The notes under the pieces: model-generated
What the model saw: the letters and a program-made list of their open reading frames with translations, nothing else
What the model was told of the DNA's origin: nothing
The model's database searches: none
In this document: one piece after another, positions 1-64,000 of the stretch
Numbering within the stretch: the stretch's first letter is position 1
How the letters are laid out: each line of letters opens with the position of its first letter
Assembly: GCA_964551495.1 (NCBI GenBank)
Contig: CAZKCA010000001.1
Span: forward strand, 34,384-98,383
DNA length: 64,000 bases
Direction of reading: 5' to 3'
Origin: an uncultured Candidatus Saccharibacteria bacterium
GTDB lineage: Bacteria; Patescibacteriota; Minisyncoccia; Phycocordibacterales; DATDWN01
Position numbers and translations under genes: made by a program

Positions 1-342
1 ATATTTTTTTGTATAAAAAAAGCTATTAAAAAAGGTTTAGATAATTTAAATCTTGATCCAAAAAATACTCAGATACTCTTAGACGGGGGACTTAAGGCTC
101 CAGATGAATTTATTTTTCAAAAAACAATTATAAAAGGAGATGAAAAAGAAAAAATAATTGCATGGGCTAGTATTTTAGCAAAGGTAGAGAGAGATAAATT
201 TATGATTAAAATTTCCAAAAAATTTCCACATTATTTTTTTGAAATTAATAAAGGTTATGGGACAAAAATACACAGAGAAGCTATATTAAAGCATGGAATG
301 TCTGAGTTACATAGGAAGAGTTTTTGTAGAATATATTTATGA
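1..342 (+). CDS. rnhB: Ribonuclease HII, C-terminal part (5' end lies outside the window)
   Basis: Translation ends ...AWASILAKVERDKFMIKISKKFPHYFFEINKGYGTKIHREAILKHGMSELHRKSFCRIYL*. The KGYGTK(E/I)H...HR.SF tail is typical of RNase HII. The frame is open from nt 1 and the stop is at 340-342. Confidence 0.6.
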   Translation: MFFCIKKAIKKGLDNLNLDPKNTQILLDGGLKAPDEFIFQKTIIKGDEKEKIIAWASILAKVERDKFMIKISKKFPHYFFEINKGYGTKIHREAILKHGMSELHRKSFCRIYL

Positions 343-491
343 TTATGATTGCAAAACACCCTCGGTTTTTGTGAAATAAACCGCTCTTCGCTTGGCTCTC
401 GGCAAACTCGCTTCGCTCAAACAGGGCCTTCGCCTAGCGCTTATAGCTTTTATTTCAAACAAAAACCTGCGAATGTTTTGCAATCATAATC
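341..491. repeat. Family A intergenic palindromic repeat, copy A1 (reverse orientation), closed by a perfect 17-19 bp flanking inverted repeat
   Basis: Core cctcggtttttgtgaaataaa...ggcaaactcgcttcgctcaaaca...ctgcgaatgtttt is shared with the copies at 32641, 36052 and 40757. Flanks gattatgattgcaaaac (341-357) and gttttgcaatcataatc (474-490) are exact reverse complements. Confidence 0.7.
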
Positions 492-573
492 ACACTAAGC
501 ATACTTAAGTAAGTATGCGATTGATTTTTTTCAATCTTGTTTTTATTTTTATTTAATGTATACTCTCTATATT

Positions 574-801
574 ATGGTTGTAAGAATGAGACATACCAGG
601 TCACAGAGGGGAAATGTTAGATCACATCATAAACTAACATCTCCAGCTGTTACTTTGGATAAAGATACAAAAGTTCCACATTTAAGACATAGAGCTTCTT
701 TGGTTACTGGTACTTATAGAGGCAGGACTGTTATTGATGTGCAAGCAAAAATTACAAAGAAAGCAAAAAAGGCACAAGCAAATAAGAAAGAGGGTCGTTA
801 G
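574..801 (+). CDS. rpmF: 50S ribosomal protein bL32
   Basis: MVVRMRHTRSQRGNVRSHHKLTSPAVTLDKDTKVPHLRHRASLVTGTYRGRTVIDV aligns with the E. coli L32 pattern (RRSHDAL...VDK.SGE.HLRHH.T.DGYYRGRKV). Start is taken at the internal Met at 574 rather than 556. Confidence 0.8.
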   Translation: MVVRMRHTRSQRGNVRSHHKLTSPAVTLDKDTKVPHLRHRASLVTGTYRGRTVIDVQAKITKKAKKAQANKKEGR

Positions 802-864
802 ACCTTTTTCTTTTTGTTGTTTGTTTTTTTATAAATTTGTATAATGTCTTAGTATTATATAGAA

Positions 865-1752
865 ATGGCACAAAGGCACCTTTCCAGATCAATAGTATTA
901 CAAACCCTATTTGAATGGGATTTTAATAATAAAAACTCCGAAGAAGCTATGGAGATATTTTTCCGCGATGTGGAAGAGTTTGCTCCTGGTGTCGGAGATA
1001 CCTCCTTTATGGAAAATTTAATAAAAGGTGTTCTTGAAAAACAAAAAGATTTAAATTTGATTATAGAAAAAGCTGCTCCTGACTGGCCTATAGATAAAAT
1101 TAGTGTTATAGACAGAAATATACTTCGTATAGGCTTATACGAGCTTTTGTTTGCAGATAGATCAGAGGTTCCTCCAAAAGTTGCTATAAACGAATCAATA
1201 GAGTTGGCCAAAACTTTTGGGGGAGAAACTTCTTCTAAGTTTGTAAATGGAGTTTTGGGTGCTGTTTATAAAGAGCTGGGAGAACCAGGTAAAGAAGAAA
1301 CATCTAAAGATAAAAAAAAGAATAATAACAATAATGTTCCTATTGAATATTTGGTTGGAGCTGTTGTTTATGCCAAAGAAGGTGAAGATATCTATCTTGC
1401 TTTAGTTCATGATGTGTTTGGGCATTGGACTCTTTCTAAAGGTCATATAGAAGGTAAAGATCCAGATAATGAAGTTGTTAAAGTTATAGAAGAGGAGATA
1501 ACTTTACCTATTACAGTAAAAGAAAAGTTAGGTGGAAATGAGTATATAACTCATCATCCAGAAAAAGGAAGAATAAAAAAGAATGTTACTTACTACTTAG
1601 CAGAAGCTCCTTTTGTAGAAATAAAACTAACAAAGAGTGGGGGACTTGATGATGCTAAATGGTTTAAATTGGGAGACATACTAGACTTAAATTTTTATAA
1701 TGATATATTGCCTATTGTTACAAAAGCTATAAATATATTGCTTAAAAAATAG
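865..1752 (+). CDS. nusB: NusB antitermination factor fused to a C-terminal Nudix-like hydrolase domain
   Basis: The N-terminal ~140 aa are NusB-like (SRSIVLQTLFEWDF...NRNILRIGLYELLF...ESIELAKTFGGE). A KKKNNNNN linker follows. The C-terminal part has a Nudix-box-like segment GHWTLSKGHIEGKDPDNEVVKVIEEEITL (compare MutT GKLEFPGGKIEMGETPEQAVVRELQEEVGI). Confidence 0.65.
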   Translation: MAQRHLSRSIVLQTLFEWDFNNKNSEEAMEIFFRDVEEFAPGVGDTSFMENLIKGVLEKQKDLNLIIEKAAPDWPIDKISVIDRNILRIGLYELLFADRSEVPPKVAINESIELAKTFGGETSSKFVNGVLGAVYKELGEPGKEETSKDKKKNNNNNVPIEYLVGAVVYAKEGEDIYLALVHDVFGHWTLSKGHIEGKDPDNEVVKVIEEEITLPITVKEKLGGNEYITHHPEKGRIKKNVTYYLAEAPFVEIKLTKSGGLDDAKWFKLGDILDLNFYNDILPIVTKAINILLKK

Positions 1753-1792
1753 GTTGAAAATAATTTGTTTTTATGTTATAATATAGGTTAAT

Positions 1793-2482
1793 ATGGATTT
1801 TTCGGAATTTCAAAAAATAACAGGAATTGTGTTTAAAAATAAAGACCTTTTGACTCAGGCCTTTGTTCATCGTTCTTATATAAATGAAAATAGAAGTTTT
1901 GGGATTACTCACAACGAGAGGTTGGAATTTTTGGGGGATGCTGTTTTGGAGCTTGTTATTACAGATTTTTTGTTTAGAGAATATCCAGAAAAACCAGAAG
2001 GAGAATTGACCGCCTATAGATCTTCTTTGGTCAATGCTACTACTTGTGCAGATATAGCCACTAGACTTGGGATGAATAATTTTCTACTTCTTTCAAAGGG
2101 CGAGAGTAAAGATACTGGTAGAGCAAGACAATATATTTTAGCTAATACTCTGGAAGCTTTTATTGGAGCGATTTATCTTGATCAAGGTTATGAAAAAGCC
2201 AAAGGTTTTATAGAAAAAGAATTTACTCCACTTATTCACGATATTATTTCTGCAAAAAGTTTTATAGATTCAAAAAGTTTGTTTCAAGAAAAAGCTCAAG
2301 AGTTTGAAGGTATCACTCCATCGTATAAAACAATAAAAGAATCAGGTCCAGATCATGAGAAAAAGTTTACAGTTGGTGTTTATATAGGAAAAGATTTGGT
2401 TGCTACTGGTGAAGGAAACTCTAAACAAGACGCTGAACAAGAAGCTGCAAGGAAAGCTTTGGTTGCTAGGGGTTGGGAGTAA
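1793..2482 (+). CDS. rnc: Ribonuclease III
   Basis: RNase III signature NERLEFLGDAVLELV, with a C-terminal dsRBD (KQDAEQEAARKAL). Confidence 0.9.
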   Translation: MDFSEFQKITGIVFKNKDLLTQAFVHRSYINENRSFGITHNERLEFLGDAVLELVITDFLFREYPEKPEGELTAYRSSLVNATTCADIATRLGMNNFLLLSKGESKDTGRARQYILANTLEAFIGAIYLDQGYEKAKGFIEKEFTPLIHDIISAKSFIDSKSLFQEKAQEFEGITPSYKTIKESGPDHEKKFTVGVYIGKDLVATGEGNSKQDAEQEAARKALVARGWE

Positions 2483-2528
2483 TTTGACTTTTTACAAAAT
2501 TGATTTATTGTTGTTTTGGAGGTCAAAA

Positions 2529-2723
2529 GTGGAAAAAAGACAGGGAACTCGTATTACGGTAGATTTATCGGAAGAAGATTATAATATTCTATCATCTTTT
2601 GGTGGCAAAAAAGCTGAATTGATAAGGAGGTTAATAAGAATTTTTAATTCTTTAAGAAAAGGTGAATACAAGTTAGTATCTTCAGACGGTAAAGAAGTTC
2701 CTGTTAGATTACTTTTTATGTAA
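2529..2723 (+). CDS. Small ribbon-helix-helix-like protein (64 aa)
   Basis: GTG start with a GGAGG Shine-Dalgarno 8 nt upstream. TRITVDLSEEDYNIL is a beta-strand followed by helices, typical of RHH/CopG proteins. A terminator follows. The 107-aa ORF starting at 2400 overlaps rnc and is probably an over-extension. Confidence 0.4.
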   Translation: MEKRQGTRITVDLSEEDYNILSSFGGKKAELIRRLIRIFNSLRKGEYKLVSSDGKEVPVRLLFM

Positions 2724-2724
2724 A

Positions 2725-2752
2725 AAAGAGAGCCATGCTCTCTTTTTTGATT
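2725..2752 (+). terminator. Rho-independent terminator
   Basis: aaaaaagagagccatgctctcttttttg: GAGAGC/GCTCTC stem followed by a T-tract. Confidence 0.6.
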
Positions 2753-2922
2753 TTTCAGAAGAAAAACTAGTCGAAAGACTAGTTTTTTTGTACAATAGTT
2801 AGGTAATATCATGTATTCTGTAGTAGAAAATACAATCAATTGAATTTTATGACCATGTCGAGATTATTAAAAAATAATTTTGTAAATACCTCAAATAGAT
2901 TAAGGGTATTTTTCACTACAGG

Positions 2923-5175
2923 ATGTATCTAAAATCTATTGAACTTTTTGGGTTTAAAAGTTTCGCCAAAAAAAGCGAACTTACTTTTACTTCAAATGTT
3001 TCTGCTATTGTTGGTCCAAATGGTTCTGGAAAATCTAATATTGCCGAGGCTTTTCGTTTTGTTCTTGGAGAGCAATCTATAAAATCAATGCGAGGTAAAA
3101 AAGGAGAAGATCTTATTTTTAATGGCGCAGGAGACTTGCCTAGAGCAAATAGAGCAAGTGTTAAGGTTACTTTTGATAATTCAACTAAATTTTTACCGGT
3201 GGATTTTGAAACAGTGACTTTAGAGAGAATTGTACACAGAGACGGTGTAAATGAGTATCTTATAAACAATTCCCAGGTTAGACTTAAAGATATAATAGAA
3301 CTTTTGAATGCTGCTCATATTGGAGTCTCTAAACATCATATTATTTCTCAAGGTGAGGCAGATAGAATATTAAACGCTACCCCAAAAGAAAGAAAAGCAA
3401 TGATAGAGGATGCTTTGGGATTGAAGGTTTATCAATACAAAAAAGTAGAAAGTCAGAAAAAATTAGAAAAGACAAAAGAAAATATTGCCCAAGTCGAGTC
3501 TCTAAGGAGAGAGATAATGCCTCATATAAAGTTTTTGAAAAAGCAGGTTGAAAAGGTGGAAAAGACTATTCAGATGAAAGAGGAACTTAAAGCAAGAGCT
3601 TTAGAATATTGTAAGCGTGAAGAAGATTATATAAAAAAGGCAGAAGAAGATATTTTAGAAAAAAGAAAACCTTTAGAGGAACAAAAACAAAAACTAGATA
3701 AAGAATTGCAAGAAGCCAGATCTTTTTTGGAAAAATCTTCTCACAGAGATAACATGTCAGATGAGTTAATTTCTGTTGAAAAAAAACTCGGTGAGATACG
3801 TAGACAAAAAGACGATTTACTGAGAGAATCTGGTAAATTGGATGGAGAAATTTCTTCACTTGTTAGAATGATAAAAAAACAAGAAGAAATTGCTAATTCT
3901 TCTATACACAAAACAGTCCCTTTGGTGAGTATTGAAATTTTGAATAAAGAGATAGAACAAAAAATCAATACAGCAAAACAGAGGCAAGATATAAGAGAGA
4001 TGGTTTCTATACTAGATGAGATTAGTCAAGATATAAGAGAATTTATTGATAAAAATAAAGATAAGGTGGACGGTTCTTTGTTGGGAGAAGTTGAAAAAGA
4101 TTTGGAAAATCTTAAAAAATCAAAAGAAGAAATTTCTAAAAAAACAGAAGAAATTTTTAAACAGGAACAGGAAGTATCTAAAGATTATATAGATATTCAA
4201 AATAAGATAAACGCAGAAAAAGATTCAAATAGAGATGCAGAAAAAGCTGTTTTTAGAATTATGGCAGAAGAACAAGAAGTTATTGGCGGATTAAATAGAA
4301 TAAAATCACAAGAGGAAACACTGAGAATAATAAAAGAAGATTTCAAAAGAGAAATAACAGAACTTGCAATGATGCTTGGAAGAGAGGTTTTGAAATATGA
4401 GCATCTAAATTTTGAATATGAAGAAGATAGGAATTTGCAAGAAGAAAGAAGAAAAAATATAGAAAAAATTAAGATTCGTTTAGAAGATTCTGGTGGACTT
4501 GGAGGAGCAGAGGTTTTGAAGGAGTACCAAGAGGCAACAGAGAGAGATCAGTTTCTAGCTAAAGAGCTTTTGGATTTGGAAAATTCTGCCAATTCTATAA
4601 CCGAGCTTATAAAAGATTTGGAGAATAAATTATCAGTTGAGTTTGATCAAGGTATAGAGCAAATAAATAAAGAGTTTAGAAATTATTTTTCTTTAATGTT
4701 TGGAGGGGGAGAAGCTAGACTTTTTGTAATTTCTGCACCAAAGAAAAAATCTTCTAAAAATGAACTCGATGGGCTTTTAGGGGAAGAGACAGAAGACTTG
4801 GTAGAAGAAGAGGAGTCTGATGATGGAATAGACATAGATGTTTCTTTGCCTAGAAAAAAGGTAAGGGGACTTATGATGCTCTCTGGAGGCGAAAGAGCCC
4901 TGACTTCTATTGCATTACTTTTTGCTATTTCTCAAGTAAATCCTCCTCCATTTATTATTTTGGACGAAACTGACGCGGCACTGGATGAAGCAAACTCTAA
5001 AAAGTATGGAGACATGATAGAAAACTTATCGAAGTTTTCTCAGCTTATTGTTATTACTCACAATAGAGAGACAATGTCTCGAGCAGGAATACTTTACGGA
5101 GTAACAATGGGAAGTGGAGGAGGTTCAAAACTACTGTCTGTAGCTTTCGATGAAGCAGTTGCTGTGGCAAAGTAG
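2923..5175 (+). CDS. SMC-family ABC ATPase with a shortened coiled coil and no recognisable hinge (750 aa)
   Basis: N-terminal Walker A FKSF...IVGPNGSGKSNIAEAF. C-terminal signature LSGGERALTSIALLFAI, Walker B IILDETDAALD and QLIVITHNRETM. The middle is K/E-rich coiled coil. At about 750 aa it is far shorter than a canonical ~1150-aa SMC. Confidence 0.7.
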   Translation: MYLKSIELFGFKSFAKKSELTFTSNVSAIVGPNGSGKSNIAEAFRFVLGEQSIKSMRGKKGEDLIFNGAGDLPRANRASVKVTFDNSTKFLPVDFETVTLERIVHRDGVNEYLINNSQVRLKDIIELLNAAHIGVSKHHIISQGEADRILNATPKERKAMIEDALGLKVYQYKKVESQKKLEKTKENIAQVESLRREIMPHIKFLKKQVEKVEKTIQMKEELKARALEYCKREEDYIKKAEEDILEKRKPLEEQKQKLDKELQEARSFLEKSSHRDNMSDELISVEKKLGEIRRQKDDLLRESGKLDGEISSLVRMIKKQEEIANSSIHKTVPLVSIEILNKEIEQKINTAKQRQDIREMVSILDEISQDIREFIDKNKDKVDGSLLGEVEKDLENLKKSKEEISKKTEEIFKQEQEVSKDYIDIQNKINAEKDSNRDAEKAVFRIMAEEQEVIGGLNRIKSQEETLRIIKEDFKREITELAMMLGREVLKYEHLNFEYEEDRNLQEERRKNIEKIKIRLEDSGGLGGAEVLKEYQEATERDQFLAKELLDLENSANSITELIKDLENKLSVEFDQGIEQINKEFRNYFSLMFGGGEARLFVISAPKKKSSKNELDGLLGEETEDLVEEEESDDGIDIDVSLPRKKVRGLMMLSGGERALTSIALLFAISQVNPPPFIILDETDAALDEANSKKYGDMIENLSKFSQLIVITHNRETMSRAGILYGVTMGSGGGSKLLSVAFDEAVAVAK

Positions 5176-5234
5176 TTTTACTTATATATTTGTAAAAAGT
5201 TATAATTATTTTATATAAATTAAAATAATTATTT

Positions 5235-5774
5235 ATGTCAACAATAATTGTAGAAGAGTCTCCGCTTTCAAAATTTTTGTTTTCAAATACAAAAATGGCG
5301 TGGTTTTGGTTTATTGTTCGTTTATATTTAGGGTGGCAGTGGTTAGAGGCTGGATGGAATAAATTTTCTAATCCAGCTTGGACAGGTTCTGAAGCAGGAG
5401 CTGCTGTCTCAGGTTTTGTTAAGGGTGCTCTAACAAAAACAGAAGGACTTCATCCAGATGTCTCAGGGTGGTATGCGTTCTTTCTGGAAAATGTTGTTTT
5501 ACCAAATGCTTCTCTATGGTCTCACATTGTAGTTTATGGAGAAATACTTGTAGGAATAGGCTTAATAGTTGGAGCTTTCACGGGGATTGCTGCTTTCTTT
5601 GGTTTGTTTATGAATCTAAATTATCTTTTAGCAGGAACAGTTTCTACAAATCCAGTTTTGTTTGTTTTAAGTATTGGAATAATACTTGCTTGGAAAATAG
5701 CTGGTTTTTGGGGGTTGGACAGATGGCTTCTGCCTTTACTGGGAACTCCGTGGCAAAGAAAAATTGGAAGTTAG
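5235..5774 (+). CDS. DoxX-family membrane protein
   Basis: Hydrophobic four-helix DoxX-like sequence (WFWFIVRLYLGWQWLEAGWNKF...). Confidence 0.6.
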   Translation: MSTIIVEESPLSKFLFSNTKMAWFWFIVRLYLGWQWLEAGWNKFSNPAWTGSEAGAAVSGFVKGALTKTEGLHPDVSGWYAFFLENVVLPNASLWSHIVVYGEILVGIGLIVGAFTGIAAFFGLFMNLNYLLAGTVSTNPVLFVLSIGIILAWKIAGFWGLDRWLLPLLGTPWQRKIGS

Positions 5775-5837
5775 AAAAGAAGCCGGCAATAGCCGGTTTT
5801 CTTTTTAATACAAAATTAAATTGTTATAATTGTATTC

Positions 5838-7577
5838 ATGAATAATTTAATAGAAGAGATAAAAAGTTTTTTTAGTGGTGATGTGGAAAGTGCCGAGGAA
5901 GTTTTGGAAAAATATAGTACTGATGCAAGTTTGTTTAAAATACGCCCTCAGATTGTAGTTTTTCCTAAAAACTCAGAAGATATAAAAAAATTGGTTAAAT
6001 GGGTAGGGGAGAAAAAGGGAGAACACCCAGAACTTTCTATAACAGCTCGTGCAGCTGGGACATGTATGGCCGGAGGACCACTAAATACTTCTATTATTTT
6101 AGATACTACTAGGTACATGAATAAAGTTATTTCTGTAGAAAATACAGAAAAAAGACAAATGACTCCTATGTTTCCAAAAAGTGTTTCTGTGGAAGTTTCT
6201 GGAAAAGTGGTTGTAGAGCCAGGATGTTTTTATAGAGATTTTGAGAAAATTGTGGCAGAGAAAAACTTACTTTTACCATCTTTCACTGCTTCAAAGTCTA
6301 TAAATGCTGTTGGTGGAATGGTGGGAAACAATTCTGCTGGAGAACTCACTTTGCGTTATGGAAAAACAGAGGACTATGTCCGCGAACTTTCTGTGGTTTT
6401 TGAAGATGGAGAAGAATATGTAATAAAGCCTCTAAAAAAAGATGAGCTAGAGTCTAAAATGAATCAAGATAATTTTGAAGGAAAATTATATAAAAAGATT
6501 TTTGATTTGATAGAACAAAACAAAGATGAAATAAACTCAGCCAAACCTCAGGTCTCTAAAAATTCTGCTGGTTATACTCTTTGGAATATTTGGAATAACT
6601 CCTTTGGTGAAGAAGTTTTTGATTTGCCAAAACTTGTAGTTGGTTCTCAGGGGACTTTGGGAATTGTCACAAAAATTACTTTTGATTTGGTGGAGATTCC
6701 AAAGGCTTCAAAACTTTTGGTTATCTTTCTAAATAATCTGTCTATTTTAGGAGATTTGGTTTACGAACTTAGAACACTTAATCCACAAAGTATAGAGTCA
6801 TACGATGACAAAACTTTTGGTCTTGCCATGAAGTTTTTTGGCGATTTTCTTAAACAAAAAGGTGTTTGGGGTTCAATAAAATTTGGATTTTCTTTTTTGC
6901 CAGAGTTTTTTATGGCTTTGACAGGTGGAGTTCCAAAACTTATTTTACTTGTTGAATTTTCTGGAAACAATGAAGAAGAGATTCATCAAAGATGCTTGGA
7001 TGCTCAAAATAAAATAGAGCATTTTAAACTAAAAACTAGAGTAACAAAATCTGTTGCTGAGGCCGATAAATATTGGGCAATGAGAAGAGATAGTTTTGCT
7101 CTACTTAGAAAACACGTCAAAGGTAGGAGAACAGCTCCATTTATCGATGATATAGTGGTTAATCCAGAACACTTACCAGAATTTCTACCGAAATTAAATG
7201 ACTTGTTAGACGATTATCCTTATTTGGTATATACCATCGCAGGACACGCTGGAAATGGAAATTTTCACATAATTCCTCTGGTTGATATGAATGATGAAAG
7301 GGTTATTCCTACAGTTCTAGAGCTTTCTGAAAGAGTTTATGATTTAGTTAAAGAATATAAAGGCTCTATAACAGCGGAGCATAATGATGGAATAATTAGG
7401 ACTCCTTACCTAGGAAAGATGTATAACGAAAAAATCCTGTCTTTATTTTCCGAAGTTAAAAATATTTTTGACTCAAAAAATATATTTAATCCGGGTAAAA
7501 AAGTTGGAGCTACAAAAGATGATATAGTTAAAAATATAATTCCTCCAGATCACCCTCACCATCACCACGCATCTTAA
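5838..7577 (+). CDS. FAD-linked oxidase (GlcD / D-lactate dehydrogenase-like) with a His-rich C-terminus
   Basis: FAD_binding_4-like N-terminus (RPQIVVFPKNSEDIKKLVKWV...ITARAAGTCMAGGP). C-terminal oxidase domain. Ends ...PPDHPHHHHAS. Confidence 0.65.
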   Translation: MNNLIEEIKSFFSGDVESAEEVLEKYSTDASLFKIRPQIVVFPKNSEDIKKLVKWVGEKKGEHPELSITARAAGTCMAGGPLNTSIILDTTRYMNKVISVENTEKRQMTPMFPKSVSVEVSGKVVVEPGCFYRDFEKIVAEKNLLLPSFTASKSINAVGGMVGNNSAGELTLRYGKTEDYVRELSVVFEDGEEYVIKPLKKDELESKMNQDNFEGKLYKKIFDLIEQNKDEINSAKPQVSKNSAGYTLWNIWNNSFGEEVFDLPKLVVGSQGTLGIVTKITFDLVEIPKASKLLVIFLNNLSILGDLVYELRTLNPQSIESYDDKTFGLAMKFFGDFLKQKGVWGSIKFGFSFLPEFFMALTGGVPKLILLVEFSGNNEEEIHQRCLDAQNKIEHFKLKTRVTKSVAEADKYWAMRRDSFALLRKHVKGRRTAPFIDDIVVNPEHLPEFLPKLNDLLDDYPYLVYTIAGHAGNGNFHIIPLVDMNDERVIPTVLELSERVYDLVKEYKGSITAEHNDGIIRTPYLGKMYNEKILSLFSEVKNIFDSKNIFNPGKKVGATKDDIVKNIIPPDHPHHHHAS

Positions 7578-9496
7578 GCTAAAACGTAATCCAAAACTCT
7601 TCTGTCCATATCTGCAGAAACTACTTTAAATTTTACATCGTCTCCAAGACGGAAAGTTTTTCCGGTTTTTTCTCCTTTTATAGTGTAAGTTTTTTCATTT
7701 AGGGTGTAAAAGTCGTCTCCCAATTCTTTTAATTTGATCATTCCTTCGCACTTTGTTTCTTTTTCTTCTATGTATATACCCCAATCTGTCACTCCTGTAA
7801 TAGTTCCCATAAATTCTTCTCCAATATGGTTTTGCATATATTCAACTTGCTTGTATTTTATACTTGCTCTTTCGGCATCAGCAGCTTTTTTCTCTAAGTC
7901 TGAAGAAGCAAGACAAATTCTTTCAAATTTTTCGTATTCATTTTGTTCTATCTTTCCTCCTTTCAATTCTCTTTCTAAAAATCTATGAACTAAAAGGTCT
8001 GGATATCTTCTAATAGGGGAAGTGAAATGTGTGTAATAAGTAAAGGCTAGTCCAAAGTGTCCTATGTTTTTTGTAGAGTATGTTGCCTTTGCCATACTTC
8101 TGATTGTAGCTGTTTTTATCAGCTCTTCATTTGGTGTACCCTCAACTTCTTTTAGTAGTTTGTTTATGTCTCTTGAAGTTACTTCACCGTCTTTATTTCT
8201 TAGATTAAAACCTAAAGCTTTCAAAAATATTGCCAGCTCTTCTATTCTCTCTTTGTCTGGGACAGCATGGACTCTATAAACAGACTGACTGCCTTTTTTT
8301 GCAACATTTTTGTTTTGAGACATAAATATAAACTCTGCTACAGATCTGTTTGCCAAAAGCATATATTCCTCAACCAACTTATGAGTATCTAGTCTTTCTT
8401 TTCTGTAAACATCTATAGGTTTACCATTTTCATCCAAAACAAATTTAACTTCGTCAGTTTCAAAGTTTATTGCTCCATTTTGAAATTTTTTCTGTTCAAG
8501 ATTCTTAGCTATCCCATTTAATGTAAGTAATTCTTCTCTAAAAGGACCTTCTTGCTCACCATTTATAACTTTTTGAGCTTCTTCGTAAGTAAATCTCTTG
8601 TCACTGTGTATAACAGTTCTACCGAACCATTTATCCAAAACTTCACCTTTTCTGTTTATTTTAAACACAGCGGAAAAAGTGTATTTGTCTTCATTTGGAT
8701 TAAGAGAACAAAGATCATTTGAAAGAATTTCGGGAAGCATTGGTATGGTTCTGTCTACAAGATAGACAGAGAGACCTCTTTTTTCTGCTTCTTTGTCTAG
8801 CTTTGATTCTGGAACAACAAAATGAGAAACATCAGCAATGTGAACACCTATTTCAAAAGTGTCCTCGTTTATTTTTTCTAACGAAATAGCGTCATCAAAA
8901 TCTTTTGCATCAAATGGATCTATGGTCATTGTTGTGACAGGACGCATGTCTCTTCTTTTTGAAACTTCTTCTTCAAAATGATTTTTGTATTCATTTTTAA
9001 GTTTCTCCGCCTCATCTTCTACCTCTTTTGGAAATTCAATATCAAAACCTTTGTCTAAAACAATAGATTGCATTTCTGTATTATTTTCTCCAGCTTTTCC
9101 TATTATTTTTATTATTTTACCAAAAGGACCTTTTTGATCTTCATCTGTCATTTTTACTAGTATTTTGGTTCCATTTTCTATACCTTCTGCTTCTTTTTTA
9201 TCTAGAAATAAATCAACATACATTCTTTTGTCATCGGGTACCATATAGACTTCGCCATTTTTTTCTTGCAATACACCAACAAATTGATTTCTAGATCTTT
9301 TTATAAGTTTTTTAACTTTTCCTTGTTTTTTGCCAAAAAGAGTTTTGCCTGTTAATTCTATTTCAACCTCATCTCCATGGAAGGCTTTATTTAGATATTC
9401 GTTTTGAATCTCTATTCTTTCGTCTGTTTCTGTTATTGTGAAATAGCCAATTCCTTTTGTATTTATGCTTATCGGGCCTATTAAGTCTTTATTCAT
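7574..9496 (-). CDS. rnr: Ribonuclease R / RNase II-family 3'-5' exoribonuclease
   Basis: RNB-domain motifs (TIDPFDAKDFDDAISL, HIADVSHFV) and a C-terminal S1-like domain. Confidence 0.85.
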   Translation of the reverse strand: MNKDLIGPISINTKGIGYFTITETDERIEIQNEYLNKAFHGDEVEIELTGKTLFGKKQGKVKKLIKRSRNQFVGVLQEKNGEVYMVPDDKRMYVDLFLDKKEAEGIENGTKILVKMTDEDQKGPFGKIIKIIGKAGENNTEMQSIVLDKGFDIEFPKEVEDEAEKLKNEYKNHFEEEVSKRRDMRPVTTMTIDPFDAKDFDDAISLEKINEDTFEIGVHIADVSHFVVPESKLDKEAEKRGLSVYLVDRTIPMLPEILSNDLCSLNPNEDKYTFSAVFKINRKGEVLDKWFGRTVIHSDKRFTYEEAQKVINGEQEGPFREELLTLNGIAKNLEQKKFQNGAINFETDEVKFVLDENGKPIDVYRKERLDTHKLVEEYMLLANRSVAEFIFMSQNKNVAKKGSQSVYRVHAVPDKERIEELAIFLKALGFNLRNKDGEVTSRDINKLLKEVEGTPNEELIKTATIRSMAKATYSTKNIGHFGLAFTYYTHFTSPIRRYPDLLVHRFLERELKGGKIEQNEYEKFERICLASSDLEKKAADAERASIKYKQVEYMQNHIGEEFMGTITGVTDWGIYIEEKETKCEGMIKLKELGDDFYTLNEKTYTIKGEKTGKTFRLGDDVKFKVVSADMDRRVLDYVLA

Positions 9497-9561
9497 ACCG
9501 GCTATTTTAACAGAAAATCAAAACATTGACCAATTTAGCTTATTTTGTTAATATACTGCGT

Positions 9562-9990
9562 ATGTTAAAAATCAGATTACAAAGATTTGGTAGAAAGCAC
9601 GAACCTGTTTTTCGTGTTGTTTTGACTGATTCTAAAAACTCAACAAAGAGTGGAAAGTTTCTAGAAACATTAGGAAATTATGATGCCAGAAGAGGTGAGC
9701 AGTCTGTAGTGAATTCAGACAGGATAAATTATTGGGTATCTAAAGGGGCCCAACTTTCTGATACAGTTCACAACCTTTTAATTACAAAGAAAGTTATAGA
9801 AGGTAAGAAAATCAATACTCTTCCTAAAAAAAGCCCCATTGTTAAAGAAGGGGAAGCTACTGCTAAGGTAGAAAAAGAAACTTCTCTTCCTGTAGAAGAA
9901 ACAACTCCTGTAGAGGCAGAAGCAGAAGTTTCTGTAGAAGTTGCAGAAGAAGTTAAAGCAGAGCCTGTGGCAGAAGAAACTACTGCTTAA
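9562..9990 (+). CDS. rpsP: 30S ribosomal protein bS16 with an acidic Glu/Ala/Val-rich C-terminal extension
   Basis: MLKIRLQRFGRKHEPVFRVVLTDSKNSTKSGKFLETLGNYD is a canonical S16 N-terminus. The tail is EAEAEVSVEVAEEVKAEPVAEETTA. Confidence 0.85.
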   Translation: MLKIRLQRFGRKHEPVFRVVLTDSKNSTKSGKFLETLGNYDARRGEQSVVNSDRINYWVSKGAQLSDTVHNLLITKKVIEGKKINTLPKKSPIVKEGEATAKVEKETSLPVEETTPVEAEAEVSVEVAEEVKAEPVAEETTA

Positions 9991-10062
9991 AAGTTTATTG
10001 ACCTCACTATTGTATTTGTATTAAAATAATACTGTCAGTTTTATCATTTAACGATTGAATTC

Positions 10063-10380
10063 ATGGAACAAGACGCAAAATTTTTAGATTTTATTATAAA
10101 AGAGTTAGTAGATCATCCTGAAGATGTAAAAATCACCAGAACTGTGGATGAAATGGGTGTTTTGATGACTCTAGACGTCAACAGGGCTGATATGGGTAAA
10201 ATAATCGGTAGAGAAGGAAATACAGCCAAGGCCATAAGAACACTTCTACGTGTTGTTGGTATGAAAAATAATGCAAGAGTCAATCTTAAGATTAACGAAC
10301 CTGCTGGAGAAGAAGGAGGTTCAAAAGGATACTCTGCTTCTAAGACTGTTGATGAGGCAATGGCAGATCTTAAACTATAA
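10063..10380 (+). CDS. KH-domain RNA-binding protein (KhpA/YlqC-like)
   Basis: KH GxxG segment IIGREGNTAKAIRTLL. Sits in the usual rpsP–KH–(rimM)–trmD neighbourhood. Confidence 0.7.
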   Translation: MEQDAKFLDFIIKELVDHPEDVKITRTVDEMGVLMTLDVNRADMGKIIGREGNTAKAIRTLLRVVGMKNNARVNLKINEPAGEEGGSKGYSASKTVDEAMADLKL

Positions 10381-10416
10381 TCTCAAATTTATAGAAATAT
10401 TCTGTTAGATTTAAAA

Positions 10417-10452
10417 AATAACTTGAGTTATAAAACATAACTCAAGTTATTT
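10417..10452 (+). terminator. Rho-independent terminator after the KH gene
   Basis: ataacttgagttat aaaac ataactcaagttat: a 14-bp perfect stem followed by a T-tract. Confidence 0.6.
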
Positions 10453-10576
10453 TTATAATTATCATTTACATAATTTTTAATTATTTTTCTATAAAGTATT
10501 GCTAACTAAAAACTTCTTTCTCCTCATCACAATTTTAGAGCACGCATAAATTTCTGCTGAAAAATCGCTGGGTCTT

Positions 10577-10655
10577 CCCTTACAGGGACTGTACACCTTT
10601 CACATTTGATTACAAATGCTCAAGGTCTTGCGAAGCTATAACATAGCTTCTCACT
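10577..10655. repeat. Family C intergenic repeat, copy C1
   Basis: A ~79-nt stretch (cccttacagggactgtacacctttcacatttgattacaaatgctcaaggtcttgcgaagctataacatagcttctcact) is essentially identical to 35790-35868. It contains the perfect hairpin gaagctat-aaca-atagcttc. Confidence 0.7.
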
Positions 10656-10800
10656 ACCCGCCTACGAAGTTCCTAAAATTGTAATAAGTCAACGAAGTTT
10701 TTAAAAAAGAGTGAGAAACAGGCTCTCTGTGGTTTTAGGAATAAAAATTACCTATACTTTTTAATAAAAATGTGGTATAAATATACCACATTTTTATTTT

Positions 10801-11463
10801 ATGAATTTTCACGTAATCACATTGTTTCCAGAAGCTTTTGACTCTTATCTAGGAGAGTCTATTTTGTCGCGTGCCATAGAAGATAAAAAGATAAAAGTAT
10901 CTTTTTATAACCCTCGTGATTTTGCAGATAACAAATGGAAGCACATAGACCAAAAACCTTATAGTGGTGGACCAGGAATGGTTATACAGGCTCTACCAGT
11001 TATAAAAGCTATAGAAAAAGCTTTATCTAAAATAAAAAGAAAGAAAAATTCAAAAGTTAAAATAATTTTCTTTTCTCCTTCTGGAAAGCAGTTTGACACA
11101 AAGTATTCAAAAAATACTACCAAAAAATATACAGATATTGTTTTTGTTTGTGGTAGGTATGAGGGGATAGATGCCAGAGTAAAAAAAGTTTTCAAAATGG
11201 AAGAAGTTTCTGTCGGACCTTTTGTTTTAACTGGTGGGGAATTACCAGCAATGATTTTAATAGATTCTATATCAAGACAAGTTTCTGGAGTTTTGGGTAA
11301 CATAGATTCACTGGAAGAAAACAGGGTTTCTTCTCCGGATGTTTATACAAGACCAGAAGTTTTAGAATATAAAGGTAAAAAGTATAGAGTTCCTAAAGTT
11401 TTACTTTCAGGGGATCATAAAAAAATAGAAGAATGGAAGAATAAAAAAAGGGCCCAGTCATAG
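10801..11463 (+). CDS. trmD: tRNA (guanine37-N1)-methyltransferase
   Basis: MNFHVITLFPEAF...GGPGMV...VCGRYEGIDARV...LTGGELPAMILIDSISR are TrmD SPOUT motifs. Confidence 0.85.
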   Translation: MNFHVITLFPEAFDSYLGESILSRAIEDKKIKVSFYNPRDFADNKWKHIDQKPYSGGPGMVIQALPVIKAIEKALSKIKRKKNSKVKIIFFSPSGKQFDTKYSKNTTKKYTDIVFVCGRYEGIDARVKKVFKMEEVSVGPFVLTGGELPAMILIDSISRQVSGVLGNIDSLEENRVSSPDVYTRPEVLEYKGKKYRVPKVLLSGDHKKIEEWKNKKRAQS

Positions 11464-11730
11464 ACTGGACCTTAGAAAAAACAGTATTCCTATTGTAGCA
11501 AGAGTACAGAAAAATTCTTGTCTGAAGCGACTTGTTCTAATCTTTGATATTTCTCTGCTCCATGGTTCGGATATAATAAAAAATCCAAGACCCATAAGTG
11601 TCACTGTTCCAAATATTCCACTTAGATCTATTATTCCCAAGTTTGGGTTTTTTACAAAAACGAATAGTGAGAAAATAGTTAAGCAAATAATACCTGAGAT
11701 GATGATGTAACCTGAAAATCTGGTGAGCAT
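11458..11730 (-). CDS. Small hypothetical membrane protein
   Basis: Two predicted TM helices. Convergent with trmD and overlaps its stop. No homology recognised. Confidence 0.3.
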   Translation of the reverse strand: MLTRFSGYIIISGIICLTIFSLFVFVKNPNLGIIDLSGIFGTVTLMGLGFFIISEPWSREISKIRTSRFRQEFFCTLATIGILFFLRSSL

Positions 11731-11832
11731 CTTTTTCCTCCAAGTTATTTTTACCAGAAAATAATGTTTTTGTCACATATACTTGACTTTTGTATATAAA
11801 GTGTGATATAAAAATAATGGAGGAAGATCAAA

Positions 11833-12102
11833 ATGGAAGCAATTCAAGGTGTACTTAATTTGTTGGAGCATGGGGAGGTATCAAAACCCAGAAAGGTATT
11901 TTTGGGTTTTGAGTTTGAGGTAAAGGGTGGTGGTAAAGTAATCGTCCGTAAAATATTTGGAATGGTACATATAAAAGGTACCAATGTTACTGTTGTTGAT
12001 CAGTGTTTGATCAACGTATTATATGATGAATTTATCTATATTTCTAATGAAGAAGATGCGTTAACTCTTTTTGAAACCACAAAAGCACAATATAGTTATT
12101 AA
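11833..12102 (+). CDS. Hypothetical protein (89 aa)
   Basis: ORF preceded by a TTGACT...TATAAA-like promoter and a GGAGGA Shine-Dalgarno. A GC-rich terminator hairpin follows (12122-12160). Confidence 0.4.
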   Translation: MEAIQGVLNLLEHGEVSKPRKVFLGFEFEVKGGGKVIVRKIFGMVHIKGTNVTVVDQCLINVLYDEFIYISNEEDALTLFETTKAQYSY

Positions 12103-12172
12103 TTTTATAAATAAGGTTTCCTAGGCGGCGCAAGCCGATAGGAGCCTTTTTCTTTTGTGTTAAAATATCATA

Positions 12173-13837
12173 ATGACTCAAAAGGAAGCTTTGGATATTT
12201 TAAAGATGGGACACAATGTTTTTTTGACTGGTCCGGCAGGTAGTGGCAAAACTCATGTTTTAAATTCCTATATAAACTATTTAAAAAAACATGCTGTGGA
12301 TGTTGCTGTGACAGCTTCTACAGGTATTGCTGCTACACACTTAGGGGGGCAGACAATTCATTCTTGGTCTGGTCTTGGTATAAGAGATAATATAACAGAC
12401 AGAGACATAGAGGATTTAATGCAGAGATCTTATCTGTATAAAAGATTTGAGAGAACAAAAGTATTGATTATAGATGAAATATCAATGCTACATCACTTTC
12501 GTTTGGATTTAATAGAATGGATTTGTAGACAGTTTAAACGGTCGGAAAAACCTTTTGGTGGTATGCAGGTTGTTTTGTGTGGAGATTTTTTTCAGCTCCC
12601 TCCTGTTTCTCGTGGAGAGATTTTAGAGTCCGAATTTGCCTGGAAGGCGGAGAGTTGGCAAGATGCAAATCTCAAAATTTGTTATCTTTCTGAACAACAT
12701 AGACAAAAAGATGATAAATATTTAAAAATTTTAAATGAAATAAGAGAAAATAATGTAAGAAAAGACACTTTAAACTTTTTATACGGTCTTATTGGTAAAG
12801 ATGTAAATTTTTCTATAGAACCAACAAAACTTTTTACTCACAATATTGATGTAGATGTTATAAATCATAAATATTTAGATTTGATAAATTATCCTATTAA
12901 AAAATTTGAGATGATAAGTAGGGGATCTGATTTTCTTTCTGATACTTTGAAAAAAAGTTGTCTTTCTCCTGAAGTTTTATCTTTAAAAATCGGAGCTAAG
13001 GTTATGTTTACTAAAAATCATCCAGAAGGAAGTTATGTGAATGGGACACTTGGTTTAGTTCACGATTTTAATTCTTTTGGTGATCCTATAGTGCAAACTA
13101 GTAAGGGAGAAAAAATAGTGGTTAGTCAGACAACTTGGCAAATAGAAGAAGACGGTAAAATAAAAGCTGAAATTGTTCAGTATCCTTTGCGTTTAGCCTG
13201 GGCCATTACTGTTCATAAAAGCCAAGGAATGTCACTGGACGCTATGGAGGTGGATTTATCGAAATCTTTTGTAAAAGGTATGGGTTATGTTGCTCTTTCT
13301 AGAGTTAGATCATTAGATGGTATGAAATTGTTAGGTATAAATGATGTTGCCCTCTCTGTTGATCCAGAAGTTTTGGAATGGGATTTAAAGTTTAAAAAAG
13401 AGTCCGAAGATAATTCTTATGATTTAAGAAGATTAAATAAAGAAAAAATAGAAGAAATCCAAAAAGAATTTTTAAAGAAAATAGAACCTGAAGAGAAAAT
13501 AAAGGTCAAAAAGGCAATAAAAAGTAAAAAGAAAACAGAAGATATAACAAAAGAAATGCTTTTGGAAGAGATTTCTTTATCTGAAATAGCCGATAGAAGA
13601 AACTTAACAAAAGAAACTATAATTTCTCATATAGAAAAATTAATAGAGAACAATAATTGTCCTGATATAGATTATTTAAAAAAGGAATTTAAAAGATCTG
13701 AATTGGATACTATATTGGATACTTTTGATAAGTTGGATACTCAAACTCTTTCTCCTGTTTATAATTATTTAACTAAAAAAGGAGCTAAACCTACCTATAT
13801 GAAACTAAGATTGGCTCGGCTTTTTAAAAATTTTTAG
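12173..13837 (+). CDS. Pif1/RecD-family helicase with a C-terminal helix-rich (HTH-like) domain
   Basis: Walker A VFLTGPAGSGKTHVL and Walker B LIIDEISM. A TVHKSQG-type motif lies near the helicase C-terminus (ITVHKSQGMSLD). Confidence 0.75.
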   Translation: MTQKEALDILKMGHNVFLTGPAGSGKTHVLNSYINYLKKHAVDVAVTASTGIAATHLGGQTIHSWSGLGIRDNITDRDIEDLMQRSYLYKRFERTKVLIIDEISMLHHFRLDLIEWICRQFKRSEKPFGGMQVVLCGDFFQLPPVSRGEILESEFAWKAESWQDANLKICYLSEQHRQKDDKYLKILNEIRENNVRKDTLNFLYGLIGKDVNFSIEPTKLFTHNIDVDVINHKYLDLINYPIKKFEMISRGSDFLSDTLKKSCLSPEVLSLKIGAKVMFTKNHPEGSYVNGTLGLVHDFNSFGDPIVQTSKGEKIVVSQTTWQIEEDGKIKAEIVQYPLRLAWAITVHKSQGMSLDAMEVDLSKSFVKGMGYVALSRVRSLDGMKLLGINDVALSVDPEVLEWDLKFKKESEDNSYDLRRLNKEKIEEIQKEFLKKIEPEEKIKVKKAIKSKKKTEDITKEMLLEEISLSEIADRRNLTKETIISHIEKLIENNNCPDIDYLKKEFKRSELDTILDTFDKLDTQTLSPVYNYLTKKGAKPTYMKLRLARLFKNF

Positions 13838-13854
13838 TGGTATAATACTTTGGT

Positions 13855-14070
13855 ATGAATAAAGCACATAAACTTAAATATTTTAGTGACAATCTTTTTA
13901 TAGTAGTTGGGCTGGTTATGATTTGGAGAGGTGTTTGGTATGTATTAGATGGTTTTGATTATCTTTTGTTGGGAGGAAATCATTATTGGTCTGCTTTTGG
14001 GGGAATTATCTTGGGTTTAATTATCTTGTATATTCCAGATAAAGATTTAAAAGAAATAAGTAAGCTATAA
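13855..14070 (+). CDS. Small hypothetical membrane protein
   Basis: Two hydrophobic helices. Overlaps the next gene in an ATGA junction. Confidence 0.35.
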   Translation: MNKAHKLKYFSDNLFIVVGLVMIWRGVWYVLDGFDYLLLGGNHYWSAFGGIILGLIILYIPDKDLKEISKL

Positions 14071-14321
14071 TGAAAAGTTTTAAAGAAAGGGTTTTTAACG
14101 TTGTAAAAACCATACCTAAGGGGGAAGTTTTGACTTACAAACAGGTGGCCAAGAAAGCCGGCAGTCCTAATGCCTTTAGGGCAGTTGGTAATGTATTAAA
14201 TACTAATTATGACAAGAGTATACCTTGCCATAGAGTGATAAGATCGGACGGTAAATTGGGTGGTTATAACAGAGGACTTGCCAAAAAAGCTAAAATCCTT
14301 GAAAAAGAAGGATATAGGTAA
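14070..14321 (+). CDS. ogt: Methylated-DNA--protein-cysteine methyltransferase (short Ogt/MGMT DNA-binding domain, active Cys retained)
   Basis: VLTYKQVAKKAGSPNAFRAVGNVLNTNYDKSIPCHRVIRSDG carries the PCHRV active-site motif. Confidence 0.75.
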   Translation: MKSFKERVFNVVKTIPKGEVLTYKQVAKKAGSPNAFRAVGNVLNTNYDKSIPCHRVIRSDGKLGGYNRGLAKKAKILEKEGYR

Positions 14322-14362
14322 GAGTGTCAACAGAGGTGTTAATAGTATGTGGATAACTAGCT

Positions 14363-14400
14363 TGACTTTGCTTGACATAATATAAGTAGTTAGCTATACT
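14363..14400 (+). promoter_or_regulatory. Sigma70-type promoter for the rpoB–rpoC operon
   Basis: Tandem TTGACT/TTGACA, then a 16-nt spacer (after the TTGACA) to TATACT (14395-14400). Confidence 0.5.
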
Positions 14401-14505
14401 CTAGATTAGCTTCAAACGATTGTGTTGCGGGAGAGAAGATATTACAAGTTTGGTTTATTTTTAATATTTTGCGAAACACTAATCGCTAAAAACCAATAAA
14501 ATAAA

Positions 14506-14538
14506 AGAGGCCTTTGGGGAAAGGTTTCTTTTTGTTTG
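14506..14538 (+). promoter_or_regulatory. Terminator/attenuator-like hairpin in the rpoB 5' leader
   Basis: gaggcctttGGGGaaaggtttc forms a 9-bp stem with two G·U pairs, followed by tttttgtttg. It lies ~50 nt upstream of the rpoB start and downstream of the promoter. Confidence 0.4.
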
Positions 14539-14586
14539 TAATAGTAGATTATTAGTATTTTTAAGTACACTATATTTATTATTTTT

Positions 14587-17500
14587 ATGAATAAAACAAA
14601 TACAGCAATACGTCCACAAAAGTTTTTCAGTAGGTGGAAAAAACCACTAGTTGGTATTCCAAACTTTGTTGAACCTCAGATAAATTCTTTTAAGTGGCTA
14701 TTGGAAAAAGGTCTAAAGGAAGTTTTTGAAGAATTTTCTTCAATAAAAGATTTTTCTGAGAAAAAATTTCAACTTGATTTTACAGGTTTTGAAATAGCAG
14801 AACCTAAGTTTGATGAATATTATGCAAAAAATAACAAGCTTTCATATGAAGCACCTCTTAAGGTTAAAATCAAACTAAAGAATTTTGTTCTTGGTACAGA
14901 AAAGGAGCAGGAAATATTTATGGCTGATTTTCCTTTGATGACTTCCCACGGGACATTTATTATCTCTGGTAATGAAAGAGTTATAGTTCCGCAGTTGGCT
15001 AGATCATATGGTGTATTTTTTACTGCAATTGAATCAAAAGGAAGAAAACTTTTTGGGGCAAAAATTATGCCTGCTCGTGGAGCATGGGTAGAAATTGAGT
15101 CAGATGCAGATGGTGTACTTTATGTTCGTATTGATAGAAAAAGAAAATTCCCTGTTACAACACTATTACGTGTTTTTGGAGTCAAAACAGATGAAGAAAT
15201 GTTAAAAATGTTTGAAGGCAATGAATTTGCTTTGACTTCCATTAAAAAGACCTTATCTAAAGATCATTCTAAAACAACAGAAGATGCTTATATAGATATC
15301 CACAAAAAATTAAGAGATGGTGATTTGGCTACAGCAGAAAATGCTAAAGAGTTTATTGATAGTATTTTTGATGAAGAAAGGTACGATCTATCTCCTGTTG
15401 GAAGATTTAGGTTTAACAAAAGATTCGACAAGAAAGTCGATGAAAAGGAAAAAAATAGAAAGACTCTGTCTAAAGAGGATTTGGCTACAATAGTTACTCA
15501 TGTTTCTGTTTTGAATAACACTCCTCATGCGATGGAAGATGATATAGATCACCTTGGTCAAAGAAGAGTTAGATTTGTTGGAGAACTATTCCAGCAAAAA
15601 ATAAGAACTGGAATGGCTCAAATAAAAAGAAATATTCAGAACAGAATGTCTACTATAGAGACAGATGTGACTTTGCCTGTTCAGTTTATATCTCCAAAAC
15701 CACTTCAGGCTCGTATAAAAGAATTCTTTACCACAAACCAACTTTCACAGTTCATGCTTCAAGAGAATCCTCTTTCTGAAATAGAGCATCTAAGAACTCT
15801 TTCTGCTCTTGGTCCAGGAGGACTTAATAGTTCTCGTGCTGGCTTTGAGGTTAGAGACGTTCACACTTCTCACTATGGAAGAATTTGTCCGATACATACT
15901 CCAGAAGGTCCAAACATTGGATTGGTTTTGCGTATGTCAGTTTATGCAAGAATAAATGATTTTGGGATGATCGAAACTCCATATGCTAAGGTAAAAAATG
16001 GAAAAATAACAGATGAAATTGTTTATTTAAATGCCTCAGAAGAAGAAAATTACGCTATCGCTCATGCCGCTATACCTTATGATGAAAACGGTAAGATAAC
16101 AGTTTCAGAAGTGGAGGTTAGATTAAATGGTAATCCAAGTACTGTGGCTAGAGAAAAAGTAGATTTTATAGACGTTGCTACAAATCAAGCTTTTTCTATC
16201 GCTACCTCAATGATTCCTTTCTTAAACCACGACGAAGCGAACAGAGCTTTGATGGCATCTAACATGCAGAAACAAGCTACCCCTTGTATTGTTCCAGAGG
16301 CACCTTTGGTTGCAACAGGTATGGAGACTTATGCTTTGAAAGATACTGGAAGATTAAAAATAGCAGATGTTTCTGGAGTGGTTACAGCTGTAGATGGCTC
16401 TAAGATTGTTGTAAAAGATTCTTCTGGTAAAGAGCACACTTATAAACTTATTCAGTTTGCTAGAACAAATGGTTTTACCGCTTTTCATCAAAGACCTTCT
16501 GTAAGTGTTGGAGACAAAGTTAATAAAGGTGATATTTTGGCAGACACAAGTTCTTCTGTAAATGGTCAAACTGCTATAGGTCAAAATATGCTTGTGGCTT
16601 TCATGTCTTGGTCAGGATCAAACTATGAGGATGCGATTATTCTTTCTGAAAGAGTGGTAAAAGATAGTAAATTCGCATCTATTCACTTGGAAGAATTTGT
16701 TATCAATGTTAGAGATACAAAACTTGGTCCAGAAGTTACAACTTGTGATATTCCAAACGTTGGAGAGTCAAAACTTAAAAATTTGGCTGAAGATGGAATA
16801 GTTCGTGTTGGAGCTGAAGTAAGACCAGGAGATATTTTGGTTGGAAAGATTACTCCAAAAGGTGAGACTCAACTTACTCCAGAAGAAAGACTTTTGAGAT
16901 CTTTGTTTGGGGAGAAGGCTAGAGATGTTAAAGATACTTCAAAGAGAATGGAAGGTGGAAAAAGAGGAAGAGTTGTCAGAGTTCAAGTATTCTCAAGAGA
17001 TAAAGGTGATAAGTTGGAATCAGGCATAATAAAAAGAATTCATATAGAAGTTGCTCAACTAAGAAATGTATCTGTTGGGGACAAACTAGCAGGAAGACAT
17101 GGTAACAAAGGTGTTATTTCAAGAATTCTTCCAGAGGAAGACATGCCATATATGGCAGATGGAACTCCTATAGATGTTATCTTAACTCCACTAGGTGTGC
17201 CGAGCAGAATGAATCTTGGTCAAATATTAGAAATTCATCTTGGGCTTGCTGCGCATACTTTAGGGTATCAAGCTATAGTCCCTCCTTTTGCCGGTGCAAC
17301 AGGTGAAGAAATAAAAGAAGAATTACAAAAAGCAGGTTTTCCAGAATCAGGAAAAATAAAATTATACGATGGTAGAACTGGAGAGGTTTTTGATCAAGAA
17401 ATAGCCGTAGGTTATATGTATATACTTAAACTTCACCACATGGTTGAAGATAAGATTCACATGAGATCTATTGGTCCATACTCTCTTATTACACAACAAC

Positions 17501-17790
17501 CGCTTGGAGGTAAAGCTCAAAATGGAGGACAGAGATTTGGAGAAATGGAAGTCTGGGCTCTTCTTGGTCACGGAGCTGCTCATACTCTTCAAGAAGTTTT
17601 GACTATAAAATCAGACGATATATTAGGTCGTTCTGCAGCATTCGATGCGATTGTTAAAGGTGAACCAATAACTCAATTAAATACACCAGCTTCATTTAAT
17701 GTGCTGTTGAATAACTTGAGAGGTTTGGCGTTGGATATACAAATAAAAAAGGGAGAGAAAGATTTACTAGCTGAAGGAATAAATGAATAA
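14587..17790 (+). CDS. rpoB: DNA-directed RNA polymerase subunit beta
   Basis: Conserved rpoB blocks (GPGGLNSSRAGFEVRDVH, NMQKQA, GRHGNKGVISRILP). 1067 aa. Confidence 0.95.
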   Translation: MNKTNTAIRPQKFFSRWKKPLVGIPNFVEPQINSFKWLLEKGLKEVFEEFSSIKDFSEKKFQLDFTGFEIAEPKFDEYYAKNNKLSYEAPLKVKIKLKNFVLGTEKEQEIFMADFPLMTSHGTFIISGNERVIVPQLARSYGVFFTAIESKGRKLFGAKIMPARGAWVEIESDADGVLYVRIDRKRKFPVTTLLRVFGVKTDEEMLKMFEGNEFALTSIKKTLSKDHSKTTEDAYIDIHKKLRDGDLATAENAKEFIDSIFDEERYDLSPVGRFRFNKRFDKKVDEKEKNRKTLSKEDLATIVTHVSVLNNTPHAMEDDIDHLGQRRVRFVGELFQQKIRTGMAQIKRNIQNRMSTIETDVTLPVQFISPKPLQARIKEFFTTNQLSQFMLQENPLSEIEHLRTLSALGPGGLNSSRAGFEVRDVHTSHYGRICPIHTPEGPNIGLVLRMSVYARINDFGMIETPYAKVKNGKITDEIVYLNASEEENYAIAHAAIPYDENGKITVSEVEVRLNGNPSTVAREKVDFIDVATNQAFSIATSMIPFLNHDEANRALMASNMQKQATPCIVPEAPLVATGMETYALKDTGRLKIADVSGVVTAVDGSKIVVKDSSGKEHTYKLIQFARTNGFTAFHQRPSVSVGDKVNKGDILADTSSSVNGQTAIGQNMLVAFMSWSGSNYEDAIILSERVVKDSKFASIHLEEFVINVRDTKLGPEVTTCDIPNVGESKLKNLAEDGIVRVGAEVRPGDILVGKITPKGETQLTPEERLLRSLFGEKARDVKDTSKRMEGGKRGRVVRVQVFSRDKGDKLESGIIKRIHIEVAQLRNVSVGDKLAGRHGNKGVISRILPEEDMPYMADGTPIDVILTPLGVPSRMNLGQILEIHLGLAAHTLGYQAIVPPFAGATGEEIKEELQKAGFPESGKIKLYDGRTGEVFDQEIAVGYMYILKLHHMVEDKIHMRSIGPYSLITQQPLGGKAQNGGQRFGEMEVWALLGHGAAHTLQEVLTIKSDDILGRSAAFDAIVKGEPITQLNTPASFNVLLNNLRGLALDIQIKKGEKDLLAEGINE

Positions 17791-20700
17791 ATTAAAAGAT
17801 ATGAGAACAAAAACAAACAAAGAAAAATTGAATGATTTTGAGACCATCACACTGAGGCTGGCTTCTCCTGAAAGAATAAAAGAATGGTCCTTCGGCGAGG
17901 TAACAAAACCTGAGACTATAAACTATAGGACTCAAAGAAGTGAGAGGAACGGTCTTTTTGATGAAAAAATATTTGGACCAGATAAAGATTATGAATGTTA
18001 TTGTGGTAAGTACAGAGGTATAAGATACAAAGGAGTTATTTGTGAAAAATGTGGAGTAGAGATAACTAGATCTATAGTTAGAAGAGAAAGAATGGGTCAT
18101 ATAGAACTAGCTTCACCTGTTTCTCATATATGGTTTTTGAAATCAATGCCTTCTAGAATCTCACTTGTTTTGGGTATACCTACTGGAGATATAGAGAAAG
18201 TTATATATTTTGCTGGTTATATCATTACAAAAGTAGATGATGCTGAGAGAGTAAGATATTTGAAAGATTTGGATTCAGAATACAAAGCCAAGGTTAAATC
18301 TGTTCAAGATGAAAAAACAAAAGATGCTGTTAAAGAAATGCTTCTAAGTGCAAAAAGAGATATTGAGTCTATTGTTCCAGGTAAAGTTTTAGATGAGGTT
18401 GAATATCATAATTTTGGTATGAAATACGGCACAATGTTTGAGGCTGGTATTGGTGCTGAAGCTATCTATTCAATATTTAAAAAAGTAGACTTAGAAGCTC
18501 TTTTGAAATCTTTGGAAGAAGAACTAGCTAAGGCAAGCTCTATAGATGCTGTAAAAATAAACAAAAGAATAGCTACTATTCAGGCGATGATTCACTCTAA
18601 AATAAGACCAGAGTGGATGTTTCTAACTCATATACCTGTTATACCTCCAGCATTAAGACCGATGGTTCCACTAGATGGAGGTAGGTATGCTACTTCTGAT
18701 GTTAATGATTTGTATAGAAGAGTTATAAACAGAAATAACCGTCTGAAGAAGCTTAAAGAAATAAATGCTCCAGATGTTATTTTGAGAAATGAAAAAAGAA
18801 TTCTTCAAGAAGCAGTAGATGCTTTGATAGATAATTCTATCAGACACGGAAATTCTGGTTCAGCTGTAAATCAATCACAAAGAAGACCTCTTAAATCTCT
18901 AGCTGATAACTTGAAGGGCAAAAGAGGAATATTCAGACAAAACCTTTTGGGTAAAAGAGTTGATTATTCTGGACGTTCTGTGATCGTTGTTGGACCTGAG
19001 TTGGCACTAAATCAATGTGGTTTACCAAAACACATGGCCCTTGAATTGTTTAAACCTTTTGTTATCTCACAGATCTTGAAAAAGGAGCTTGCCTACAATA
19101 TACGTGGAGCAAGTAAACTGATAGAAGACGGTGTTCCAGAAGTTTGGGCTATTTTGGAGGATGTTATTACGGATAAATATGTTCTATTAAACAGAGCTCC
19201 TACTTTGCACAGATTAGGTATCCAAGCATTTAAACCTGTTTTGATTGAGGGAAATGCTATTCAAATACACCCTTTGGTTTGTTCTGCATTTAATGCTGAC
19301 TTCGATGGAGATATGATGGCTGTTCATGTACCTCTTTCAGAAGAAGCTCAAGCTGAGGCTAGAGAAGTGATGGCTGCTGATAAAAATATACTAAAACCAG
19401 GATCTGGTGATCCTACAGTATCAGCTAAAATGCTTGATATTGTTTTGGGTTGTTTCTGGATGACAAAAGAAAAAAGCGGTGAAAAAGGTGAAGGAAAAAT
19501 ATTCTCATCTCCTAATAGTGCTATAACCGCTTACGATTTTGGTGAGATATCATTTAGATCAAAAATAAAAGTTTTGCCAACCGATTCTCCTAAGTACGAA
19601 AAATTTGAAGGCAAATTATTTGATACTACAGTAGGAAGGCTTTTGTTTAACAGTGTTCTACCAAAAGATTATCCTTTCATAAACAGTACAATCGATAGAA
19701 AAAGAATAACTTCTCTTGTAGATGATCTTATAGAAAAATATGGTATAGAAAAAGTTCCAGCTATTATAGATAAAATAAAAGCTTTTGGATTTAAATATGC
19801 TACTCATTCAGGAGTTACATGGGGACTTGATGATATTAATATTCCAGAGGGTAAAGAATCTATAGTTATTGAAGCGAAAAAGAAAGTAGAATCTATTATG
19901 GATCACTTTAATTCAGGACTTATCTCTAAGGATGAAAGACTAAGACAAACAACTGAAATTTGGCATAAAGCTAAAGCGGAGGTTGAAAAATTGATGCCAG
20001 AAACATTGCCTAAAGATGGTTCTGTGGCAGACATGGTTCTTTCTGGAGCTAGAGGATCTATGGGTAACATTACTGCTATGGGTGGTATGAAAGGTCTTAT
20101 TACAAATACAGCCGGAGAAACAATAGAGTTTCCAATCATATCAAGTTCTAAAGAAGGTCTAACTCCTCTAGAATATTTCATTACTACTCACGGAAGTAGA
20201 AAAGGTCTTACTGATACAGCCTTAAACACAGCTAAAGCAGGTTATCTTACAAGAAAACTTTTCGTAGTTGCTCAAGATACAATAATCACTGAAGAGGATT
20301 GTGGTACAAAAGAAGGTATTGTGATAAACAAGAAAGAAAAAGGTGGAATGGAGATATCTTTGGCAAAGCATGTAAAAGGAAGATTTTTGGCGGGAGATGT
20401 TGTTTCTCCAAAAGGTGAAGTTTTGTTCAAAAAAGATCATTTTGTTACAAAGAGAGATGCTCAAAAAATAGAAGAAGAAGGCGTAGAATCTGTAACAGTT
20501 AGATCTCCTCTATCATGTAAAACAGCAAATGGTATTTGTGTTAAATGTTATGGAGCAGACCTAGGTAACAATAAGGTTGTTGAAATAGGTGAAGCTGTTG
20601 GAACTGTTGCTGGTCAAGCGATTGGAGAACCTGGGACTCAGCTTACAATGAGAACTTTCCATCAAGGAGGAGCTGCTACTATTGGTGGGGATATTACTGC

Positions 20701-21472
20701 CGGACTTCCTAGGGTTGAAGAATTATTTGAAAAAAGAAAACCCAAAAATCCAGCTGTTGTTTCTTCTGTTTCTGGTGTTATTACAGATATAAAAATCACA
20801 CCAAAAGAAAAACTAATAACAATTACTCCAAACATAGAAGATAGAGCAAAAAATAAACAAACTATTGAATACAACGTTCCTATAAACAGAATGATTTTAG
20901 TTAAGATAGGAGACGAAGTTTCAAAAGGTGAGATTATAACAGACGGTTCTGCTGATATAGATGAATTGTTTAAATATGCCGGGAAAGAAAGAACTATAGA
21001 CTATGTTATCAAGGAAATAAACAAACCTTATGAACTACAAGGAGAAACAGTTTCTAGAAAACATATTGAGACAATAGTTAGACAAATGTTCTCAAGAAGA
21101 AGAGTTAAAGAAGCAGGAGATACCATCTTCTCACCAGGGGATATTGTAGAAACAGCATTCTTGGCAGAAGAAAATGCAAGAGTGAAAGCTAATGGAGGAA
21201 TGGAAGCTAAATCAGAAGGTGTGGTTATGGGTATAACAGATGTTTCTCTTTCAAGAAAAAGTTTCTTGGCTTCAGCATCATTCCAACACACAACCAGAAT
21301 GCTTATTGGAAGCGCTATAAGAGCAAATGAAGATGAACTTACTGGTCTTATGGAAAATGTTATTTTGGGAAGACTTATTCCTGCTGGAACAGGATTTAAA
21401 GGAAGTCCAAAATCTAAAATGATAGAAGAGGTAAAACAGAAATCTTCACAAAAGCTAGAAACTCTAGAATAA
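17783..21472 (+). CDS. rpoC: DNA-directed RNA polymerase subunit beta'
   Basis: Zn-finger CYCGKYRGIRYKGVICEKCGVE, NADFDGDMMAVHVPLS and other beta' blocks. 8-nt overlap with rpoB. Confidence 0.95.
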   Translation: MNKLKDMRTKTNKEKLNDFETITLRLASPERIKEWSFGEVTKPETINYRTQRSERNGLFDEKIFGPDKDYECYCGKYRGIRYKGVICEKCGVEITRSIVRRERMGHIELASPVSHIWFLKSMPSRISLVLGIPTGDIEKVIYFAGYIITKVDDAERVRYLKDLDSEYKAKVKSVQDEKTKDAVKEMLLSAKRDIESIVPGKVLDEVEYHNFGMKYGTMFEAGIGAEAIYSIFKKVDLEALLKSLEEELAKASSIDAVKINKRIATIQAMIHSKIRPEWMFLTHIPVIPPALRPMVPLDGGRYATSDVNDLYRRVINRNNRLKKLKEINAPDVILRNEKRILQEAVDALIDNSIRHGNSGSAVNQSQRRPLKSLADNLKGKRGIFRQNLLGKRVDYSGRSVIVVGPELALNQCGLPKHMALELFKPFVISQILKKELAYNIRGASKLIEDGVPEVWAILEDVITDKYVLLNRAPTLHRLGIQAFKPVLIEGNAIQIHPLVCSAFNADFDGDMMAVHVPLSEEAQAEAREVMAADKNILKPGSGDPTVSAKMLDIVLGCFWMTKEKSGEKGEGKIFSSPNSAITAYDFGEISFRSKIKVLPTDSPKYEKFEGKLFDTTVGRLLFNSVLPKDYPFINSTIDRKRITSLVDDLIEKYGIEKVPAIIDKIKAFGFKYATHSGVTWGLDDINIPEGKESIVIEAKKKVESIMDHFNSGLISKDERLRQTTEIWHKAKAEVEKLMPETLPKDGSVADMVLSGARGSMGNITAMGGMKGLITNTAGETIEFPIISSSKEGLTPLEYFITTHGSRKGLTDTALNTAKAGYLTRKLFVVAQDTIITEEDCGTKEGIVINKKEKGGMEISLAKHVKGRFLAGDVVSPKGEVLFKKDHFVTKRDAQKIEEEGVESVTVRSPLSCKTANGICVKCYGADLGNNKVVEIGEAVGTVAGQAIGEPGTQLTMRTFHQGGAATIGGDITAGLPRVEELFEKRKPKNPAVVSSVSGVITDIKITPKEKLITITPNIEDRAKNKQTIEYNVPINRMILVKIGDEVSKGEIITDGSADIDELFKYAGKERTIDYVIKEINKPYELQGETVSRKHIETIVRQMFSRRRVKEAGDTIFSPGDIVETAFLAEENARVKANGGMEAKSEGVVMGITDVSLSRKSFLASASFQHTTRMLIGSAIRANEDELTGLMENVILGRLIPAGTGFKGSPKSKMIEEVKQKSSQKLETLE

Positions 21473-21514
21473 TCTGAAATCTTGGTGGAGACTTTATCGG
21501 TGAAAACACTGCAT

Positions 21515-23230
21515 ATGTCATCACAAGTAGAACAAATAAAATCAAAAATAGATATAGTTTCTCTAATTAGTTCATATATAAAATTAGAGAAATCAGGATC
21601 TAACTTTAAAGGCAGGTGTCCTTTTCATAATGAGAAGACCCCTTCCTTTTTTGTGTCTCCAGAAAGAGGAAACTATTATTGTTTTGGCTGTCATGCTAAA
21701 GGAGATATATTTACGTTTGTACAAGAGTTTGAAGGTCTTGATTTTATAGGATCACTAAAACTTTTAGCAGACAGAGCAGGAATAAAAATAGAAAAATTTG
21801 AATCTGGACAGAAAGGAGAAAAAGAAAAAATATCTTCTATTATGGAACAAGCAGTGATGTTTTATCAAAGACAATTTGATAATTATGATCCGGCTAAAAA
21901 ATACATGAAAGATAGGGGAGTAAAAGAAGATACAATATCATCTTTTAGGATTGGCTATGCTCCAATAGGATGGAGAAATTTATTTGATCATCTTGTTTCT
22001 AAAAATATCCATCCAGAAGATATGCTTAAGGCTGGTCTTATAAAAAAGAAAGAGGATTCTCCAAATTCTTATTATGATGTTTTTAGGGGTAGAATAATGT
22101 TTCCTATCTCCGATCCATCTGGTAAGGTAGTTGCTTTTTCTGGAAGAATTCTTGTTCCTGATCCAAAATCTCCAAAATACTTAAATAGCCCGGATACTAT
22201 ATTGTTTAACAAATCTGAGATTTTGTTTGGTCTAGATAAAGCTAAAAATGACATCAAACTGAAAGACTATTCTATTTTAGTAGAAGGTCAAATGGATTTA
22301 GTGATGCTTCATCAGGTAGGTATAAAAAATGCAGTGGCTTCTTCTGGAACGGCCATAACAGAATCACACATAAGAAATTTACAACGAAGATCTAATAGAA
22401 TTATAATGTTTTTTGATGCAGATAATGCTGGTTTTTCTGCTTCCAATAAAACCACACAAATAGCCTTCATTTCTTTTGGTATGGAGGTTAAATTAGCTCA
22501 ACTTCCAAAAGGTAAAGATCCTGCCGACATAATAAAAGAAAATCCTGACAAAATAAAAGATATTTTGAAAAATTCAAAAAATATAGTTGATTTTTATGTC
22601 GATACTCTTCTTTCTGAAAAGATTAAACAAGAAGATTTAGGAAGAGAAATACAAAAAAATATATTTCCTTATATAGCTGCCTTTTCAGGTGATATTGAAA
22701 AGGCCAATTTTATAAAAAATATATCTTTTAAAACATCAATAAAAGAGGAGGCTTTGTGGAATGATTTTAAGAGGTTTATTCAAAATAAATCTTTTCTTCC
22801 AAAACCAGAGACCTACAATAGAAATAGATCTGATTCTATCGAGAAAAGAATATTTGGTATTATTTTATGGAAAAAAAATAACCAAAATATTAATATTGAT
22901 ATAGATAAATATCTCCCAAAAATATATGATATTTTGGGTAAAGATAAAACAGAAGCACTATTAAAAAATTTTGAAAAAGACAAAGATTCTATAATATTTG
23001 AAACAGAGTTAATTTATGAAGATTCTCCAAACCTAGAAAATAATTTAGATGAGCTAATAATTAATTTAGAGGAGGAGTTTTTAAAAAATAAGTTTACCGA
23101 AGCGATGAGTTTATTACAAAAAGCCGAAAGAGATAAAAATAAAGAGGATATCAATAAATATTTAGAAGAATGCAGAAACCTTTCGCAAAAAATTAATACT
23201 TTAAAATACAAATATGAAAAAAAACAATAA
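21515..23230 (+). CDS. dnaG: DNA primase
   Basis: Zinc-ribbon [32 protein letters not shown] plus a TOPRIM domain. Start is chosen at the internal Met ([15 protein letters not shown]); the ORF opens at 21482. Confidence 0.8.
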
Positions 23231-24482
23231 ACCAAAAAAAATAAAAGAAACCAAAAAAAATAAGAAGGTTTCTAAAAACAGCAAAAAAATCTTAAAAAAG
23301 AAAAGTAAAGTAACAGTACCAAAAACAAGATCTAAGAAAAAAGATAAAAAAGTTTTAGCCATTTCTTCAGTTAAGACTGGGACACCTAAACAGCTTAAAA
23401 AAGCAGAACAACATAAAGATGGTTTAGAAAAACTTGTTTCTAAAGGTAAAGAAAGAGGTTATGTAACTTATGATGAAATCTTAAAAGAATTCCCTCACAT
23501 AGAAGAAGATATAATGTTTTTAGAGGAGCTTTATGAGAAACTAAGTTCTTCTGGGGTTGATGTTTTGGAAGGTGGAGGTCTTTTAGAAGCTCCTATAGAT
23601 GATTTGTTAAATAAAAAATATTCATATGGGGCTAGAGGAGATTCTTCTTACGATTCAATCCAAATGTATCTTAAGGAAATAGGTCAGTATCCACTAATTT
23701 CTGGTGGGATGGAAAAAGATTTAGCTAAAAGAATAGAACAAGGTGATGAAGAGGCCAAATCTTTATTGGCTAGAGCAAATCTAAGGTTGGTTGTCTCTAT
23801 AGCTAAAAAATATGTCGGACGCTCAGCAGATCTTACTTTATTGGATTTAATTCAAGAGGGTAATATTGGTTTGTTTAAAGCCGTAGATAAGTTTGATTGG
23901 ACAAAGGGCTATAAGTTTTCTACATATGCAACTTGGTGGATAAGACAAGCTATTACAAGAGCTCTAGCTGACCAATCAAGGACTATTAGGGTTCCAGTGC
24001 ATATGGTTGAAACTATTGCAAAGTATAAACAAGTTGTAAGACGACTTTCTCAGGATTTGGGCAGAGACCCTTTGCCAGAGGAAATTGCAACAGAGATGAA
24101 TCTTTCAGTGGATAAGATTTATACTATAGAAAAGATAGATCAAAGTACTGTATCACTTTCTGCACCTATTGGGGAAGACGGAGAGGACAGCAAATCTACT
24201 TTGGGAGATTTTCTAGCTGATGAGAAAATACTCTCTCCAGATCAAGAGTCTGCAAGAAGAATTATTTCAGACCAAGTCAAAGAAATCCTAAATGATCTTC
24301 CTGAAAAAGAAAGAAGAATTTTGGAAATGAGGCATGGTCTTATTGATGGTGTTCAACATACTTTAGAAGAAGTAGGTAAGGAGTTTGGTGTGACAAGAGA
24401 GAGAATTCGTCAGATAGAGGCCAAAGCTCATGAAAAAATAAGACAACATGATAAAATCAACAGACTAAGGAATTATTACTAA
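23214..24482 (+). CDS. rpoD: RNA polymerase sigma-70 factor with a lysine-rich N-terminal extension
   Basis: Region 2 ([29 protein letters not shown]) and region 4 ([18 protein letters not shown]). Confidence 0.9.
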
Positions 24483-24483
24483 A

Positions 24484-27393
24484 ATGTCTTTTGAGGAAAA
24501 ATACAAAAAACTCAATCAGAAACAAAAAGAAGCGGTAGATAGTATAGAGGGACCGGTCATGGTTATTGCTGGTCCTGGGACAGGAAAAACAACAATCTTA
24601 ACACTTAGAATAGCTAATATTTTAAAAAAAACAGATACTCCACCATCTGGTATATTGGCTTTGACTTTTACTGATGCGGGGGTCAAGTCAATGAAAATGA
24701 AGTTAAGGGAGGTTGTTTACAATATTGCAGATGAAGTTAGGATCCACACTTTCCATTCTTTTGCCGCAAGCATAATTTCTGAATTTGCTGATCATTTCCC
24801 TCATTTATCTAAAACTACTCAAATAACAGATGTTGAAAAAGAATCTATAATAAGAAATATTTTAAAAAATAAAAAATACTCCAAGTTAAGACCATTAGGT
24901 GATACAGATTTTTATCTAAACAAGATTATAAGTTCTATTAGTCAATCCAAGAAAGAGGCATGGACCCCAGAGTTTATAGAAAGTTTTGCTAGAAGCCAAA
25001 TTGAGCAAATTAAAAATAGTGAAGAGTCTATATCAACTAGGGGTAAAAACAAAGGGGAACTTAAAGCTGATGCTTTGAAAAAAATTGAAAAATGTGAAAA
25101 AACCATCTTGTTTGCTCTTGTTTTTTCTGAATATGAATCAATCAAAAAAGATCAAAAGAAGATGGATTTTGATGATCTTCTTTTTGAACTTGTATTTACA
25201 TTAAAAAAAGATGAACTTTTACTTAGGTTACTTCAGGAAAAATTTTTATACATTTTAGTTGATGAACACCAGGATAGCAATGATTCTCAAAATTTGATTA
25301 TAGCTATGCTTGCTGATTTCTTTGATACTCCTAATATTTTTGTTGTTGGAGACGAGAAACAAGCAATTTATCGTTTTCAAGGTGCATCTGTTGAGAATTT
25401 TTTGAGATTTCAAAATACATGGAAAAAGATGAAGATAATATCTCTAGAAGATAATTATCGATCTCATCAAGGTATTTTGGATGCGGTCTATTCAATGATA
25501 GAGAAAAATTATGAAGAGGATCAGTATAAAGATTTAAGACTTCCTCTTAGAGGTAGTAAAAATAAAAAACCAATAGATTTAGTTTTTGCTCCAAATACTT
25601 TGTCTGCAGACGCCTATTTGATAGAAGAGTTAAAAAATATTACAGAAAAAGAACCAGACAAAACAGTAGCTGTTATTTTAAGATGGAATAGAGATGTAGA
25701 TCATATTCTATCAATTTGTGAAAATAGCCAACTTAGGGTTTCAGCTGAAAGAGGAGCTGACATATTTTCTCATCCTTTGGGTAATGTTTATTTTAGTATA
25801 TTGGATTACCTTTACGATCCATCTAATTTAGAAAGTTTAATTCATTCTATCTCAGCTGGGCTTTGGGGTATTGATTTTGAACAAGAGATATCTCTTATAA
25901 AAGATATTAAAAGCGGGAAATTATCTAATATTAATAAGGTCATACCACCATTACAAATATTGAAAGATCAAATAATAAATTTGGATCCATTAAACTACTT
26001 AATGCTAGTAGGCAGTATTTCAGGTTTAATTTCTACAAAAAGATTGAGTGATCCATTGTCTGTAGAAGTATGGAGGTCTATTTTGGATCTATCTAAAGAT
26101 ATTATTTCAAGTCAAAATATACAAAATCCAAGGGAACTGATTAAAACTCTTTTAGATTATAAAAAGACATCCGAAAATAAAGTTGTAAAAATAGGAGGAG
26201 GGGCTTTTGATGCCAAGATAAATATAATGACAGCCCACTCTTCTAAGGGTTTGGAATATGATTATGTTTTTGTTCCGTATGCCCTGGAAGAGTATTGGAT
26301 GAAAAGAAGAGAATCTTCATTTTTTATGCTACCAAGTGAAAAAGACGAAGGTGATGAGGTAAAAGATTCTAGAAGATTGTTTTATGTTGCTTTAACTAGG
26401 GCAAAGGAAAATGTAACCTTGATTATTCCAACATCAGATGATTTGGGAAAAGTTTTTACACCACTTAGATTTGTTGAAGAATTGGATAGTAATAATCTAA
26501 ACAAAAGAGAAATAGAAGAAAGAAAATTTTCCAATAATTTTGAAAACTTTGATTCAAATTCAAAACGTCGAGATGATATTGTAGAGTATACAAAAAAGAC
26601 CTTAATAGAAAACGGTGTATCTGTAACAGCTTTAAATCATTATTTAGAGTGTCCTAGTAAGTTTTTGTATAAGAGTATATTAAAAATTCCAGAACCACCA
26701 CATCCTTCTTCTGAAAAAGGGACAGCTATGCATAAGGCAATATCTTCAGTTTGGGTTAATAAAACAAAAGATTTGGAGTCTATAAAAAATACTCTAGAAA
26801 CTGTAGCCAAAAATTATATAGAAAATTCATTTTTATCAAAACTAGAAAAAGAAGTTGTTTTAGAAGAATTGGATAAAGACATACCAATGATAGCTAGAAG
26901 TCTATTGGATCATTTTAATCTTAAAGGTGAAGTATATACTGATAAATGGATTGAAAGATACATAGATATTGATACAGATAAAGGAAAAATCAATCTAAGA
27001 TTACACGGTCAGCTTGATTCTATGCTTATTTTTGATAACAAGATTAATGTATTTGATTATAAAACAACAAAAGCTAAATCTATAAATGCCATAAAAGGTC
27101 AAACTAAAAATGATGATGGTGGGTATTTTAGACAATTGGTTTTTTACAAGATGTTAATCGAGGGAAACTCTTTATATAAAAACAAAGATATTATACCTTC
27201 TTTGGTATTTATCAAACCAAGTGAAAACGGAGATTGTCCAATTTTGTCTTTAGAAATTTCAGATGAAGAAAAAAGAGATCTTATTAAAAATATAGAAGAT
27301 TTAATAAAAGATGTTTTTTCCAATAATTTTATATCCAAAAAATGCCAAGATCCAAAATGTCAGTTTTGTCTAGATAAAGACTATTTTTTTTAG
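24484..27393 (+). CDS. UvrD/PcrA-like helicase fused to a C-terminal PD-(D/E)XK nuclease domain (AddA-like)
   Basis: Walker A VIAGPGTGKTTIL, Walker B DEHQDSN, motif VI VALTRAKE. The RecB-type C-terminus has Cys residues (KKCQDPKCQFC). Confidence 0.8.
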   Translation: MSFEEKYKKLNQKQKEAVDSIEGPVMVIAGPGTGKTTILTLRIANILKKTDTPPSGILALTFTDAGVKSMKMKLREVVYNIADEVRIHTFHSFAASIISEFADHFPHLSKTTQITDVEKESIIRNILKNKKYSKLRPLGDTDFYLNKIISSISQSKKEAWTPEFIESFARSQIEQIKNSEESISTRGKNKGELKADALKKIEKCEKTILFALVFSEYESIKKDQKKMDFDDLLFELVFTLKKDELLLRLLQEKFLYILVDEHQDSNDSQNLIIAMLADFFDTPNIFVVGDEKQAIYRFQGASVENFLRFQNTWKKMKIISLEDNYRSHQGILDAVYSMIEKNYEEDQYKDLRLPLRGSKNKKPIDLVFAPNTLSADAYLIEELKNITEKEPDKTVAVILRWNRDVDHILSICENSQLRVSAERGADIFSHPLGNVYFSILDYLYDPSNLESLIHSISAGLWGIDFEQEISLIKDIKSGKLSNINKVIPPLQILKDQIINLDPLNYLMLVGSISGLISTKRLSDPLSVEVWRSILDLSKDIISSQNIQNPRELIKTLLDYKKTSENKVVKIGGGAFDAKINIMTAHSSKGLEYDYVFVPYALEEYWMKRRESSFFMLPSEKDEGDEVKDSRRLFYVALTRAKENVTLIIPTSDDLGKVFTPLRFVEELDSNNLNKREIEERKFSNNFENFDSNSKRRDDIVEYTKKTLIENGVSVTALNHYLECPSKFLYKSILKIPEPPHPSSEKGTAMHKAISSVWVNKTKDLESIKNTLETVAKNYIENSFLSKLEKEVVLEELDKDIPMIARSLLDHFNLKGEVYTDKWIERYIDIDTDKGKINLRLHGQLDSMLIFDNKINVFDYKTTKAKSINAIKGQTKNDDGGYFRQLVFYKMLIEGNSLYKNKDIIPSLVFIKPSENGDCPILSLEISDEEKRDLIKNIEDLIKDVFSNNFISKKCQDPKCQFCLDKDYFF

Positions 27394-28116
27394 TTAGTTT
27401 GTGGAACTAAGTATTCCATCTATTGCTTGTTTTATATTTTCGTAAGGAAGAGCTCCTTGTATAGGAATCCTTTCTCCTGTAGATGTGATAACCAAAATAG
27501 AGTGAGGTGTACCTCTTCCACCAGAAGCAACTGCATTCTCATAGTCTTTTTGAACTATATCTTGATGTCTTCTGCTAACTAAACACTCATTAAACTCTTC
27601 TTTATTTAAACCAATTTCTTCTGCTATAAGAGGCAACTGTGTTAGATCAAGTCCGTCATTTGATTTTGTTCTTTCGTATAAAATATTTGTATATTCCCAA
27701 AATTTACCATTTCCACCTAGTTCTGCTGCACATTCGGTGGCCTCAGCTTCTATTCTAGCGTTTTTATGCAGTGAATCTATCGGAAAATGTCTATAGACCC
27801 AAGCCACTTTACCAGATGGTCCGTATTCAGCGATTATTCTCTGTAGAGTTGTGTGGAATTGTTTACAGAAAGGACACTCTATATCGGAGTATTCTACAAT
27901 GATTATATCTGCTGTTAGTTTTCCAAGTATATGATCAGATTCATCTACAGGTATCATGGCTTCTACTCCTTGTTGTGTAGGAGTCGGGTTGTTTACATTA
28001 GATACCGGTGATTTTTTATTGCTTGATAAATATATAGAGCCTCCTATTATAAGCCCAGCTATTATGATAGCCAAGGGTATAGCAAACTTATTTGTGCTCG
28101 AAGTGTTGTTTTCCAT
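27394..28116 (-). CDS. DsbA-like thiol:disulfide oxidoreductase, membrane-anchored
   Basis: N-terminal TM helix. Thioredoxin CPFC motif (DIECPFCKQFH). Confidence 0.7.
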   Translation of the reverse strand: MENNTSSTNKFAIPLAIIIAGLIIGGSIYLSSNKKSPVSNVNNPTPTQQGVEAMIPVDESDHILGKLTADIIIVEYSDIECPFCKQFHTTLQRIIAEYGPSGKVAWVYRHFPIDSLHKNARIEAEATECAAELGGNGKFWEYTNILYERTKSNDGLDLTQLPLIAEEIGLNKEEFNECLVSRRHQDIVQKDYENAVASGGRGTPHSILVITSTGERIPIQGALPYENIKQAIDGILSSTN

Positions 28117-28154
28117 ATTTTTGAGATAAAATAACTTTTTTCTAATTTTGAAAC

Positions 28155-28964
28155 GTGATAGAATTATATCTCATGACACCATTTGAGGCAATCATACTCG
28201 GCATAGTTCAAGGAGCAACAGAATTTTTACCAGTTTCTTCTTCGGGACATCTTATAATTGCAAGATCAATACTTAACCTTCCTTTGGAGTATTCTCTTAG
28301 TTTTGATGCAATACTTCAGTTTGCTAATGTAATAGCTTTGGTAATTTATTTTTGGAAAGATATATTTAAAATTTTTGTAACAATAGTTCGTTCTGTTTTT
28401 GGTATATATGTAAATAAAGAAGATAAGATTTTGGCTTGGTCTGTAGTCTTAGGAACTATACCGGCTGTTATAATAGGACTTGTTATAGAGTCTTATATGG
28501 ACACAATTTTTAGAGATGTTTTTTTGGTGGCAGTTTCTTTAGTCATCGGCAGTTTTGTTATGTTTTTTGCACAGAAACTTGGTAAGCAAGATAAGCCTCT
28601 TTCTTTGGGTAGGGGACTTGTTATCGGACTTTTTCAAAGTCTAGCTTTAATCCCTGGTATCTCTCGTTCAGGAGCAACAATTTCAGGAGGGCTTTTGGCT
28701 GGTCTTCCTAAAAACGAAGCAGTTAGATACAGTTTTGTTTTATCAATACCAATTTTACTTGGTTCTGGGGCTAAAAAACTTTTAGAAATAGATGTTTTAA
28801 ACACTTCTTTTGGAATAGATCTTTTGATCGGTTCTCTAACTTCATTTTTTGTTGGACTTTTGGTAATTCACTACTTTATAAAGTATATGAAAAACCACAA
28901 TCTAAACATTTTCATATTTTACAGAATCGCTTTAGCAATTATCTTAATTATAGCCTTATTTTAA
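28155..28964 (+). CDS. uppP: Undecaprenyl-diphosphatase
   Basis: UppP/BacA motifs (GATEFLPVSSSGHL, PGISRSGATISGG). Confidence 0.85.
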   Translation: MIELYLMTPFEAIILGIVQGATEFLPVSSSGHLIIARSILNLPLEYSLSFDAILQFANVIALVIYFWKDIFKIFVTIVRSVFGIYVNKEDKILAWSVVLGTIPAVIIGLVIESYMDTIFRDVFLVAVSLVIGSFVMFFAQKLGKQDKPLSLGRGLVIGLFQSLALIPGISRSGATISGGLLAGLPKNEAVRYSFVLSIPILLGSGAKKLLEIDVLNTSFGIDLLIGSLTSFFVGLLVIHYFIKYMKNHNLNIFIFYRIALAIILIIALF

Positions 28965-29004
28965 GACATATTTTTACCATAGACAAAAATACAACAAAAT
29001 TTGC

Positions 29005-29033
29005 TTGACAAACAATTTATAGTGTGCTAAGAT
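29005..29033 (+). promoter_or_regulatory. Near-consensus sigma70 promoter driving the orphan RNA at 29040
   Basis: TTGACA (29005-10), a 17-nt spacer, then TGc-TAAGAT (extended -10, 29028-33). Confidence 0.55.
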
Positions 29034-29039
29034 TAATAG

Positions 29040-29408
29040 TAGATAGGGAAGTCTTGTTGGTTCTCTCCCCATCACAGAGCGCGCTCGATGTTCGAGAATC
29101 AACAGGCCCAAGGTTTCGTTTCCCGGAGACCGAAGGGTTGTTAGTTTTGACAGGGATGAGTCTGGGATAGCGGGGTACCGGCACCCAGACAAATTAACAG
29201 GCCTCCTCGACAATACCGCGACAGCGTTTTTCCGGATAAAAACCCCGGGGCGCTTGGTTTAGAGGAAGATATGATCAGTGAGTGCAATGCATGGCAGACA
29301 CTGGGAGAAGACTAGTTCGTTCGTCCCACCGTCCAGTGTGTCGCACAGCTGATCCGGCCGGTTATCCGGCCAAACACGGCAGGGCGGGTTTCCTTCGGGA
29401 TCCCGCCC
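29040..29408 (+). ncRNA. Unclassified GC-rich structured RNA (~370 nt), orphan between uppP and a convergent gene
   Basis: GC content is much higher than the surroundings and no plausible ORF is present. A promoter lies upstream. The 3' end has the intrinsic terminator gggcgggtttccttcgggatcccgccc+TTTT. Confidence 0.5.
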
Positions 29409-29442
29409 TTTTACTTTTAAAATAAAAAAATATAGAAAAGAA

Positions 29443-29485
29443 ATTTTGTTTTAGCTAAAAATCTGCGAATGTTTCAAAAAGTTGT
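29443..29485. repeat. Truncated family A repeat fragment (terminal ~40 nt)
   Basis: ttttgttttagctaaaaatctgcgaatgttt matches the reverse complement of the 5' end of copy A5 (aaaacattcgcagatttttagctaaaacaaaagc). Confidence 0.5.
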
Positions 29486-29510
29486 TTTTTTAAAGTATAT
29501 GAAAAATAAG

Positions 29511-29662
29511 AATCTCTGAAACAACACCTTTCTAGAGACTCCACAGCTTTTGAGCATGGTTCCGTCAAGGCGCCCCTTCTTGACTGATCAAAAGCGAGGA
29601 CTGCTGAACAAACTCGCAGGAGTTTGTGAGGGTGCTCTAGAAAGGTGTTGTAGAGGAGATTT
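29511..29662. repeat. Family B long imperfect-palindrome element, copy B1 (ERIC-like, likely a structured RNA)
   Basis: An 18-bp perfect closing stem (aacaacacctttctagag / ctctagaaaggtgttgt) extends to ~28 bp with an internal loop. Internal hairpins cgtcaag...cttgac and acaaactc-gcag-gagtttgt are present. A homologous copy lies at 32821. Confidence 0.7.
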
Positions 29663-29678
29663 TTCCCAAACTAAACTA

Positions 29679-30260
29679 TTAAAACAAACTTTGAGTTTTT
29701 ATTTCCAGGACAGGCTCCCAGTGTTTTGTATCCAATTTTATTTCTTTGGTGAAAGGCCCTTCTTTGAAAATAAGTTTTTTATTTTTCATTGCATACTCGT
29801 AAACATCTTTTGTAATTTTTACATCATCTAGACAGTATTTTCGTATTTTATCTATTTCTCCTTGTTTCCACCATGCAACAGCTTCCAAACCATTTCCGCT
29901 TTTATGTATTCCAAAAGTCCCTTCAGCTATCTGATCTAGTTTCATCCTACGTCCGTAGGTGTTTTTTATTTCTTTCAAAATATCAAGAGACCTTATTTGA
30001 TTTAGATCTCCTAAGCCTGCTTTTTTGTAGTATTTGTTTAAAAGAGGGATATCGAAATGATCGCCATTATAGGTAATAAGCATATCTGATTTACTTATTA
30101 TTTCCCACATAGAGGGGAATTCTTCTTGGGTAAAACTTTTATAAGAATCTGATTCATAATCATAAAGTCCCACAATAGAAATATCCAAGTCAACAGGATC
30201 ATTGGACCCAACATCTTGGAATATATTTTTTGTCTCGATATCAAATACAATTTTTCGCAT
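29679..30260 (-). CDS. DEDD-family 3'-5' exonuclease (RNase H-like fold)
   Basis: Exo motif I (FDIET); the rest of the fold assignment is inferred. Confidence 0.55.
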   Translation of the reverse strand: MRKIVFDIETKNIFQDVGSNDPVDLDISIVGLYDYESDSYKSFTQEEFPSMWEIISKSDMLITYNGDHFDIPLLNKYYKKAGLGDLNQIRSLDILKEIKNTYGRRMKLDQIAEGTFGIHKSGNGLEAVAWWKQGEIDKIRKYCLDDVKITKDVYEYAMKNKKLIFKEGPFTKEIKLDTKHWEPVLEIKTQSLF

Positions 30261-31546
30261 TATTCTGTCTTTTTTATTAATTCAACTATCCCTGATATTG
30301 GTAGTTTATTTTCTGTTTCTGATTGGAGGTGTTTTATTGTATAAGAATCACTTTTTATTTCATCTTCACCAATAGCAAGAAAGTAAGGTATTTTTTGTTT
30401 CAGGGCTAATTTTATCTGATCACCTATTTTTTTGTTTGTTAAATTTACAGTGACATTTATACCTTCTGATCTTATAGCACTAGCTATATATTCAGCATTT
30501 TGTATAAAGTCTTCGTTTATAGTTCCTATAAATAGCTGACAATTTGATTTGTATTCTGGTAATAAATTGTGTGTTTCCAAAAAGTCTTTTACTGTTACAT
30601 CTCCAGCACCAAAACCAATAGCTGGGACTTTTTGTGCTCCAAAAATATCCAAAAGGTCATCATACCTTCCTCCTCCAAAAATAGATCGATTGTTTTCTGG
30701 AGAAGTGTCAAAAACTTCAAAAACTGTTCCTGTATAATAATCAAAACCTCTCATTAGTGTCGGATCAAATTTTATATTTTTTATACCATTTGCTTCTAGT
30801 TTTTCTATAAGTATGACTAAATCTTCTACGTTTTTATTTGATACTCCCAAAGTATTTAACAAAACTTCGTTTGAAGATATTAATCTAATAAAGTCATCAG
30901 TTTTATCTCCTAGTATTTCTTCTAGACTTGTTCGGAAAGTGTCTTCACTTATCTTATCTTTTTTATCTATTATTTTTGATAATTTGTATGATTTATCCTC
31001 ATCTAATGAAAAAAGATTGTATAAATCTTTCATTAGTTTTCTACTATTTAATCTAATAACAAAATCTTCTTCTTTTGCTCCGAAGTTTTTCATTATTGTA
31101 TAGGCGATTTTTATTATCTCAACATCAGCATCTTTAGATTCAACACCAAACAGGTCAACATTTAATTGCCAGTGTTCACGAAGTCTTCCTTTTTGAGGTT
31201 TCTCATATCTAAAGAGGTTTGGTATAGAGAACCATTTAATAGGAAAAGGTAGTTCTTTTACTTTGGCTGCTATCATTCTTGCAACAGTTGGGGTCATCTC
31301 TGGTCTTAAAGTAACCTCTCTTTCACCTCTGTCTAGGAAAGTATAAGTTTGTTCATTCACTATTTCTTCACCAGATTTTGCTCTGTATAATTCAGCTGAC
31401 TCTAGTATTGAGGCGCTGTATTCTTCGTAACCAAAAGATTTTGCGGTTTTTTTCCAGGTTTCAAATATGTAGTTTAGAACAAACATATCTTCTGGGTAAA
31501 AATCTCTTACCCCTTTATAACTTTCGGTACTTATTTTTTGTGACAT
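30260..31546 (-). CDS. hisS: Histidine--tRNA ligase
   Basis: Class II aaRS motifs plus the HisRS-specific GGRYD-type motif (IFGGGRYDDL) and an anticodon-binding domain. Confidence 0.85.
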   Translation of the reverse strand: MSQKISTESYKGVRDFYPEDMFVLNYIFETWKKTAKSFGYEEYSASILESAELYRAKSGEEIVNEQTYTFLDRGEREVTLRPEMTPTVARMIAAKVKELPFPIKWFSIPNLFRYEKPQKGRLREHWQLNVDLFGVESKDADVEIIKIAYTIMKNFGAKEEDFVIRLNSRKLMKDLYNLFSLDEDKSYKLSKIIDKKDKISEDTFRTSLEEILGDKTDDFIRLISSNEVLLNTLGVSNKNVEDLVILIEKLEANGIKNIKFDPTLMRGFDYYTGTVFEVFDTSPENNRSIFGGGRYDDLLDIFGAQKVPAIGFGAGDVTVKDFLETHNLLPEYKSNCQLFIGTINEDFIQNAEYIASAIRSEGINVTVNLTNKKIGDQIKLALKQKIPYFLAIGEDEIKSDSYTIKHLQSETENKLPISGIVELIKKTE

Positions 31547-31599
31547 GATAGATAAAGTATTAATAAAATGATAGACTTCTTTGTAAGTTTAACTAAAAA

Positions 31600-32358
31600 A
31601 TGACCAATATACAAGAAAAAGGGATACATTTGGTATATAAGAATCTTGGAGAAACACCGAAGGAGTGTATAGATAGATACAAAGAGAATAACTTAGAAAT
31701 AAAAGATATTCCTTTGACTTATGTTGGAAGACTTGATCCAATGGCTGAAGGACTTTTGATTTTTATAGAAAGCAACCTTTTACAAAAAAGAGGGGAATTT
31801 TTATCTTTGCCAAAAACTTATGTTTTTGAAATTTTATGGGGTTTACAGACAGACACAGGGGATGTTTTGGGTATGATTGAAAATGAAAAATTAAAAGTTC
31901 CAACGGAAGAACAAATAAAGAAAGTTTTAGACAAAAATTTAGGAGAATTTAGTCAAAAATATCCAATTTATTCTTCAGAGCCAGTAAAGGGTAAACCACT
32001 TTTTGTTTGGGCAAGAGAAGGAAAGGTTTCTGAGATAGAAATACCAGAACATGTAGTTTCTTTATATGAAGCGAAATTTTTAGAAAGAAGAGAAATTACT
32101 CCTTTGGATTTGTTTGAACAAATAAAAGAAAAAATTTCCAAAGTTAAAGGTGATTTTAGACAAGATGAGATAATTTCAAAATGGCAAGATGTTTTAAAAG
32201 ATAAAATACAAAACTTAGTGATAGACAAAATAGAAGTATCTGTCAGTTCTGGGTTTTATATAAGACAGTTTGTTCCGGATTTGGCGGATTCTTTAGGAAA
32301 CTGTGCTCTAGTTAACCACATTATCAGGACAAAAGTTGGGGATTACCAGTTGTTGTAA
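31600..32358 (+). CDS. truB: tRNA pseudouridine synthase (TruB-like)
   Basis: Catalytic-Asp motif YVGRLDPMAEGLLIF (TruB GTLDPxAxG). Confidence 0.6.
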   Translation: MTNIQEKGIHLVYKNLGETPKECIDRYKENNLEIKDIPLTYVGRLDPMAEGLLIFIESNLLQKRGEFLSLPKTYVFEILWGLQTDTGDVLGMIENEKLKVPTEEQIKKVLDKNLGEFSQKYPIYSSEPVKGKPLFVWAREGKVSEIEIPEHVVSLYEAKFLERREITPLDLFEQIKEKISKVKGDFRQDEIISKWQDVLKDKIQNLVIDKIEVSVSSGFYIRQFVPDLADSLGNCALVNHIIRTKVGDYQLL

Positions 32359-32640
32359 TTTTTTTTAAAAAGTGGTATTTATATAAATAGGAAAGGAAAA
32401 GTTTTTGGCAACTTTCAATCCGGATATCCAATTTTTTGCGAGGGATCTCTTCAATTTTGATGAAGAGAGGAAGGAGGAAAAAAGGATTCGCCGAGCAAAG
32501 AAGCCAAGCCGAAGTCACGAGGGGACCGAAAGGAAACCCCCTCGGAACCGTCCGTGCTACCGCGCACGATAGACACAAGCCCCCACATACGTGGGGGCTT
32601 TTGAATATATAAACAACAAGAGACAAATAATTTATCATCG

Positions 32641-32760
32641 TCCTCGGTTTTTGTGAAATAAAGCACTCGAAGCTGGCCTCTCGCCAAACTCGCTACACTC
32701 AAACATGCTCCAGACTTACTTTATTTTCGTCGTTGTTTTCTAATATCCTGTGCAATGTTT
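32641..32760. repeat. Family A repeat, copy A2 (reverse orientation; variant end ctgtgcaatgtttt)
   Basis: cctcggtttttgtgaaataaagcactcgaagctggcctctcgccaaactcgctacactcaaaca... is near-identical to the core of A4 (36052-36175) in reverse. Confidence 0.7.
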
Positions 32761-32820
32761 TGGGAAATAGTGTTTTATTATTAAATTTAATATTACTAAT
32801 TTATAATTATTTACAGTTTT

Positions 32821-32977
32821 TTTAATCTCCGAAACAACAACTTTTCTGGAGACTCCACAGCTTTTGGGCATGGTTTCGTCAAGGTATTCCTTCTTGACGA
32901 ACCAAAAGCGAGGACTGCCGAACAAACTCGCAGGAGTTTGTGAGGTTGCTCCAGAAAAGTTGTTGTGGAGGAGGTTA
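32821..32977. repeat. Family B element, copy B2
   Basis: Homolog of B1. The closing stem is acaacaacttttctggag / ctccagaaaagttgttgt. Three substitutions or indels relative to B1 are each mirrored in the opposite arm. Confidence 0.7.
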
Positions 32978-32985
32978 AATCGTAT

Positions 32986-34767
32986 TTACTTCTTAAAAAC
33001 CTTCTTTCTTAACCTTACAGACTTTGGAGTTATCTCTATGTATTCATCTTCAGCCATTATCTCCATGGCTTTTTCTATGTCTAATTTATAAGCAGGGGCA
33101 AGGAAAATTCCATCATCAGACCCAGAGGCACGCATGTTTGTAAGTTGTTTTCCTTTTATAGGATTTACTTGCAAATCATCTCCTTTAGAAACATTTCCAA
33201 TAACCATTCCTTCATAGACTTCCATACCAGGTTCTACATATAAAGTTCCTCTTTGTTGCAAGTTGTCTAGAGCAAAAGCTAAAACTTTTCCTTTCATCAT
33301 TGAAACCATAGATCCCAAATGACTTCTTTTTATTTCTCCAGCATAAGGTCTAAATTCTATAAACCTACTTGAAAGTATTCCTTGACCTTTTGTGTCTACG
33401 ACAAACTGTCCTCTGTAGCCCAAAAGTCCTCTAGTTGGTATTTCAAAAATAACTCTCTGAGTTGTATCTTCTTGTTTTATGTTTGTTATGATCCCTTTTC
33501 TACTAGTCAGTGTGCTTATCACAGCACTTGCAAGTTCATTTGGAACATCTACTATAACCTCTTCAAAAGGCTCAAGTTTAATTCCATTTTCTTCTTTTAT
33601 AATTACTTGTGGTTGAGAAACTTGAACTTCATATCCTTCTCGTCTCATGTTTTCTAGTAGGACAGCAATATGAAGCTCTCCTCGTCCATACACAGCAAAA
33701 CCTTCTTTAGTACCAGCAAACTCTCCTTTACTTTCAGGATTCCAATCAACTCGGAGGCCAACATTAACTTCAAGTTCTTTTTCCAATCTTTCTCTTATCT
33801 GTCTTCCTGTTACAAATTTCCCTTCGGTTCCAGCAAAAGGGGAGTCGTTTACTAAAAAGTTTAGAGAGATTGTTGGTTCATCTATCTTAATTGTTGGCAA
33901 AGGTTCTGTCTCAGGATCTTTGCAAATAGTGTCTCCAATATATATAGTCGGAAGTCCAGCGATCATAACAATATCTCCAGCAGTTGCCTCAGGGGTCTCT
34001 ACTCTTTTTGTTCCTTCAAATGTAAATATTTTTGTTATTTTTCCACTAACTGTTTCTGTATTGTGTTGTTTAAAATAAATTTGCTCACCTACTTTTACTG
34101 TTCCTTCGTATACTCTACAAATAGCCATTCTTCCTAAGAAATTATCGTAAGCAAGGTTAAAGGTTTGAAGTTTTGCCGGAGCATTTATGTCTCCGTTTGC
34201 TACTGGAACTTTTTCTAGGATTGTATCAAGTAGGGGAGTTAGATCTTTTGAATCTTCATCAAGTGTTCTTTTTGCTATTCCGTCTCTTCCAATAGCATAT
34301 ATAGTAGTGAAATCTATTTGGTGGTCATTTGCTCCAAGCTCTAAGAAAAGCTCCAGAACCATTTCGTGGACAGCGTCTGGTCTTGCAGCGGGTTTGTCTA
34401 TTTTGTTTATAACAACAATTGGCTTTAGTCCAAGTTCAAGTGATTTTTTCAAAACAAATCTTGTTTGAGGCATCGGCCCTTCTTGAGCATCTACCAAAAG
34501 CAAAACATCATCAATAGAACGAAGAACTCTTTCTACTTCAGATCCAAAGTCAGCGTGACCTGGTGTGTCCACTATGTTTATTTTTGTATCTTTGTAGTAG
34601 ATAGAAGTATTTTTAGCATAAATAGTGATACCTCTTTCAAGCTCTAGTGCATTAGAGTCCATTGTTGTCCCTTCCTCGGACATTCCTGTCTGACGCATCA
34701 AAGCATCGGTAAGAGTTGTCTTGCCGTGGTCTACGTGAGCTATGATCGCTATGTTTCTTATTTCCAT
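32986..34767 (-). CDS. typA: Translational GTPase TypA/BipA
   Basis: NIAIIAHVDHGKTTL, DTPGHADF, NKID G-domain motifs plus EF-G-like domains. 593 aa. Confidence 0.9.
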   Translation of the reverse strand: MEIRNIAIIAHVDHGKTTLTDALMRQTGMSEEGTTMDSNALELERGITIYAKNTSIYYKDTKINIVDTPGHADFGSEVERVLRSIDDVLLLVDAQEGPMPQTRFVLKKSLELGLKPIVVINKIDKPAARPDAVHEMVLELFLELGANDHQIDFTTIYAIGRDGIAKRTLDEDSKDLTPLLDTILEKVPVANGDINAPAKLQTFNLAYDNFLGRMAICRVYEGTVKVGEQIYFKQHNTETVSGKITKIFTFEGTKRVETPEATAGDIVMIAGLPTIYIGDTICKDPETEPLPTIKIDEPTISLNFLVNDSPFAGTEGKFVTGRQIRERLEKELEVNVGLRVDWNPESKGEFAGTKEGFAVYGRGELHIAVLLENMRREGYEVQVSQPQVIIKEENGIKLEPFEEVIVDVPNELASAVISTLTSRKGIITNIKQEDTTQRVIFEIPTRGLLGYRGQFVVDTKGQGILSSRFIEFRPYAGEIKRSHLGSMVSMMKGKVLAFALDNLQQRGTLYVEPGMEVYEGMVIGNVSKGDDLQVNPIKGKQLTNMRASGSDDGIFLAPAYKLDIEKAMEIMAEDEYIEITPKSVRLRKKVFKK

Positions 34768-34917
34768 AATAAAAATTGCCGTTAAAATCGTTCTTTACAA
34801 AAAAGACAAACGAAAGTCCATTAAATCACAAAATAAGGCTTTAAGTCAACCTTTGAGAGGGTTTTCTTTTGTGTATTTCTTTTCACCAAAAAATTTTTCT
34901 TTTGGTATAATGTTTTT

Positions 34918-35172
34918 ATGCAACCAATCGAGACTCCACCTTTTATAGAAAAAGTTTCAGAAGTCTTTTCTTATATTATCTCTCAAACCCCAGCTTTAAA
35001 TATTTTTCTTATTATATTTTTTGTATTTTATTTCATTATATCTGCGATACTTATGTATCACTGGAATGCTTATGGTATGAAAGCTCAGGGTGTAATTGTG
35101 GCTGAAACTTTGTATGTTTTTGTTTCTTTAGCATTATTTCTATTTGCTTCTTTAGCATTATTTTATTTTTAA
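34918..35172 (+). CDS. Small membrane protein
   Basis: Two TM helices, immediately upstream of the PH-domain protein. Putative YdbS-like partner. Confidence 0.35.
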   Translation: MQPIETPPFIEKVSEVFSYIISQTPALNIFLIIFFVFYFIISAILMYHWNAYGMKAQGVIVAETLYVFVSLALFLFASLALFYF

Positions 35173-35176
35173 AATT

Positions 35177-35728
35177 ATGATCAAGAAAAAATTAAATCTA
35201 GATCAGGACGAAAATGTCTTATTGGAAGTTAGGAGGCATTGGATAATTTTCTTAGGACACTCTTTAGCTTTACTTTTTGCGGCCATCTTGCCTTTTGCTG
35301 TTTTTACTTTGTTTAAAATGTTTTTGCCACAAATAATAGATGCAATACAAATATCTGGAAATGAAACAGCTTTATTTACTTTCTTTTATTGTTTGTGGCT
35401 TTTGTTTTTGTGGTGTTCTTTTTTTATAGAATGGACCAAATATTATTTGGATGTTTGGTATGTGACAGAAAAGAGAATAATAGACATAGAACAAAGAGGG
35501 TTGTTTTCTAGGGAGATCACTAACTTAAGGTTTGATAAAATCCAAGACGTTACTATAGATACTCATGGCTTTATCGCTACTCTTTTAGGTTTTGGAAATA
35601 TAAGAGTTCAAACTGCTGCTGAAGATAGTAGAAGTTTCTACATGGCCACAGTTTCTCATCCGGAAAGAGTCAGACAGGTTATATTTAATCAGCACAACAT
35701 CTCACAAAAAGGAGGTGGGGGTTTGTAA
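35177..35728 (+). CDS. Bacterial PH-domain (bPH_2, YdbT-like) membrane protein
   Basis: Two N-terminal TM helices followed by a PH-like segment (EKRIIDIEQRGLFSREITNLRFDKIQDV). Confidence 0.5.
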   Translation: MIKKKLNLDQDENVLLEVRRHWIIFLGHSLALLFAAILPFAVFTLFKMFLPQIIDAIQISGNETALFTFFYCLWLLFLWCSFFIEWTKYYLDVWYVTEKRIIDIEQRGLFSREITNLRFDKIQDVTIDTHGFIATLLGFGNIRVQTAAEDSRSFYMATVSHPERVRQVIFNQHNISQKGGGGL

Positions 35729-35761
35729 CAATAAAATAAAAACAAAACATATTTTTAAAAA

Positions 35762-35785
35762 CCCGCATAAAACCATCTGATTACA
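35762..35785 (+). terminator. Rho-independent terminator
   Basis: aaccatctg-atta-cagatggtt followed by TTTT. Confidence 0.55.
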
Positions 35786-35789
35786 GATG

Positions 35790-35868
35790 GTTTTTGCTAT
35801 CCCTTACAGGGACTGTACACCTTTCACATTTGATTACAAATGCTCAAGGTCTTGCGAAGCTATAACAT
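35790..35868. repeat. Family C intergenic repeat, copy C2
   Basis: Near-identical to 10577-10655. Confidence 0.7.
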
Positions 35869-35917
35869 AGCTTCTCACTCGAATATAAAGAAAACAATCT
35901 CCTCAATACGTAGTCTT

Positions 35918-36002
35918 TCGCAAACTCGGCAAAAAGCCTCAAACATGCTCAAGACTTACTTTATTTTCGTCATTGTTTTCTAATATCCTGTGCAATGTTT
36001 TT
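35918..36002. repeat. Family A repeat, truncated copy A3 (reverse orientation, ctgtgcaatgtttt end)
   Basis: ctcaaacatgctcaagacttactttattttcgtcattgttttctaatatcctgtgcaatgttttt matches the distal half of A2. Confidence 0.6.
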
Positions 36003-36035
36003 AAAAATATGTTTTGTTTTTTTGTTTAGTCCAAA

Positions 36036-36193
36036 TCAAAAGCACACTAATAAAAACATTCGCAGGTTTTTGACTGAAATAACAGCGAGAAGCGCCAGCC
36101 GGAGACACTGTCTGAGCGTAGCGAGTTTGGCGGGAGGCCAGCTTCGAGTGCTTTATTTCACAAAAACCGAGGACGTTTTTAGTGTGTGCTTTT
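36036..36193. repeat. Family A repeat, copy A4 (forward) with copy-specific flanking inverted repeats
   Basis: Core aaaaacattcgcagg...gcgagtttggcgggaggccagcttcgagtgctttatttcacaaaaaccgaggacg. Flanks aaaagcacacta (36036-47) and tagtgtgtgctttt (36180-93) are reverse complements. Confidence 0.7.
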
Positions 36194-36254
36194 GACTTCA
36201 TTTTACCAACCACAACTCTCGTGATAGAATAAGTTCCGTTAATAATTAATTTGA

Positions 36255-37565
<1,311 letters not shown>

Positions 37566-37596
37566 TAGCTTTCAAAAAATTTAGTATAATAGCTTT

Positions 37597-39105
37597 ATGA
37601 ATAAACACAAACAAGTCCTTTTAGTCGTGCTTGATGGTTGGGGTTATAGAGAAGATTCTAAAGATAATGCTATAGCACAAGCAAATACTCCTGTGTTTGA
37701 TAGGTTATGGAAAGATTATCCTCATTCATTACTCAAAGCTTCTGGTGAAGCAGTGGGACTTCCAGAAGGACAAATGGGTAACAGTGAAGTTGGTCATATG
37801 ACAATCGGCGCTGGTAAACCTTTAGATCAAGATTTAGTTAGGATAAAAAAGGCTATAGATTCTGGAGAATATGCTAAAAATCCAGCTTTTCTGGCTCTGT
37901 TTGATCATGTAAAAAAGAATGATTCAACCCTGCATGTTCAAGGACTTCTTTCGGATGGAGGTGTACATAGTCATATGGAACATCTTTTTGCTTTTCTAAA
38001 AGCAGCTAGAGAAAACGGTGTTAAAAGAGTAGCTATTCATGTTTTTACAGATGGCCGAGATACTGCTCCTCAAAGTGGTGCTGGTTATTTGAAAAAATTG
38101 GAAGAGATTTTGGAACAAGTTGGAATTGGTTTTATTGCCTCTGTTTCTGGAAGATTTTATGCAATGGATAGAGATAACAATTGGGATAGACTTGATAAGG
38201 TAGAAAAAGCTTTGTTTGAATGTAAAGGAAATGTTTGTACACTAAAACCTTCTGAATATGTAGAAAATCTTTATAAAGAAAATAAAATAGACGAGACTAT
38301 TGAACCAATAGTTTGTCTTGGTGCAGACGGTAAAGGTTGTGCCATAGAAGCTCATGACGGAGTTTTTTTCTTTAACTTTAGGGCAGATAGGGCCAGGATG
38401 ATTTCTTCAAAAATTTTAGAAAAAACTAACAAAGAAGATATTTGTTTTGTGACTCTGACAGAGTATGGGGCAGAATTTAAGTGTTTAGTTGCTTTCCCAC
38501 CAGAAGTTATTTGTTCAACTTTAGCAAAAGAGATTTCAAATGCAGGTCTTACTCAGGCACATATAGCAGAAACAGAAAAGTTTCCTCATGCAACCTACTT
38601 TTTAAATGGAGGTGTAGAAAAACCTTATCCGGGTGAAGAGCATATTCTTATCCCAAGTCAGAAAGAATTTCCAACTCATGATATGGCTCCAAAAATGCAG
38701 GCCAAAGGTATTGCAGACAAAACAATAGAGCAAATAGAAAAAGGAACACAGTTTATTTTTGTAAATATCGCAAATGCAGATATGGTGGGGCACTCAGCCA
38801 ATGTGCCGGCTATTATAGAGTCTGTGGAAGAAGCTGATAAGCAACTCGGAAGAATGGTAGAGGCTATAGAGAAAAGTGGAGGACTTGCTTTCATAACAGC
38901 AGATCATGGTAATGCAGAGGTAAATATTGATCCACAAACAGGCAATAAACATACAGCTCATACTACAAATCCCGTCCCAGCTATTGTTACAGACAAAAGT
39001 TATAAACTAAAAGATGGAACTTTGGCAGATATAGCGCCAACTATTTTAGCTGTACTCGACCTTCCAAAACCAGACTGTATGACAGGTAGTGTTTTGGTTG
39101 AATAA
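37597..39105 (+). CDS. gpmI: 2,3-bisphosphoglycerate-independent phosphoglycerate mutase
   Basis: LLVVLDGWG, SEVGHMTIGAG and TADHGNAE motifs. 502 aa. Confidence 0.9.
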   Translation: MNKHKQVLLVVLDGWGYREDSKDNAIAQANTPVFDRLWKDYPHSLLKASGEAVGLPEGQMGNSEVGHMTIGAGKPLDQDLVRIKKAIDSGEYAKNPAFLALFDHVKKNDSTLHVQGLLSDGGVHSHMEHLFAFLKAARENGVKRVAIHVFTDGRDTAPQSGAGYLKKLEEILEQVGIGFIASVSGRFYAMDRDNNWDRLDKVEKALFECKGNVCTLKPSEYVENLYKENKIDETIEPIVCLGADGKGCAIEAHDGVFFFNFRADRARMISSKILEKTNKEDICFVTLTEYGAEFKCLVAFPPEVICSTLAKEISNAGLTQAHIAETEKFPHATYFLNGGVEKPYPGEEHILIPSQKEFPTHDMAPKMQAKGIADKTIEQIEKGTQFIFVNIANADMVGHSANVPAIIESVEEADKQLGRMVEAIEKSGGLAFITADHGNAEVNIDPQTGNKHTAHTTNPVPAIVTDKSYKLKDGTLADIAPTILAVLDLPKPDCMTGSVLVE

Positions 39106-39173
39106 TTGACCAAATAACCTTTTTATATTAAAATCTTTGACTGGTTGTTCTTTGGAACACAGGAAGGAAGGTT

Positions 39174-39734
39174 TTGATGGTCAGACTTTTTGGAGATTCT
39201 AAAAATAGAGCTTTTGTTTTTCTAGGATTTCCTGGGGCAGGTAAGGGTGAACACTGCAAATACTTTAAGGATTATTATGGTTTTTACCATGTTGAAGTTG
39301 GTTATTTAATGAGGTCTAATCCAACTCTTCTTGCTTATACAGATGCAGGAATACCCTGTCCTTTTAATGAGGTATCTAGAGCTGTTTCGGAAGAGGTTAA
39401 AAAAGCCTCTTTTAAAAACATTGTTCTAGATGGGGCGCCCAGAGATGTCGATCAAGTTGGAATGGTTATTAACTTGCTAGAAGGATATTCAGTAAAGTAT
39501 ATAGTTCTGGAATGCCAATGGACCACCGCTTTTAATAGAGCAATACAAAGAGCAAGGCCGGATAGTACTCCGGAAATAGTTACAAAACGTCTAAATGATT
39601 ATGTAATATCAATAGACAAAATTTTAGATGAACTAGAAAGAAGGAGGCAAGATATTGTACATGTCAATGCTGAGCCTCCAGTCGAAGAAGTTCGTCTAGA
39701 GCTCTTGAAAATAATTTCTCCTGTTTCTGTCTAA
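39174..39734 (+). CDS. Adenylate kinase-like P-loop kinase (short form, no LID domain)
   Basis: P-loop FLGFPGAGKGEHC and LDGAPRDVDQ (compare adk LDGFPRT..Q). 186 aa. GC content is higher than the backbone. Confidence 0.55.
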   Translation: MMVRLFGDSKNRAFVFLGFPGAGKGEHCKYFKDYYGFYHVEVGYLMRSNPTLLAYTDAGIPCPFNEVSRAVSEEVKKASFKNIVLDGAPRDVDQVGMVINLLEGYSVKYIVLECQWTTAFNRAIQRARPDSTPEIVTKRLNDYVISIDKILDELERRRQDIVHVNAEPPVEEVRLELLKIISPVSV

Positions 39735-39745
39735 ACCCATTTTAG

Positions 39746-39772
39746 CGGGCCGGTAACGGCCTGCTTTTCTTT
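39746..39772 (+). terminator. Rho-independent terminator
   Basis: gggccg-gtaa-cggcctgc followed by ttttctttt. Confidence 0.5.
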
Positions 39773-39868
39773 TGTGTAAAAAATACGGTCTATTGACAAA
39801 AAAGCTTGTTTTATGTAGGTTTATGGCGTTGCCCAAGAGGGCACAGGTTCTTTGAGAGAGGTGATGTA

Positions 39869-40660
39869 GTGCGAAATCTCGCAATCTTGCTTGTACTTTT
39901 CTGCTTTGTCCTTTTGGGCAACGCAAATGTCATCACCCCATCTTTTGATGGGGCACCTGCTGGTGGATGGGTCACGGACCGTTACCAACCCAATGTATTC
40001 GCAGATATCGGCTCTTTTCAGGGCCGAAGCGACGTTCTCCAAATCGGCATCAACGCTGCTCAGGGAATGGGCAACCGTCTTTCTGGCCAGAACGGTCAGT
40101 TCTACAATACACAGGGTATGCAGTACCTTGTGTCGGGTGGAGTTGGGTCATCCATCTCAGCTGATCTGTGGATCCCGGAAGAGTGGCGAAGCGAGCTGAA
40201 TGGTTCGCGGCGGACCGACATCTGGGGAATCATGACTGATGGTACAAATGTCACAGGGTACCTCATTTTGGGATTCACCAATTATGGAGGGACTCCAACC
40301 TTCAGGGCGTGGGAAGATACTGTTGGCAGTTGGCAGATTCTCGCCAATCCCATCCAATATAATGCATGGAATACTCTTGCGATTGTCTTTCAAGGCACTT
40401 CGTATGAGTTCTATGTAAATGGATCTTTGGCCTGGACAGATAACACAGTCAATGGATCTACCGGGTTCCGAGGCCTGATCATGCAAGCCTACAACTTCAA
40501 CGGGGATGGCTCCCTTAACGCCGTCACCGCAAATGGGACAGGGAATTACTCTGCTCATTGGGCTAATACGTCCGAAGTCCCTGAGCCGGGCACAGTTCTT
40601 CTTTCTGGTCTTGGTCTTCTGGCCCTCGGCCTCTGGCGTCGGCGCCAGCAAAGGCAGTGA
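39869..40660 (+). CDS. Secreted PEP-CTERM sorting-domain protein (high GC, likely horizontally acquired)
   Basis: GTG start after an AGAGAGG Shine-Dalgarno. Signal peptide RNLAILLVLFCFVLLGNA. The C-terminus VPEPGTVLLSGLGLLALGLWRRRQQRQ is a PEP motif, a TM helix and an Arg-rich tail. GC is ~55% against a ~33% genome. Confidence 0.7.
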   Translation: MRNLAILLVLFCFVLLGNANVITPSFDGAPAGGWVTDRYQPNVFADIGSFQGRSDVLQIGINAAQGMGNRLSGQNGQFYNTQGMQYLVSGGVGSSISADLWIPEEWRSELNGSRRTDIWGIMTDGTNVTGYLILGFTNYGGTPTFRAWEDTVGSWQILANPIQYNAWNTLAIVFQGTSYEFYVNGSLAWTDNTVNGSTGFRGLIMQAYNFNGDGSLNAVTANGTGNYSAHWANTSEVPEPGTVLLSGLGLLALGLWRRRQQRQ

Positions 40661-40672
40661 GTTCTTTCAACC

Positions 40673-40705
40673 AAAAGCCGTGGGTTAACCCCCACGGCTT
40701 TTTAC
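40673..40705 (+). terminator. Rho-independent terminator
   Basis: aaagccgtggg-ttaac-ccccacggcttt followed by a T-tract. Confidence 0.6.
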
Positions 40706-40740
40706 TTACTTAAAATATTCTTCAACCTATTACAATCAAA

Positions 40741-40895
40741 AATAAAACAACTCTCAAAAACATTCGCAGATTTTTAGCTAAAACAAAAGCGAGGAACGCC
40801 AGCCGGAGACACTGTCTGAGCGTAGCGAGTTTGGCGAGAGGTCAGTGACGAGCGCTTTGTTTTATAAAAATCGAGGACGGTTTTGAGTGTGTTTT
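40741..40895. repeat. Family A repeat, copy A5 (forward) with flanking inverted repeats
   Basis: Core (40757-40880) aaaacattcgcagatttttagc...gccagccggagacactgtctgagcgtagcgagtttggcgagagg...tcgaggacgg. Flanks aaaacaactctcaaaa and ttttgagtgtgtttt are roughly complementary. Confidence 0.65.
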
Positions 40896-40905
40896 ATTTG
40901 CTCCT

Positions 40906-41067
40906 TTATGGAACCAAACTAAAAAAGGCTCCCAAATAATATGGCCACAAAGCTATAGCCAAAACTCCTTGCCAGAAAGCAAGTTTAAGATATCCAAGTG
41001 TAAATAACCAACCAACTATCCATAAGCCACCTAGACATCCGCTATTTTCTACTTTTATTTTTTGCAT
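40906..41067 (-). CDS. Putative small membrane protein (53 aa)
   Basis: MQKIKVENSGCLGGLWIVGWLFTLGYLKLAFWQGVLAIALWPYYLGAFFSLVP. Not in the supplied ORF track because it is shorter than the cutoff. No obvious Shine-Dalgarno. Confidence 0.25.
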   Translation of the reverse strand: MQKIKVENSGCLGGLWIVGWLFTLGYLKLAFWQGVLAIALWPYYLGAFFSLVP

Positions 41068-41094
41068 ATACACATTATAAAATTTTTATATGAA

Positions 41095-41132
41095 AAAAGT
41101 CCACTCAAGCTATTCTTGAATGGACTTATTTG
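41095..41132. terminator. Bidirectional intrinsic terminator hairpin
   Basis: aaaaaagtccactcaagctattcttgaatggactt: an AAGTCCA/TGGACTT stem flanked by A-tracts and T-tracts on both strands. Confidence 0.5.
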
Positions 41133-41400
41133 TACCATGTATTGAATTGTAAAGCTCCATAAGACCTTCTCTTAAAGTAAGTTCTTCGTAAACAAAACAT
41201 TTCATGCAGTATTCACAATTATCATCACATCCACTTCCATCTTCGCCCCACTTTATCATCTGTCTTGTACGATCTCTATTTTTTATTCCCATACAGAACT
41301 CTGGGTTATGGTTTCTAGGTAAGATACATTCTATGAGTTTACCATCATGATGGTTTAGTCTGGGCATTATGGTCCAACAGCAATCCATAACCACCTCCAA
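41110..41400 (-). CDS. Cysteine-rich small protein (possible Zn/Fe-chelating, YkgJ-like)
   Basis: DCCW near the N-terminus and a C-terminal cluster GCDDNCEYCMKCF. No confident family assignment. Confidence 0.4.
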   Translation of the reverse strand: MEVVMDCCWTIMPRLNHHDGKLIECILPRNHNPEFCMGIKNRDRTRQMIKWGEDGSGCDDNCEYCMKCFVYEELTLREGLMELYNSIHGTNKSIQE

Positions 41401-41438
41401 TATAAATAGTAAACCTTTTTATTTATTTGTAAATTATT

Positions 41439-41852
41439 ATGATAAAATTTAATGATATGAATACATACAATTGGTATACAAATCTTATTAGACCAGATTG
41501 GGCTCCACCATCTTATCTTTTTGGTCCAGTTTGGTCGGTTTTATATGTTCTTATTGCGATTTCTTTTATAAAAGTTTTTGTAATGTTTTACAGAAAACAA
41601 ATTTCTGCCAAGATTGTTTTGCCTTTTGTTTTGAATATTTTTTTTAATTTAGCTTTTACTCCTCTTCAGTTTGGTTTACAAAACAATATTTTAGCAGGTA
41701 TTGATATTATTTTGGTTTTGGTAACTTTAATTTGGGCGATGAAAGTTATTTGGCCATATTCTAAATGGATAGCTTTGATCCAAATCCCTTATCTACTCTG
41801 GGTTTCTTTTGCCACTGTTTTACAACTGACAATTACTTATTTAAATTTTTAG
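41439..41852 (+). CDS. tspO: TspO/MBR family tryptophan-rich sensory protein
   Basis: NWYTNLIRPDWAPPSYLFGPVWSVLYVLIAISF (TspO WY..L.KP.W.PP...F..VW..LY), with five TM segments. Confidence 0.7.
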   Translation: MIKFNDMNTYNWYTNLIRPDWAPPSYLFGPVWSVLYVLIAISFIKVFVMFYRKQISAKIVLPFVLNIFFNLAFTPLQFGLQNNILAGIDIILVLVTLIWAMKVIWPYSKWIALIQIPYLLWVSFATVLQLTITYLNF

Positions 41853-41862
41853 TTTTTAATAT

Positions 41863-42366
41863 ATGAAAAAAACTATCACTGTAAATGATAAAATGCAGAA
41901 AGGATATAAGTATATTTTGACTGAGCCTATCGGTAAAAATTTTGATAAAGAATTTAAACCAGAACTTACTCCTAAACAAATGTTGGAGCTCGGGGTTTTT
42001 GGCGGGGTTTATATGCGAGATTGTGTAAAAGAGTTTCCTAAAGAATGGTTTGTAAAAGCTAAGTTTGCAAAAGATAAAAGAGACAAAAATCTAAATTTTT
42101 TCAAAGTAAATGCTAGTCAACCACTTTCCGTTTGGCAGAAAAAAGGATGGATACACAAAGATGATCCTAGAGGATGGTTTCAGTGGTATTGTCGGTATTA
42201 TATGGGTAGAAGACATCCGGACGACACAAGACAAATAAAAAGATGGAAGGCAATAAAACGTCACATAACTCAGATAACAAAAAACTGTAGGGCAGGGGAT
42301 TTTGCTTGCAGACCGCGCCAAAGACAAGCTGTGCTTCATTGGGCATATGACAGTAGGAAGTTATAA
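41863..42366 (+). CDS. Hypothetical protein, conserved-looking basic domain
   Basis: Motif-rich (KGWIHKDDPRGWFQWYCRYYMGRRHPDDTRQIKRW) but not assignable from sequence alone. Confidence 0.4.
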   Translation: MKKTITVNDKMQKGYKYILTEPIGKNFDKEFKPELTPKQMLELGVFGGVYMRDCVKEFPKEWFVKAKFAKDKRDKNLNFFKVNASQPLSVWQKKGWIHKDDPRGWFQWYCRYYMGRRHPDDTRQIKRWKAIKRHITQITKNCRAGDFACRPRQRQAVLHWAYDSRKL

Positions 42367-42424
42367 TCTCTATCCTTGCATATAATTTTTTCTATTATAA
42401 TATGTAAATAGGAGGAGTGTTACA

Positions 42425-42934
42425 ATGTCTGAACTTCAAGAATTATTTGGTGTCAGCCGTGAGGATGCTCTCGAGTTTTTTTTAATCTCTTTGTCGGAGG
42501 TATTAGAAGGTAAAAAAAGGTCATTTAGAAATGATGAATTGTTTTATGTGGCAGATATATTAACTCGCTATTCTTTAGAACCTATAGATGAAGATGGTCC
42601 TTATGGCAATTTGAAAAATAATCTTACGTGTTTTTTGGATTTCTTTGTCTTACAAGGAAACACTTTGGGTAATCCTGAGGTTTTAGAAGATGGAGGATCC
42701 CAAGTGATCCTTTTTGCTGGTTTTTTTAGGGACCAGATGAGTAGGAGATATCATCTGTCTTATTATGAGAAAGTAGCTCAAGGTCTTTATATTAGAGCTT
42801 CTATAAATAGTCATAAATACCAAAAGAGGGAGTTTTTGGGTAGGTTTGCTCAAAGGGTTCCTTTTTGGACTCGGGCTTGTTGTGATTTGAATAAGTATTG
42901 TCGCGAGAGGAGATATTTAATAGAAATTGATTAA
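42425..42934 (+). CDS. Hypothetical protein
   Basis: GGAGG Shine-Dalgarno upstream. A terminator hairpin follows (gctgtgggatatcccacagc). Confidence 0.4.
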   Translation: MSELQELFGVSREDALEFFLISLSEVLEGKKRSFRNDELFYVADILTRYSLEPIDEDGPYGNLKNNLTCFLDFFVLQGNTLGNPEVLEDGGSQVILFAGFFRDQMSRRYHLSYYEKVAQGLYIRASINSHKYQKREFLGRFAQRVPFWTRACCDLNKYCRERRYLIEID

Positions 42935-42965
42935 AAGAAAGCTGTGGGATATCCCACAGCTTTTT

Positions 42966-44144
42966 TTAATCTATGAAAGTCAAAGCTTTGCCTGTTTTGC
43001 CTCCTCGTCCAGTACGGCCTATACGGTGGATGTAGTCTTCGTATGTAGAAGGCAGTTCATAGTTTATAACGTGACTTACATTTGGTATATCTAACCCTCT
43101 AGCCGCCACATCTGTTGCGACCAGTATCTGACTTTTGTTATCTTTGAATTGATTAAGAGCCCTCTGTCTTTGAGTGTGGTTTTTATTGCCATGAATAGAC
43201 TCTGCTTTGAAACCTCTGGTACCTAGCATTTTAGAAAGATTTTCTACTCCATGTTTTGTTCTACCAAAAATCAAAACTTTATTAAATTCTGGTTTTGAAA
43301 GTAAATTGTGAAGTATTTCTAACTTTGGTCCGTTTTTAACATACACTACATCCTGATCTACGCTGTGAGCAGTATCTCTTGTTTTAACAGAAATATTTAC
43401 AGGGTCATTTAAAAATTCTTTTATGATTTTGTTTATATCTGGAGATATTGTAGCTGAAAAGAAAAGAGTTTGTTTTTCTTTTGGCATAGATTTTACTAGA
43501 AATCTCATATCATTTATAAATCCCATATCTAGCATTCTATCTGATTCGTCCAAGACTATTGTTTGGAATTTGTTTAGTTCTATATTTCCTCTGTCTACCA
43601 AATCTTTTATTCTTCCAGGTGTTCCAATAACAAAGTTGTAGCTACGACGAAGATCGTTTATTTGTCTAAATATAGGCATTCCTCCTACTACACAAACAGA
43701 AAATATAGATAGACCAAAAGCAAATTTTGTCAGTTCTTGATTTATCTGTATTGCCAATTCTCTTGTTGGAGCAACTATCAAAACTTTCTGATTTTTGTTT
43801 TTAAATATTTTATTTAAAAGGGGAATAACAAAAGCAGCAGTTTTACCTGTTCCTGTGTTGGCGATACCAACAATATCTCTGTTTTGTAGAATAAAAGGGA
43901 TGGATTCGTCTTGGATGGGTGTAGGGTGAAGGTATCCATGTCTAAGTACATTATCTTTTAATTTTTGTTCAATAGGGAAATCAGCAAATGAATTTGTTGG
44001 AATATAAGGTTTTTCTTCCACAACCAAATCAGCTTTTTTTATAAACTTTGAAACATCACTAAAGTATTTATTATTTACACGAGGTTTTCTAAATGCTCGG
44101 TAGTTACCGGAGTTTTGACCCCGGTTAATTCGTTTTCTAAACAT
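42966..44144 (-). CDS. DEAD-box ATP-dependent RNA helicase
   Basis: Q-motif region, AxTGTGKT (ANTGTGKTAAF), PTRELA, DESDRM (DEAD variant), SAT and HRIGRTGR motifs. Confidence 0.85.
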   Translation of the reverse strand: MFRKRINRGQNSGNYRAFRKPRVNNKYFSDVSKFIKKADLVVEEKPYIPTNSFADFPIEQKLKDNVLRHGYLHPTPIQDESIPFILQNRDIVGIANTGTGKTAAFVIPLLNKIFKNKNQKVLIVAPTRELAIQINQELTKFAFGLSIFSVCVVGGMPIFRQINDLRRSYNFVIGTPGRIKDLVDRGNIELNKFQTIVLDESDRMLDMGFINDMRFLVKSMPKEKQTLFFSATISPDINKIIKEFLNDPVNISVKTRDTAHSVDQDVVYVKNGPKLEILHNLLSKPEFNKVLIFGRTKHGVENLSKMLGTRGFKAESIHGNKNHTQRQRALNQFKDNKSQILVATDVAARGLDIPNVSHVINYELPSTYEDYIHRIGRTGRGGKTGKALTFID

Positions 44145-44326
44145 ATTATTCTTCTAGTCTTTAGATTAAAGAGTAAGACGACTAGGTCTCTCGTAAATTC
44201 CAAGAAGAATATATTGTTTTGAGAGATATAACTTACATTCTTTATTATATTACAATCAAATTATTTTGTCAAATAAAATAAACCACAATATGTGGTTTAT
44301 TTTATTAAATCATTTTTGTTTATTTG

Positions 44327-45283
44327 TTAGTTTGCAGGTGTAACAAATGAATTTTGACTTGAGGTGCTTGTATTTCCAGCTGGATCCTTGGCACTAATTA
44401 TAAAGTAATATGTTGTAGATGTTGCTAGATTATTTAGCATAACCTCATGATTTACCTTAAACACATTTGAGTTTATAACAGGAGTTGTTGAACTGACTGT
44501 CAAAGGAGTTGTTGTTCCGTAGAATATTTTTCCTATAGTTAATTCGTTTGTGTTCCATGTCACTTTTGTAGAAGTAGCATTTGTTGAACTAGAAACTATA
44601 GAAGATATTGTTGGAGCAATTGTATCAGGTGTTGTTGTAGGTTTGTTCCAGTCTATTTTATCCTGGATTCCTTTAGGTAGTTTTTGACACTCAGGAACTA
44701 CAGGTCTTTGACCATTATTTTTCTTTAACCATCCTGGGGCAATTTGGTGTCCGGGTGGAGTTATAACACAAAGTTTTTTTCCTTTACCTCTGTTGTCATC
44801 ATCACCATCGTCATCATCATCGTCCTCAGAGTATAACTTAAGGTCAGATATTTTTTCATTTAATTTTTGTAGTGTCTTTGGTCCTACTACTCCAACTGTT
44901 TCTATACCATTTTTTCTTTGGAATTTTCTAACAGCCTCTGATGTAAGTCTGCCATAATATCCTGTTATTAAACCTTCAGGGTATATTTCAGGGTCAGCTG
45001 CAAGAATTGCTTGTAAAGCTTTTACATCATCTCCTGTCATACCTTCTCTTAGATTCCTAATCATAGATAGGGTACTGGAAACACTTTCTCTTGCTGTTTC
45101 TACTTGAGCCTGGGCTGCTTTTAGGGATTCAATTTGAGCTGTTAAAGTTTTTATTTGTTCAAGCAAAGCTTGTACTTGGGCTGAGCTTGTAGTTGTTGTG
45201 ACAGTTTCAGCTTTGGCTATTCCAGTGAAACCAAAAACAAAAGCTAAAACTAATACAAAAGTTATTAATTTTTTAATGTTCAT
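44327..45283 (-). CDS. Secreted protein with a peptidoglycan-binding (PG_binding_1-like) domain, poly-Asp tract and a Thr/Ser-rich FN3-like C-terminus
   Basis: Signal peptide MNIKKLITFVLVLAFVFGFTGIAKA, coiled coil, GDDVKALQAILAADPEIYPEGLITGYYGRLTSEAVRKFQ, DDDDDDGDDD. Confidence 0.55.
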   Translation of the reverse strand: MNIKKLITFVLVLAFVFGFTGIAKAETVTTTTSSAQVQALLEQIKTLTAQIESLKAAQAQVETARESVSSTLSMIRNLREGMTGDDVKALQAILAADPEIYPEGLITGYYGRLTSEAVRKFQRKNGIETVGVVGPKTLQKLNEKISDLKLYSEDDDDDDGDDDNRGKGKKLCVITPPGHQIAPGWLKKNNGQRPVVPECQKLPKGIQDKIDWNKPTTTPDTIAPTISSIVSSSTNATSTKVTWNTNELTIGKIFYGTTTPLTVSSTTPVINSNVFKVNHEVMLNNLATSTTYYFIISAKDPAGNTSTSSQNSFVTPAN

Positions 45284-45400
45284 ATTTTAATTTAAATTAT
45301 AATCGCACATACCCCATTTTTTAGGGGTATTCCACTATTATATCAAATTTAGGGGTTTTTTTGTTCTCGCAATCCACATCAATTGGTGCAATTTAATTAC

Positions 45401-45428
45401 TTGACAAATTTTATAGATTTGCTATAAT
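45401..45428 (+). promoter_or_regulatory. Near-consensus sigma70 promoter driving the orphan RNA at 45435
   Basis: TTGACA (45401-06), a 16-nt spacer, then tgc-TATAAT (45423-28). Confidence 0.55.
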
Positions 45429-45434
45429 ATATAG

Positions 45435-45795
45435 TATGAATTGTTCCTTGAGTTCAGGAGGCTTGCCTTACTAGGTAAGTCTCCATCGTTTGACGGGTCC
45501 TAACCCGGGTCCGTGCTTGCCGGACATTAAATATGGTAAGACGGCCTTCCCCGAGGCTTTGTAAATATCGGCTTAAAGAACCTCTTTCAGGGGTTCTCGT
45601 GTCTATCAGACCAAAGCATAAGGGAAATTCTTTTCCCCAGAAAATCCCTGTGTATTGCAGGTTTAGGGTTTGCTTTCTCGAGATAGATACAATCAGGCTG
45701 TGTTTTCTTCAAGTATTTGTTTTCCTAAGGTTTTCTAGAGACCTAGCGAGAATAAGACTTGGCGAAAAACACAGCCTTTTCTATTATTTTAACTT
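45435..45795 (+). ncRNA. Unclassified structured RNA (~360 nt) with a long terminal hairpin and T-tract
   Basis: GC-enriched and without a credible ORF (the 96-aa track ORF is R/C/F-rich junk). The long-range inverted repeat aggctgtgttttc...gaaaaacacagcct (45687-45699 / 45765-45778) is followed by ttttctattatttt. Confidence 0.5.
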
Positions 45796-46227
45796 TAATT
45801 TTTCTTCTATAATTAAATTTTGAAATACATTTACAAATACTGCTTTTAAAGCGGAACAAGATATTATAATTAGTGCTATCGCTACTACTCCCGGAGCATC
45901 ATCCTTATCTGCTACATAAAAAATATAAGGCATACCCAATACGTATAGTCCAGAGATTGTTATTAAACAGTATTTTATATAATTTAAAGATTTAATACAA
46001 TTTTCCGAAAAAAAATTTTTTTTATAAATATAATCTAAAACTAACCAAGTTTGGTAGAGGATAACAAAAAATGGTATGGCAGTTATATACATACCTAAAA
46101 GTATAGGATCATAGCCTCCTAAATCTATACCTCCAATTACTCTTGGTAACACGAAAGTAAAAAAACCTATTCCTGCAAGACTAATAATAATTAAGACTGT
46201 TTTTAATATCCAAATCGAGATTTTCAT
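45784..46227 (-). CDS. Hypothetical integral membrane protein
   Basis: Four predicted TM helices. No family recognised. Confidence 0.45.
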   Translation of the reverse strand: MKISIWILKTVLIIISLAGIGFFTFVLPRVIGGIDLGGYDPILLGMYITAIPFFVILYQTWLVLDYIYKKNFFSENCIKSLNYIKYCLITISGLYVLGMPYIFYVADKDDAPGVVAIALIIISCSALKAVFVNVFQNLIIEEKLKLK

Positions 46228-46251
46228 AAATTCAATTTATCACTATTTATT

Positions 46252-46479
46252 TTAAAAGAAAACCGCCGATTTCTCGGCGGGTTTGATTTTGTTGAGACTG
46301 GCTTTGCGGTTGTTGTGGGAAACCTTGCCAGTCCGGTGGGAACGAAGAGTGATCTTCTTACCATTTCCGTGGCTGTTGGGCCTTCCGCTCCAACGATGCT
46401 TGTCGGCGCAGTAAGGACAACAAAGACCTTGGTAGTGAGAAGAAACACTCATCTTTTCCCTAAAAGGGTTTCGGTGCAT
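46252..46479 (-). CDS. rpmB: Putative 50S ribosomal protein bL28 (divergent); the true start may be the internal Met at 46452
   Basis: CPYC...GRPNSHGNGKK...TLRSHR resembles the L28 pattern C..[CT]GK....GNN.SH....K.R..PNLHSHR. Basic composition. Confidence 0.4.
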   Translation of the reverse strand: MHRNPFREKMSVSSHYQGLCCPYCADKHRWSGRPNSHGNGKKITLRSHRTGKVSHNNRKASLNKIKPAEKSAVFF

Positions 46480-46491
46480 GATGTAGGCCTC

Positions 46492-47130
46492 CTAGCCTAT
46501 ATTCATGGTGTCCTCCTTTGGAAAGATCTTAAAATCTGTAATAATTTCATCGGCCAGATTCATTTTTATACATTGCTGTGCGGAGAAGTATGCCCCATGC
46601 ATTTCTCCATGCCTAAATATTTCAGAGATAGTTTCTCGACGAAGACCTGTTCTTTTTTCATACAAAAGAATTCGTTTTTCGGCAATCTCGGTGATTCTCT
46701 CTTGAAAGTATGCAATATCTTTGGCTACCCATTCAGGATCATCGCACACCCACCTCTGCCCATGGCGGATGTAGTGGATAAGCATCCTTGATGATGGTAG
46801 CATAATTCTTCTTCTACACATTTGAACTAGATCGACTGCCATTGAACCACAATCTCCTATAACAACAGCATCTACCGGACAATTTAGAGAGTTGATAACA
46901 TCTCCTAGTTGTAAAATTGGTATGGCAGAACCTCCTCCACTCTGTATCATTAAAGTTATTGGTTCATCACTTATAAAACTAATTTTAACTAGTTCAGATG
47001 CTGTTTTTTGAACAGAATCATCTGTTATTTCTCGACTTACTAATATTCTACGGCAAGAATGCCAGACTTTAGTCCAAGTAGTTATATTGGATTCTTCTAA
47101 TAGGATTCTTTGCTCCTTATTTTCAGACAT
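46492..47130 (-). CDS. Divergent ClpP-like (peptidase S14 family) protein
   Basis: ClpP fold landmarks: MIQSGGGS (compare YINSPGGS), GDCGSMAV (compare GQAASMG, Ser present) and LIHYI (compare MIHQP, His present). The usual Asp of the triad is not recognisable. Confidence 0.55.
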   Translation of the reverse strand: MSENKEQRILLEESNITTWTKVWHSCRRILVSREITDDSVQKTASELVKISFISDEPITLMIQSGGGSAIPILQLGDVINSLNCPVDAVVIGDCGSMAVDLVQMCRRRIMLPSSRMLIHYIRHGQRWVCDDPEWVAKDIAYFQERITEIAEKRILLYEKRTGLRRETISEIFRHGEMHGAYFSAQQCIKMNLADEIITDFKIFPKEDTMNIG

Positions 47131-47193
47131 TTCTGACCTCCTTTCTTCAAGATTTATATAATTTTATTATTATTTTGTCAAATTTGCTCCGCG

Positions 47194-47221
47194 ACCAAGG
47201 GATCTCGAATCTTACAGATTC
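47194..47221 (-). repeat. Degenerate partial copy of the tRNA-Asn 3' end (acceptor plus T-arm), possible att-site scar
   Basis: ttgctccgcgaccaagggatctcgaatc versus the tRNA's ttgctccgcgaccagggctcgaacc, 158 bp away in the same orientation. Confidence 0.55.
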
Positions 47222-47324
47222 TGTACACCTGTTCTATTTTTTGTTTCCTTTCAGTCACAAAAAATTATCACAGGTCTTCGAGCCCTGACGTAGATTGATA
47301 ACATCAATCTACTCTCGCGAGCAA

Positions 47325-47352
47325 GACAAAAACGCCTTTCGGCGTCTTTGTT
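47325..47352 (-). terminator. Intrinsic terminator downstream of tRNA-Asn
   Basis: Minus-strand reading: gacgcc-gaaa-ggcgtt followed by TTTTGTCTT. Confidence 0.55.
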
Positions 47353-47354
47353 TG

Positions 47355-47427
47355 CTCCGCGACCAGGGCTCGAACCTGGGACCCTCCCGTTAACAGCGGG
47401 GCGCTCTACCGACTGAGCTATCGCGGA
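47355..47427 (-). tRNA. tRNA-Asn (GTT)
   Basis: Minus strand: TCCGCGA-TA-GCTC-AGTCGGTA-GAGC-G-CCCCG-CTGTTAA-CGGGA-GGGTC-CCAGG-TTCGAGC-CCTGG-TCGCGGA-G. Full cloverleaf with anticodon GTT. CCA is not encoded. Confidence 0.9.
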
Positions 47428-47592
47428 ATATGTAATTTGTTCTGAACACTATTAAATAATGATCAGAATTAATTACGTATTTTCTCACTATCGCGGAATG
47501 TTATACAAATCGTACTAAATAAATAGCACAAACAAATATTATCAAAATTAGGACATAATGCAACCCTTATGATTGTGGTTTATAATTTGGTT

Positions 47593-47805
47593 ATGTATAT
47601 AAAAGTTAAGGTTACTCCGGACTCTAGGAAAGAAGAGGTTATTCAAAAAAATGAAGATACCTGGTTCATAATGGTAAAAGAACCAGCTGAAGGAAATAAA
47701 GCAAATAATAGAGTAAAAGAGATATTAGAGTTTTATTTTCAAACCCACAATATAAGATTGGTAAACGGACACAAAAGCCCAAATAAGCTATTTTTAATAA
47801 ATTGA
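47593..47805 (+). CDS. DUF167/YggU-family small protein
   Basis: MYIKVKVTPDSRKEEVIQ...VKEPAEGNKANNRVKEILE resembles YggU (ikVkV.P.a...e....G.AN..l...la). Confidence 0.5.
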   Translation: MYIKVKVTPDSRKEEVIQKNEDTWFIMVKEPAEGNKANNRVKEILEFYFQTHNIRLVNGHKSPNKLFLIN

Positions 47806-47864
47806 AACTTGTATTGGGGGTGTTATAATTATTATGTAAGTTTTAGTAATTAAGTACTAAAAAT

Positions 47865-48230
47865 ATGAATATAAAAATCACTTCAACAAATTTTGAACTT
47901 ACTCCGGCTATAGAAGAATATATTACAAAAAAAATAACTGCACTGGATAAGTTTATGGCAGGTGAGGACGGAGCTCTTTGTGAAGTGGAAATTGGAAAAA
48001 CCACAAATCGTCATAAGTCAGGAGATATTTTTAAAGCTGAAGCTAATTTGTTTTATAAAGGAAATCAACATTACTGTGTAGTTGAAAAAGATGATTTGTA
48101 TGCGTCTATAGATGAATTGAAAGATGAATTGGAAAGATCTTTTATTTCAAATAAAGGAAAAAAGAATACTTTGTTTAGAAAAGGAGCATTAAAAGTTAAA
48201 AATTTATTAAAAAGATTATATGGAAATTAA
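47865..48230 (+). CDS. hpf: Ribosome hibernation-promoting factor (HPF/RaiA)
   Basis: MNIKITSTNFELTPAIEEYITKKITALDKF is a typical HPF N-terminus. Confidence 0.8.
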   Translation: MNIKITSTNFELTPAIEEYITKKITALDKFMAGEDGALCEVEIGKTTNRHKSGDIFKAEANLFYKGNQHYCVVEKDDLYASIDELKDELERSFISNKGKKNTLFRKGALKVKNLLKRLYGN

Positions 48231-48380
48231 AATAGGAAAGTTAAATCAAAAGGCTAGTCCAGGTCTTTCTGTGTTTGTTATTGTTTGCTTATGTATTACA
48301 GTTGGAATGTTGTATCTATTGGAAAAAACAGAAAGAGCTGGTTTAAATATAAACTCAATTACTTTTTACGATAATAAAAT

Positions 48381-49238
48381 TTAGCGCAGACCATTTTTAA
48401 AAGCATCAAAATCCATTTCTTTTTTACCTTCGGGTATAACTTTTTCTAGTATCAATTTACCATCTTCCAATCTGGCCGATTTTATTGAAAGTTTTATATT
48501 TTTGTCTTTGTGTTTATAAAAAGTAAAAGCTACAGGCCAAATATTATAAGCTCTTATTTTTCTTAAGTTTATTTGAGGATCATCTTCCAGATTTATCTGA
48601 CCGTCTTCTTTTTGTATTTTTTTACAAAAAGTAGCCTTACTGTGATCCTGTTCTGTTTCTTTGATTTTTCCATCTGTCCATTTTGGTAAAACTTCGGCCA
48701 ATATTTCTCCTCCTTTTTGCCCCAATATTTCTTCTAGTTTATCAGCATAAGGTGGCCAATCTACAGTCTCAATTTTTTCTTGGGCTATTATTGGACCATG
48801 ATCCATTTCAGCATCTAGTTTTATAATAGTTACCCCAGTTTCATTTTCTTCTAATATAGAACTTTGGATAGGGGAGGCCCCTCTTAGTTTTGGTAAAAGA
48901 GAAGGGTGGACATTTAATGTTCCAAATTTAGGTAAATCTAAAATATTTTGTGGAATTATTTTGCCATATGAAGCCACTATAAAAACATCACTAGATAAAG
49001 TTTTTTCTTTTATTAGATCAAAAACAGAAGAATCTTTTAGACTTTTTGGTTGTATAAAAGGTATGTTTTCTTTTATAGCCCAAGATTTAACTTCGGATGG
49101 AGTTAGAATCAGTTTTCTTCCTTTTGGTTTATCTTCTGTGGTTATTATTAATGATGGAACAAAACCGTTTTCTTTTAGTTTTTCTAAAACTAAAACAGAA
49201 AATTTTGATGTTCCAAAAAAAGTAAAATTTATTTTCAT
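48381..49238 (-). CDS. fmt: Methionyl-tRNA formyltransferase
   Basis: Formyl-transferase motif ...LNVHPSLLPKLRGASPIQSSIL. Lies downstream of def in the conserved priA–def–fmt arrangement. Confidence 0.85.
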   Translation of the reverse strand: MKINFTFFGTSKFSVLVLEKLKENGFVPSLIITTEDKPKGRKLILTPSEVKSWAIKENIPFIQPKSLKDSSVFDLIKEKTLSSDVFIVASYGKIIPQNILDLPKFGTLNVHPSLLPKLRGASPIQSSILEENETGVTIIKLDAEMDHGPIIAQEKIETVDWPPYADKLEEILGQKGGEILAEVLPKWTDGKIKETEQDHSKATFCKKIQKEDGQINLEDDPQINLRKIRAYNIWPVAFTFYKHKDKNIKLSIKSARLEDGKLILEKVIPEGKKEMDFDAFKNGLR

Positions 49239-49768
49239 TTTAAATGTTCAGGGATTATTTCTTCTAGATTTTTAGCTTTATCTATAAAGAGAACTCCGTT
49301 TAGATGATCTGTTTCGTGTTGGAATATTTGAGCTAATAGTCCAGAAGCTCCTTTTGTGATTTTTTTACCTTTTTCATCGTAGGCTTCTATAGTAGCCTTT
49401 GTGTGTCTTTTGACTTTTCCGTATAGATATCTAACAGACAGACATCCTTCTTCTAAAAATTTAGTCTCTTTAGAGGTTTTTATTATTTTAGGATTTATAT
49501 AAATACTATCTTCTAGTGTTTCATTTGGGTTTACTTCACCTTTTGTTCCTATAAATTGATTTATTTTTCCTGATACAACAAATATAGAAAGAGAATATCC
49601 GATTTGAGGAGCAGCAATTGCTACACCATCATCTTGTGAAGCTAGGGCCTCTTTCATTTCGGCTATTATTTTTTGTATTTTTGGAGAAGTTATTTCTTTT
49701 ATTGGAACTTCTTTTGCTACCTCTCTTAATACAGGAGCATCTCTTTGAACTATCTTTTTCATAATCAA
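49235..49768 (-). CDS. def: Peptide deformylase
   Basis: Motifs GVAIAAPQIG, EGCLSV, QHETDHLNG. Confidence 0.9.
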   Translation of the reverse strand: MIMKKIVQRDAPVLREVAKEVPIKEITSPKIQKIIAEMKEALASQDDGVAIAAPQIGYSLSIFVVSGKINQFIGTKGEVNPNETLEDSIYINPKIIKTSKETKFLEEGCLSVRYLYGKVKRHTKATIEAYDEKGKKITKGASGLLAQIFQHETDHLNGVLFIDKAKNLEEIIPEHLK

Positions 49769-49778
49769 AAATACAATA

Positions 49779-51683
49779 TCACAAAAGGCTGTCTGGGTCT
49801 ATTTTCACCATTACATATGGAGGAAGGTTTTTTAATTTAGCCAACAGTTCATAATCAATCCAAGAGCCTTTTTCTAAAACAATTAATCCGTGAGTTGTAT
49901 ATTTTTTAATCGATCCTGGATTAAAAGCGTCAAAAGGTAAAACTTTGTAAGGTTTCATCTCCTCAACGATTTTATCCATTTGTTTTTTTATTGTATTTTT
50001 TTCACCTTCAAGGGTTAGTTTTACATAAGTTGCAAATGGCGGGTAATTTGCTATTTTTCTTTCCTCTTTTTCTTCTCTGTAAAATTCTATCAAATTTCCT
50101 TTTATGGCATTTTCAAAAATTTTTACATTTTTTTGACGAGTTTGGATTAAAAAATTTTTATGGGAGACGGACCGCATTGTTAATAGTATGTGAAATACTT
50201 TTTCGTTTATTCTAAAATCTGGTATAGAAAATAATGAGTCTATTGATACAACAGCAGAATTTTCTATTTTTTGGTGCAGATAGTTTAAAGCCATCTCTGT
50301 TCCCACCAAGATACTTCCAGGATCATTGTAAAAAGAATCTCTAATTTTTACTGCTTGTTTATGGGTTGTTACATGATCTTTATCCAATACGTATATAGGA
50401 GTATCAGGAAAGGTTTCTTCCAAATTTTCTACTATCTTTTCTATACCAATTCCAAGAGGATTTAATCTCCATCCTCCGCAATAAGAGCAGAGTTCATTGG
50501 CATCTCTTCTTTCTCCACAATGATGACACACAAAAAGATTTTTATTTTCACCTTTATTTAAATTTTTCTTGTATAAGACAACAGGGGAGTTACAGTTTTT
50601 ACAAGAAACTATAGTTCCACAGTCACTACATACAGTAGATGGGTAAAGACCTTTTCTGCCACAAAAAAGAAAAGTTAGCTCAGAATTTTCTCTAGCTCTT
50701 TTTAATAAATTATTCAAATCATCACTGATAATAGGAAACTCTTTCTTCTTTTGGTTTTCAGGACTCTTCATTTGTATTAGGTTACATTCGGCACTTGAAA
50801 GAGATCTGTATTTGAGAGGTGATAGTTCGTTATAAAGACCAGAATGTCCCTCGTAAAGAGTTTCAATTCTTAAAAAAGTATCCCCCAAAATCAATCTTTT
50901 GTTTGTTTTTTTGGCTATGATTTCGGCGGCATATCTTATGTCTAAAAATGGTCTGGATTGTATTTTATAACTTCTAGAACTTTCTTTTTCAAATATTATT
51001 GTATGTATATTTTCTTTTGGTATAGATAGAAATGACCCTGTTCCGATTATTAAAACAGGATGATCTTCTGTTAGGATTTTATTCCAAACGTCTATTATAT
51101 CTTTTTTAGATAAATAATTATGTAAGACGTATGTATAGTTTTCTATACCTTTTTCAAGTGATTTTTGAGCATAATTTAAATCTTCTATACTTGGGACACA
51201 CAAAAAAAGACTGTGATTTCTAGCAAACTCTTCTCTTATTAGGCTTCTATATACAGTGTATCTTTCTTCATTATCAGCTTGAAGCAGTGCTATTTCAAAA
51301 AAAGAGTTATCATCTTTTGAATCTTTTTTTGGTTCCATAATATCTTTGTTGTTTTCAAGTATTGTTTTAGGAACTAAGGCGTTTAATGCTGATCCAAAAC
51401 TGCAGGCATTATAATCTGCTATTTGTTCAACGGCTTTTATAAAATTTGAAGAAAGGATTTTTTTATTATGGGAGCTTTGTATTTTTTTTATATTATAAGA
51501 AAGAGATTTTATTTCTGTTTTTGATTCAATGACATCTTTAGTATCAGTTACAAGTCCGTAGATTGTTTTCTTGCGGACAGATATTTTCACAATTGAACCT
51601 TTTTCAATTTTTTGACTAGAAAAATAGGTAAGATTGTCTTTCGGTACCCCTTTTTGAATTGGTGCTACAGATATAATATGCAT
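49779..51683 (-). CDS. priA: PriA-like primosomal protein N' with degenerate helicase ATPase motifs
   Basis: N-terminal 3'-DNA-binding-like domain and a PriA-type Cys-rich zinc region (CSDCGTIVSCKNCNSPVVLYKK...CHHCGERRDANELCSYCGG). Conserved priA–def–fmt synteny. Walker A (GxTGSGKT) is not identifiable and the DEEH box reads FEKE. Confidence 0.6.
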   Translation of the reverse strand: MHIISVAPIQKGVPKDNLTYFSSQKIEKGSIVKISVRKKTIYGLVTDTKDVIESKTEIKSLSYNIKKIQSSHNKKILSSNFIKAVEQIADYNACSFGSALNALVPKTILENNKDIMEPKKDSKDDNSFFEIALLQADNEERYTVYRSLIREEFARNHSLFLCVPSIEDLNYAQKSLEKGIENYTYVLHNYLSKKDIIDVWNKILTEDHPVLIIGTGSFLSIPKENIHTIIFEKESSRSYKIQSRPFLDIRYAAEIIAKKTNKRLILGDTFLRIETLYEGHSGLYNELSPLKYRSLSSAECNLIQMKSPENQKKKEFPIISDDLNNLLKRARENSELTFLFCGRKGLYPSTVCSDCGTIVSCKNCNSPVVLYKKNLNKGENKNLFVCHHCGERRDANELCSYCGGWRLNPLGIGIEKIVENLEETFPDTPIYVLDKDHVTTHKQAVKIRDSFYNDPGSILVGTEMALNYLHQKIENSAVVSIDSLFSIPDFRINEKVFHILLTMRSVSHKNFLIQTRQKNVKIFENAIKGNLIEFYREEKEERKIANYPPFATYVKLTLEGEKNTIKKQMDKIVEEMKPYKVLPFDAFNPGSIKKYTTHGLIVLEKGSWIDYELLAKLKNLPPYVMVKIDPDSLL

Positions 51684-51691
51684 AGAGCATA

Positions 51692-52399
51692 TTATATCAC
51701 GACTATCATTAGTGAATTTGTGTCGGAGACATATATATAATCACGGCTTTCTCCTTGTATAAATCTAGGATTTTGACCTTTGTATATTGGCATAAAGTTT
51801 TTTAAATCATCCTGATCATAAACGTCTATTGCGTAGACCCCATCTTCTGTTCCAAAAATCAACACGTCAGTCCTGTTTTTATAAAACTCAACATTTCTAA
51901 TTTCTAGCAAGGGTTTTATAACAACTATTTCTTCATTATTTTCTTTAAAAATTATTTCATTTTCTTCTGATACCCAAACAGATATCTCCTCAAGTCTAAG
52001 AGGATTTTCTTCAGTAGGTTTTTGTTTGCTTTGTATTTTTTGAATAATATCTAAATATTGGTTATCGTTTTGAGTGATTATTTGCCCAGATGGACTTTGA
52101 CTAATTAGAAATGGTTTCAAAGTTATTTCTTTTTTATTTTCTATATTTAGATTTTTTGTCCACGGGAAATAACCTTCTTTTGTAACAATGATTTCATTTT
52201 GACCATCTTTTAGTTTGGTAAAAAATGTTTTTTCAGTAGGAGTAATTAAATTTTCTCTGTTGATTATTATTTGAGATCCATCCAACGGCAATTCAATTTT
52301 AATTTCTGTTTTTTGATTTAATGTGAAATTATAAATGACGAGTAATAAAGATATAATCACTCCGCCTATAAAAATGTATTGTTTTGATTTATTACTCAT
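51692..52399 (-). CDS. Hypothetical signal-anchored secreted/membrane protein
   Basis: Start is taken at the internal Met (MSNKSKQYIFIGGVIISLLLVIY), because the longer ORF is antisense to the mreB 5' end. Confidence 0.4.
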   Translation of the reverse strand: MSNKSKQYIFIGGVIISLLLVIYNFTLNQKTEIKIELPLDGSQIIINRENLITPTEKTFFTKLKDGQNEIIVTKEGYFPWTKNLNIENKKEITLKPFLISQSPSGQIITQNDNQYLDIIQKIQSKQKPTEENPLRLEEISVWVSEENEIIFKENNEEIVVIKPLLEIRNVEFYKNRTDVLIFGTEDGVYAIDVYDQDDLKNFMPIYKGQNPRFIQGESRDYIYVSDTNSLMIVVI

Positions 52400-52421
52400 A
52401 TCGGCTATTATATTACTACAT

Positions 52422-53435
52422 ATGGGTATTTTTTCAAAAAAACTAGGAATTGATCTTGGTACGGCTAACACTTTAGTCTTTTTGCCTGGAAGGGGAGTGG
52501 TATTAAATGAACCTTCCGTTGTGGCTGTTTCCGAAGAAGACAATAAAATAATGGCTATAGGTATAGAAGCCAAAAATATGATTGGCCGAACTCCTGAAAG
52601 TATAATTGCTTATAGACCAATGAAAGATGGGGTTATAGCAGATTATCGCGTAACCGAGGCAATGCTTAGATACTATATAGACAAAGCTTTAGGAAAATGG
52701 AATTTTATTAAGCCAGATGTTTTAGTATCTGTCCCAGCCGGAGTAACTTCAACGGAAAGGAGAGCTGTTATAGAAGCAGCAATAAGAGCGGGGGCTAAAA
52801 ATGCTTATGTAGTGAAAGAACCAATTCTTGCTGCTATTGGTGCAGGGATTCCTATTCATGAACCAGTTGGTCACATGATCGTAGACATAGGAGGTGGAAC
52901 AACCGATGTGGCCGTTATTTCTTTGGGAGGTATTGTTTCTTCTACTTCTGTAAAATGGGCTGGAAACAAAATTGATCATTCTATCGCAGATTACATAAAA
53001 AAAACTTTTAATTTGGGAATCGGGGATAAAACAGCTGAAGATATAAAAATAAAGATAGGATCAGCAATACCATTAGATGAGGAACTTGTTATTACCATAA
53101 AAGGAAGAGACTTTATCACAGGTCTACCTAGGAGTGTGGAAATAAAAACTAATGAAGTTGTAAAAGCTATTAGTCGGGACTTAAGAGAAATGATAAAAGC
53201 AATAAAAGATGTTTTGCAGGAAACCCCCCCAGAGTTAGCTTCAGATATAATAGATAAAGGTATAATAATGACTGGAGGAACAAGTCAGCTTAGAAATTTT
53301 CCAGAATTAGTTTTTAGAAGAACTGGAGTTAAGGCTCAGTTAGCCAAAGATGCATTATATTGTGTCGTCAAAGGAACAGGTATTGCTCTCAATCACTTAG
53401 ATACTTATAAAAAGAGTATTATTTCAAAGAGATAA
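52422..53435 (+). CDS. mreB: Rod shape-determining protein MreB (paralog 1)
   Basis: GIDLGTANTLVF, actin-fold phosphate and adenosine motifs (DIGGGTTDVAVIS, GGTSQLRN). Confidence 0.85.
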   Translation: MGIFSKKLGIDLGTANTLVFLPGRGVVLNEPSVVAVSEEDNKIMAIGIEAKNMIGRTPESIIAYRPMKDGVIADYRVTEAMLRYYIDKALGKWNFIKPDVLVSVPAGVTSTERRAVIEAAIRAGAKNAYVVKEPILAAIGAGIPIHEPVGHMIVDIGGGTTDVAVISLGGIVSSTSVKWAGNKIDHSIADYIKKTFNLGIGDKTAEDIKIKIGSAIPLDEELVITIKGRDFITGLPRSVEIKTNEVVKAISRDLREMIKAIKDVLQETPPELASDIIDKGIIMTGGTSQLRNFPELVFRRTGVKAQLAKDALYCVVKGTGIALNHLDTYKKSIISKR

Positions 53436-53439
53436 TAAA

Positions 53440-54093
53440 ATGGTAAATAATTTATTTTTAGATCCAAATTTTTTACACCACGCATATCTTTTGATTGGAC
53501 ATAGAGAAAAAACAAAATCTTTTGTTAATGATTTTTTATCGAAGTCTTTAGGTTTAAATATTTCTTCTAGTCCAGATATTAGAATAATTTCTTCTTCAAA
53601 TTTAACTATAGATGATGTAAGACAGATCAAAATTTATGAAGAATTTAAAGATTTTGGAGGGAAAAGAAAGATTTTTATAATTGATTCAGATTTTATAACA
53701 CTAGAAGCCCAAAATGCTTTACTTAAAATTTTAGAGGAACCGACTTCTGGAACTCATTTTTTCATAATAATCCCTCAAGATACAACAATAGACACATTAA
53801 GGTCTAGGGTCCATGTTTTATATTTAAATGAAGATTTAAACCAAGAAGAACAAATTTTATCTCTAAGTCTTAAAGATAAATTGTCTTTAATAAAAAAAAT
53901 ATCAGAGGATTCTACAAATAATCCAAAACAGCAAGCTATAAATTTTTTAAATAAGATCGAAGAAGAACTTTATAAAGAGGGTTCATTAAAAAATTTTAAA
54001 AAAATTACTTTATGTCAAAATACAAGAAAATATTTGTATGACAAAGGAGCTCCTATAAAGATGATCTTAGAGTCTTTTGTGTTATCACTGTAA
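53440..54093 (+). CDS. holB: DNA polymerase III delta'-like clamp-loader subunit (short, degenerate P-loop)
   Basis: HAYLLIGHREKTK...DIRII...IDDVRQI...KIFIIDSDFITLEAQNALLKILEEP matches the delta' architecture, with the Walker A degenerate. Confidence 0.55.
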   Translation: MVNNLFLDPNFLHHAYLLIGHREKTKSFVNDFLSKSLGLNISSSPDIRIISSSNLTIDDVRQIKIYEEFKDFGGKRKIFIIDSDFITLEAQNALLKILEEPTSGTHFFIIIPQDTTIDTLRSRVHVLYLNEDLNQEEQILSLSLKDKLSLIKKISEDSTNNPKQQAINFLNKIEEELYKEGSLKNFKKITLCQNTRKYLYDKGAPIKMILESFVLSL

Positions 54094-54131
54094 TCTAGAT
54101 TTTAAAGCTATTTTGTAGTATTATACCGACT

Positions 54132-54683
54132 ATGAGTTATAATTTTTCTTCATTTAAACAAAGTATATCTGAATTAGAGGAGTGGCTTAAAAAAGAATTT
54201 GCTGTTATTAGGACAGGTAGAGCAAACATATCTGTTCTTGATGGTGTTTTAGTTGAAATGTATGGAAGTAGAATGCCTATAAACCAATTAGCTACTATTT
54301 CTACAGAAGATGTTAGGGTTATCAGAGTTGTTCCTTGGGATAAATCTTCTGGAAAAGAGATAGAAAAAGCCATCACTATGGCAAATCTTGGTTTATCTGT
54401 AACAGTTGATGACAAAGGTCTTAGAATTATCTTTCCTGAGCTAACTTCAGACAGAAGAGTATTTTTTGTAAAAATGGCAAAACAAAAATTAGAAGATGCC
54501 AAAGTTACACTAAGAAATGAGAGAGAGAAAGTTATAAAAGATATAGATAATAAACAAAAAGAAGGTCAAATTTCTGAAGATGATAAGTTTAGGTTAAAAA
54601 ATGATTTACAAAAAATAGTGGATGAGGCAGGTAAAAATCTAGAAGCTATTTTTGTTAAAAAAGAGAAGGAAATATTGGAATAG
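54132..54683 (+). CDS. frr: Ribosome recycling factor
   Basis: RRF motifs IRTGRANISVLDGV...NLGLSV...LTSDRR. Confidence 0.85.
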   Translation: MSYNFSSFKQSISELEEWLKKEFAVIRTGRANISVLDGVLVEMYGSRMPINQLATISTEDVRVIRVVPWDKSSGKEIEKAITMANLGLSVTVDDKGLRIIFPELTSDRRVFFVKMAKQKLEDAKVTLRNEREKVIKDIDNKQKEGQISEDDKFRLKNDLQKIVDEAGKNLEAIFVKKEKEILE

Positions 54684-54687
54684 ATTT

Positions 54688-55785
54688 ATGACAGTTTTAA
54701 TTTTTATACTTGTTTTGGCTGCTTTAATATTTGTCCATGAATTGGGGCATTTTTTGGTTGCCAAAAAATCAGGAATAAAAGTTTCAGAATTTGGTCTAGG
54801 TCTTCCTCCAAAATTATGGGGAAAGAAGGTTGGAGAAACCTTATACTCTATAAACGCTATACCTTTCGGCGGATTTGTAAAAATTTTTGGAGAAGATCCT
54901 CATATAGAAAATATTTCTCCTGAGGAAAAAAATAGTAGTTTTTATTACAAGCCAAAGTGGATACAAGCAGCTGTGTTGTCTGCTGGTGTTATTTTCAATA
55001 TTATTTTTGCCTGGTTACTTTTATCTTTTGGTTTTGTACTAGGGTTTTCTGCGCCAGCAAATTATCTTTCTTATGCAGAAGTCCAAAATCCTGAGGTGGT
55101 TGTATTACAAGCATTAGATGGATTTCCAGCCAAAGACGCTGGTCTTAAATCAGGGGATACGATTTTGTTTGTTAGTAGTGGTGATAAATCATTGCAAGGC
55201 GAGGAACTTACTCCAGACAATATTTCTAATTTAATAGGCAATTCTAAATCTAACGAGAACATAGAGTTATTAATAAAAAGAGGAGAAGATAGACGGTCTG
55301 TCATAATAGAACCAGTTTCAAATGAACAAGGTCAAAGAATGATAGGTATTTCAATGGATATGGTTGGTATAATAAAATTACCAATTCATTTAGCTTTATA
55401 TGAAGGAGCTAGAGCAACAATTCTTTTAACTTATCAGACTACAATAGGTTTAGCGACTTTTCTTTGGAATATAGTAACTTTTAATTCTGATTTTTCTCAA
55501 GTGTCTGGTCCTGTAGGGGTAGCTTCTATGGTAGGTGAAGCTTCTACTTTAGGATTTGTTTTTCTTCTCTCTTTTGTAGCCCTTATTTCTATAAACTTGG
55601 CGGTAATAAATTTGGTACCTTTTCCGGCTCTAGATGGAGGAAGGCTTTTATTTGTCCTTGTGGAAAGCATAATCAGGCGACCTTTGCCAGGATCTTTTGT
55701 TAGATGGACAAATGGTTTAGGTTTTTTACTGTTACTGATTTTGATGTTTACTATAACAATTAAAGATGTTTTGAAACTATTTTAA
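54688..55785 (+). CDS. rseP: Site-2 (RIP) zinc metalloprotease RseP-like with a PDZ domain
   Basis: HELGHF zinc motif in the first TM helix. PDZ region. C-terminal NLVPFPALDGG(R) motif. Confidence 0.8.
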   Translation: MTVLIFILVLAALIFVHELGHFLVAKKSGIKVSEFGLGLPPKLWGKKVGETLYSINAIPFGGFVKIFGEDPHIENISPEEKNSSFYYKPKWIQAAVLSAGVIFNIIFAWLLLSFGFVLGFSAPANYLSYAEVQNPEVVVLQALDGFPAKDAGLKSGDTILFVSSGDKSLQGEELTPDNISNLIGNSKSNENIELLIKRGEDRRSVIIEPVSNEQGQRMIGISMDMVGIIKLPIHLALYEGARATILLTYQTTIGLATFLWNIVTFNSDFSQVSGPVGVASMVGEASTLGFVFLLSFVALISINLAVINLVPFPALDGGRLLFVLVESIIRRPLPGSFVRWTNGLGFLLLLILMFTITIKDVLKLF

Positions 55786-55803
55786 ATCTGATAATATAAA
55801 AGA

Positions 55804-57051
55804 ATGAAACAATCTCAATTATTTACTAAAACAAGAAAAGAAGCCCCAGCAGATGAGGTTTCTAAAAACGCCGAGCTTTTAATAAGAGGGGGTTTTGTTC
55901 AAAAAGAAATGGCTGGAGTTTACGATTACCTCCCTTTGGGCCTTAGGGTGTTAAAAAAAATAGAAAATATTATTCGGGAAGAAATAAATAATATTGGAGG
56001 CCAAGAAATTCTAATGACTTCTCTTCAAGACAAAGAGTCTTGGGAAAAAACCGGAAGATGGGATGATAATGTTGTTGATGTATGGTTTAAAACAAAATTA
56101 AAAAATGGTGGAGAGTTAGGTTTAGCAAATACTCACGAAGAAGCAATTTCAAAAATAGCTAGTCAGTATGTAAGATCGTATAAAGATCTACCTTTTTATG
56201 CTTACCAGTTTCAAACTAAATTTAGAAATGAGATTAGGGCTAAAAGTGGAATAATGAGGACTAGGGAATTTATAATGAAAGATTTGTATTCTTTTCATAC
56301 AAGCGAGGAAGATCTAAATAGTTTTTATGAAAAAGCAGCTTTGGCATATCAGAAAATTTTTGAAAGAGTTGGCCTAGGAAAAATAACATACAAAACTTTT
56401 GCATCAGGAGGAGTTTTTTCAAAATATAGTCACGAATTTCAAACAGTTTGTGATGCAGGTGAAGATATTATTTATGTAGACGAATCAAAAAATATCGCTA
56501 TAAATAAAGAGGTTTTAGTCGACGATGTTTTAAATGATTTATCTATAAATAAAAATGATTTAGTTGAAAAGAAATCGATAGAAGTTGGTAATATATTTAA
56601 ACTTGGAACAAGATTTTCGGAACCTTTGGAATTAAATTTTACAGATGAAAGTGGAAACAAAAAACCTGTGGTTATGGGAAGTTATGGTATAGGCCCAGGT
56701 AGAGTTATGGGGGCTATAGTTGAAACATTTAGTGATGAAAAAGGTATTGTCTGGCCGAAAGAAATTAGTCCTTTTGATGTTCATTTGGTTGTGGTGGGAA
56801 ACTCAGAAGAAACTATAAATTTTTCAAATAAATTATATGAAGATTTAAAATCTGCCAAAGTGGAGGTTTTATACGATGATAGAGATTTGAGGGCAGGAGA
56901 GAAGTTTGCCGACTCAGATCTTATTGGCATTCCTATTAGGTGTGTGGTTTCAGATAAAACAGTTAAAGAAGATAAGGTAGAAATAAAATATAGAACAGAA
57001 GATAAAACAGAGCTTGTATCAGTAGTAGATTTGTTGAATATTTTGAAATAA
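55804..57051 (+). CDS. proS: Proline--tRNA ligase (short form)
   Basis: Class II aaRS motifs (FRNEIRAKSGIMRTREFIMKD, GSYGIG) and an anticodon-binding domain. 415 aa with no INS or C-terminal extension. Confidence 0.75.
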   Translation: MKQSQLFTKTRKEAPADEVSKNAELLIRGGFVQKEMAGVYDYLPLGLRVLKKIENIIREEINNIGGQEILMTSLQDKESWEKTGRWDDNVVDVWFKTKLKNGGELGLANTHEEAISKIASQYVRSYKDLPFYAYQFQTKFRNEIRAKSGIMRTREFIMKDLYSFHTSEEDLNSFYEKAALAYQKIFERVGLGKITYKTFASGGVFSKYSHEFQTVCDAGEDIIYVDESKNIAINKEVLVDDVLNDLSINKNDLVEKKSIEVGNIFKLGTRFSEPLELNFTDESGNKKPVVMGSYGIGPGRVMGAIVETFSDEKGIVWPKEISPFDVHLVVVGNSEETINFSNKLYEDLKSAKVEVLYDDRDLRAGEKFADSDLIGIPIRCVVSDKTVKEDKVEIKYRTEDKTELVSVVDLLNILK

Positions 57052-57100
57052 AATAGCTAAAAAACAGGTTATTTTGCTCAAAAAGTTTTTTTAGGATAAG

Positions 57101-58171
57101 ATGTCTGTAATGGTTGCAAATCTAGAACAATTTAAGAAATTTCTTTCAAACGATATAGGTATTGATCTTGGTACTGCCAATACTTTAGTCTATGTTAGAG
57201 GTAAAGGAATTATAATAAACGAACCATCTGTTGTTGCAATAAATCAAAAGACCGGCCAGGTAGTGGCTGTTGGAACTGATGCAAAAAATATGCTAGGCAG
57301 AACACCTGGGCATATTATCGCTGTTAGGCCTTTGGTGGATGGAGTTATTTCAGACTTTGAGGTTACAGAAGAAATGATGACTTATCTTCTGAGGAAAGCT
57401 GAAAAAGATAATAAAAAATTAATGGGCCCTAGGGTTGTTGTGGGTGTTCCTTCTGGTATTACAAATGTTGAGATAAGAGCTGTTAGAGACGCCACAAAAA
57501 ACGCTGGAGCATCAGAAGTATTTATTGTTGAGGAACCAATGGCTGGAGCCATAGGAATAAGATTACCGGTTTTGGATCCGGTTGGTAATATGGTTATAGA
57601 TATAGGTGGAGGGACATCTGATATTGCTGTTATATCTTTAGGTGGATTAGTTAGGTCCAAAAATTTAAGAATTGCTGGTGATAAACTTAATCAAGATATT
57701 ATTTCTTATATAAGAAGTGAATTTAAAATTTTGATAGGTGAAAAAACTGCAGAAAATATAAAAATATCTATAGGTGCCATTTTAAGTGGAGCTACTCCTT
57801 TAGAAGCATCTATAAAAGGTAGAGATTTGATTTCTGGTTTACCTAGAGAAGTTATTGTAACCGATGCTGATATTAGAGAAGCTATTTCTCAGTCTATAGA
57901 CATATTGGTTGAATCAACAAAAGAAGTACTAGAAACAACTCCACCAGAAGTTTTGTCAGATGTTATGCAAAGAGGTATTCATTTAATCGGTGGAGGAGCT
58001 TTGATCAAAGGTTTACCTGAACTTATTTCTGAATACACAAAGATTCCTACTCACGTAGCTCAAGATCCTTTAACTGCAGTTTGTCGAGGAACTGGTATGA
58101 TAATAGAAAATTTAGAGACCTACAAAGATGTTTTAATTGATAAGGAAGATGAATTACCACCTAAAAAGTAA
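57101..58171 (+). CDS. mreB: Rod shape-determining protein MreB (paralog 2), first gene of mreBCD–PBP2
   Basis: GIDLGTANTLVYV, DIGGGTSDIAVIS and GGGALIKG motifs. Confidence 0.85.
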   Translation: MSVMVANLEQFKKFLSNDIGIDLGTANTLVYVRGKGIIINEPSVVAINQKTGQVVAVGTDAKNMLGRTPGHIIAVRPLVDGVISDFEVTEEMMTYLLRKAEKDNKKLMGPRVVVGVPSGITNVEIRAVRDATKNAGASEVFIVEEPMAGAIGIRLPVLDPVGNMVIDIGGGTSDIAVISLGGLVRSKNLRIAGDKLNQDIISYIRSEFKILIGEKTAENIKISIGAILSGATPLEASIKGRDLISGLPREVIVTDADIREAISQSIDILVESTKEVLETTPPEVLSDVMQRGIHLIGGGALIKGLPELISEYTKIPTHVAQDPLTAVCRGTGMIIENLETYKDVLIDKEDELPPKK

Positions 58172-58940
58172 AAAAAATAATAACTTTAAGAAAATACTTA
58201 TAATAGGAATTTTGGTTTTACTTGTTTTTTTAATATACAAAATAACTTTTCCATTCTTTAGATCTTTTGCTCATACTACAGCTGTTCCCGTCTGGACTTT
58301 TAGAGATTATGTTGCCAATTCTTTTGCTTCTATTGGTAATATATTTGAATCAAAAGATAGCTTGATAATAGAAAATGAAGTGCTAAAAGAGGAGATCAAG
58401 GGTCTTAAGTTAAAACAAATGGAATATGAGGTTTTAGTTAAAGAAAATTCAGAGTTAAAAGCCTTGTTTGGTAGGGATAATTTAAAAAACAAAATAATAA
58501 CAAAAATTGTTTCTAAGCCGCCTCGTTCTCCATACGATACTTTGATAATAGATACTGGAAGCAGAGATGGTGTTAAAAAAGATTCTCTAGTTTATATATC
58601 CAACAACGTGGTTGTTGGTAAAGTTTCTGACGTTTTAGAGAATACCTCTGTTGTTACACTTTTTTCTACTGGTGGCTACAAACAGGAGTCTATGTTAGAG
58701 AGAACCGGAGCAGTATTTGAATTAATAGGAAAAGGTAATGCAAACTTATCAATTGAATTGCCCAAAGACACTGATATTGTATGGGGAGATGTTTTTCTTT
58801 ATCCTTCCGTTGATTCGTCTATAATTGGCAATGTTTATTATATAGATACCAATTCTCAAAGTGCCTTCAAAACAGTTTTTATTAGAGTTCCAGGGAATGT
58901 TTTTGAGTCAAAATGGTTGTTTGTTGAAATCAATGAATAA
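58137..58940 (+). CDS. mreC: Rod shape-determining protein MreC
   Basis: N-terminal TM helix, coiled coil and a beta-rich C-terminal domain. Position between mreB and mreD/PBP2. Confidence 0.65.
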   Translation: MIRKMNYHLKSKKNNNFKKILIIGILVLLVFLIYKITFPFFRSFAHTTAVPVWTFRDYVANSFASIGNIFESKDSLIIENEVLKEEIKGLKLKQMEYEVLVKENSELKALFGRDNLKNKIITKIVSKPPRSPYDTLIIDTGSRDGVKKDSLVYISNNVVVGKVSDVLENTSVVTLFSTGGYKQESMLERTGAVFELIGKGNANLSIELPKDTDIVWGDVFLYPSVDSSIIGNVYYIDTNSQSAFKTVFIRVPGNVFESKWLFVEINE

Positions 58941-59184
58941 TATATATTTTAGAATAATTTTGTTTTTTGTTGTTTGGCTGTTTTTTCTAATTTTACCTTG
59001 GTGGTTAAATATTATCATTCTGGTGTTTTTAACTTTGTATCTCAGCAATTATTTTGAAGTATTATTTTTTGGCTCTCTTTTTGATATAATTTATTTCGGT
59101 GGAGAATATGCTTACTACGGGTTATTTATTTCATTAATATTTTTAGGAGTAGTTAGTTTATTGAAGCCGTATTTTAGAAATTAA
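58933..59184 (+). CDS. mreD: MreD-like small polytopic membrane protein
   Basis: Hydrophobic 83-aa protein between mreC and PBP2. Start is chosen at the internal Met overlapping the mreC stop. Confidence 0.4.
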   Translation: MNNIYFRIILFFVVWLFFLILPWWLNIIILVFLTLYLSNYFEVLFFGSLFDIIYFGGEYAYYGLFISLIFLGVVSLLKPYFRN

Positions 59185-60882
59185 ATGCTAAATCGTTTTT
59201 TCTCTATATTTAGAAAAAGAAATAAAAATTATAAATCTATTGATCCGGATGAAATTTTTATAGATTCTGAAAATCTTCCAGAATTTAATACGCATCAATT
59301 TGAAGGAAAAATAGAAAAACCAATCGGAAAAAAAGTTTTCGGTCTTTTTTATATTGCAATTTTTTTAGTGTGCGGAGCTTTTTCTTTTAAACTTTGGAAT
59401 TTGCAAGTTGTTGAAGGTGAGAGTTTTAGACAAAGAAGTGAAAGAAATAGTTTGAATAATACAATTATTTTTGCTGATAGAGGCAACATTTTAGATAGAA
59501 ATGGCAACAAAATTGTTTGGAATACTTTAAATCCAAATTCACCAGATTTTTCACTGAGAGTCTACGCTACTTCTACAGGACTTTCTACTACTTTAGGTTA
59601 TGTAAAATATCCAGCAAAAGATTCCTCAGGATTTTATTATCAGTATCAATTTGATGCTAAAGATGGTTTAGAAAAAATATATGATGATTATCTTTCCGGT
59701 ATAAATGGTAAAAAGATTGTTGAAACAGATGTTGCTGGACGAGTTGTTTCAGAGAGTTTAATAGAACCACCCATAAATGGTGATGATCTCCTCTTATCTA
59801 TTGATTTGGGTCTTCAAAAAAAATTATATGAAGCCATGTTAAATCTTAGTGACAGAGCTGGTTTTAAGGGTGGTTCAGGAATAATTATGGATGTAAATAC
59901 TGGTGAGATTTTGGCATTAGCTAACTTTCCAGAGTATGACTCTCAGACAATAACAGATGGACTGGAAAAAAACAAAATAAATAACTGGTTAAATAGTTCA
60001 GATAAACCGTTTCTAAACAGAGCAATTCAAGGTTTGTATACCCCAGGATCTATAATGAAACTTTTTGTTGGTTTAGGTGTTATAGAAGAGGGAATTATAG
60101 ATCCTAGAAAACAAATTTTAAGCACCAAAACAATTTCAATACCTAATCCATATGTTCCAGATAAACCTTCAATTTTTTCAGATTGGAAGGCACACGGTAT
60201 GGTTGATTTTAGGGATGCTATAGCTGTTTCTTCAAACATATATTTTTATGCAGTTACAGGTGGGTATAAAGATCAAAAAGGTATTGGTATTTCTAATATC
60301 CAAAAGTATGTAGAAATGTTTAATTTTGGAACAACTACTGATATAAATTTTACAGGTGAAAAAGAAGGAGTTGTACCAAATCCTGAATGGAAAAAAGAAG
60401 TTTTTGATGGAGAAATTTGGAGGTTGGGAGATACTTATAACACGGCCATAGGTCAATATGGTTTTCAAGTCAGTCCTATACAAGTGGCAGTAGCTGTTTC
60501 AGCTTTAGCCAATGAAGGCAAGATTCTAACTCCAACTTTTTTGAAAGGACAAAATCCTGTTGTCAAAAAAGAAATAAGTTTGAGTCCTAATAGTTACAGA
60601 ATTGTAAAGGAAGGCATGAGACAAGGTGTAACCGAGGGGACATCTTCTTCATTAAATGTTCCTTATGTAAAAGTGGCTTCAAAAACAGGAACCGCTGAAG
60701 TTGGAACACTCAAGAATTTTGTGAACTCTTGGGTGGTTGGTTTTTTCCCTTACGATAATCCAAAATATGCTTATGTTATTTTAATGGAAAGAGGTAGTAG
60801 TCAAAATCAATTTGGCGCTTCTTTGGTTATGAGAGAAGTTTTTGATTGGATGAATATATATACTCCGGAATATTTTAAATAG
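59185..60882 (+). CDS. mrdA: Penicillin-binding protein 2 (elongasome transpeptidase)
   Basis: N-terminal TM helix, PBP dimerisation domain and transpeptidase motifs (SIMK-type active site, ...SSN..., KTGTA). Confidence 0.8.
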   Translation: MLNRFFSIFRKRNKNYKSIDPDEIFIDSENLPEFNTHQFEGKIEKPIGKKVFGLFYIAIFLVCGAFSFKLWNLQVVEGESFRQRSERNSLNNTIIFADRGNILDRNGNKIVWNTLNPNSPDFSLRVYATSTGLSTTLGYVKYPAKDSSGFYYQYQFDAKDGLEKIYDDYLSGINGKKIVETDVAGRVVSESLIEPPINGDDLLLSIDLGLQKKLYEAMLNLSDRAGFKGGSGIIMDVNTGEILALANFPEYDSQTITDGLEKNKINNWLNSSDKPFLNRAIQGLYTPGSIMKLFVGLGVIEEGIIDPRKQILSTKTISIPNPYVPDKPSIFSDWKAHGMVDFRDAIAVSSNIYFYAVTGGYKDQKGIGISNIQKYVEMFNFGTTTDINFTGEKEGVVPNPEWKKEVFDGEIWRLGDTYNTAIGQYGFQVSPIQVAVAVSALANEGKILTPTFLKGQNPVVKKEISLSPNSYRIVKEGMRQGVTEGTSSSLNVPYVKVASKTGTAEVGTLKNFVNSWVVGFFPYDNPKYAYVILMERGSSQNQFGASLVMREVFDWMNIYTPEYFK

Positions 60883-60947
60883 TTTGACCCAAACGCTTTT
60901 TTGTTATAAAATAGCCAAATATTATTTATATATTATAGAAAACTTAA

Positions 60948-61406
60948 ATGAACGAAAAAGAATATCTTACTCAAGAGAAATTTGATGAATTTACTAAAGA
61001 ATTAGAGTTTTTAAAAAGTACAAAAAGGAAAGAAGTTGCTGAAAGTTTGGAATATGCAAAAGCATTAGGTGATCTATCAGAAAACGCTGAGTATCATGAG
61101 GCTAGAGGAGAGCAAGCCGTTGTTGAAGATAGGATAAACAAATTAGAGAACCTTTTGAAAAATGCGATAATAGTTTCTTCTAGTGATACTGGTGTAGTAA
61201 ACGTTGGTTCTGTTGTTACTGTAGAAAAAGATGGAAAGAAAGCTGTTTATACTATAGTTGGTTCCGAAGAAGCCGATGTTACTTCAAATAAGATATCTAT
61301 AAAATCTCCATTTGGCCAAGCAGTAATTGGTAAGAAAAAAGGAGAAAAATTTTCTTTCAATGCCCCTAACGGCGAAGTATCTTATTCTATTGTTGATATA
61401 AAATAG
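60948..61406 (+). CDS. greA: Transcription elongation factor GreA
   Basis: Coiled-coil N-terminus with acidic tip (GDLSENAEYHEA) and an FKBP-like C-terminus. Confidence 0.85.
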   Translation: MNEKEYLTQEKFDEFTKELEFLKSTKRKEVAESLEYAKALGDLSENAEYHEARGEQAVVEDRINKLENLLKNAIIVSSSDTGVVNVGSVVTVEKDGKKAVYTIVGSEEADVTSNKISIKSPFGQAVIGKKKGEKFSFNAPNGEVSYSIVDIK

Positions 61407-61451
61407 TTTTTATAATTCTGTGTTTTCTGTTAACATAAGATTATAAACAAA

Positions 61452-62903
61452 ATGGCAGGATTATCTGAAATAAGAGAGGCAAGACTTAAAAAACTAGAAC
61501 TTTTGAAATCAAAAGGTATTAATCCTTTTCCTTCTTCTGTTCCGCGAGATTTTTCCTTAAATGAAGTCAAGAAAGATTTTGAAAGTTTAGAAAAAAGCGG
61601 AAAAGAATTTTCTGTGGCAGGAAGAATTATGACCATAAGAGGTCAAGGAGCTATACTTTTTGCTGTTCTTTTTGATGGTACAGAAAAACTTCAAGCGATT
61701 ATAAAAAAAGATGAAATGCCTTCTGATCTTTTTGATTTATTTACAGAGGTTATAGATATTGGAGATTTTGTGTCTGTGACTGGCAAAGCCTTGACTTCTC
61801 AAAGAGGAGAACAAAGTATTTTGATAAATAAATGGCAGATTGCAACCAAAACACTTTTGCCTTTGCCGGAAAAATGGCATGGACTTCAAGATGTAGAGGA
61901 AAGATATAGAAAAAGATATCTGGATTTTTTGATGGATGATGAGGCAAGAGATTTGATTGTTAAAAAAAGTAAGTTTTGGGATGTAACAAGACAGTTTTTA
62001 AAAGAAGAAGGATTTTTAGAAATAGAAACCCCAACTTTGGAACTTACTACTGGTGGAGCAGAAGCCGAACCTTTCTTAACTCACCACAAGGATTATGATT
62101 TAGATGTTTATCTTCGTATTTCAGTTGGAGAATTGTGGCAAAAAAGATTGATGGCTGGAGGTTTTCCTAAAACTTTTGAAATAGGTAGAGTCTATAGAAA
62201 TGAAGGTTCTAGTCCGGAGCATTTGCAAGAGTTTACCAACATGGAATTTTATTGGAGTTTCGCTGACTTTAAAGATGGAATGGAATTGGTTAAAAAAATG
62301 TATAGAAAGATAGCTCTAGATGTTTTTGGGAAAACAAAATTTGAAACCAGAGATCATGAATTTGACCTAAATGATGACTGGAAGGAGATTGACTATTTAG
62401 AAGAAATAAAAAATCAGATCAAAATAGATGTCACATCTGCTACTTTGGAGGAAATGGAAAACAAGTTGAAAGAGTTGAATGTAAAATATGAAGGAAATAA
62501 CAAAGAAAGACTTATTGATTCTCTTTGGAAATATTGTAGAAAAAATATTTCTGGTCCTGCATTTTTGATAAATCACCCAAGTATTGTAGGTCCTTTGGCA
62601 AAATTAAATCCAGATGGAAAAACTGTTCAGATGTTTCAACCTATCATAGCTGGTAGTGAAGTGGGTAGAGGATATTCAGAATTAAATGATCCTATAGATC
62701 AAAAAGATAGATTTTTGGAACAACAAAATCTAATAGATAGAGGAGACAAAGAAGCCATGATGGCAGATTTTGAGTTTGTTGAAATGCTTGAATACGGCAT
62801 GCCTCCAACTTGTGGTTTTGGTTTTGGAGAAAGGCTTTTTGCATTTCTAGCAGACAAACCTTTGCGTGAAGTTCAAACTTTTCCACTAATGCGTCCAAGG
62901 TAG
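61452..62903 (+). CDS. lysS: Lysine--tRNA ligase (class II)
   Basis: OB-fold N-domain, motif 2 (FEIGRVYRNEG) and motif 3 (GFGFGERL). Confidence 0.9.
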   Translation: MAGLSEIREARLKKLELLKSKGINPFPSSVPRDFSLNEVKKDFESLEKSGKEFSVAGRIMTIRGQGAILFAVLFDGTEKLQAIIKKDEMPSDLFDLFTEVIDIGDFVSVTGKALTSQRGEQSILINKWQIATKTLLPLPEKWHGLQDVEERYRKRYLDFLMDDEARDLIVKKSKFWDVTRQFLKEEGFLEIETPTLELTTGGAEAEPFLTHHKDYDLDVYLRISVGELWQKRLMAGGFPKTFEIGRVYRNEGSSPEHLQEFTNMEFYWSFADFKDGMELVKKMYRKIALDVFGKTKFETRDHEFDLNDDWKEIDYLEEIKNQIKIDVTSATLEEMENKLKELNVKYEGNNKERLIDSLWKYCRKNISGPAFLINHPSIVGPLAKLNPDGKTVQMFQPIIAGSEVGRGYSELNDPIDQKDRFLEQQNLIDRGDKEAMMADFEFVEMLEYGMPPTCGFGFGERLFAFLADKPLREVQTFPLMRPR

Positions 62904-62956
62904 TATTTACAAATTTTTATAGTAGGAGTAAATTATTATAAGGAAAGGAGGTTTCA

Positions 62957-63082
62957 GTGGCTCCTGTTACCAAAAAGCTTCTGGAATCTCAGAGAAGAGA
63001 GAAAAGAACTCCAACCCAGCTGGAGATTCTAATGAGAAGGAATCAACACGACCGAAGAGGTCGTAGATTCAGAACTCGTTAA
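62957..63082 (+). CDS. Putative small basic protein (41 aa), GTG start
   Basis: Strong AGGAAAGGAGG Shine-Dalgarno 7 nt upstream. The terminator gtcccccaactg...cagtcgggggac+TTTT follows. Product VAPVTKKLLESQRREKRTPTQLEILMRRNQHDRRGRRFRTR. Confidence 0.3.
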   Translation: MAPVTKKLLESQRREKRTPTQLEILMRRNQHDRRGRRFRTR

Positions 63083-63257
63083 GTGATTTTGTCCCCCAAC
63101 TGTAGAAAGGCAGTCGGGGGACTTTTCTATTAAAAAATCTAGATAAAATCTAGGTTTTTTCTTATCCACAGAAAAGTGTTTACTTGTGTTTTCTGGTGGG
63201 AGAAAGTGGTATATAATTATAATCAAGTGGGATGAAGTGGGATAAACAATTTTTAAT

Positions 63258-63692
63258 ATGTTAATCGGCGAATATACACACAGCATAGACGACAAGAACA
63301 GGATTTCGCTTCCAGCGAAGTTTCGTTCTGAAATGGGGAAGAAAATGGTCGTAACCCCAGGGCTGGATGCTTGTTTGTTCGTTTTCACTCACAAAGAATG
63401 GCAAAAGATAGAAGAAAAATTAAATCAATCTTCTCTTTTGCAAGCTGACAATAGAAGTTTCAATCGTTTTATGTTTGCTGGCGCGGTTGAAGTGGAAGTT
63501 GATTCAGCAGGAAGAATTCTTATTCCGGACTTTCTAAAAGAAAGAGCTCATCTAAAAAACAAAGTTGTTTTTATAGGAGTTTCTAGTCGATTGGAAATTT
63601 GGAATGAGAAAACTTGGTCTGAATACAAGAAGGTTGTTGAAAAACAAGCTGACACTTTGGCAGAAAAACTTGGTCAGGTTGGTGTTCTATAA
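63258..63692 (+). CDS. mraZ: Transcriptional regulator MraZ
   Basis: Duplicated MraZ DxxxR units (IDDKNRISLPAKFR..., VDSAGRILIPDFL...). Confidence 0.85.
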   Translation: MLIGEYTHSIDDKNRISLPAKFRSEMGKKMVVTPGLDACLFVFTHKEWQKIEEKLNQSSLLQADNRSFNRFMFAGAVEVEVDSAGRILIPDFLKERAHLKNKVVFIGVSSRLEIWNEKTWSEYKKVVEKQADTLAEKLGQVGVL

Positions 63693-63700
63693 CTATCTTT

Positions 63701-64000
63701 ATGCAGCACAAAACAGTACTTTTACATCAATCTATAGATAACTTGGATATATCTTCTGGAGATATATTTGTGGATGGCACTTTGGGTAATGGAGGACATA
63801 CCGAAGAAGTTTGCAAGAGGTTTGGTAATAATGTTTCTATATTTGCTATTGATCAAGATGAAGATGCTTTAGAGAGGTCTAAAAAAAGATTGTCTGAATA
63901 TAAAAATATAAATTATATTTTGGGCAATTTTAGAGATATAGATACATTACTTATTTCAAATGGTGTAACTGAAGTAGACGGTATATTACTTGACATTGGG
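63701..64000 (+). CDS. rsmH: 16S rRNA (cytosine1402-N4)-methyltransferase RsmH, N-terminal part (continues beyond the window)
   Basis: HKTVLLHQSIDNL...DGTLGNGGHTEEV...FAIDQDEDAL is the RsmH/MraW N-terminus. Sits directly after mraZ. Confidence 0.8.
   Translation, partial: MQHKTVLLHQSIDNLDISSGDIFVDGTLGNGGHTEEVCKRFGNNVSIFAIDQDEDALERSKKRLSEYKNINYILGNFRDIDTLLISNGVTEVDGILLDIG

Follow-up and report, generated by a model that had tools for sequence, protein, structure and literature searches.

Here, we describe the gene of a new family of bacterial non-coding RNA (ncRNA), found on the forward strand of a 64-kb stretch of DNA, which is referred to as the window. Judged from its sequence, the locus is a free-standing ncRNA gene with a promoter and a terminator of its own, no coding capacity and a conserved structure, for which transcription is predicted. 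The RNA appears to be confined to one narrow species- or genus-level clade of Candidatus Paceibacterota (CPR). In the reading that we prefer, with a probability of about one half, it would be a genuine clade-restricted, modular accessory ncRNA with a trans-acting, protein-platform role.

The promoter TTGACA-17-TGcTAAGAT (29005-29033) agrees with the consensus at 10 of 12 positions, has a 17-nt spacer and an extended -10 element, and is the top promoter-like site between 28500 and 30000. Its -35 hexamer TTGACA (29005-29010, + strand) is invariant across all six related contigs (alignment A4). The extended -10 element TGcTAAGAT (29025-29033, +) consists of TG at 29025-29026 and TAAGAT at 29028-29033; relatives carry TACCAT (L050, L054) or TATAAT (L053), with the hexamer changes confined to positions 3-4 and TGc retained. 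The promoter is kept in relatives with 87-99% identity, and in L050 and L054 the hexamers are retained next to a scrambled sequence upstream of the -35. From the promoter spacing and the terminator, a transcript of ~375 nt (29040-29415, +) can be deduced. The GC content is 0.47-0.575 in 200-nt windows over 29000-29399, with 0.25-0.37 in the flanks and 0.333 in the whole 64-kb window. At the 3′-end, the intrinsic terminator (29381-29419, +), which is the same in L051, is formed by the hairpin GGGCGGGUUUCCUUCGGGAUCCCGCCC at 29381-29409 followed by UUUUACUUUU (-21.1 kcal/mol, z = -3.3). A simple terminator scanner missed this hairpin because its stem carries an internal bulge. A first-pass annotation of the DNA had described a promoter, a GC-rich stretch and a terminator without an ORF, and all of these were recovered in their places. 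On sequence grounds we thus take the ncRNA gene to be genuine, its promoter to be of the sigma-70 type and its terminator to be intrinsic.

The + strand folds with -150.2 kcal/mol (z = -4.2; 0 of 100 shuffles equal) and the - strand with -137.5 kcal/mol. The minimum free energy architecture is a row of local hairpins without a 5′-3′ closing helix, and the RNA may be regarded as a string of independently folding GC-rich hairpins in the order leader, H1, H2, H3, H4, H5, H6 and terminator, all on the + strand. Hairpin H1 (29053-29105) starts from the basal helix CUUGUUGGUUCUC / GAGAAUCAACAGG, carries a bulge of 11 nt on its 5′ side and ends in the upper helix GAGCG/UGUUC; it is followed by the small hairpin H2 (29112-29131; GGUUUC/GAGACC with an 8-nt loop). 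H3 (29135-29202) is built like H1, with the basal helix UUGUUAGUUU / AAAUUAACAG, the 12-nt 5′ bulge UGACAGGGAUGA and the upper helix GUCUGGG/CCCAGAC; the two basal helices differ by one G-C/A-U swap. The corresponding motif, TTGTTRGTT-N25-55-AAYYAACAG, occurs in the 64-kb window only in H1 and H3, and in none of 100 shuffles. H4 (29204-29266), which lies within a variable block, stacks four helices below an apical loop of 9 nt that includes UAAAAA. The long hairpin H5 (29273-29354) combines a conserved base, GAUCAGU/(A/C)GCUGAUC, with a variable interior (29285-29347), and H6 (29356-29371; GGCCGG-UUAU-CCGGCC, -13.2 kcal/mol) is the same in L051. In addition, the 5′ leader GUAGAUAGGGAAG (29039-29051) and the C-rich H1 bulge CUCUCCCCAUCAC (29063-29075) are complementary, and the two segments, which together span 29039-29075, are a candidate pseudoknot.

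The sequences of relatives suggest that this RNA structure is under selection. In L054, which is ~90% identical genome-wide, the 26 pairs predicted for the leader, for both H1 and H2 and for a short flanking stem all remain canonical through three changes on both sides and several on one side. These include one compensatory G-C to U-A exchange and two one-sided changes in H1 as well as one compensatory G-C to A-U exchange and two wobble shifts in H2, every pair being preserved in both hairpins. The H4 of L051, though heavily substituted, forms the same stack with internal loops of 6-7, 4 and 1-3 nt and the 9-nt UAAAAA loop, so that helix order, loop sizes and the UAAAAA loop are common to both alleles. 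A check by homologues and covariation, proposed in the first-pass annotation, thereby came out in favour of an RNA: homologues are present in six contigs, and compensatory changes keep the pairing of H1, H2 and H4, the covariation being anecdotal, with two full-length and four partial sequences, too few for an R-scape-type statistic. RNAalifold was uninformative on the full sequence set, in which the gaps of partial sequences are penalised, and the domains were therefore analysed separately. In three sequences RNAalifold pairs the leader with the H1 bulge; here L050 changes a G-C to a G-U pair and L054 alters both sides (leader A>G, bulge U>C), and on these three sequences we tentatively model a pseudoknot between leader and bulge.

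Between closely related strains, the RNA varies in blocks. L051 and the window share 173 identical nt at the 5′-end and 65 at the 3′-end, but only ~63% identity in the centre. This hypervariable central block (29209-29347, +), comprising H4 and the interior of H5, has a length of 139 nt in the window as against 146 nt in L051, contains indels and is interrupted solely by the conserved island UAUGAUCAGUGAGUG (29270-29284, +). The central third thus differs by ~37% between strains with a 98.7% identical upstream flank; the variant contigs are short Logan assemblies, and assembly across the 173-nt identical prefix could in principle have affected the mosaic. Despite the divergence, the fold of the block is retained in L051, where H5, a hairpin of 90 nt, joins an unchanged base to another interior. 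L053 lacks H1-H4, and its H5 directly follows the leader; copies of a purine-rich AGRGGAAG-like linker bound the block lost there. The 5′ domain shows 1 change in 53 nt in a ~87% identical relative with a scrambled upstream spacer. Indels are not in multiples of three, with a 2-nt deletion in L054 and a 7-nt difference between the central blocks. Evolution of the RNA is modular: the central H4-H5 block has given way to a divergent, fold-keeping allele, and the H1-H4 block can be lost between two copies of the linker.

The RNA is located downstream of uppP, at the same place, in six contigs from five sequencing runs and in the window, which suggests vertical inheritance. It belongs to a lineage-specific intergenic segment (28965-29678) that extends from the uppP stop to the stop of a 193-aa RNase-H-fold gene and contains, besides the promoter and the RNA, a spacer rich in AT and the repeat element rep1 (29518-29662). 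Downstream of the RNA, the content differs in a strain with 99.3-99.5% identical adjacent genes. In the sister species L008/L009, with UppP 89% identical, the locus is empty, with 11 nt between the two stop codons, and the more distant relatives L004 and L010-12 carry pepF at this position. Because of the empty and pepF-bearing loci, the truncated L053 form and the L051 mosaic, we consider the RNA to be accessory, not housekeeping or essential. Scanning a genome collection by UppP synteny returned loci without the RNA, and a metagenome collection scanned with the duplicated AAYYAACAGGCC motif plus gap gave only 37 unrelated tandem repeats. Blastn of the RNA against phage and plasmid collections was without match, and pattern scans of viral contigs, one with the rep1 repeat pattern, yielded chance 15-mer matches only, nhmmer confirming that none is a homologue. 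In these searches, which were weak, no homologue was found outside the clade.

Known RNA families did not account for the locus. The first-pass annotation had not recognised an RNase P RNA, tmRNA or SRP RNA. Rfam cmscan at gathering thresholds gave no match, Rfam searches at E<=10, made with queries of 391-851 nt and with the variant allele, gave nothing credible beyond terminator-like noise, and ARAGORN, covering permuted forms, found only a tRNA-Asn and no tmRNA in the window. Covariance models of OLE, ROOL, GOLLD, HEARO and raiA were likewise without match. An integron attC site was rejected on inspection of the sequence, since the GTT...AAC order is reversed and no integrase is present. 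An H/ACA or C/D guide was rejected as well: the TruB-family gene 2 kb away is also conserved in relatives without the RNA, a K-turn is absent and the bulges lie on one side only.

In the explanation that we favour, the RNA would act in trans as a free-standing structured RNA. Its conserved 5′ domain with the repeated helix-bulge design would be the platform to which a protein encoded elsewhere binds, and the exchangeable H4-H5 hairpins may be recognised by shape or may set specificity or stability. The duplication of the H1/H3 helix-bulge motif, found only in this RNA, speaks for such a platform. Against the explanation, GGA and UCCC motifs are not enriched, so that the RNA lacks the known signatures of a sponge or of anti-Shine-Dalgarno (anti-SD) pairing. 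A comparison was made with CsrB/Rsm-type sponges, modular RNAs that sequester proteins. The RNA shares with CsrB/CsrC and RsmX/Y/Z a length of about 370 nt (as in CsrB), a strong promoter, an intrinsic terminator, repeated hairpin units that vary in number between relatives, and poor sequence conservation outside short motifs; moreover, the H3 bulge ACAGGGAUG matches the CsrA SELEX core, ACARGGAUG. Csr/Rsm RNAs contain roughly one GGA per 15-18 nt, whereas the helices here are long and GC-rich and GGA is observed 8 times with 9.3 expected. A tblastn search with CsrA and Hfq sequences found nothing significant in the window, and the sponge was rejected.

A base-pairing regulatory sRNA, whose exposed loops and bulges would pair with mRNAs and control their translation or decay, is an unlikely competitor. 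Its seeds could lie in the C-rich elements UCCCC and CCUCCUC or else in GACAGGGAUGAG, the H3 bulge of 12 nt, with H4-H5 providing strain-specific targeting. A free-standing unit with promoter and terminator suits such a function, single-stranded C-rich or G-rich stretches are predicted in the bulges of H1 and H3 and in the loop of H2, and CCUCCUC at 29204-29210 is the same as the anti-SD core; C-rich seed motifs are reportedly a known mode in low-GC bacteria, as attributed to Geissmann et al. 2009. However, UCCC and CCUCC do not exceed dinucleotide shuffles, which led to the rejection of the UCCC anti-SD seed, the H1 bulge is apparently engaged by the leader and CCUCC is paired within H4. No complementarity beyond chance to anything in the window was found, and typical seed-pairing sRNAs are much shorter and less tightly folded.

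We also regard it as unlikely that the RNA has no dedicated function and is a fast-evolving set of GC-rich palindromic hairpins, REP/MITE-like or created by template switching, that accumulated in a recombination hotspot between convergent genes and is incidentally transcribed. The locus is a hotspot whose content varies with the strain (empty, pepF, RNA with rep1, or RNA with other elements), modules are gained and lost, and perfect six-mer palindromes are mildly enriched in the RNA (11 versus 5.0 expected, P about 0.015). A hairpin cluster that is selfish or under weak selection, in an intergenic hotspot where MITE-like repeats gather too, would likewise explain the quick loss of modules and the narrow distribution. 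Several interspersed, MITE-like repeat families are present in the intergenic regions of the window. Unlike these real repeat families, which are readily detected, the RNA is single-copy in the 64-kb window and its hairpins are unrepeated there and in about 100 kb of related loci, where no copy outside this locus was found; an interspersed repeat or MITE was therefore rejected. The selectively conserved promoter hexamers, the near-invariant 5′ domain beside a scrambled spacer and the compensatory changes in the helices likewise argue against a lack of function.

A more far-reaching idea, which we hold to be improbable, concerns the variability itself. A conserved scaffold of 5′ pseudoknot, twin bulged hairpins, 3′ hairpin and terminator would carry an exchangeable, structure-preserving H4-H5 cassette under diversifying selection, the alleles of which would circulate in the population. 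The cassette could then be a specificity determinant, e.g. in RNA-based self/non-self discrimination, anti-phage defence or host interaction of episymbiotic CPR, or could serve self-assembly into a higher-order RNA particle via palindromic loops.

It is very unlikely that the locus encodes a guide or specificity RNA (omega-RNA-, bridge-RNA-, tracrRNA- or retron-like, or the ncRNA of a defence system) with its system elsewhere and H4-H5 as the programmable part. Although a conserved scaffold of several hairpins with a terminator at its end, and an internal segment that varies sharply from one near-identical strain to another, recall such RNAs, the variable block preserves helices and exposes no guide. 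The neighbours are all housekeeping or core genes, and no reverse transcriptase (RT), Cas, IscB, TnpB, recombinase or transposase gene was found among the scanned ORFs of the 64-kb window. HEARO and other Rfam models were negative, as were the phage, plasmid and viral collections. A template/variable repeat of a DGR is excluded because the substitutions are not adenine-specific; the spectrum is mixed with many indels, and the scanned ORFs include no RT.

Coding of a small protein or peptide, or the remains of a protein gene, is highly improbable. The longest ORFs of the region comprise 47-79 aa, and the candidates are a 14-18-aa ORF (MISEC..., AUG at 29271 after a GAGGA motif) and a 47-aa Arg-rich ORF (29282-29425). 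Both RNA alleles keep an AUG/GUG-AUC-AGU-GAG-UG start with a frame open into the 3′ part, and two further GC-rich islands of the same window (32405-32572 and 46252-46467) are small Arg-rich ORFs. However, the peptides of the two alleles have only 5 residues in common, and the only ORF that the alleles share, a 47/53-aa frame, reaches its stop codon only after passing through the terminator hairpin and U-tract. Indels of 2 and 7 nt, the burial of the putative start and SD in conserved helices, and the conservation of the opposite strands of these helices also speak against translation. The 79-aa opposite-strand ORF, dismissed as junk in the first-pass annotation, is not on record and has no homologue. 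Neither an 83-aa frame of the opposite strand nor the concatenation of every stop-free frame (395 aa) had a match among 5.8 billion protein clusters, which excluded a homologue for any frame in that collection; there are therefore no called pseudo-proteins over homologues and no blastx-type sign of a decayed gene. We conclude that the stretch has no usable ORF and is probably non-coding.

The first-pass annotation had left the choice between an unknown large ncRNA and a divergent housekeeping RNA of the lineage. The former is favoured by the conserved promoter, the covarying pairs, the indels not in threes and the missing protein and Rfam matches, whereas a highly divergent RNase P, SRP, tmRNA or 6S RNA overlooked by the Rfam models has become extremely improbable. 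Size and GC content would fit RNase P RNA or tmRNA. Ten of 35 CPR RNase P RNAs were found only with 5-bit thresholds (Lui et al. 2021, PMC8172020), and the locus resembles such diverged RNAs (PMC8172020) in its CPR host, a length of 330-400 nt, high GC, scores below the Rfam gathering thresholds and the CR-I-like AGGGAAGUC. Unlike them, it gave no RF00010/RF00011 match at E<=10 on 391 nt, i.e. of about 14 bits or more, a search that would overlook matches of 5-14 bits such as Lui et al. (PMC8172020) accepted. Moreover, the CR-I-like motif lies ~8 nt after the inferred transcription start, leaving no space for P1-P3, and P4 pairing (CR-I GGAAAGUCC / CR-V ACAGAAnnCGGCUUA) lacks the long-range ACAGAA...CUU partner. 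For SRP RNA, E. coli 4.5S RNA (ffs) and the locus share the 11 nt UGUUGGUUCUC; they also have a similar segment, GGGAUGnAG.CUGG, in matching order, and their global alignment is loosely colinear. Nevertheless, the 11-mer has P about 0.03 by shuffling and was judged coincidental; there is no covariance model match, inspection of the alignment to ffs revealed no GNAR tetraloop and no AGCA/symmetric-loop helix-8 signature, and the L054 covariation favours the local H1 hairpin over an SRP-like long helix in a domain that is deleted in L053. A tmRNA, with paired tRNA-like ends, T-arm, CCA and tag frame, is contradicted by ARAGORN and by the absence of a match in the Rfam tmRNA clan at E<=10 on the 391-nt query, and the likeness of GACAGGGAUG to tmRNA, raised earlier, has no ARAGORN backing. 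A 6S RNA, a rod of ~180 nt with closed ends and a central bubble, fails on the unpaired ends and the lack of a model match in the same search. Above all, the housekeeping reading is unsupported because the sister locus is empty, L053 lacks H1-H4 and the central third diverges by ~37% between near-identical strains, in line with pepF at the locus in the distant relatives; a lineage-wide intact gene is not found.

Among the closest known systems are the orphan large structured, or ornate, bacterial ncRNAs that appear as GC-rich intergenic islands, namely raiA, OLE, ROOL, GOLLD and HEARO, and those emerging from the GC-IGR searches of the Breaker laboratory (e.g. PMC11109978); cryo-EM exists for ROOL, GOLLD and OLE (PMC12286853). 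In common with these, the present RNA is a GC-rich island of several hundred nucleotides in an AT-rich genome, with many stable helices, a probable pseudoknot, promoter and terminator of its own, no coding capacity and no known function, and several apical palindromes could in principle mediate self-association. It differs in lacking a covariance model match, in being limited so far to one narrow clade, in its smaller size compared with OLE, ROOL and GOLLD, and in the swapping of modules at strain level. To our knowledge, such swapping has not been described for raiA, OLE, ROOL, GOLLD or HEARO.

For genome scans, the locus is a reminder that a missing Rfam match and a high GC content do not imply a housekeeping RNA, and the two other GC-rich islands of the same window, being small Arg-rich ORFs, are a second caution. 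CPR/Patescibacteria represent a large share of bacterial diversity, and we know of almost no ncRNAs characterised in them beyond rRNA, tRNA and RNase P RNA. The locus is thus a clean candidate for a CPR-specific structured RNA with natural variants, a truncated form and a fold-preserving central replacement, which already mark its constant and exchangeable parts. If the variability reflects selection and not drift, this would be a rare bacterial ncRNA with a population-level cassette polymorphism.

The RNA gene of about 375 nt is located on the forward strand at about 29040-29415, in the 714-bp intergenic segment between the stop codons of uppP, the undecaprenyl-diphosphatase gene (28155-28964, forward strand), and a convergent gene for a 193-aa RNase-H-fold protein (29679-30260, reverse strand). 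In 200-nt windows, its GC content reaches 0.47-0.575 compared with 0.25-0.37 in the flanks, in a window with 33.3% GC overall. The strongest sigma-70-type match in the region consists of a -35 element TTGACA (29005-29010) and, after a 17-nt spacer, an extended -10 element TGcTAAGAT (29025-29033). The GC-rich block ends in a terminator hairpin GGGCGGG...CCCGCCC (29381-29409, forward strand, -21.1 kcal/mol) followed by UUUUACUUUU, which was missed by a simple terminator scanner because of an internal bulge in the stem. The forward strand of the RNA folds with -150.2 kcal/mol (z = -4.2) versus -137.5 kcal/mol for the reverse strand, and ORFs within the region comprise only 47-79 aa. The promoter, GC-rich block and terminator without a long ORF are present exactly as described in the first-pass annotation, and the gene is very probably real.

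The minimum free energy structure of the RNA is a row of local hairpins, all on the forward strand: H1 (29053-29105), H2 (29112-29131), H3 (29135-29202), H4 (29204-29266), H5 (29273-29354) and H6 (29356-29371). H1 and H3 are built alike, with a 9-13-bp basal helix (UUGUURGUU/AAYYAACAG) followed by GCC, a 5'-side bulge of 11-12 nt and an upper helix. Their basal helices are only one G-C/A-U swap apart, and within the window the helix motif is confined to these two hairpins; none of 100 shuffled sequences matched it. Comparison with L054, a contig from a related strain with ~90% identity genome-wide, revealed base pairs maintained by compensatory changes in H1 (G-C to U-A) and H2 (G-C to A-U). 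All 26 consensus pairs in the 5' segment before H1 (the leader), H1, H2 and a short flanking stem are canonical in L054, with three two-sided and several one-sided changes relative to the window, and a 2-nt deletion falls within the apical loop of H1. In RNAalifold predictions of the 5' parts, the leader sequence GUAGAUAGGGAAG pairs with the C-rich H1 bulge CUCUCCCCAUCAC; in this pairing one G-C is changed to G-U in the related contig L050, and L054 is altered on both strands. This tentatively suggests a pseudoknot between leader and H1 bulge.

Homologues of the RNA were reached via the members of a 90% UppP cluster, in short contigs of the Logan assemblies of five sequencing runs. L051 (SRR29704191) carries a full copy, and L050, L052, L053 and L054 each stop within the RNA. 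The RNA was absent from six further loci, those of the relatives retrieved first. In L008 and L009 (UppP 89% identical), the uppP stop and that of the 193-aa gene are 11 nt apart (L009 10355-10365), and in L004 and L010-L012 (UppP 68-75% identical) a pepF/M3 oligoendopeptidase gene is found in place of the RNA (L004 6866-8635, L010 5179-6936). This junction (28965-29678) is a hotspot of gene content, harboring the RNA plus differing small elements in the clade of the window. No copy was detected by nhmmer anywhere in these first relatives' loci, which rules out a housekeeping gene conserved in synteny. The proposal of a divergent housekeeping RNA is not supported, given these absences and the variability between strains, and the RNA is very probably of a non-housekeeping type. 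So far, the family comprises two complete and four partial sequences from one clade. A metagenome scan for wider homologues caught tandem repeats with its pattern, and its negative outcome is weak evidence of their absence.

In the alignment of related contigs, TTGACA is unchanged, the -10 hexamer varies at positions 3-4 only (TAAGAT, TACCAT, TATAAT) and the TGc of the extended -10 element is retained, with the 35 nt preceding the -35 element scrambled in L050 and L054. L050, which shares ~87% identity with the window across 10 kb, has a single change within the initial 53 nt of the RNA. This pattern shows that the promoter is under selection.

The full copy in L051 is, judged by its sequence, a mosaic. 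Its upstream 4.5 kb are 98.7% identical to the window, and its RNA shows no differences in the first 173 nt (29036-29208) or the last 65 nt (29348-29412); the central 139/146 nt share only ~63% identity with many indels, and the only island common to both alleles in this block is the 15-nt UAUGAUCAGUGAGUG at the base of H5. Substitutions of every type occur, so DGR-style adenine mutagenesis is not the cause. Both H4 alleles form the same four stacked helices with internal loops of the same sizes (6-7, 4 and 1-3 nt) and a 9-nt apical loop with UAAAAA, and both H5 alleles form a long hairpin with the same GAUCAGU/GCUGAUC base. Such a pattern would be expected if an orthologue constrained in its fold had recombined from a more distant lineage into a near-identical background, and the divergent H4-H5 allele implies that more distant carriers exist. 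In L053 (flank 98.5% identical), the promoter and a leader-like AACAAUGGAUGAAGU are followed directly by an L051-type H5, with H1-H4 missing. The purine-rich motifs of the leader (AUAGGGAAGU) and the H4/H5 linker (UAGAGGAAGAU) resemble each other, and recombination between them is a plausible route for this loss. L054 turns to AT-rich sequence past H2. Past the terminator, L051 carries small elements wholly different from those of the window, and the 193-aa-gene flank of this strain, whose adjacent genes are 99.3-99.5% identical, mismatches the window. Most Logan contigs end inside the RNA, which would fit within-sample polymorphism; interspersed repeats are probably the reason why short-read contigs break at this locus. 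A second small transcript may lie downstream of the RNA terminator in L051 (4890-5040), where another hairpin, short and GC-rich (UUGGCGGG...CCCACCAA), is accompanied by one more terminator-like hairpin (AGAACUGC...GCAGUUCUUUUU); Rfam returned only noise for it.

Searches with UppP assign the window to Candidatus Paceibacterota, a phylum of the CPR. All genes scanned in the 64 kb have core functions (including rpoB/C, dnaG, rpoD, RNase III, RNase R, SMC, HisRS, TypA, enolase and MreB), with no reverse transcriptase, Cas protein or transposase among them. A ~145-nt repeat, rep1, is located downstream of the RNA at 29518-29662, again at 32832-32976, and in L004 at 11667-11804. It folds into a three-way junction with a closing stem of 17-18 bp, and its three copies show compensatory changes in 9 of 51 predicted pairs. 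Each of the two copies in the window closely follows the 3' end of a gene on the minus strand; rep1 is absent from the corresponding sites in L008-L012, matched no Rfam family and could be a structured MITE-like or 3'-UTR element. Several families of short interspersed intergenic repeats with 73-100% identity occur in this small genome, at 360-480, 32639-32792, 35938-36187 and 40728-40879, as further pairs at 10576-10655/35800-35879 and 29444-29491/40741-40788 (inverted), and as related pieces downstream of the RNA in L051.

Other GC-rich islands were noted in the window. The one downstream of a TruB-like gene (32405-32603) resembles an sRNA with terminator (GCCCCCAC...GUGGGGGCUUUU) but proves to be a conserved ORF of 55 aa, rich in Arg/Pro and with CYRAR at its end, with its frame kept in four relatives, an unchanged syntenic position across all relatives, a third-position excess of variable sites (12, 13 and 26 of 50 each) and no Pfam match. 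Between a DUF2975 gene and clpP (46252-46467, reverse strand), a 71-aa basic ORF has an AGGAGG Shine-Dalgarno sequence, a CCPYC motif, its own terminator and likewise no Pfam match. A 1.2-kb stretch (39806-40660, GC 0.48) encodes a PEP-CTERM/LamG-like secreted protein and may have been acquired horizontally; a terminator and copies of the repeats come after it.

The RNA fits no known family. No Rfam model matched at gathering thresholds, and at E<=10 only terminator look-alikes appeared for the 851-nt and 391-nt queries and the variant allele. The initial reading that RNase P, tmRNA and SRP RNA are not recognisable holds for covariance models, and ARAGORN detected no tmRNA. Some CPR RNase P RNAs are found only at 5-bit thresholds (Lui et al., PMC8172020); here, the model search for RNase P showed E<=10 matches only, the CR-I-like AGGGAAGUC at the 5' end leaves no space for P1-P3, a CR-V partner and closing helix are missing, and the RNA is dispensable or variable among strains. 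An exact 11-nt identity UGUUGGUUCUC of 29055-29065 with nt 9-19 of E. coli ffs (P ~0.03 by shuffling), accompanied by a similar GGGAUGnAG.CUGG segment in the same order as in ffs, was judged coincidental; the SRP helix-8 signature is absent and the L054 covariation favours a local hairpin. A protein gene was rejected, as no frame had a homologue, indels of 2 and 7 nt occur, and the sole frame open in both alleles crosses the terminator hairpin and U-tract before its stop. An interspersed repeat (the RNA is single-copy in the window, where true repeat families were readily detected), a phage- or plasmid-borne element (nothing in the collections searched) and a CsrB-like sponge or UCCC-seed RNA (motif statistics) were discarded.

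The RNA has a selectively conserved promoter, a terminator, a fold kept by compensatory change and non-coding indels; it is inherited vertically at one locus in a narrow clade, as an accessory gene with modules gained, lost and replaced. The main rivals of the protein-platform mechanism given below are a regulator acting by basepairing, which is rather unlikely, and a functionless cluster of hairpins, which is unlikely. Orphan "ornate" ncRNAs provide the nearest analogies. As a possible mechanism, with a probability of roughly 0.3, the RNA would serve as a protein platform: it would act in trans as a structured particle, in which the constant 5' domain would provide a repeated protein recognition site through its twin helix-bulge modules and possible pseudoknot, and the H4-H5 block would accept wholesale sequence replacement provided that its shape is retained.

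Follow-up and report, generated by a model that had tools for sequence, protein, structure and literature searches.

A low-copy palindromic element with a predicted strand-specific three-way-junction fold in intergenic spacers of a Paceibacterota clade

The window, i.e., the whole stretch of 64,000 nucleotides of DNA that was analyzed, has a GC content of about 32% and contains housekeeping genes. Judging from homologues of its TypA, it belongs to Patescibacteria/Paceibacterota (Parcubacteria, Minisyncoccia). Two copies of an imperfect palindrome, designated family B, are found in its intergenic spacers, both at the positions proposed in an earlier note on this DNA (Table 1). A repeat search returned an ungapped direct repeat of 121 nt with 88% identity between the two copies (29526-29646 and 32840-32960), together with inverted arms of 30 nt in B1 (29508-29537 and 29635-29664) and of 31 nt in B2 (32821-32851 and 32949-32979), spaced in both cases by 97 nt. 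The likeness of B1 and B2 (87-88% identity) begins and stops exactly at the ends of the closing stem of the hairpin, and the flanks are unrelated. Scans with the core motif and with a covariance model detected only these two copies in the 64-kb window, and a core 26-mer had no chance match in 100 shuffles of it. A covariance-model match at 6203-6351 (19 bits) was set aside as a chance one, located inside a FAD-oxidase gene and devoid of the features of the element.

Table 1. Positions of the B, D, A and composite elements and of their parts, in the window or in related contigs (L-numbers).
Feature	Position	Strand	Remarks
B1, complete element	29508..29664	+ (sense)	Inverted arms and direct repeat; covariance model R1, 176 bits
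B1 outer helix, 5' arm	29508..29517	+	Pairs with 29655-29664; two G·U pairs; predicted fold
B1 GA-rich 3x3 internal loop	29518..29520	+	GAA opposite AGA (29652-29654); predicted fold
B1 main closing helix, 5' arm	29521..29537	+	17 perfect pairs with 29635-29651
B1 P2 arm	29540..29600	+	UCC/GGA, conserved unpaired GCAUGGU, apical hairpin
B1 P3 arm	29603..29632	+	Hairpin CAAACUC-GCAG-GAGUUUG at 29609-29626
B2, complete element	32821..32979	+ (sense)	Fold; covariance model, 179 bits
B2 outer helix	32821-32830 / 32970-32979	+	Predicted fold
B2 internal loop	32831-32833 / 32967-32969	+	Predicted fold
B2 main closing helix, 5' arm	32834..32851	+	18 perfect pairs with 32949-32966
B2 three-way-junction core	32854..32946	+	P2 32854-32914, P3 32917-32946
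B3	L001:6108-6270		JGI metagenome; 21-mer exact-pattern scan
B4	L002:11784-11945		Downstream of typA, syntenic with B2; contig fetched via TypA homologue
B5	L002:3440-3598		Contig fetched via TypA homologue
B6	L020:2133-2296	+	Between pgk and HIT gene, third relative
D2	10509..10703	-	D-type arms; covariance model R1, 23.7 bits, E 6e-4
Composite element	35733..36026	.	30-bp closing stem around 80-nt module and family-A-like half
A1	340..492	-	Perfect 18-bp closing stem, sequence unrelated to A2 and A3 stems
Truncated family-A end	29444..29491	-	16 nt upstream of B1; blastn 89.6% over 48 nt to A3
Family-A variant	32639..32782	-	38 nt upstream of B2; blastn 74-80% to A2 and A3
A2	36030..36200	+	Rod-shaped hairpin; TCGCAGG and CGAGGAC on two sides of internal loop
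A3	40735..40900	+	Same spacer as B5 of L002

Folding of the two copies and then of an alignment, as proposed in the earlier note, indicates that the + strand folds beyond its shuffles and that pairing is kept. The MFE of the + strand is -69.4 kcal/mol for B1 (z -5.9) and -81.0 kcal/mol for B2 (z -9.7), none of 200 shuffles being as good in either case, and the - strands reach -61.0 and -68.8 kcal/mol, respectively. From outside to inside, the predicted B unit is composed of an outer helix of about 10 bp, a 3x3 GA-rich loop, a perfect helix of 17-18 bp and a three-way junction, the closing rod amounting to about 30 bp in each of B1 and B2. The junction strands, namely ACUCCACAG, CGAGGAC (CGAGGACUGC in its fuller form) and UGAGGG, are conserved. 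Two arms emanate from this junction, the long P2 arm, in which GCAUGGU is conserved and unpaired, and the short P3 hairpin, flanked in all copies by CGAGGAC upstream and UGAGGG downstream; P2 of B1 was located by its ungapped offset of 3314 nt from B2. The internal loop, GAA/AGA in B1 and GAA/GGA in B2, keeps its position in B2 and B4 and has a GA-rich equivalent in B3, B6 and the copies of family D described below, B5 being without it. As a correction to the architecture proposed beforehand, the interior is predicted to form a three-way junction and not a 6S-type bubble. Regarding the termini, AAAATCTC/GAGATTTT is found in B1, B2, B3, and B6, the ends of which read (AA)AATCTC...GAGATT(TT), with the form AATCTC/GAGRTT in B1 and B2. 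The ends of B4 and B5 are unrelated to these and self-complementary (GGCTTTT/AAAAACC and ACCACTA/TAGTGGT).

Between B1 and B2, an extra A in the 5' arm of the closing stem of B2 is mirrored by an extra T in the 3' arm, the change of ACC to ACT is mirrored by that of AGG to AAG, and the change of TAGAG to TGGAG by that of CTCTA to CTCCA, in agreement with the three mirrored differences claimed in the earlier note. Two further mirrored changes are found in the inner P2 arm. The extended outer pairing also claimed there holds as well, the outer helix continuing with different but complementary bases in the two copies, as in the outermost pairs (AAG...UUU in B1, UUU...AAA in B2). This covariation is real, and it became stronger once the copies from other genomes were added. 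With alignments made by MAFFT, which is blind to structure, and a consensus fold obtained by RNAalifold, five copies yield 59 predicted pairs in which 92.5% of the cells are paired; in controls, shuffles were paired at 84.4%, with 0 of 500 reaching 92.5%, and partners slid by 1-3 columns were paired at 36-48%. Double-sided changes are observed in 23 of the 59 pairs in five copies and in 18 of 54 in six copies, i.e., with B6, which adds two double-sided pairs in the previously invariant P3 hairpin, although with only six B copies, related by descent, these covariation statistics do not count independent events.

When the pairs predicted for the two strands are pooled, the six copies have G·U in 29 cells and A·C in 5. 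The sense strand is more stable by 5.6-15.3 kcal/mol in all six copies, and by about 10 kcal/mol in the alignment consensus. According to these computed energies the fold is predicted to be strand-specific, the + strand of the window being the one that folds. Template switching can co-convert the arms of DNA palindromes, which calls for caution in reading any such covariation; since it gives Watson-Crick pairs on both strands, it would not lead to the G·U excess. With this caveat for palindromic DNA, covariation supporting a fold on one strand, as expected of a structured RNA, is found among six related copies. The earlier note went one step further and took the covariation to imply a transcribed structured RNA; this step is not secured, since what is duplicated is the bare hairpin, with no shared promoter.

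Four further B copies, in which stem pairing is kept, were found in three related Paceibacterota metagenome genomes, bringing the family to six copies at five loci in four genomes, whereas none is present elsewhere in the window. An exact-pattern scan with a 21-mer gave a single match in the JGI metagenomes, which is B3, and none in the GTDB representatives (185,579 genomes) or in IMG/VR. The contig carrying B4 and B5 belongs to the genome JBAYWK01 (Candidatus Paceibacterota), the TypA of which is 88% identical to that of the window, and a relaxed 19-base pattern is found at two sites only, namely B4 and B5, in the whole of this GTDB representative. An extra 19-base match in a Clostridia MAG was dismissed as chance (14.9 bits, partial match). 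B is absent from the 13-22 kb examined in relatives with 81-82% TypA identity and, with regard to a phage or plasmid origin, has no match in INPHARED, PLSDB, or IMG/VR. The B family is narrow and low-copy, with about two copies per genome. Identity within a genome is 87% for B1 and B2 and 91.5% for B4 and B5, compared to 75% between genomes for the syntenic B2 and B4, and the second copy is found at a different locus in each genome. In B4 and B5, near-identical cores are enclosed by outer arms that are unrelated and self-complementary. Homogenization within genomes, pairing kept by mirrored changes and a preferred folding strand thus characterize the copies.

The spacers in which B is located have changed occupants among relatives. 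Downstream of typA, the window and L002 have B, whereas L004 (TypA 89% identical) has family-A elements and L005 (95%) has D. The spacer following the terminator of a PEP-CTERM gene holds A3 in the window and B5 in L002, and that between pgk and the HIT gene holds B6 on the + strand in L020 and a D copy on the - strand in L014. Between rpmB and the M50 gene, D1 and B3 are found in L001 and D in L014, L017, and L018, the spacer being empty in L020-L022. Between the bPH gene and the enolase gene, 530 nt of elements in the window compare to 62 nt in L002. In addition, where L002-L004 carry pepF, the window has instead a GC-rich, RNA-like island together with an A fragment and B1. Seen at the DNA level, copies come and go in the intergenic spacers, some being duplicated and others replaced; among the loci compared, no clean filled/empty pair at nucleotide resolution was caught for B itself. 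No direct target-site duplication is present at the flanks of B1, B2, B3, or B6, and the TA adjoining B2 and B6 is uninformative at 32% GC. No transposase, reverse transcriptase or integrase is encoded in the 64-kb window, and neither the window nor the fetched loci contain an insertion sequence that could be the parent, i.e., one with a transposase and with ends that match.

Five of the six copies lie between convergent genes, 6-36 nt from a stop codon where this was read (B1, B2, B4, and B6), B2 ending 6 nt from the stop codon of the convergent typA; B3 is situated in a 5' region. A promoter consensus scan returned nothing upstream of B1 or B2, and no promoter is shared among the copies. Reading by hand reveals a candidate promoter, TTAAGA-18-TAATAT, the end of which is 6 nt short of B5, and a TATAAT box 12 nt before B2; such -10-like boxes are not conserved between copies. 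Intrinsic terminators of upstream co-oriented genes or RNAs precede B1, B2, and B5. On the sense strand, runs of 4-5 U follow B1, B3, and B6 and none follows B2 or B5, and a small hairpin with a U-run follows B4. Altogether, the within-genome likeness, the exchanges of spacer occupants and the lack of a shared promoter argue against an ordinary sRNA gene.

Family A cannot be aligned with B, but the motifs CGAGGAC and TCGCAGG are common to both, and five of the six CGAGGAC sites of the window are inside these elements. The spacer of A2 measures only 62 nt in L002. The suggestion in the earlier note that A and B may be modules of one composite system is upheld as to a link between them, in view of the shared motifs, the adjacency and the replacement of one by the other in the same spacer, and abandoned as to the single composite, A and B being separate elements.

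Family D, in contrast, is judged by its sequence to be a shortened homologue, or short subfamily, of B. The B covariance model aligns the D copies over their full length (E 2e-9 to 3e-4), and D shares with B the junction strands, the GA loop and the termini, the latter being identical in several D and B copies, e.g., UGAGAAAGAGAUUUU, which B3 shares with the L014 copy occupying the same site. In L012, truB and mnmA each contain a D copy in frame, and the cores of these two copies are nearly identical. In truB, where D is antisense to the gene, the insert amounts to 30 aa; in mnmA, where D is in sense, about 33 extra aa are present, and solved MnmA structures contain nothing equivalent to residues 154-194. 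In both genes, the conserved domains are in frame and intact on both sides of D. The opposite orientations and the open frames point to translation through the insert rather than RNA excision, and an intron-like excision of the coding D copies was rejected on these grounds. As for B4 and B5, the outer arms of the L012 copies are unrelated and self-complementary, the cores within these two pairs being 91-100% identical. Such in-frame coding insertions are known for D only, in one genome, and none for B; a search of B- and D-derived peptides against 5.8 billion proteins returned only the L012 MnmA and no further hosts. In D2, the arms of which match the D copy at L014:3275-3410 with 81-91% identity, the interior is replaced by a module of about 100 nt, 80 nt of which (10576-10655) are 100% identical to 35800-35879. 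The elements are modular, nested and mutually adjacent.

Concerning known RNA families, 6S RNA has a central bubble resembling an open promoter and is encoded by one or two conserved genes with a promoter of their own; in Rfam it is represented by RF00013. B resembles it in size (about 160 nt) and in the long helix closing the molecule, whereas none of the bubble, the conserved gene with its own promoter and the RF00013 match holds for B. The 6S-like option raised in the earlier note was accordingly dropped after comparison with Rfam: no 6S match was obtained at the gathering threshold in the whole window nor at E<=10 in 28900-33100, and the predicted fold has a three-way junction where 6S has its central bubble. 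At the gathering threshold and at E<=10, Rfam returned noise only (MIR7533, CRISPR-DR47, MIR841, and BSnc120), the BSnc120 match being a match to a terminator, and ARAGORN reported only a tRNA-Asn at 47354. Self-cleaving ribozymes (hammerhead, twister, pistol, hatchet, and HDV-like) gave no match at E<=10, and the junction is without CUGANGA...GAAA. Integron attC sites were rejected as the ends do not fit the RYYYAAC...GTTRRRY boxes and the neighbors are housekeeping genes, with no cassette array and no integrase, and a repeat pair of a diversity-generating retroelement as the differences are not adenine-specific and no reverse transcriptase is present.

Much closer parallels are offered by intergenic palindromic repeats. 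The ERIC-like option of the earlier note was right in kind, B being an intergenic imperfect-palindrome repeat. ERIC (IRU) of Enterobacteriaceae/Vibrionaceae, about 127 nt long, is an imperfect palindrome of intergenic regions that are transcribed, its copies varying between strains by presence or absence, and the palindrome, the intergenic location and the variable presence were all observed for B. E. coli genomes carry about 30 ERIC copies each, and B1 has no match in 5,426 complete E. coli genomes (blastn, word size 11). In contrast to ERIC, a simple rod with 30-700 copies per genome, B is low-copy with a branched core. Co-transcribed ERIC copies exert their effect as RNA, in which a site for RNase E becomes exposed (PMC10969869). 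Correia/NEMIS of Neisseria and the pneumococcal BOX, RUP, and SPRITE are, like B, short non-autonomous inverted-repeat elements. Those of the Correia type form clusters and are found inserted in each other, and their long stems, once transcribed, undergo cleavage by RNase III (PMC10969869). Correia elements number more than 100, duplicate a TA target and end in defined inverted repeats of 26 bp, whereas neither a target duplication nor a terminal repeat common to all copies was found for B; classical MITEs also share their terminal inverted repeats among all copies, and the ends of B4 and B5 are unrelated to those of B1, B2, B3, and B6. Rickettsia palindromic elements (RPEs), for which no associated transposase is known, are similar to D and B in being palindromic repeats of 100-150 nt in a small, reduced genome, located in spacers and, in the case of D, also in frame in housekeeping genes, and with open frames through the element in both orientations. 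The likeness is at most one of analogy, the phylum being different and a sequence relationship unlikely. About two B and a few D copies per genome are far below the number of RPEs, 44 coding insertions of which are reported in R. conorii (PMC10969869), and B differs from them by its conserved three-way-junction core and strand-specific predicted fold. Intergenic clustering, mutual insertion, in-frame fusion (in RPEs) and processing by RNase III or RNase E are all described for MITE-like repeats (PMC10969869).

With regard to these parallels, B is best read, with moderate confidence, as the long subfamily of a lineage-specific, non-autonomous palindromic repeat superfamily of the RPE/ERIC/Correia-MITE kind in one Paceibacterota clade. 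In its turnover, its nesting and its insertion in frame into coding regions, the family resembles selfish palindromic DNA. The best reading includes that such a superfamily is new for CPR and that the single-strand fold is under selection, which would act on the single-stranded form of the B sense strand. The folded species may be an RNA, produced by read-through or local transcription, with the 30-bp stem as a putative substrate of RNase III, or it may be an ssDNA intermediate of spread. Spread would depend on a factor encoded elsewhere and recognizing the conserved junction and motifs, and gene conversion between copies could homogenize the cores. Several observations run counter to the palindromic-repeat reading. 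Genes for a transposase, a reverse transcriptase or an integrase are missing from the window, no target duplication can be defined, and far more copies would be expected of a MITE. A strand-specific fold and conserved nucleotides left unpaired in the junction and loops are traits of functional RNAs, and the common position and orientation of B2 and B4 next to typA could reflect vertical inheritance.

The same traits feed the most serious competitor, according to which B is a family of stand-alone sRNA genes with two paralogues per genome, acting in trans or binding a protein and subject to gene conversion, D being a shortened paralogue. It would account for covariation in all helices, the conserved unpaired nucleotides of junction and loops, the G·U excess on one strand, the presence of two copies in each of two genomes, the typA location shared by B2 and B4, the candidate promoter boxes before B5 and B2 and the hairpin with U-run after B4. 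It is nonetheless regarded as unlikely: neither promoter nor flank is conserved and the promoter scan was empty upstream of B1 and B2, the typA site holds A or D in relatives with 89 and 95% TypA identity, the copies do not sort by similarity into two orthologous pairs between genomes, homologous D copies are found within coding sequences, one in each orientation, and B has no Rfam family and a very narrow phylogenetic range. It is improbable that B is a housekeeping sRNA gene standing on its own. RNase III acts on stems of 27-30 bp, and B might instead be a domesticated cis-acting RNA element, either a 3'-end hairpin blocking read-through or a signal for mRNA ends or stability cut by RNase III, in line with the 27-30-bp stems, the RNase III gene at 1793-2482 of the window, the location of five of six copies between convergent genes near stop codons, the sense-strand runs of 4-5 U after B1, B3, and B6 and the precedents of Correia and ERIC (PMC10969869). 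This explanation is considered less plausible still, as B1, B2, and B5 are already preceded by intrinsic terminators that are not their own, U-runs are missing after B2 and B5, the 3' UTR of typA or of the exonuclease gene would carry the antisense strand, which is the worse folder, B3 is in a 5' region and a terminator needs no conserved three-way junction.

Quasipalindromes are known to mutate by template switching, and a purely DNA-level palindrome, shaped by such switching or arm conversion without selection on a folded strand, or an attC-type recombination site, would fit the closing stems that remain nearly perfect (17-18 bp) despite a divergence of 13-25% between copies, as well as the unrelated self-complementary outer arms around cores that are 91-100% identical (B4/B5 and the L012 D pair). 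However, template switching explains neither the 29:5 ratio of G·U to A·C nor the strand advantage of 5.6-15 kcal/mol, the conserved unpaired junction nucleotides are left without explanation, and the attC variant has no integron integrase, cassette array or GTTRRRY/RYYYAAC end boxes in its favor, which makes these possibilities very improbable. Hardly any credence is given to a divergent 6S RNA, or another known RNA family missed by the models: apart from the superficial likeness in length (about 160 nt) and closing stem, there is no meaningful Rfam match even at E<=10, a three-way junction replaces the large central bubble flanked by helices, two or more copies are found at non-conserved loci, and relatives of the element are inside coding genes. 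A more far-reaching proposal, held to be a long shot on a par with the cis-acting element, is that the core of B and D, perhaps also of A via CGAGGAC and TCGCAGG, is a new structured nucleic acid driving its own spread, or a Paceibacterota-specific family of ribozymes or protein-binding RNAs. If true, a three-way-junction RNA or ssDNA would be recognized by a putative CPR protein, and the mobility mechanism would be new, only the core being copied and the flanks becoming self-complementary.

Genomes of CPR/Patescibacteria are regarded as streamlined and repeat-poor, and no description of palindromic repeat elements in CPR was found in the searchable literature. Read as palindromic repeats, B, D, A, and others make up a modular set of hairpin elements in a Paceibacterota clade, with spacer turnover, nesting and, in one genome, in-frame copies in truB and mnmA. 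A parallel can be drawn with the Rickettsia palindromic elements, still unexplained and also from reduced genomes, and the strand-specific predicted fold and the conserved junction make the present family a tractable second system for the study of spread and of fold maintenance. The significance would be greater if the three-way junction were an active RNA or if the pattern of identical cores and complementary arms reflected a new insertion mechanism. In metagenome-assembled genomes (MAGs), the elements mark recombination-prone spacers, and in annotation they are prone to be mis-called as small ORFs or novel sRNAs and inflate proteins. A coding peptide starting from an ATG in B1 was rejected, as it comprises 10 codons, is absent from B3 and changes frame in B2; long open frames do run through B, but the peptides derived from B and D matched only the L012 MnmA.

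Two GC-rich, RNA-like features can be found near the long hairpins B1 and B2. Upstream of B1, a GC-rich island occupies the site that in relatives is taken by pepF. It opens with a promoter at 29005-29033 (TG-extended TTGACA-17-TAAGAT), is closed by an intrinsic terminator (~29383-29420) and folds with an MFE z of -5.2. No Rfam match to the island was obtained, nor was any homologue found among the fetched loci; it is a candidate structured RNA. Regarding the spacer between truB and typA, the RNA-like gene located there is 74-75% conserved in two loci from related Paceibacterota (L002 and L004). No Rfam family was matched, the one hit being terminator-driven, to BSnc120 (E 0.008), and the gene may represent a conserved sRNA that has escaped annotation. 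At L011 11971-12297 and L009 11643-11930, in genomes more distantly related, the spacer between typA and truB harbors, in place of hairpin elements, a GC-rich ORF of 95-108 aa on the opposite strand, together with GC-rich non-coding sequence.

Coordinates of hairpin elements and RNA-like features in the window and in loci of related Paceibacterota (L numbers)
Feature	Location	Strand	Remarks
RNA-like GC-rich gene, ~200 nt, between truB and typA	window 32395-32606	+	strong terminator at end
Counterpart of this gene	L002 12016-12222		same position
Counterpart of this gene	L004 2471-2695		same position
GC-rich island, ~380 nt	window 29005-29420	+	47-58% GC vs 32% GC genome
D-type hairpin in truB	L012 12344-12464		in frame
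D-type hairpin in mnmA	L012 7644-7763		in frame
Family A rod-shaped hairpins, ~160 nt	window 340-492, 36030-36200, 40735-40900, 32639-32782, 29444-29491

The cores of the family A hairpins are 75-82% alike between copies, and their closing stems, of 17-19 bp, are unrelated in sequence from copy to copy, each being self-complementary. In the internal loop TCGCAGG faces CGAGGAC, two motifs also present in B. Elements of type D, the shorter homologue of B, are inserted in opposite orientations in two tRNA-modification genes of L012, truB and mnmA, each of which thereby gains ~30-33 extra residues. These two copies have different outer arms and near-identical cores, a compensatory G-C to C-G swap included. 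Another hairpin family, 'E', is found in L014 (9735-9865; closing stem CCATCTCGGTATATGTTTTCTGAAAAC / GTTTCAGAAAACATATACACTCGATGTGG), where it adjoins a copy of D between rpmB and the M50 gene.

One internal module is shared between two elements of the window. Window positions 10576-10655 and 35800-35879, 25 kb apart, are 100% identical over 80 nt, one copy lying within D-type arms and the other within a composite element (35733-36026) with a 30-bp closing stem. A recent transfer or conversion of an internal module is thereby suggested.

Further repeats were observed in the window. A 21-nt inverted repeat (39826-39924; 86% complementary, 57 nt between the arms) lies near the 5' end of a PEP-CTERM protein gene (39806-40660). 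Two MreB paralogues (52335-53435 and 57101-58171), separated by 4.7 kb, share at their 5' ends a 97-nt stretch with 73% nucleotide identity, and the pair looks like an ordinary gene duplication.

Follow-up and report, generated by a model that had tools for sequence, protein, structure and literature searches.

Hairpin-closed palindromic repeats with copy-specific complementary arms in the compact genome of a CPR bacterium

In size and streamlining, the genomes of CPR bacteria (Patescibacteria) are at the extreme low end of those known, yet the 64-kb stretch of DNA analysed here as a whole (the window) holds nine hairpin elements, which amount to ~1.5 kb in total or ~2% of the sequence. The question raised by these elements is how copies of one repeat come to be closed by flanks that differ from copy to copy and are nevertheless complementary within each copy. 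The initial annotation of the window read this pairing as the result of selection on an RNA or cruciform stem rather than of simple copy-paste transposition. The results presented here indicate that the copy-specific stems are more likely an effect of DNA copying than proof of a functional RNA.

The window and its repeats

The window is ~33% G+C and contains housekeeping genes only: those for RNase HII, NusB, RNase III, SMC, RNase R, S16, TrmD, RpoB/RpoC, DnaG, sigma-70, an AddA-like helicase, BacA, HisRS, TruB, BipA, enolase, iPGM, adenylate kinase, ClpP, Fmt and PriA, and two MreB-like genes. The nearest named relatives of its RpoB are 'Candidatus Paceibacterota / Parcubacteria' MAGs, with identity of up to 89%, and the host is therefore a CPR (Patescibacteria) bacterium.

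A repeat family of ~125 nt, family A, had been described in the window. The family is real; all copies listed in the initial annotation are present where it had placed them or within a few bases. Family A is represented by four full copies, one chimera and one fragment (Table 1). A 22-mer from its core has 3 matches at ≤3 mismatches, against 0 expected from 100 shuffles, and an nhmmer profile of the family recovers the five long copies with E = 1e-30 to 4e-40. One copy requires a new description: the match at 35918-36002, previously taken to be truncated, covers the 5′ portion of a longer, complete element of the A′ type (A3). The 30-nt arms that close A3 are 93% complementary, and A3 contains a family-C module of 80 nt (35800-35879) that is 100% identical to positions 10576-10655. 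The chimera, A2, joins a 5′ half of A′ type, which is AT-rich and common to A3, to a 3′ half that is 96% identical to A4. The fragment, A6, belongs to the A5 subfamily and has a 5′ flank resembling that of A5. Family copies occur in both orientations. The low-coordinate arm of A1 starts at the rnhB stop codon TGA (340-342), and B1 starts 15 nt past the stop codon of an RNaseH-like gene, to which it is antisense.

Table 1. Positions of the nine hairpin elements in the window
Element	Type	Span	Strand	Details
A1	Full family-A copy	338..494	(-)	Core 358-476; arms 338-357 and 477-494; repeat match 353-479
C1	Family C	10525..10688	(-)	A′-type 3′ end TTTATGCGTG; own arms ACAATTTTAG / CTAAAATTGT
A6	5′ fragment of family A, ~48 nt	29444..29491	(-)	90% identity match
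B1	Family B	29508..29664	(+)	Core ends ACTCCACAG...GAGGGTG; 30-nt arms
A2	Chimera	32639..32762	(-)	No complementary flanks; missing at orthologous L002 site
B2	Family B	32821..32979	(+)	Immediately 3′ of BipA, antisense to BipA
A3	Complete A′ element	35733..36026	(-)	30-nt arms 35733-35762 and 35997-36026; family-A match 35918-36002
A4	Full family-A copy	36036..36193	(+)	Core 36056-36175; arms ~36039-36055 and 36176-36193; match 36052-36180
A5	Full family-A copy	40741..40900	(+)	Core 40760-40879; arms 40741-40759 and 40880-40899; match 40756-40884

Architecture, distribution and placement of the superfamily

Family A is one branch of a superfamily that also comprises a longer A′ form, families B and C, and a 60-nt mini form. 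All families have a common plan, with variable complementary arms, a conserved 5′ end, a GC-rich middle and a conserved 3′ end. In each copy the core is GC-rich and the arms are AT-rich, and core lengths across the families range from 59 to 240 nt. The conserved 5′ core ends are AC-ATTCGCAG, AC-ATTGCACAG, ACTCGCGCAG or ACTCCACAG, which may be summarised as AC-(A)TT(C)GCAG or ACTCGCGCAG, and the conserved 3′ ends are GAGGACG, GAGGGTG or A(T/C)GCGTG. The two ends are asymmetric, in that they are not inverted copies of one another. In the middle of the core, GCGCCAGCCGGAG of family A resembles GCGCCGAGCGGAG of the mini form.

Elements of A′ type are found in relatives at L014 10781-10941, L009 16985-17144, L028 5818-5985, L005 7561-7673 and L003 2701-2813. 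They start with ACATTGCACAG; at the other end a small hairpin, AAAATC...GATTT, precedes ATGCGTG or a closely similar sequence, which is ATTCTGGT in L005 and L003. Each of these copies has its own complementary arms of 17-25 nt. The mini form (ACTCGCGCAGGCGCG.CGGCGCCGAGCGGAGCAGAAATC...GATTTACGCGTG; 59-60 nt) has three copies in L038 and two in L026. Family B is found in L002, L012, L014, L016, L022, L028 and L082, and family C in L003 and L015. The family-A core is absent from the loci of all 80 relatives (1.3 Mb). An exact scan with a 24-mer of this core found one contig in JGI metagenomes (L082) and no match in GTDB species representatives or viral contigs. The copy on that contig, A7 (L082 5609-5727), has private arms, AATACCAGACATTTCAAAC / GTTTGAAATGGTTGGTATT, and adjoins a family-B copy, B7. 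Patterns for the mini, B, A′ and C forms have no match in viral contigs. Inverted repeats with arms of ≥16 nt and a spacing of 45-330 nt numbered 228 in an unbiased scan of 1.37 Mb, against 102-153 in Markov controls, and many of the long-armed repeats meet the core at ...GAG|AC. Rfam 15 gave no match at gathering score in the window, none at E≤5 over 28900-41100 and none at E≤1 in L038, L014 and L009. The family sequence has no match in phage or plasmid records, nor by blastn (word size 11) in 5,426 complete E. coli genomes, and no description of these elements was found in the literature on CPR MITEs and on noncoding RNA, hairpins and intergenic repeats of Patescibacteria. The superfamily is large and undescribed, and resides in tiny Paceibacterota (CPR) genomes.

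The closest syntenic relative, L002, is collinear with positions 21482-40660 of the window (HisRS 83% and enolase 91% identical). A2 is precisely missing at the orthologous site in L002. The bPH-enolase spacer of L002 is ~60 nt long and has no hairpin, as opposed to the 460-nt block of A3 and A4 in the window, and the A5 site is occupied by a family-B copy instead. Of the two A5 arms, only the left one has a counterpart in L002. B2 has an orthologue in L002 at 8702-8850. Family A is missing at all three orthologous sites of this relative, so copies have been gained or lost. Downstream of the RNaseH-like gene L002 is not comparable, as a peptidase M3 gene is located there, and the best species pairs among the 80 loci are only ~80-85% identical. 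Orthologous cores are 88-95% identical between species, and this high conservation suggests a sequence-specific role.

Copies occupy a few permissive spacers of a very compact genome, mostly right after stop codons, which bears out the earlier placement of the copies at gene ends. The same few spacers (TruB-BipA, TruB-HisRS, HisRS-RNaseH-like and that downstream of the PEP-CTERM gene) hold different families in different lineages. Adjacent elements are head-to-head in five of five pairs: A6 with B1, A2 with B2, A3 with A4, A7 with B7 in L082, and B with A′ in L028. Three A-B neighbours have the same relative orientation, and a fourth such case has A′ beside B. At ~9/9 loci (A1, A3, B1, B2/B4, B7, L028-B, L014-A′, L038-1 and L038-3) the element that comes first after a stop codon is antisense to the gene ending there, a soft count in that some of these elements lie between convergent genes. 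A transposase is encoded neither in the window, as had been noticed before and as Pfam agrees, nor beside any copy examined (Pfam; HUH-motif scan of all loci). The HUH-motif scan found L060 only, in which a Y1_Tnp gene flanked by unrelated REPs of the GTAG type is located in the TruB-BipA spacer. Inspection by eye of the junctions of A1, A4, A5 and the L038 copies revealed no direct target-site duplication. Gain and loss, chimeras, nesting and fragments are what mobile or duplicative DNA shows.

Pairing and the source of the arms

Each copy had been described as lying between inverted flanks of its own. This holds for the intact copies and fails for the chimera, A2; the three flank pairs that had been quoted are present as written. 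For 13 elements of the wider family, the left flank was scored locally against the reverse complement of the right flank. The mean score was 15.9 with an element's own right flank and 5.4±1.3 (maximum 9.5) with the right flanks of other copies, and complementarity was copy-specific in all 13. Copy-specific flank pairing is confirmed, far beyond chance. Together with their flanks, A1, A4 and A5 each form one long hairpin (-71.7, -60.0 and -47.9 kcal/mol, with z of -10.2, -5.7 and -2.9, respectively), which folds from either strand. The consensus hairpin of the four intact family-A copies has 51 pairs. Across these four aligned copies, paired cells make up 94.1%, against 84.4% in shuffles (0/500), and 16 pairs are changed on both sides, against 9.0±1.8 in shuffles (0/500); just 39-49% are paired in slid registers. 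Pairing in family A is maintained.

The initial annotation was thus right that pairing is kept while the sequence changes, to the extent that double changes exceed those in shuffles. Its further step, to selection on an RNA stem rather than copy-paste, is undercut by the parity of the two strands, unrelated arms on near-identical cores, matched indels, absences at orthologous sites, and chimeric and nested copies, all of which fit mobile DNA with arms templated from one another. In raw folding, 19 of 21 elements favour the forward strand. Base composition differs between the strands, with G exceeding C on the forward strand in 21/21, and the forward advantage shrinks to 13/21 once each strand is measured against shuffles of itself. 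Strand asymmetry of folding was rejected as an RNA signal, since the G>C composition accounts for the 19 of 21. In RNAfold structures G-U accounts for 76 of 1218 forward-strand pairs and 48 of 1176 reverse-strand pairs, such that the stems are almost wholly Watson-Crick. A hand count of mismatches in the arms gave 6 G-T versus 2 A-C, numbers too small to discriminate.

Cores that are 91-95% identical carry arms at background similarity in A5 and A7, and in mini copies 2 and 3 of L038. Some copies have related arms, clearly in B1 and B2, which differ by a matched 1-nt indel, and weakly in A4 and A5. In the orthologous pairs L038-3/L026-2 and L038-1/L026-1 the cores are 90-95% identical, and the arms have changed yet remain complementary. 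When L038-3, the arms of which are a near-perfect 33-nt pair, is aligned with L026-2 through the core and the downstream gene, the arms differ by several substitutions and by 4-7-nt indels on both arms. Matched indels do not readily result from independent compensatory mutation; they have a one-step origin if one arm is copied from the other.

Mini copy 2 of L038 is located between the divergent start codons of TruB and HisRS. This spacer measures 10-65 nt in most relatives; in L026 and L027 it is 17 nt long and has no hairpin. It contains an element in L006, and inserts in L003 and L014 that are closed by inverted repeats and have no recognised core. In L038 copy 2 the outermost arm on the TruB side resembles an inverted copy of the HisRS extended -10 box (TGTAGAAT) on the opposite side, and the inner 29-nt arms are not derived from visible host flank. 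A conserved promoter in the left arms was considered and rejected; -10-like hexamers are frequent but inconsistent by eye.

Native terminators of the window (10409-10459, 10763-10798, 42934-42967 and 44272-44306) are palindromes of A-tract, stem and T-tract with 16-23-nt arms. The arms of A3, A4 and A5 are likewise A-tract/T-tract. A1, B2 and the L009 element have no T-run past the stem, and a scan for the terminator consensus called none of the elements. The outermost arms GCAA(C)AAAAA / TTTTTG(T)TGC are common to L026, L027 and L038 at one orthologous site. The spacer of L038 copy 2, the inserts of L006, L003 and L014, the L002 site, the apparent copy of the -10 box and the arms of A5 and A1 together favour local writing of the arms, one from the other. 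The related arms of B1/B2 and, weakly, of A4/A5 oppose a purely local origin; some arm sequence can travel.

Origin of the elements

The best explanation, which stands at about an even chance, is that family A is a non-autonomous mobile palindrome, similar to REPINs, ERIC and MITEs, in which template switching within the palindrome creates complementary arms and maintains their complementarity. The core would spread by means of a trans-acting enzyme encoded elsewhere. The leading candidate is presumably a Y1/HUH transposase of the RAYT or IS200 kind, given the asymmetric ends, the lack of a target-site duplication and the subterminal 3′ hairpin of A′, C and the mini form. The strong core hairpin would promote intramolecular template switching during replication, by which one flank may be rewritten as the reverse complement of the other. 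Single switch events could both extend the stem outward and repair its mismatches. Selection for a stable hairpin at gene ends, as a terminator, an insulator or protection of the mRNA 3′ end, may add to this. Template switching is known to create, homogenise and lengthen inverted-repeat arms (PMC8794818, PMC13100816, PMC8604942), and it can mimic compensatory evolution (PMC8794818, PMC13100816, PMC8604942, PMC7202029). Such quasipalindrome mutagenesis explains perfect long arms and matched indels (PMC8794818, PMC13100816, PMC8604942, PMC7202029), as well as apparently 'compensatory' changes in one step and outward growth into the host flank. However, it is a mutational process and not a family of elements, and it leaves unexplained how a conserved core reaches new loci. 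If the arms are truly written by template switching, the elements are a natural, replicated record of that process.

Several results count against parts of this explanation. Mobility is weakened by the lack of a transposase in the window or beside any copy, and by cores that are conserved between species at 88-95%, which is more than selfish DNA needs. Local arm-making does not account for arms that sometimes travel with a copy, as in B1/B2 and weakly A4/A5, and the inner 29-nt arms of L038 copy 2 have no source in the visible host flank. The antisense position after stop codons is not predicted by a purely DNA-level model. A structure-defined mobile hairpin, the outer boundaries of which are not fixed sequences, is a further, quite unlikely reading. 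Such an element might spread and grow through replication template switching alone, without a transposase, or an enzyme might recognise a conserved internal loop at the core's base and cut at the end of the closing stem, wherever that falls. Under both versions, ultra-compact CPR genomes may have domesticated the element as a terminator or insulator module. Should the cores serve the host, for example in termination, insulation or mRNA stabilisation, they would represent a CPR-specific solution.

The elements could instead be a multi-copy family of structured RNA, either a small RNA or a cis-acting 3′-UTR element, in which RNA-level selection holds the closing helix while its sequence drifts. 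This is unlikely, despite the excess of pairing through double changes over shuffled and slid controls, the predicted G-U pairs in 4/4 copies (columns 25-137, 66-93 and 67-92), and the covariation of the 3′ hairpin of A′ and the mini form (CCC/GGG, CGT/ACG, CAC/GTG and CGC/GCG). The conservation of orthologous cores, the G excess on one strand of every element and the bias in orientation relative to the abutting gene also favour an RNA. However, the strands fold equally well once composition is controlled, the stems are nearly all Watson-Crick, Rfam has no match even at permissive E-values, and the flanks that were read have no promoter or terminator conserved by eye around copies that occur in both orientations. 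Point-wise compensation is unlikely to give the matched indels in the arms of orthologues. Unrelated arms on near-identical cores, copies that are chimeric, nested or fragmentary, and presence or absence between close relatives are likewise difficult to reconcile with an RNA family. The case carries a caution for RNA discovery, in that 'covariation' and copy-specific closing stems can arise through arm-to-arm templating of DNA. Templating at the DNA level can yield strong 'covariation', so such signals do not prove a functional RNA.

The initial annotation had itself named the outcome that would tell against a structured element, namely the mere insertion of an element into ordinary terminators that now form its flanks. 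More broadly, a mobile core might insert at the centre of pre-existing terminator-like palindromes, or survive only there, such that the arms are host hairpins. The form of the native terminators, the resemblance of the A3, A4 and A5 arms to them, unrelated arms on near-identical cores, the outermost arms common to three loci at one orthologous site and the position of copies directly after stop codons all agree with insertion of this kind, for which insertion sequences that target REP palindromes are a precedent (PMC1525189). It is nonetheless unlikely, to about the same degree as an RNA family, and the flanks are not clearly ordinary terminators. L038 copy 2 and the L006 element are in a divergent-promoter spacer that is 17 nt without a hairpin in sister loci and that holds closed inserts without a core in L003 and L014, and the bPH-enolase spacer of L002 has no hairpin. 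In addition, complementarity usually reaches the conserved core without loop remnants, arms are as long as 29-33 nt, and those of B1/B2 and, weakly, A4/A5 are related to each other. It is highly improbable that the elements are recombination sites of an integron-like or other site-specific system, that is, attC-like imperfect palindromes running from ...AAC to GTT.... The size of ~125 nt and the imperfect dyad symmetry fit, and the inner arm ends of family A are AAAC...GTTT. Gene context has already largely refuted this reading: copies lie in both orientations among syntenic housekeeping genes rather than in a cassette array. Beyond AAC/GTT the sequences depart from the RYYYAAC / GTTRRRY consensus, the inner ends in other families are GAG...CTC, and the window encodes no integrase.

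The closest analogues of the superfamily are REP/BIME-REPIN elements and ERIC. Within CPR these hairpin-closed palindromic repeats make up a superfamily of modular build, and the private closing stem of every copy is its unusual trait. Like REP/BIME-REPIN elements with RAYT (PMC3116915, PMC3333891, PMC2817692), the copies are short extragenic palindromes at gene ends, dense, alternating in orientation between neighbours and persistent at orthologous loci, with no target-site duplication and no transposase within the repeat; a RAYT-like gene with REPs is present in the related genome L060. Unlike REPs of 20-40 nt, the cores are 59-240 nt long, have asymmetric ends and carry an outer stem of their own on each copy. 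They lack a conserved GTAG at the hairpin foot, the ends being ACATTCGCAG / GAGGACG or ACTCGCGCAG / ACGCGTG; family A has a single GTAG (GCGTAGCG), which is located internally and is changed to GAAG in A1 and A7. The head-to-head partners belong to different families, unlike those of a REPIN doublet. A cognate RAYT flanked by the same repeats was not found in the window, and the HUH scan of the loci gave L060 alone.

ERIC (IRU) elements are imperfect palindromes of ~127 nt in transcribed intergenic regions of enterobacteria. They are of nearly equal size to family A and similarly have imperfect dyad symmetry, intergenic positions, internal insertions and size variants, and no known transposase. 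Yet they belong to a different phylum and have no sequence similarity to the repeats by blastn in the 5,426 E. coli genomes, and to our knowledge ERIC copies have not been described as closed by copy-specific flanks. Elements derived from IS200/IS605 (PMC3333891) are alike in their asymmetric ends, without terminal inverted repeats or target-site duplication. Subterminal hairpins similar to theirs are found 7 nt from the 3′ end in A′, C and the mini form, and 10 nt from the 5′ start in the mini form. The left flank also ends in a loosely conserved pentamer, W-R-R-A-(C/G), observed as AAAAC, CAAAC, TAGAC, TAGAG, AAAAG or TGGAG, but TTAC and TTGAT are far stricter than this 'target'. Family A has no separate 3′ hairpin, and no TnpA or TnpB is seen in the window or beside copies. 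We know of no IS200/IS605-derived elements flanked by inverted host sequence. The pairing rules between guide and cleavage site of the IS608 type, applied by hand, do not fit the mini core. Among palindrome-targeting elements, IS1397, ISKpn1 and IS110-family members in REPs (PMC1525189, PMC12288879) are similarly flanked by complementary half-sites. Their target, however, is one conserved repeat with the same flanks everywhere, as opposed to flanks that differ per copy, and they encode their own recombinase. A DDE-type MITE was rejected, as neither end is an inverted copy of the other, the repeats that lie outside them are inverted rather than direct, and no target-site duplication is seen by eye.

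Repeats of this kind also have a practical consequence in that they disrupt short-read assemblies. The only other public contig with the enolase gene of the window, L001, starts inside A4.

Repeat elements at re-used spacers

The spacer between truB and bipA, which holds the hairpin-closed repeat copies A2 and B2 in the window, is occupied in a Taylorbacteria MAG (L060) by a RAYT/REP pair. The transposase of this pair is a 226-aa, IS200-like Y1_Tnp protein with an NHFHLL motif, and REP-like palindromes GTAGAGGTCAGACCTCTAC lie on both sides of its gene. The same spacer in the window contains a GC-rich stretch that has a terminator of its own and is 73% conserved in L002, the closest syntenic relative, a 6-nt indel included. 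In more distant relatives the spacer is longer than in the window, and small reading frames are apparently present when it is inspected by eye. The GC-rich stretch may be a degenerate gene or an RNA.

In L027, a mini element (the 59-60-nt form of the repeat superfamily) survives as a 5' remnant made up of its arm and ACTCGTGTAA. Behind the remnant lies another kind of hairpin-closed element, whose arms are GCAACAAAAAAGCTTTC / GAAAGCTTTTTTTGTTGC. The site is orthologous to that of the mini copies L026-2 and L038-3; the arrangement is a replacement or nesting at an orthologous mini site. The divergent TruB-HisRS spacer is normally tiny, and in three genomes it is expanded to 160-210 nt. In L014 it carries 22-nt arms, ATCCGAACACTAACTTTAGCAT / ATGCTAAAGTTAGTGTGCGGAT, and what lies between them seems to be the promoter region, with no core that can be recognised.

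The exact enolase of the window is encoded on just one further public contig, L001 (Logan SRR12977061, 1899 nt). Because L001 starts inside the window's A4 copy, at element position 115, repeats break short-read assemblies of this organism.

Features in the window and in comparison loci
Feature	Location	Strand	Basis
Promoter and structured stretch	window 29005-29417	+	sigma-70-like promoter, folding
GC-rich stretch with own terminator	window 32359-32604	+	terminator GCCCCCAC...GTGGGGGC TTTT
284-aa protein with PEP-CTERM	window 39806-40660	+	Pfam
Promoter and RNA-like structured region	window 45400-45790	+	near-consensus promoter, folding
MreB-like paralogue (ORF)	window 52335-53435		GIDLGTANT motif alone
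MreB-like paralogue (ORF)	window 57101-58171		GIDLGTANT motif alone
Y1_Tnp and flanking REP-like palindromes	L060 2336-3416		Pfam E = 2.4e-7
Expanded TruB-HisRS spacer	L014 9312-9474; L003 9834-10001; L006 9781-9992
Mini 5' remnant and different hairpin-closed element	L027 19195-19328

Structured regions preceded by promoters

The promoter in 29005-29417 is strong (TTGACA, 17 nt, TG-n-TAAGAT) and is followed by a GC-rich, highly structured stretch of ~375 nt (-150 kcal/mol), which ends around 29381-29413 in a GC-rich hairpin and TTTT. Neither Rfam nor ARAGORN gave a match, and no counterpart was found in 80 relatives' loci. Possible identities are an RNase P-like RNA that has diverged and an RNA specific to CPR bacteria. 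In 45400-45790, the promoter TTGACA, 17 nt, TATAAT precedes a structured region of ~350 nt (-134 kcal/mol). This region matched nothing in Rfam or in the related loci and was not called as a tmRNA.

Protein-coding observations

The C-terminal PEP-CTERM sorting motif of the 284-aa protein (E = 2.4e-6) is accompanied by a weak Laminin_G_3 match. A PEP-CTERM protein would not be expected in a CPR genome, and the window showed no exosortase. Near their 5' ends, the two MreB-like ORFs share a 97-nt stretch of 73% identity (52429-52525 versus 57141-57237).
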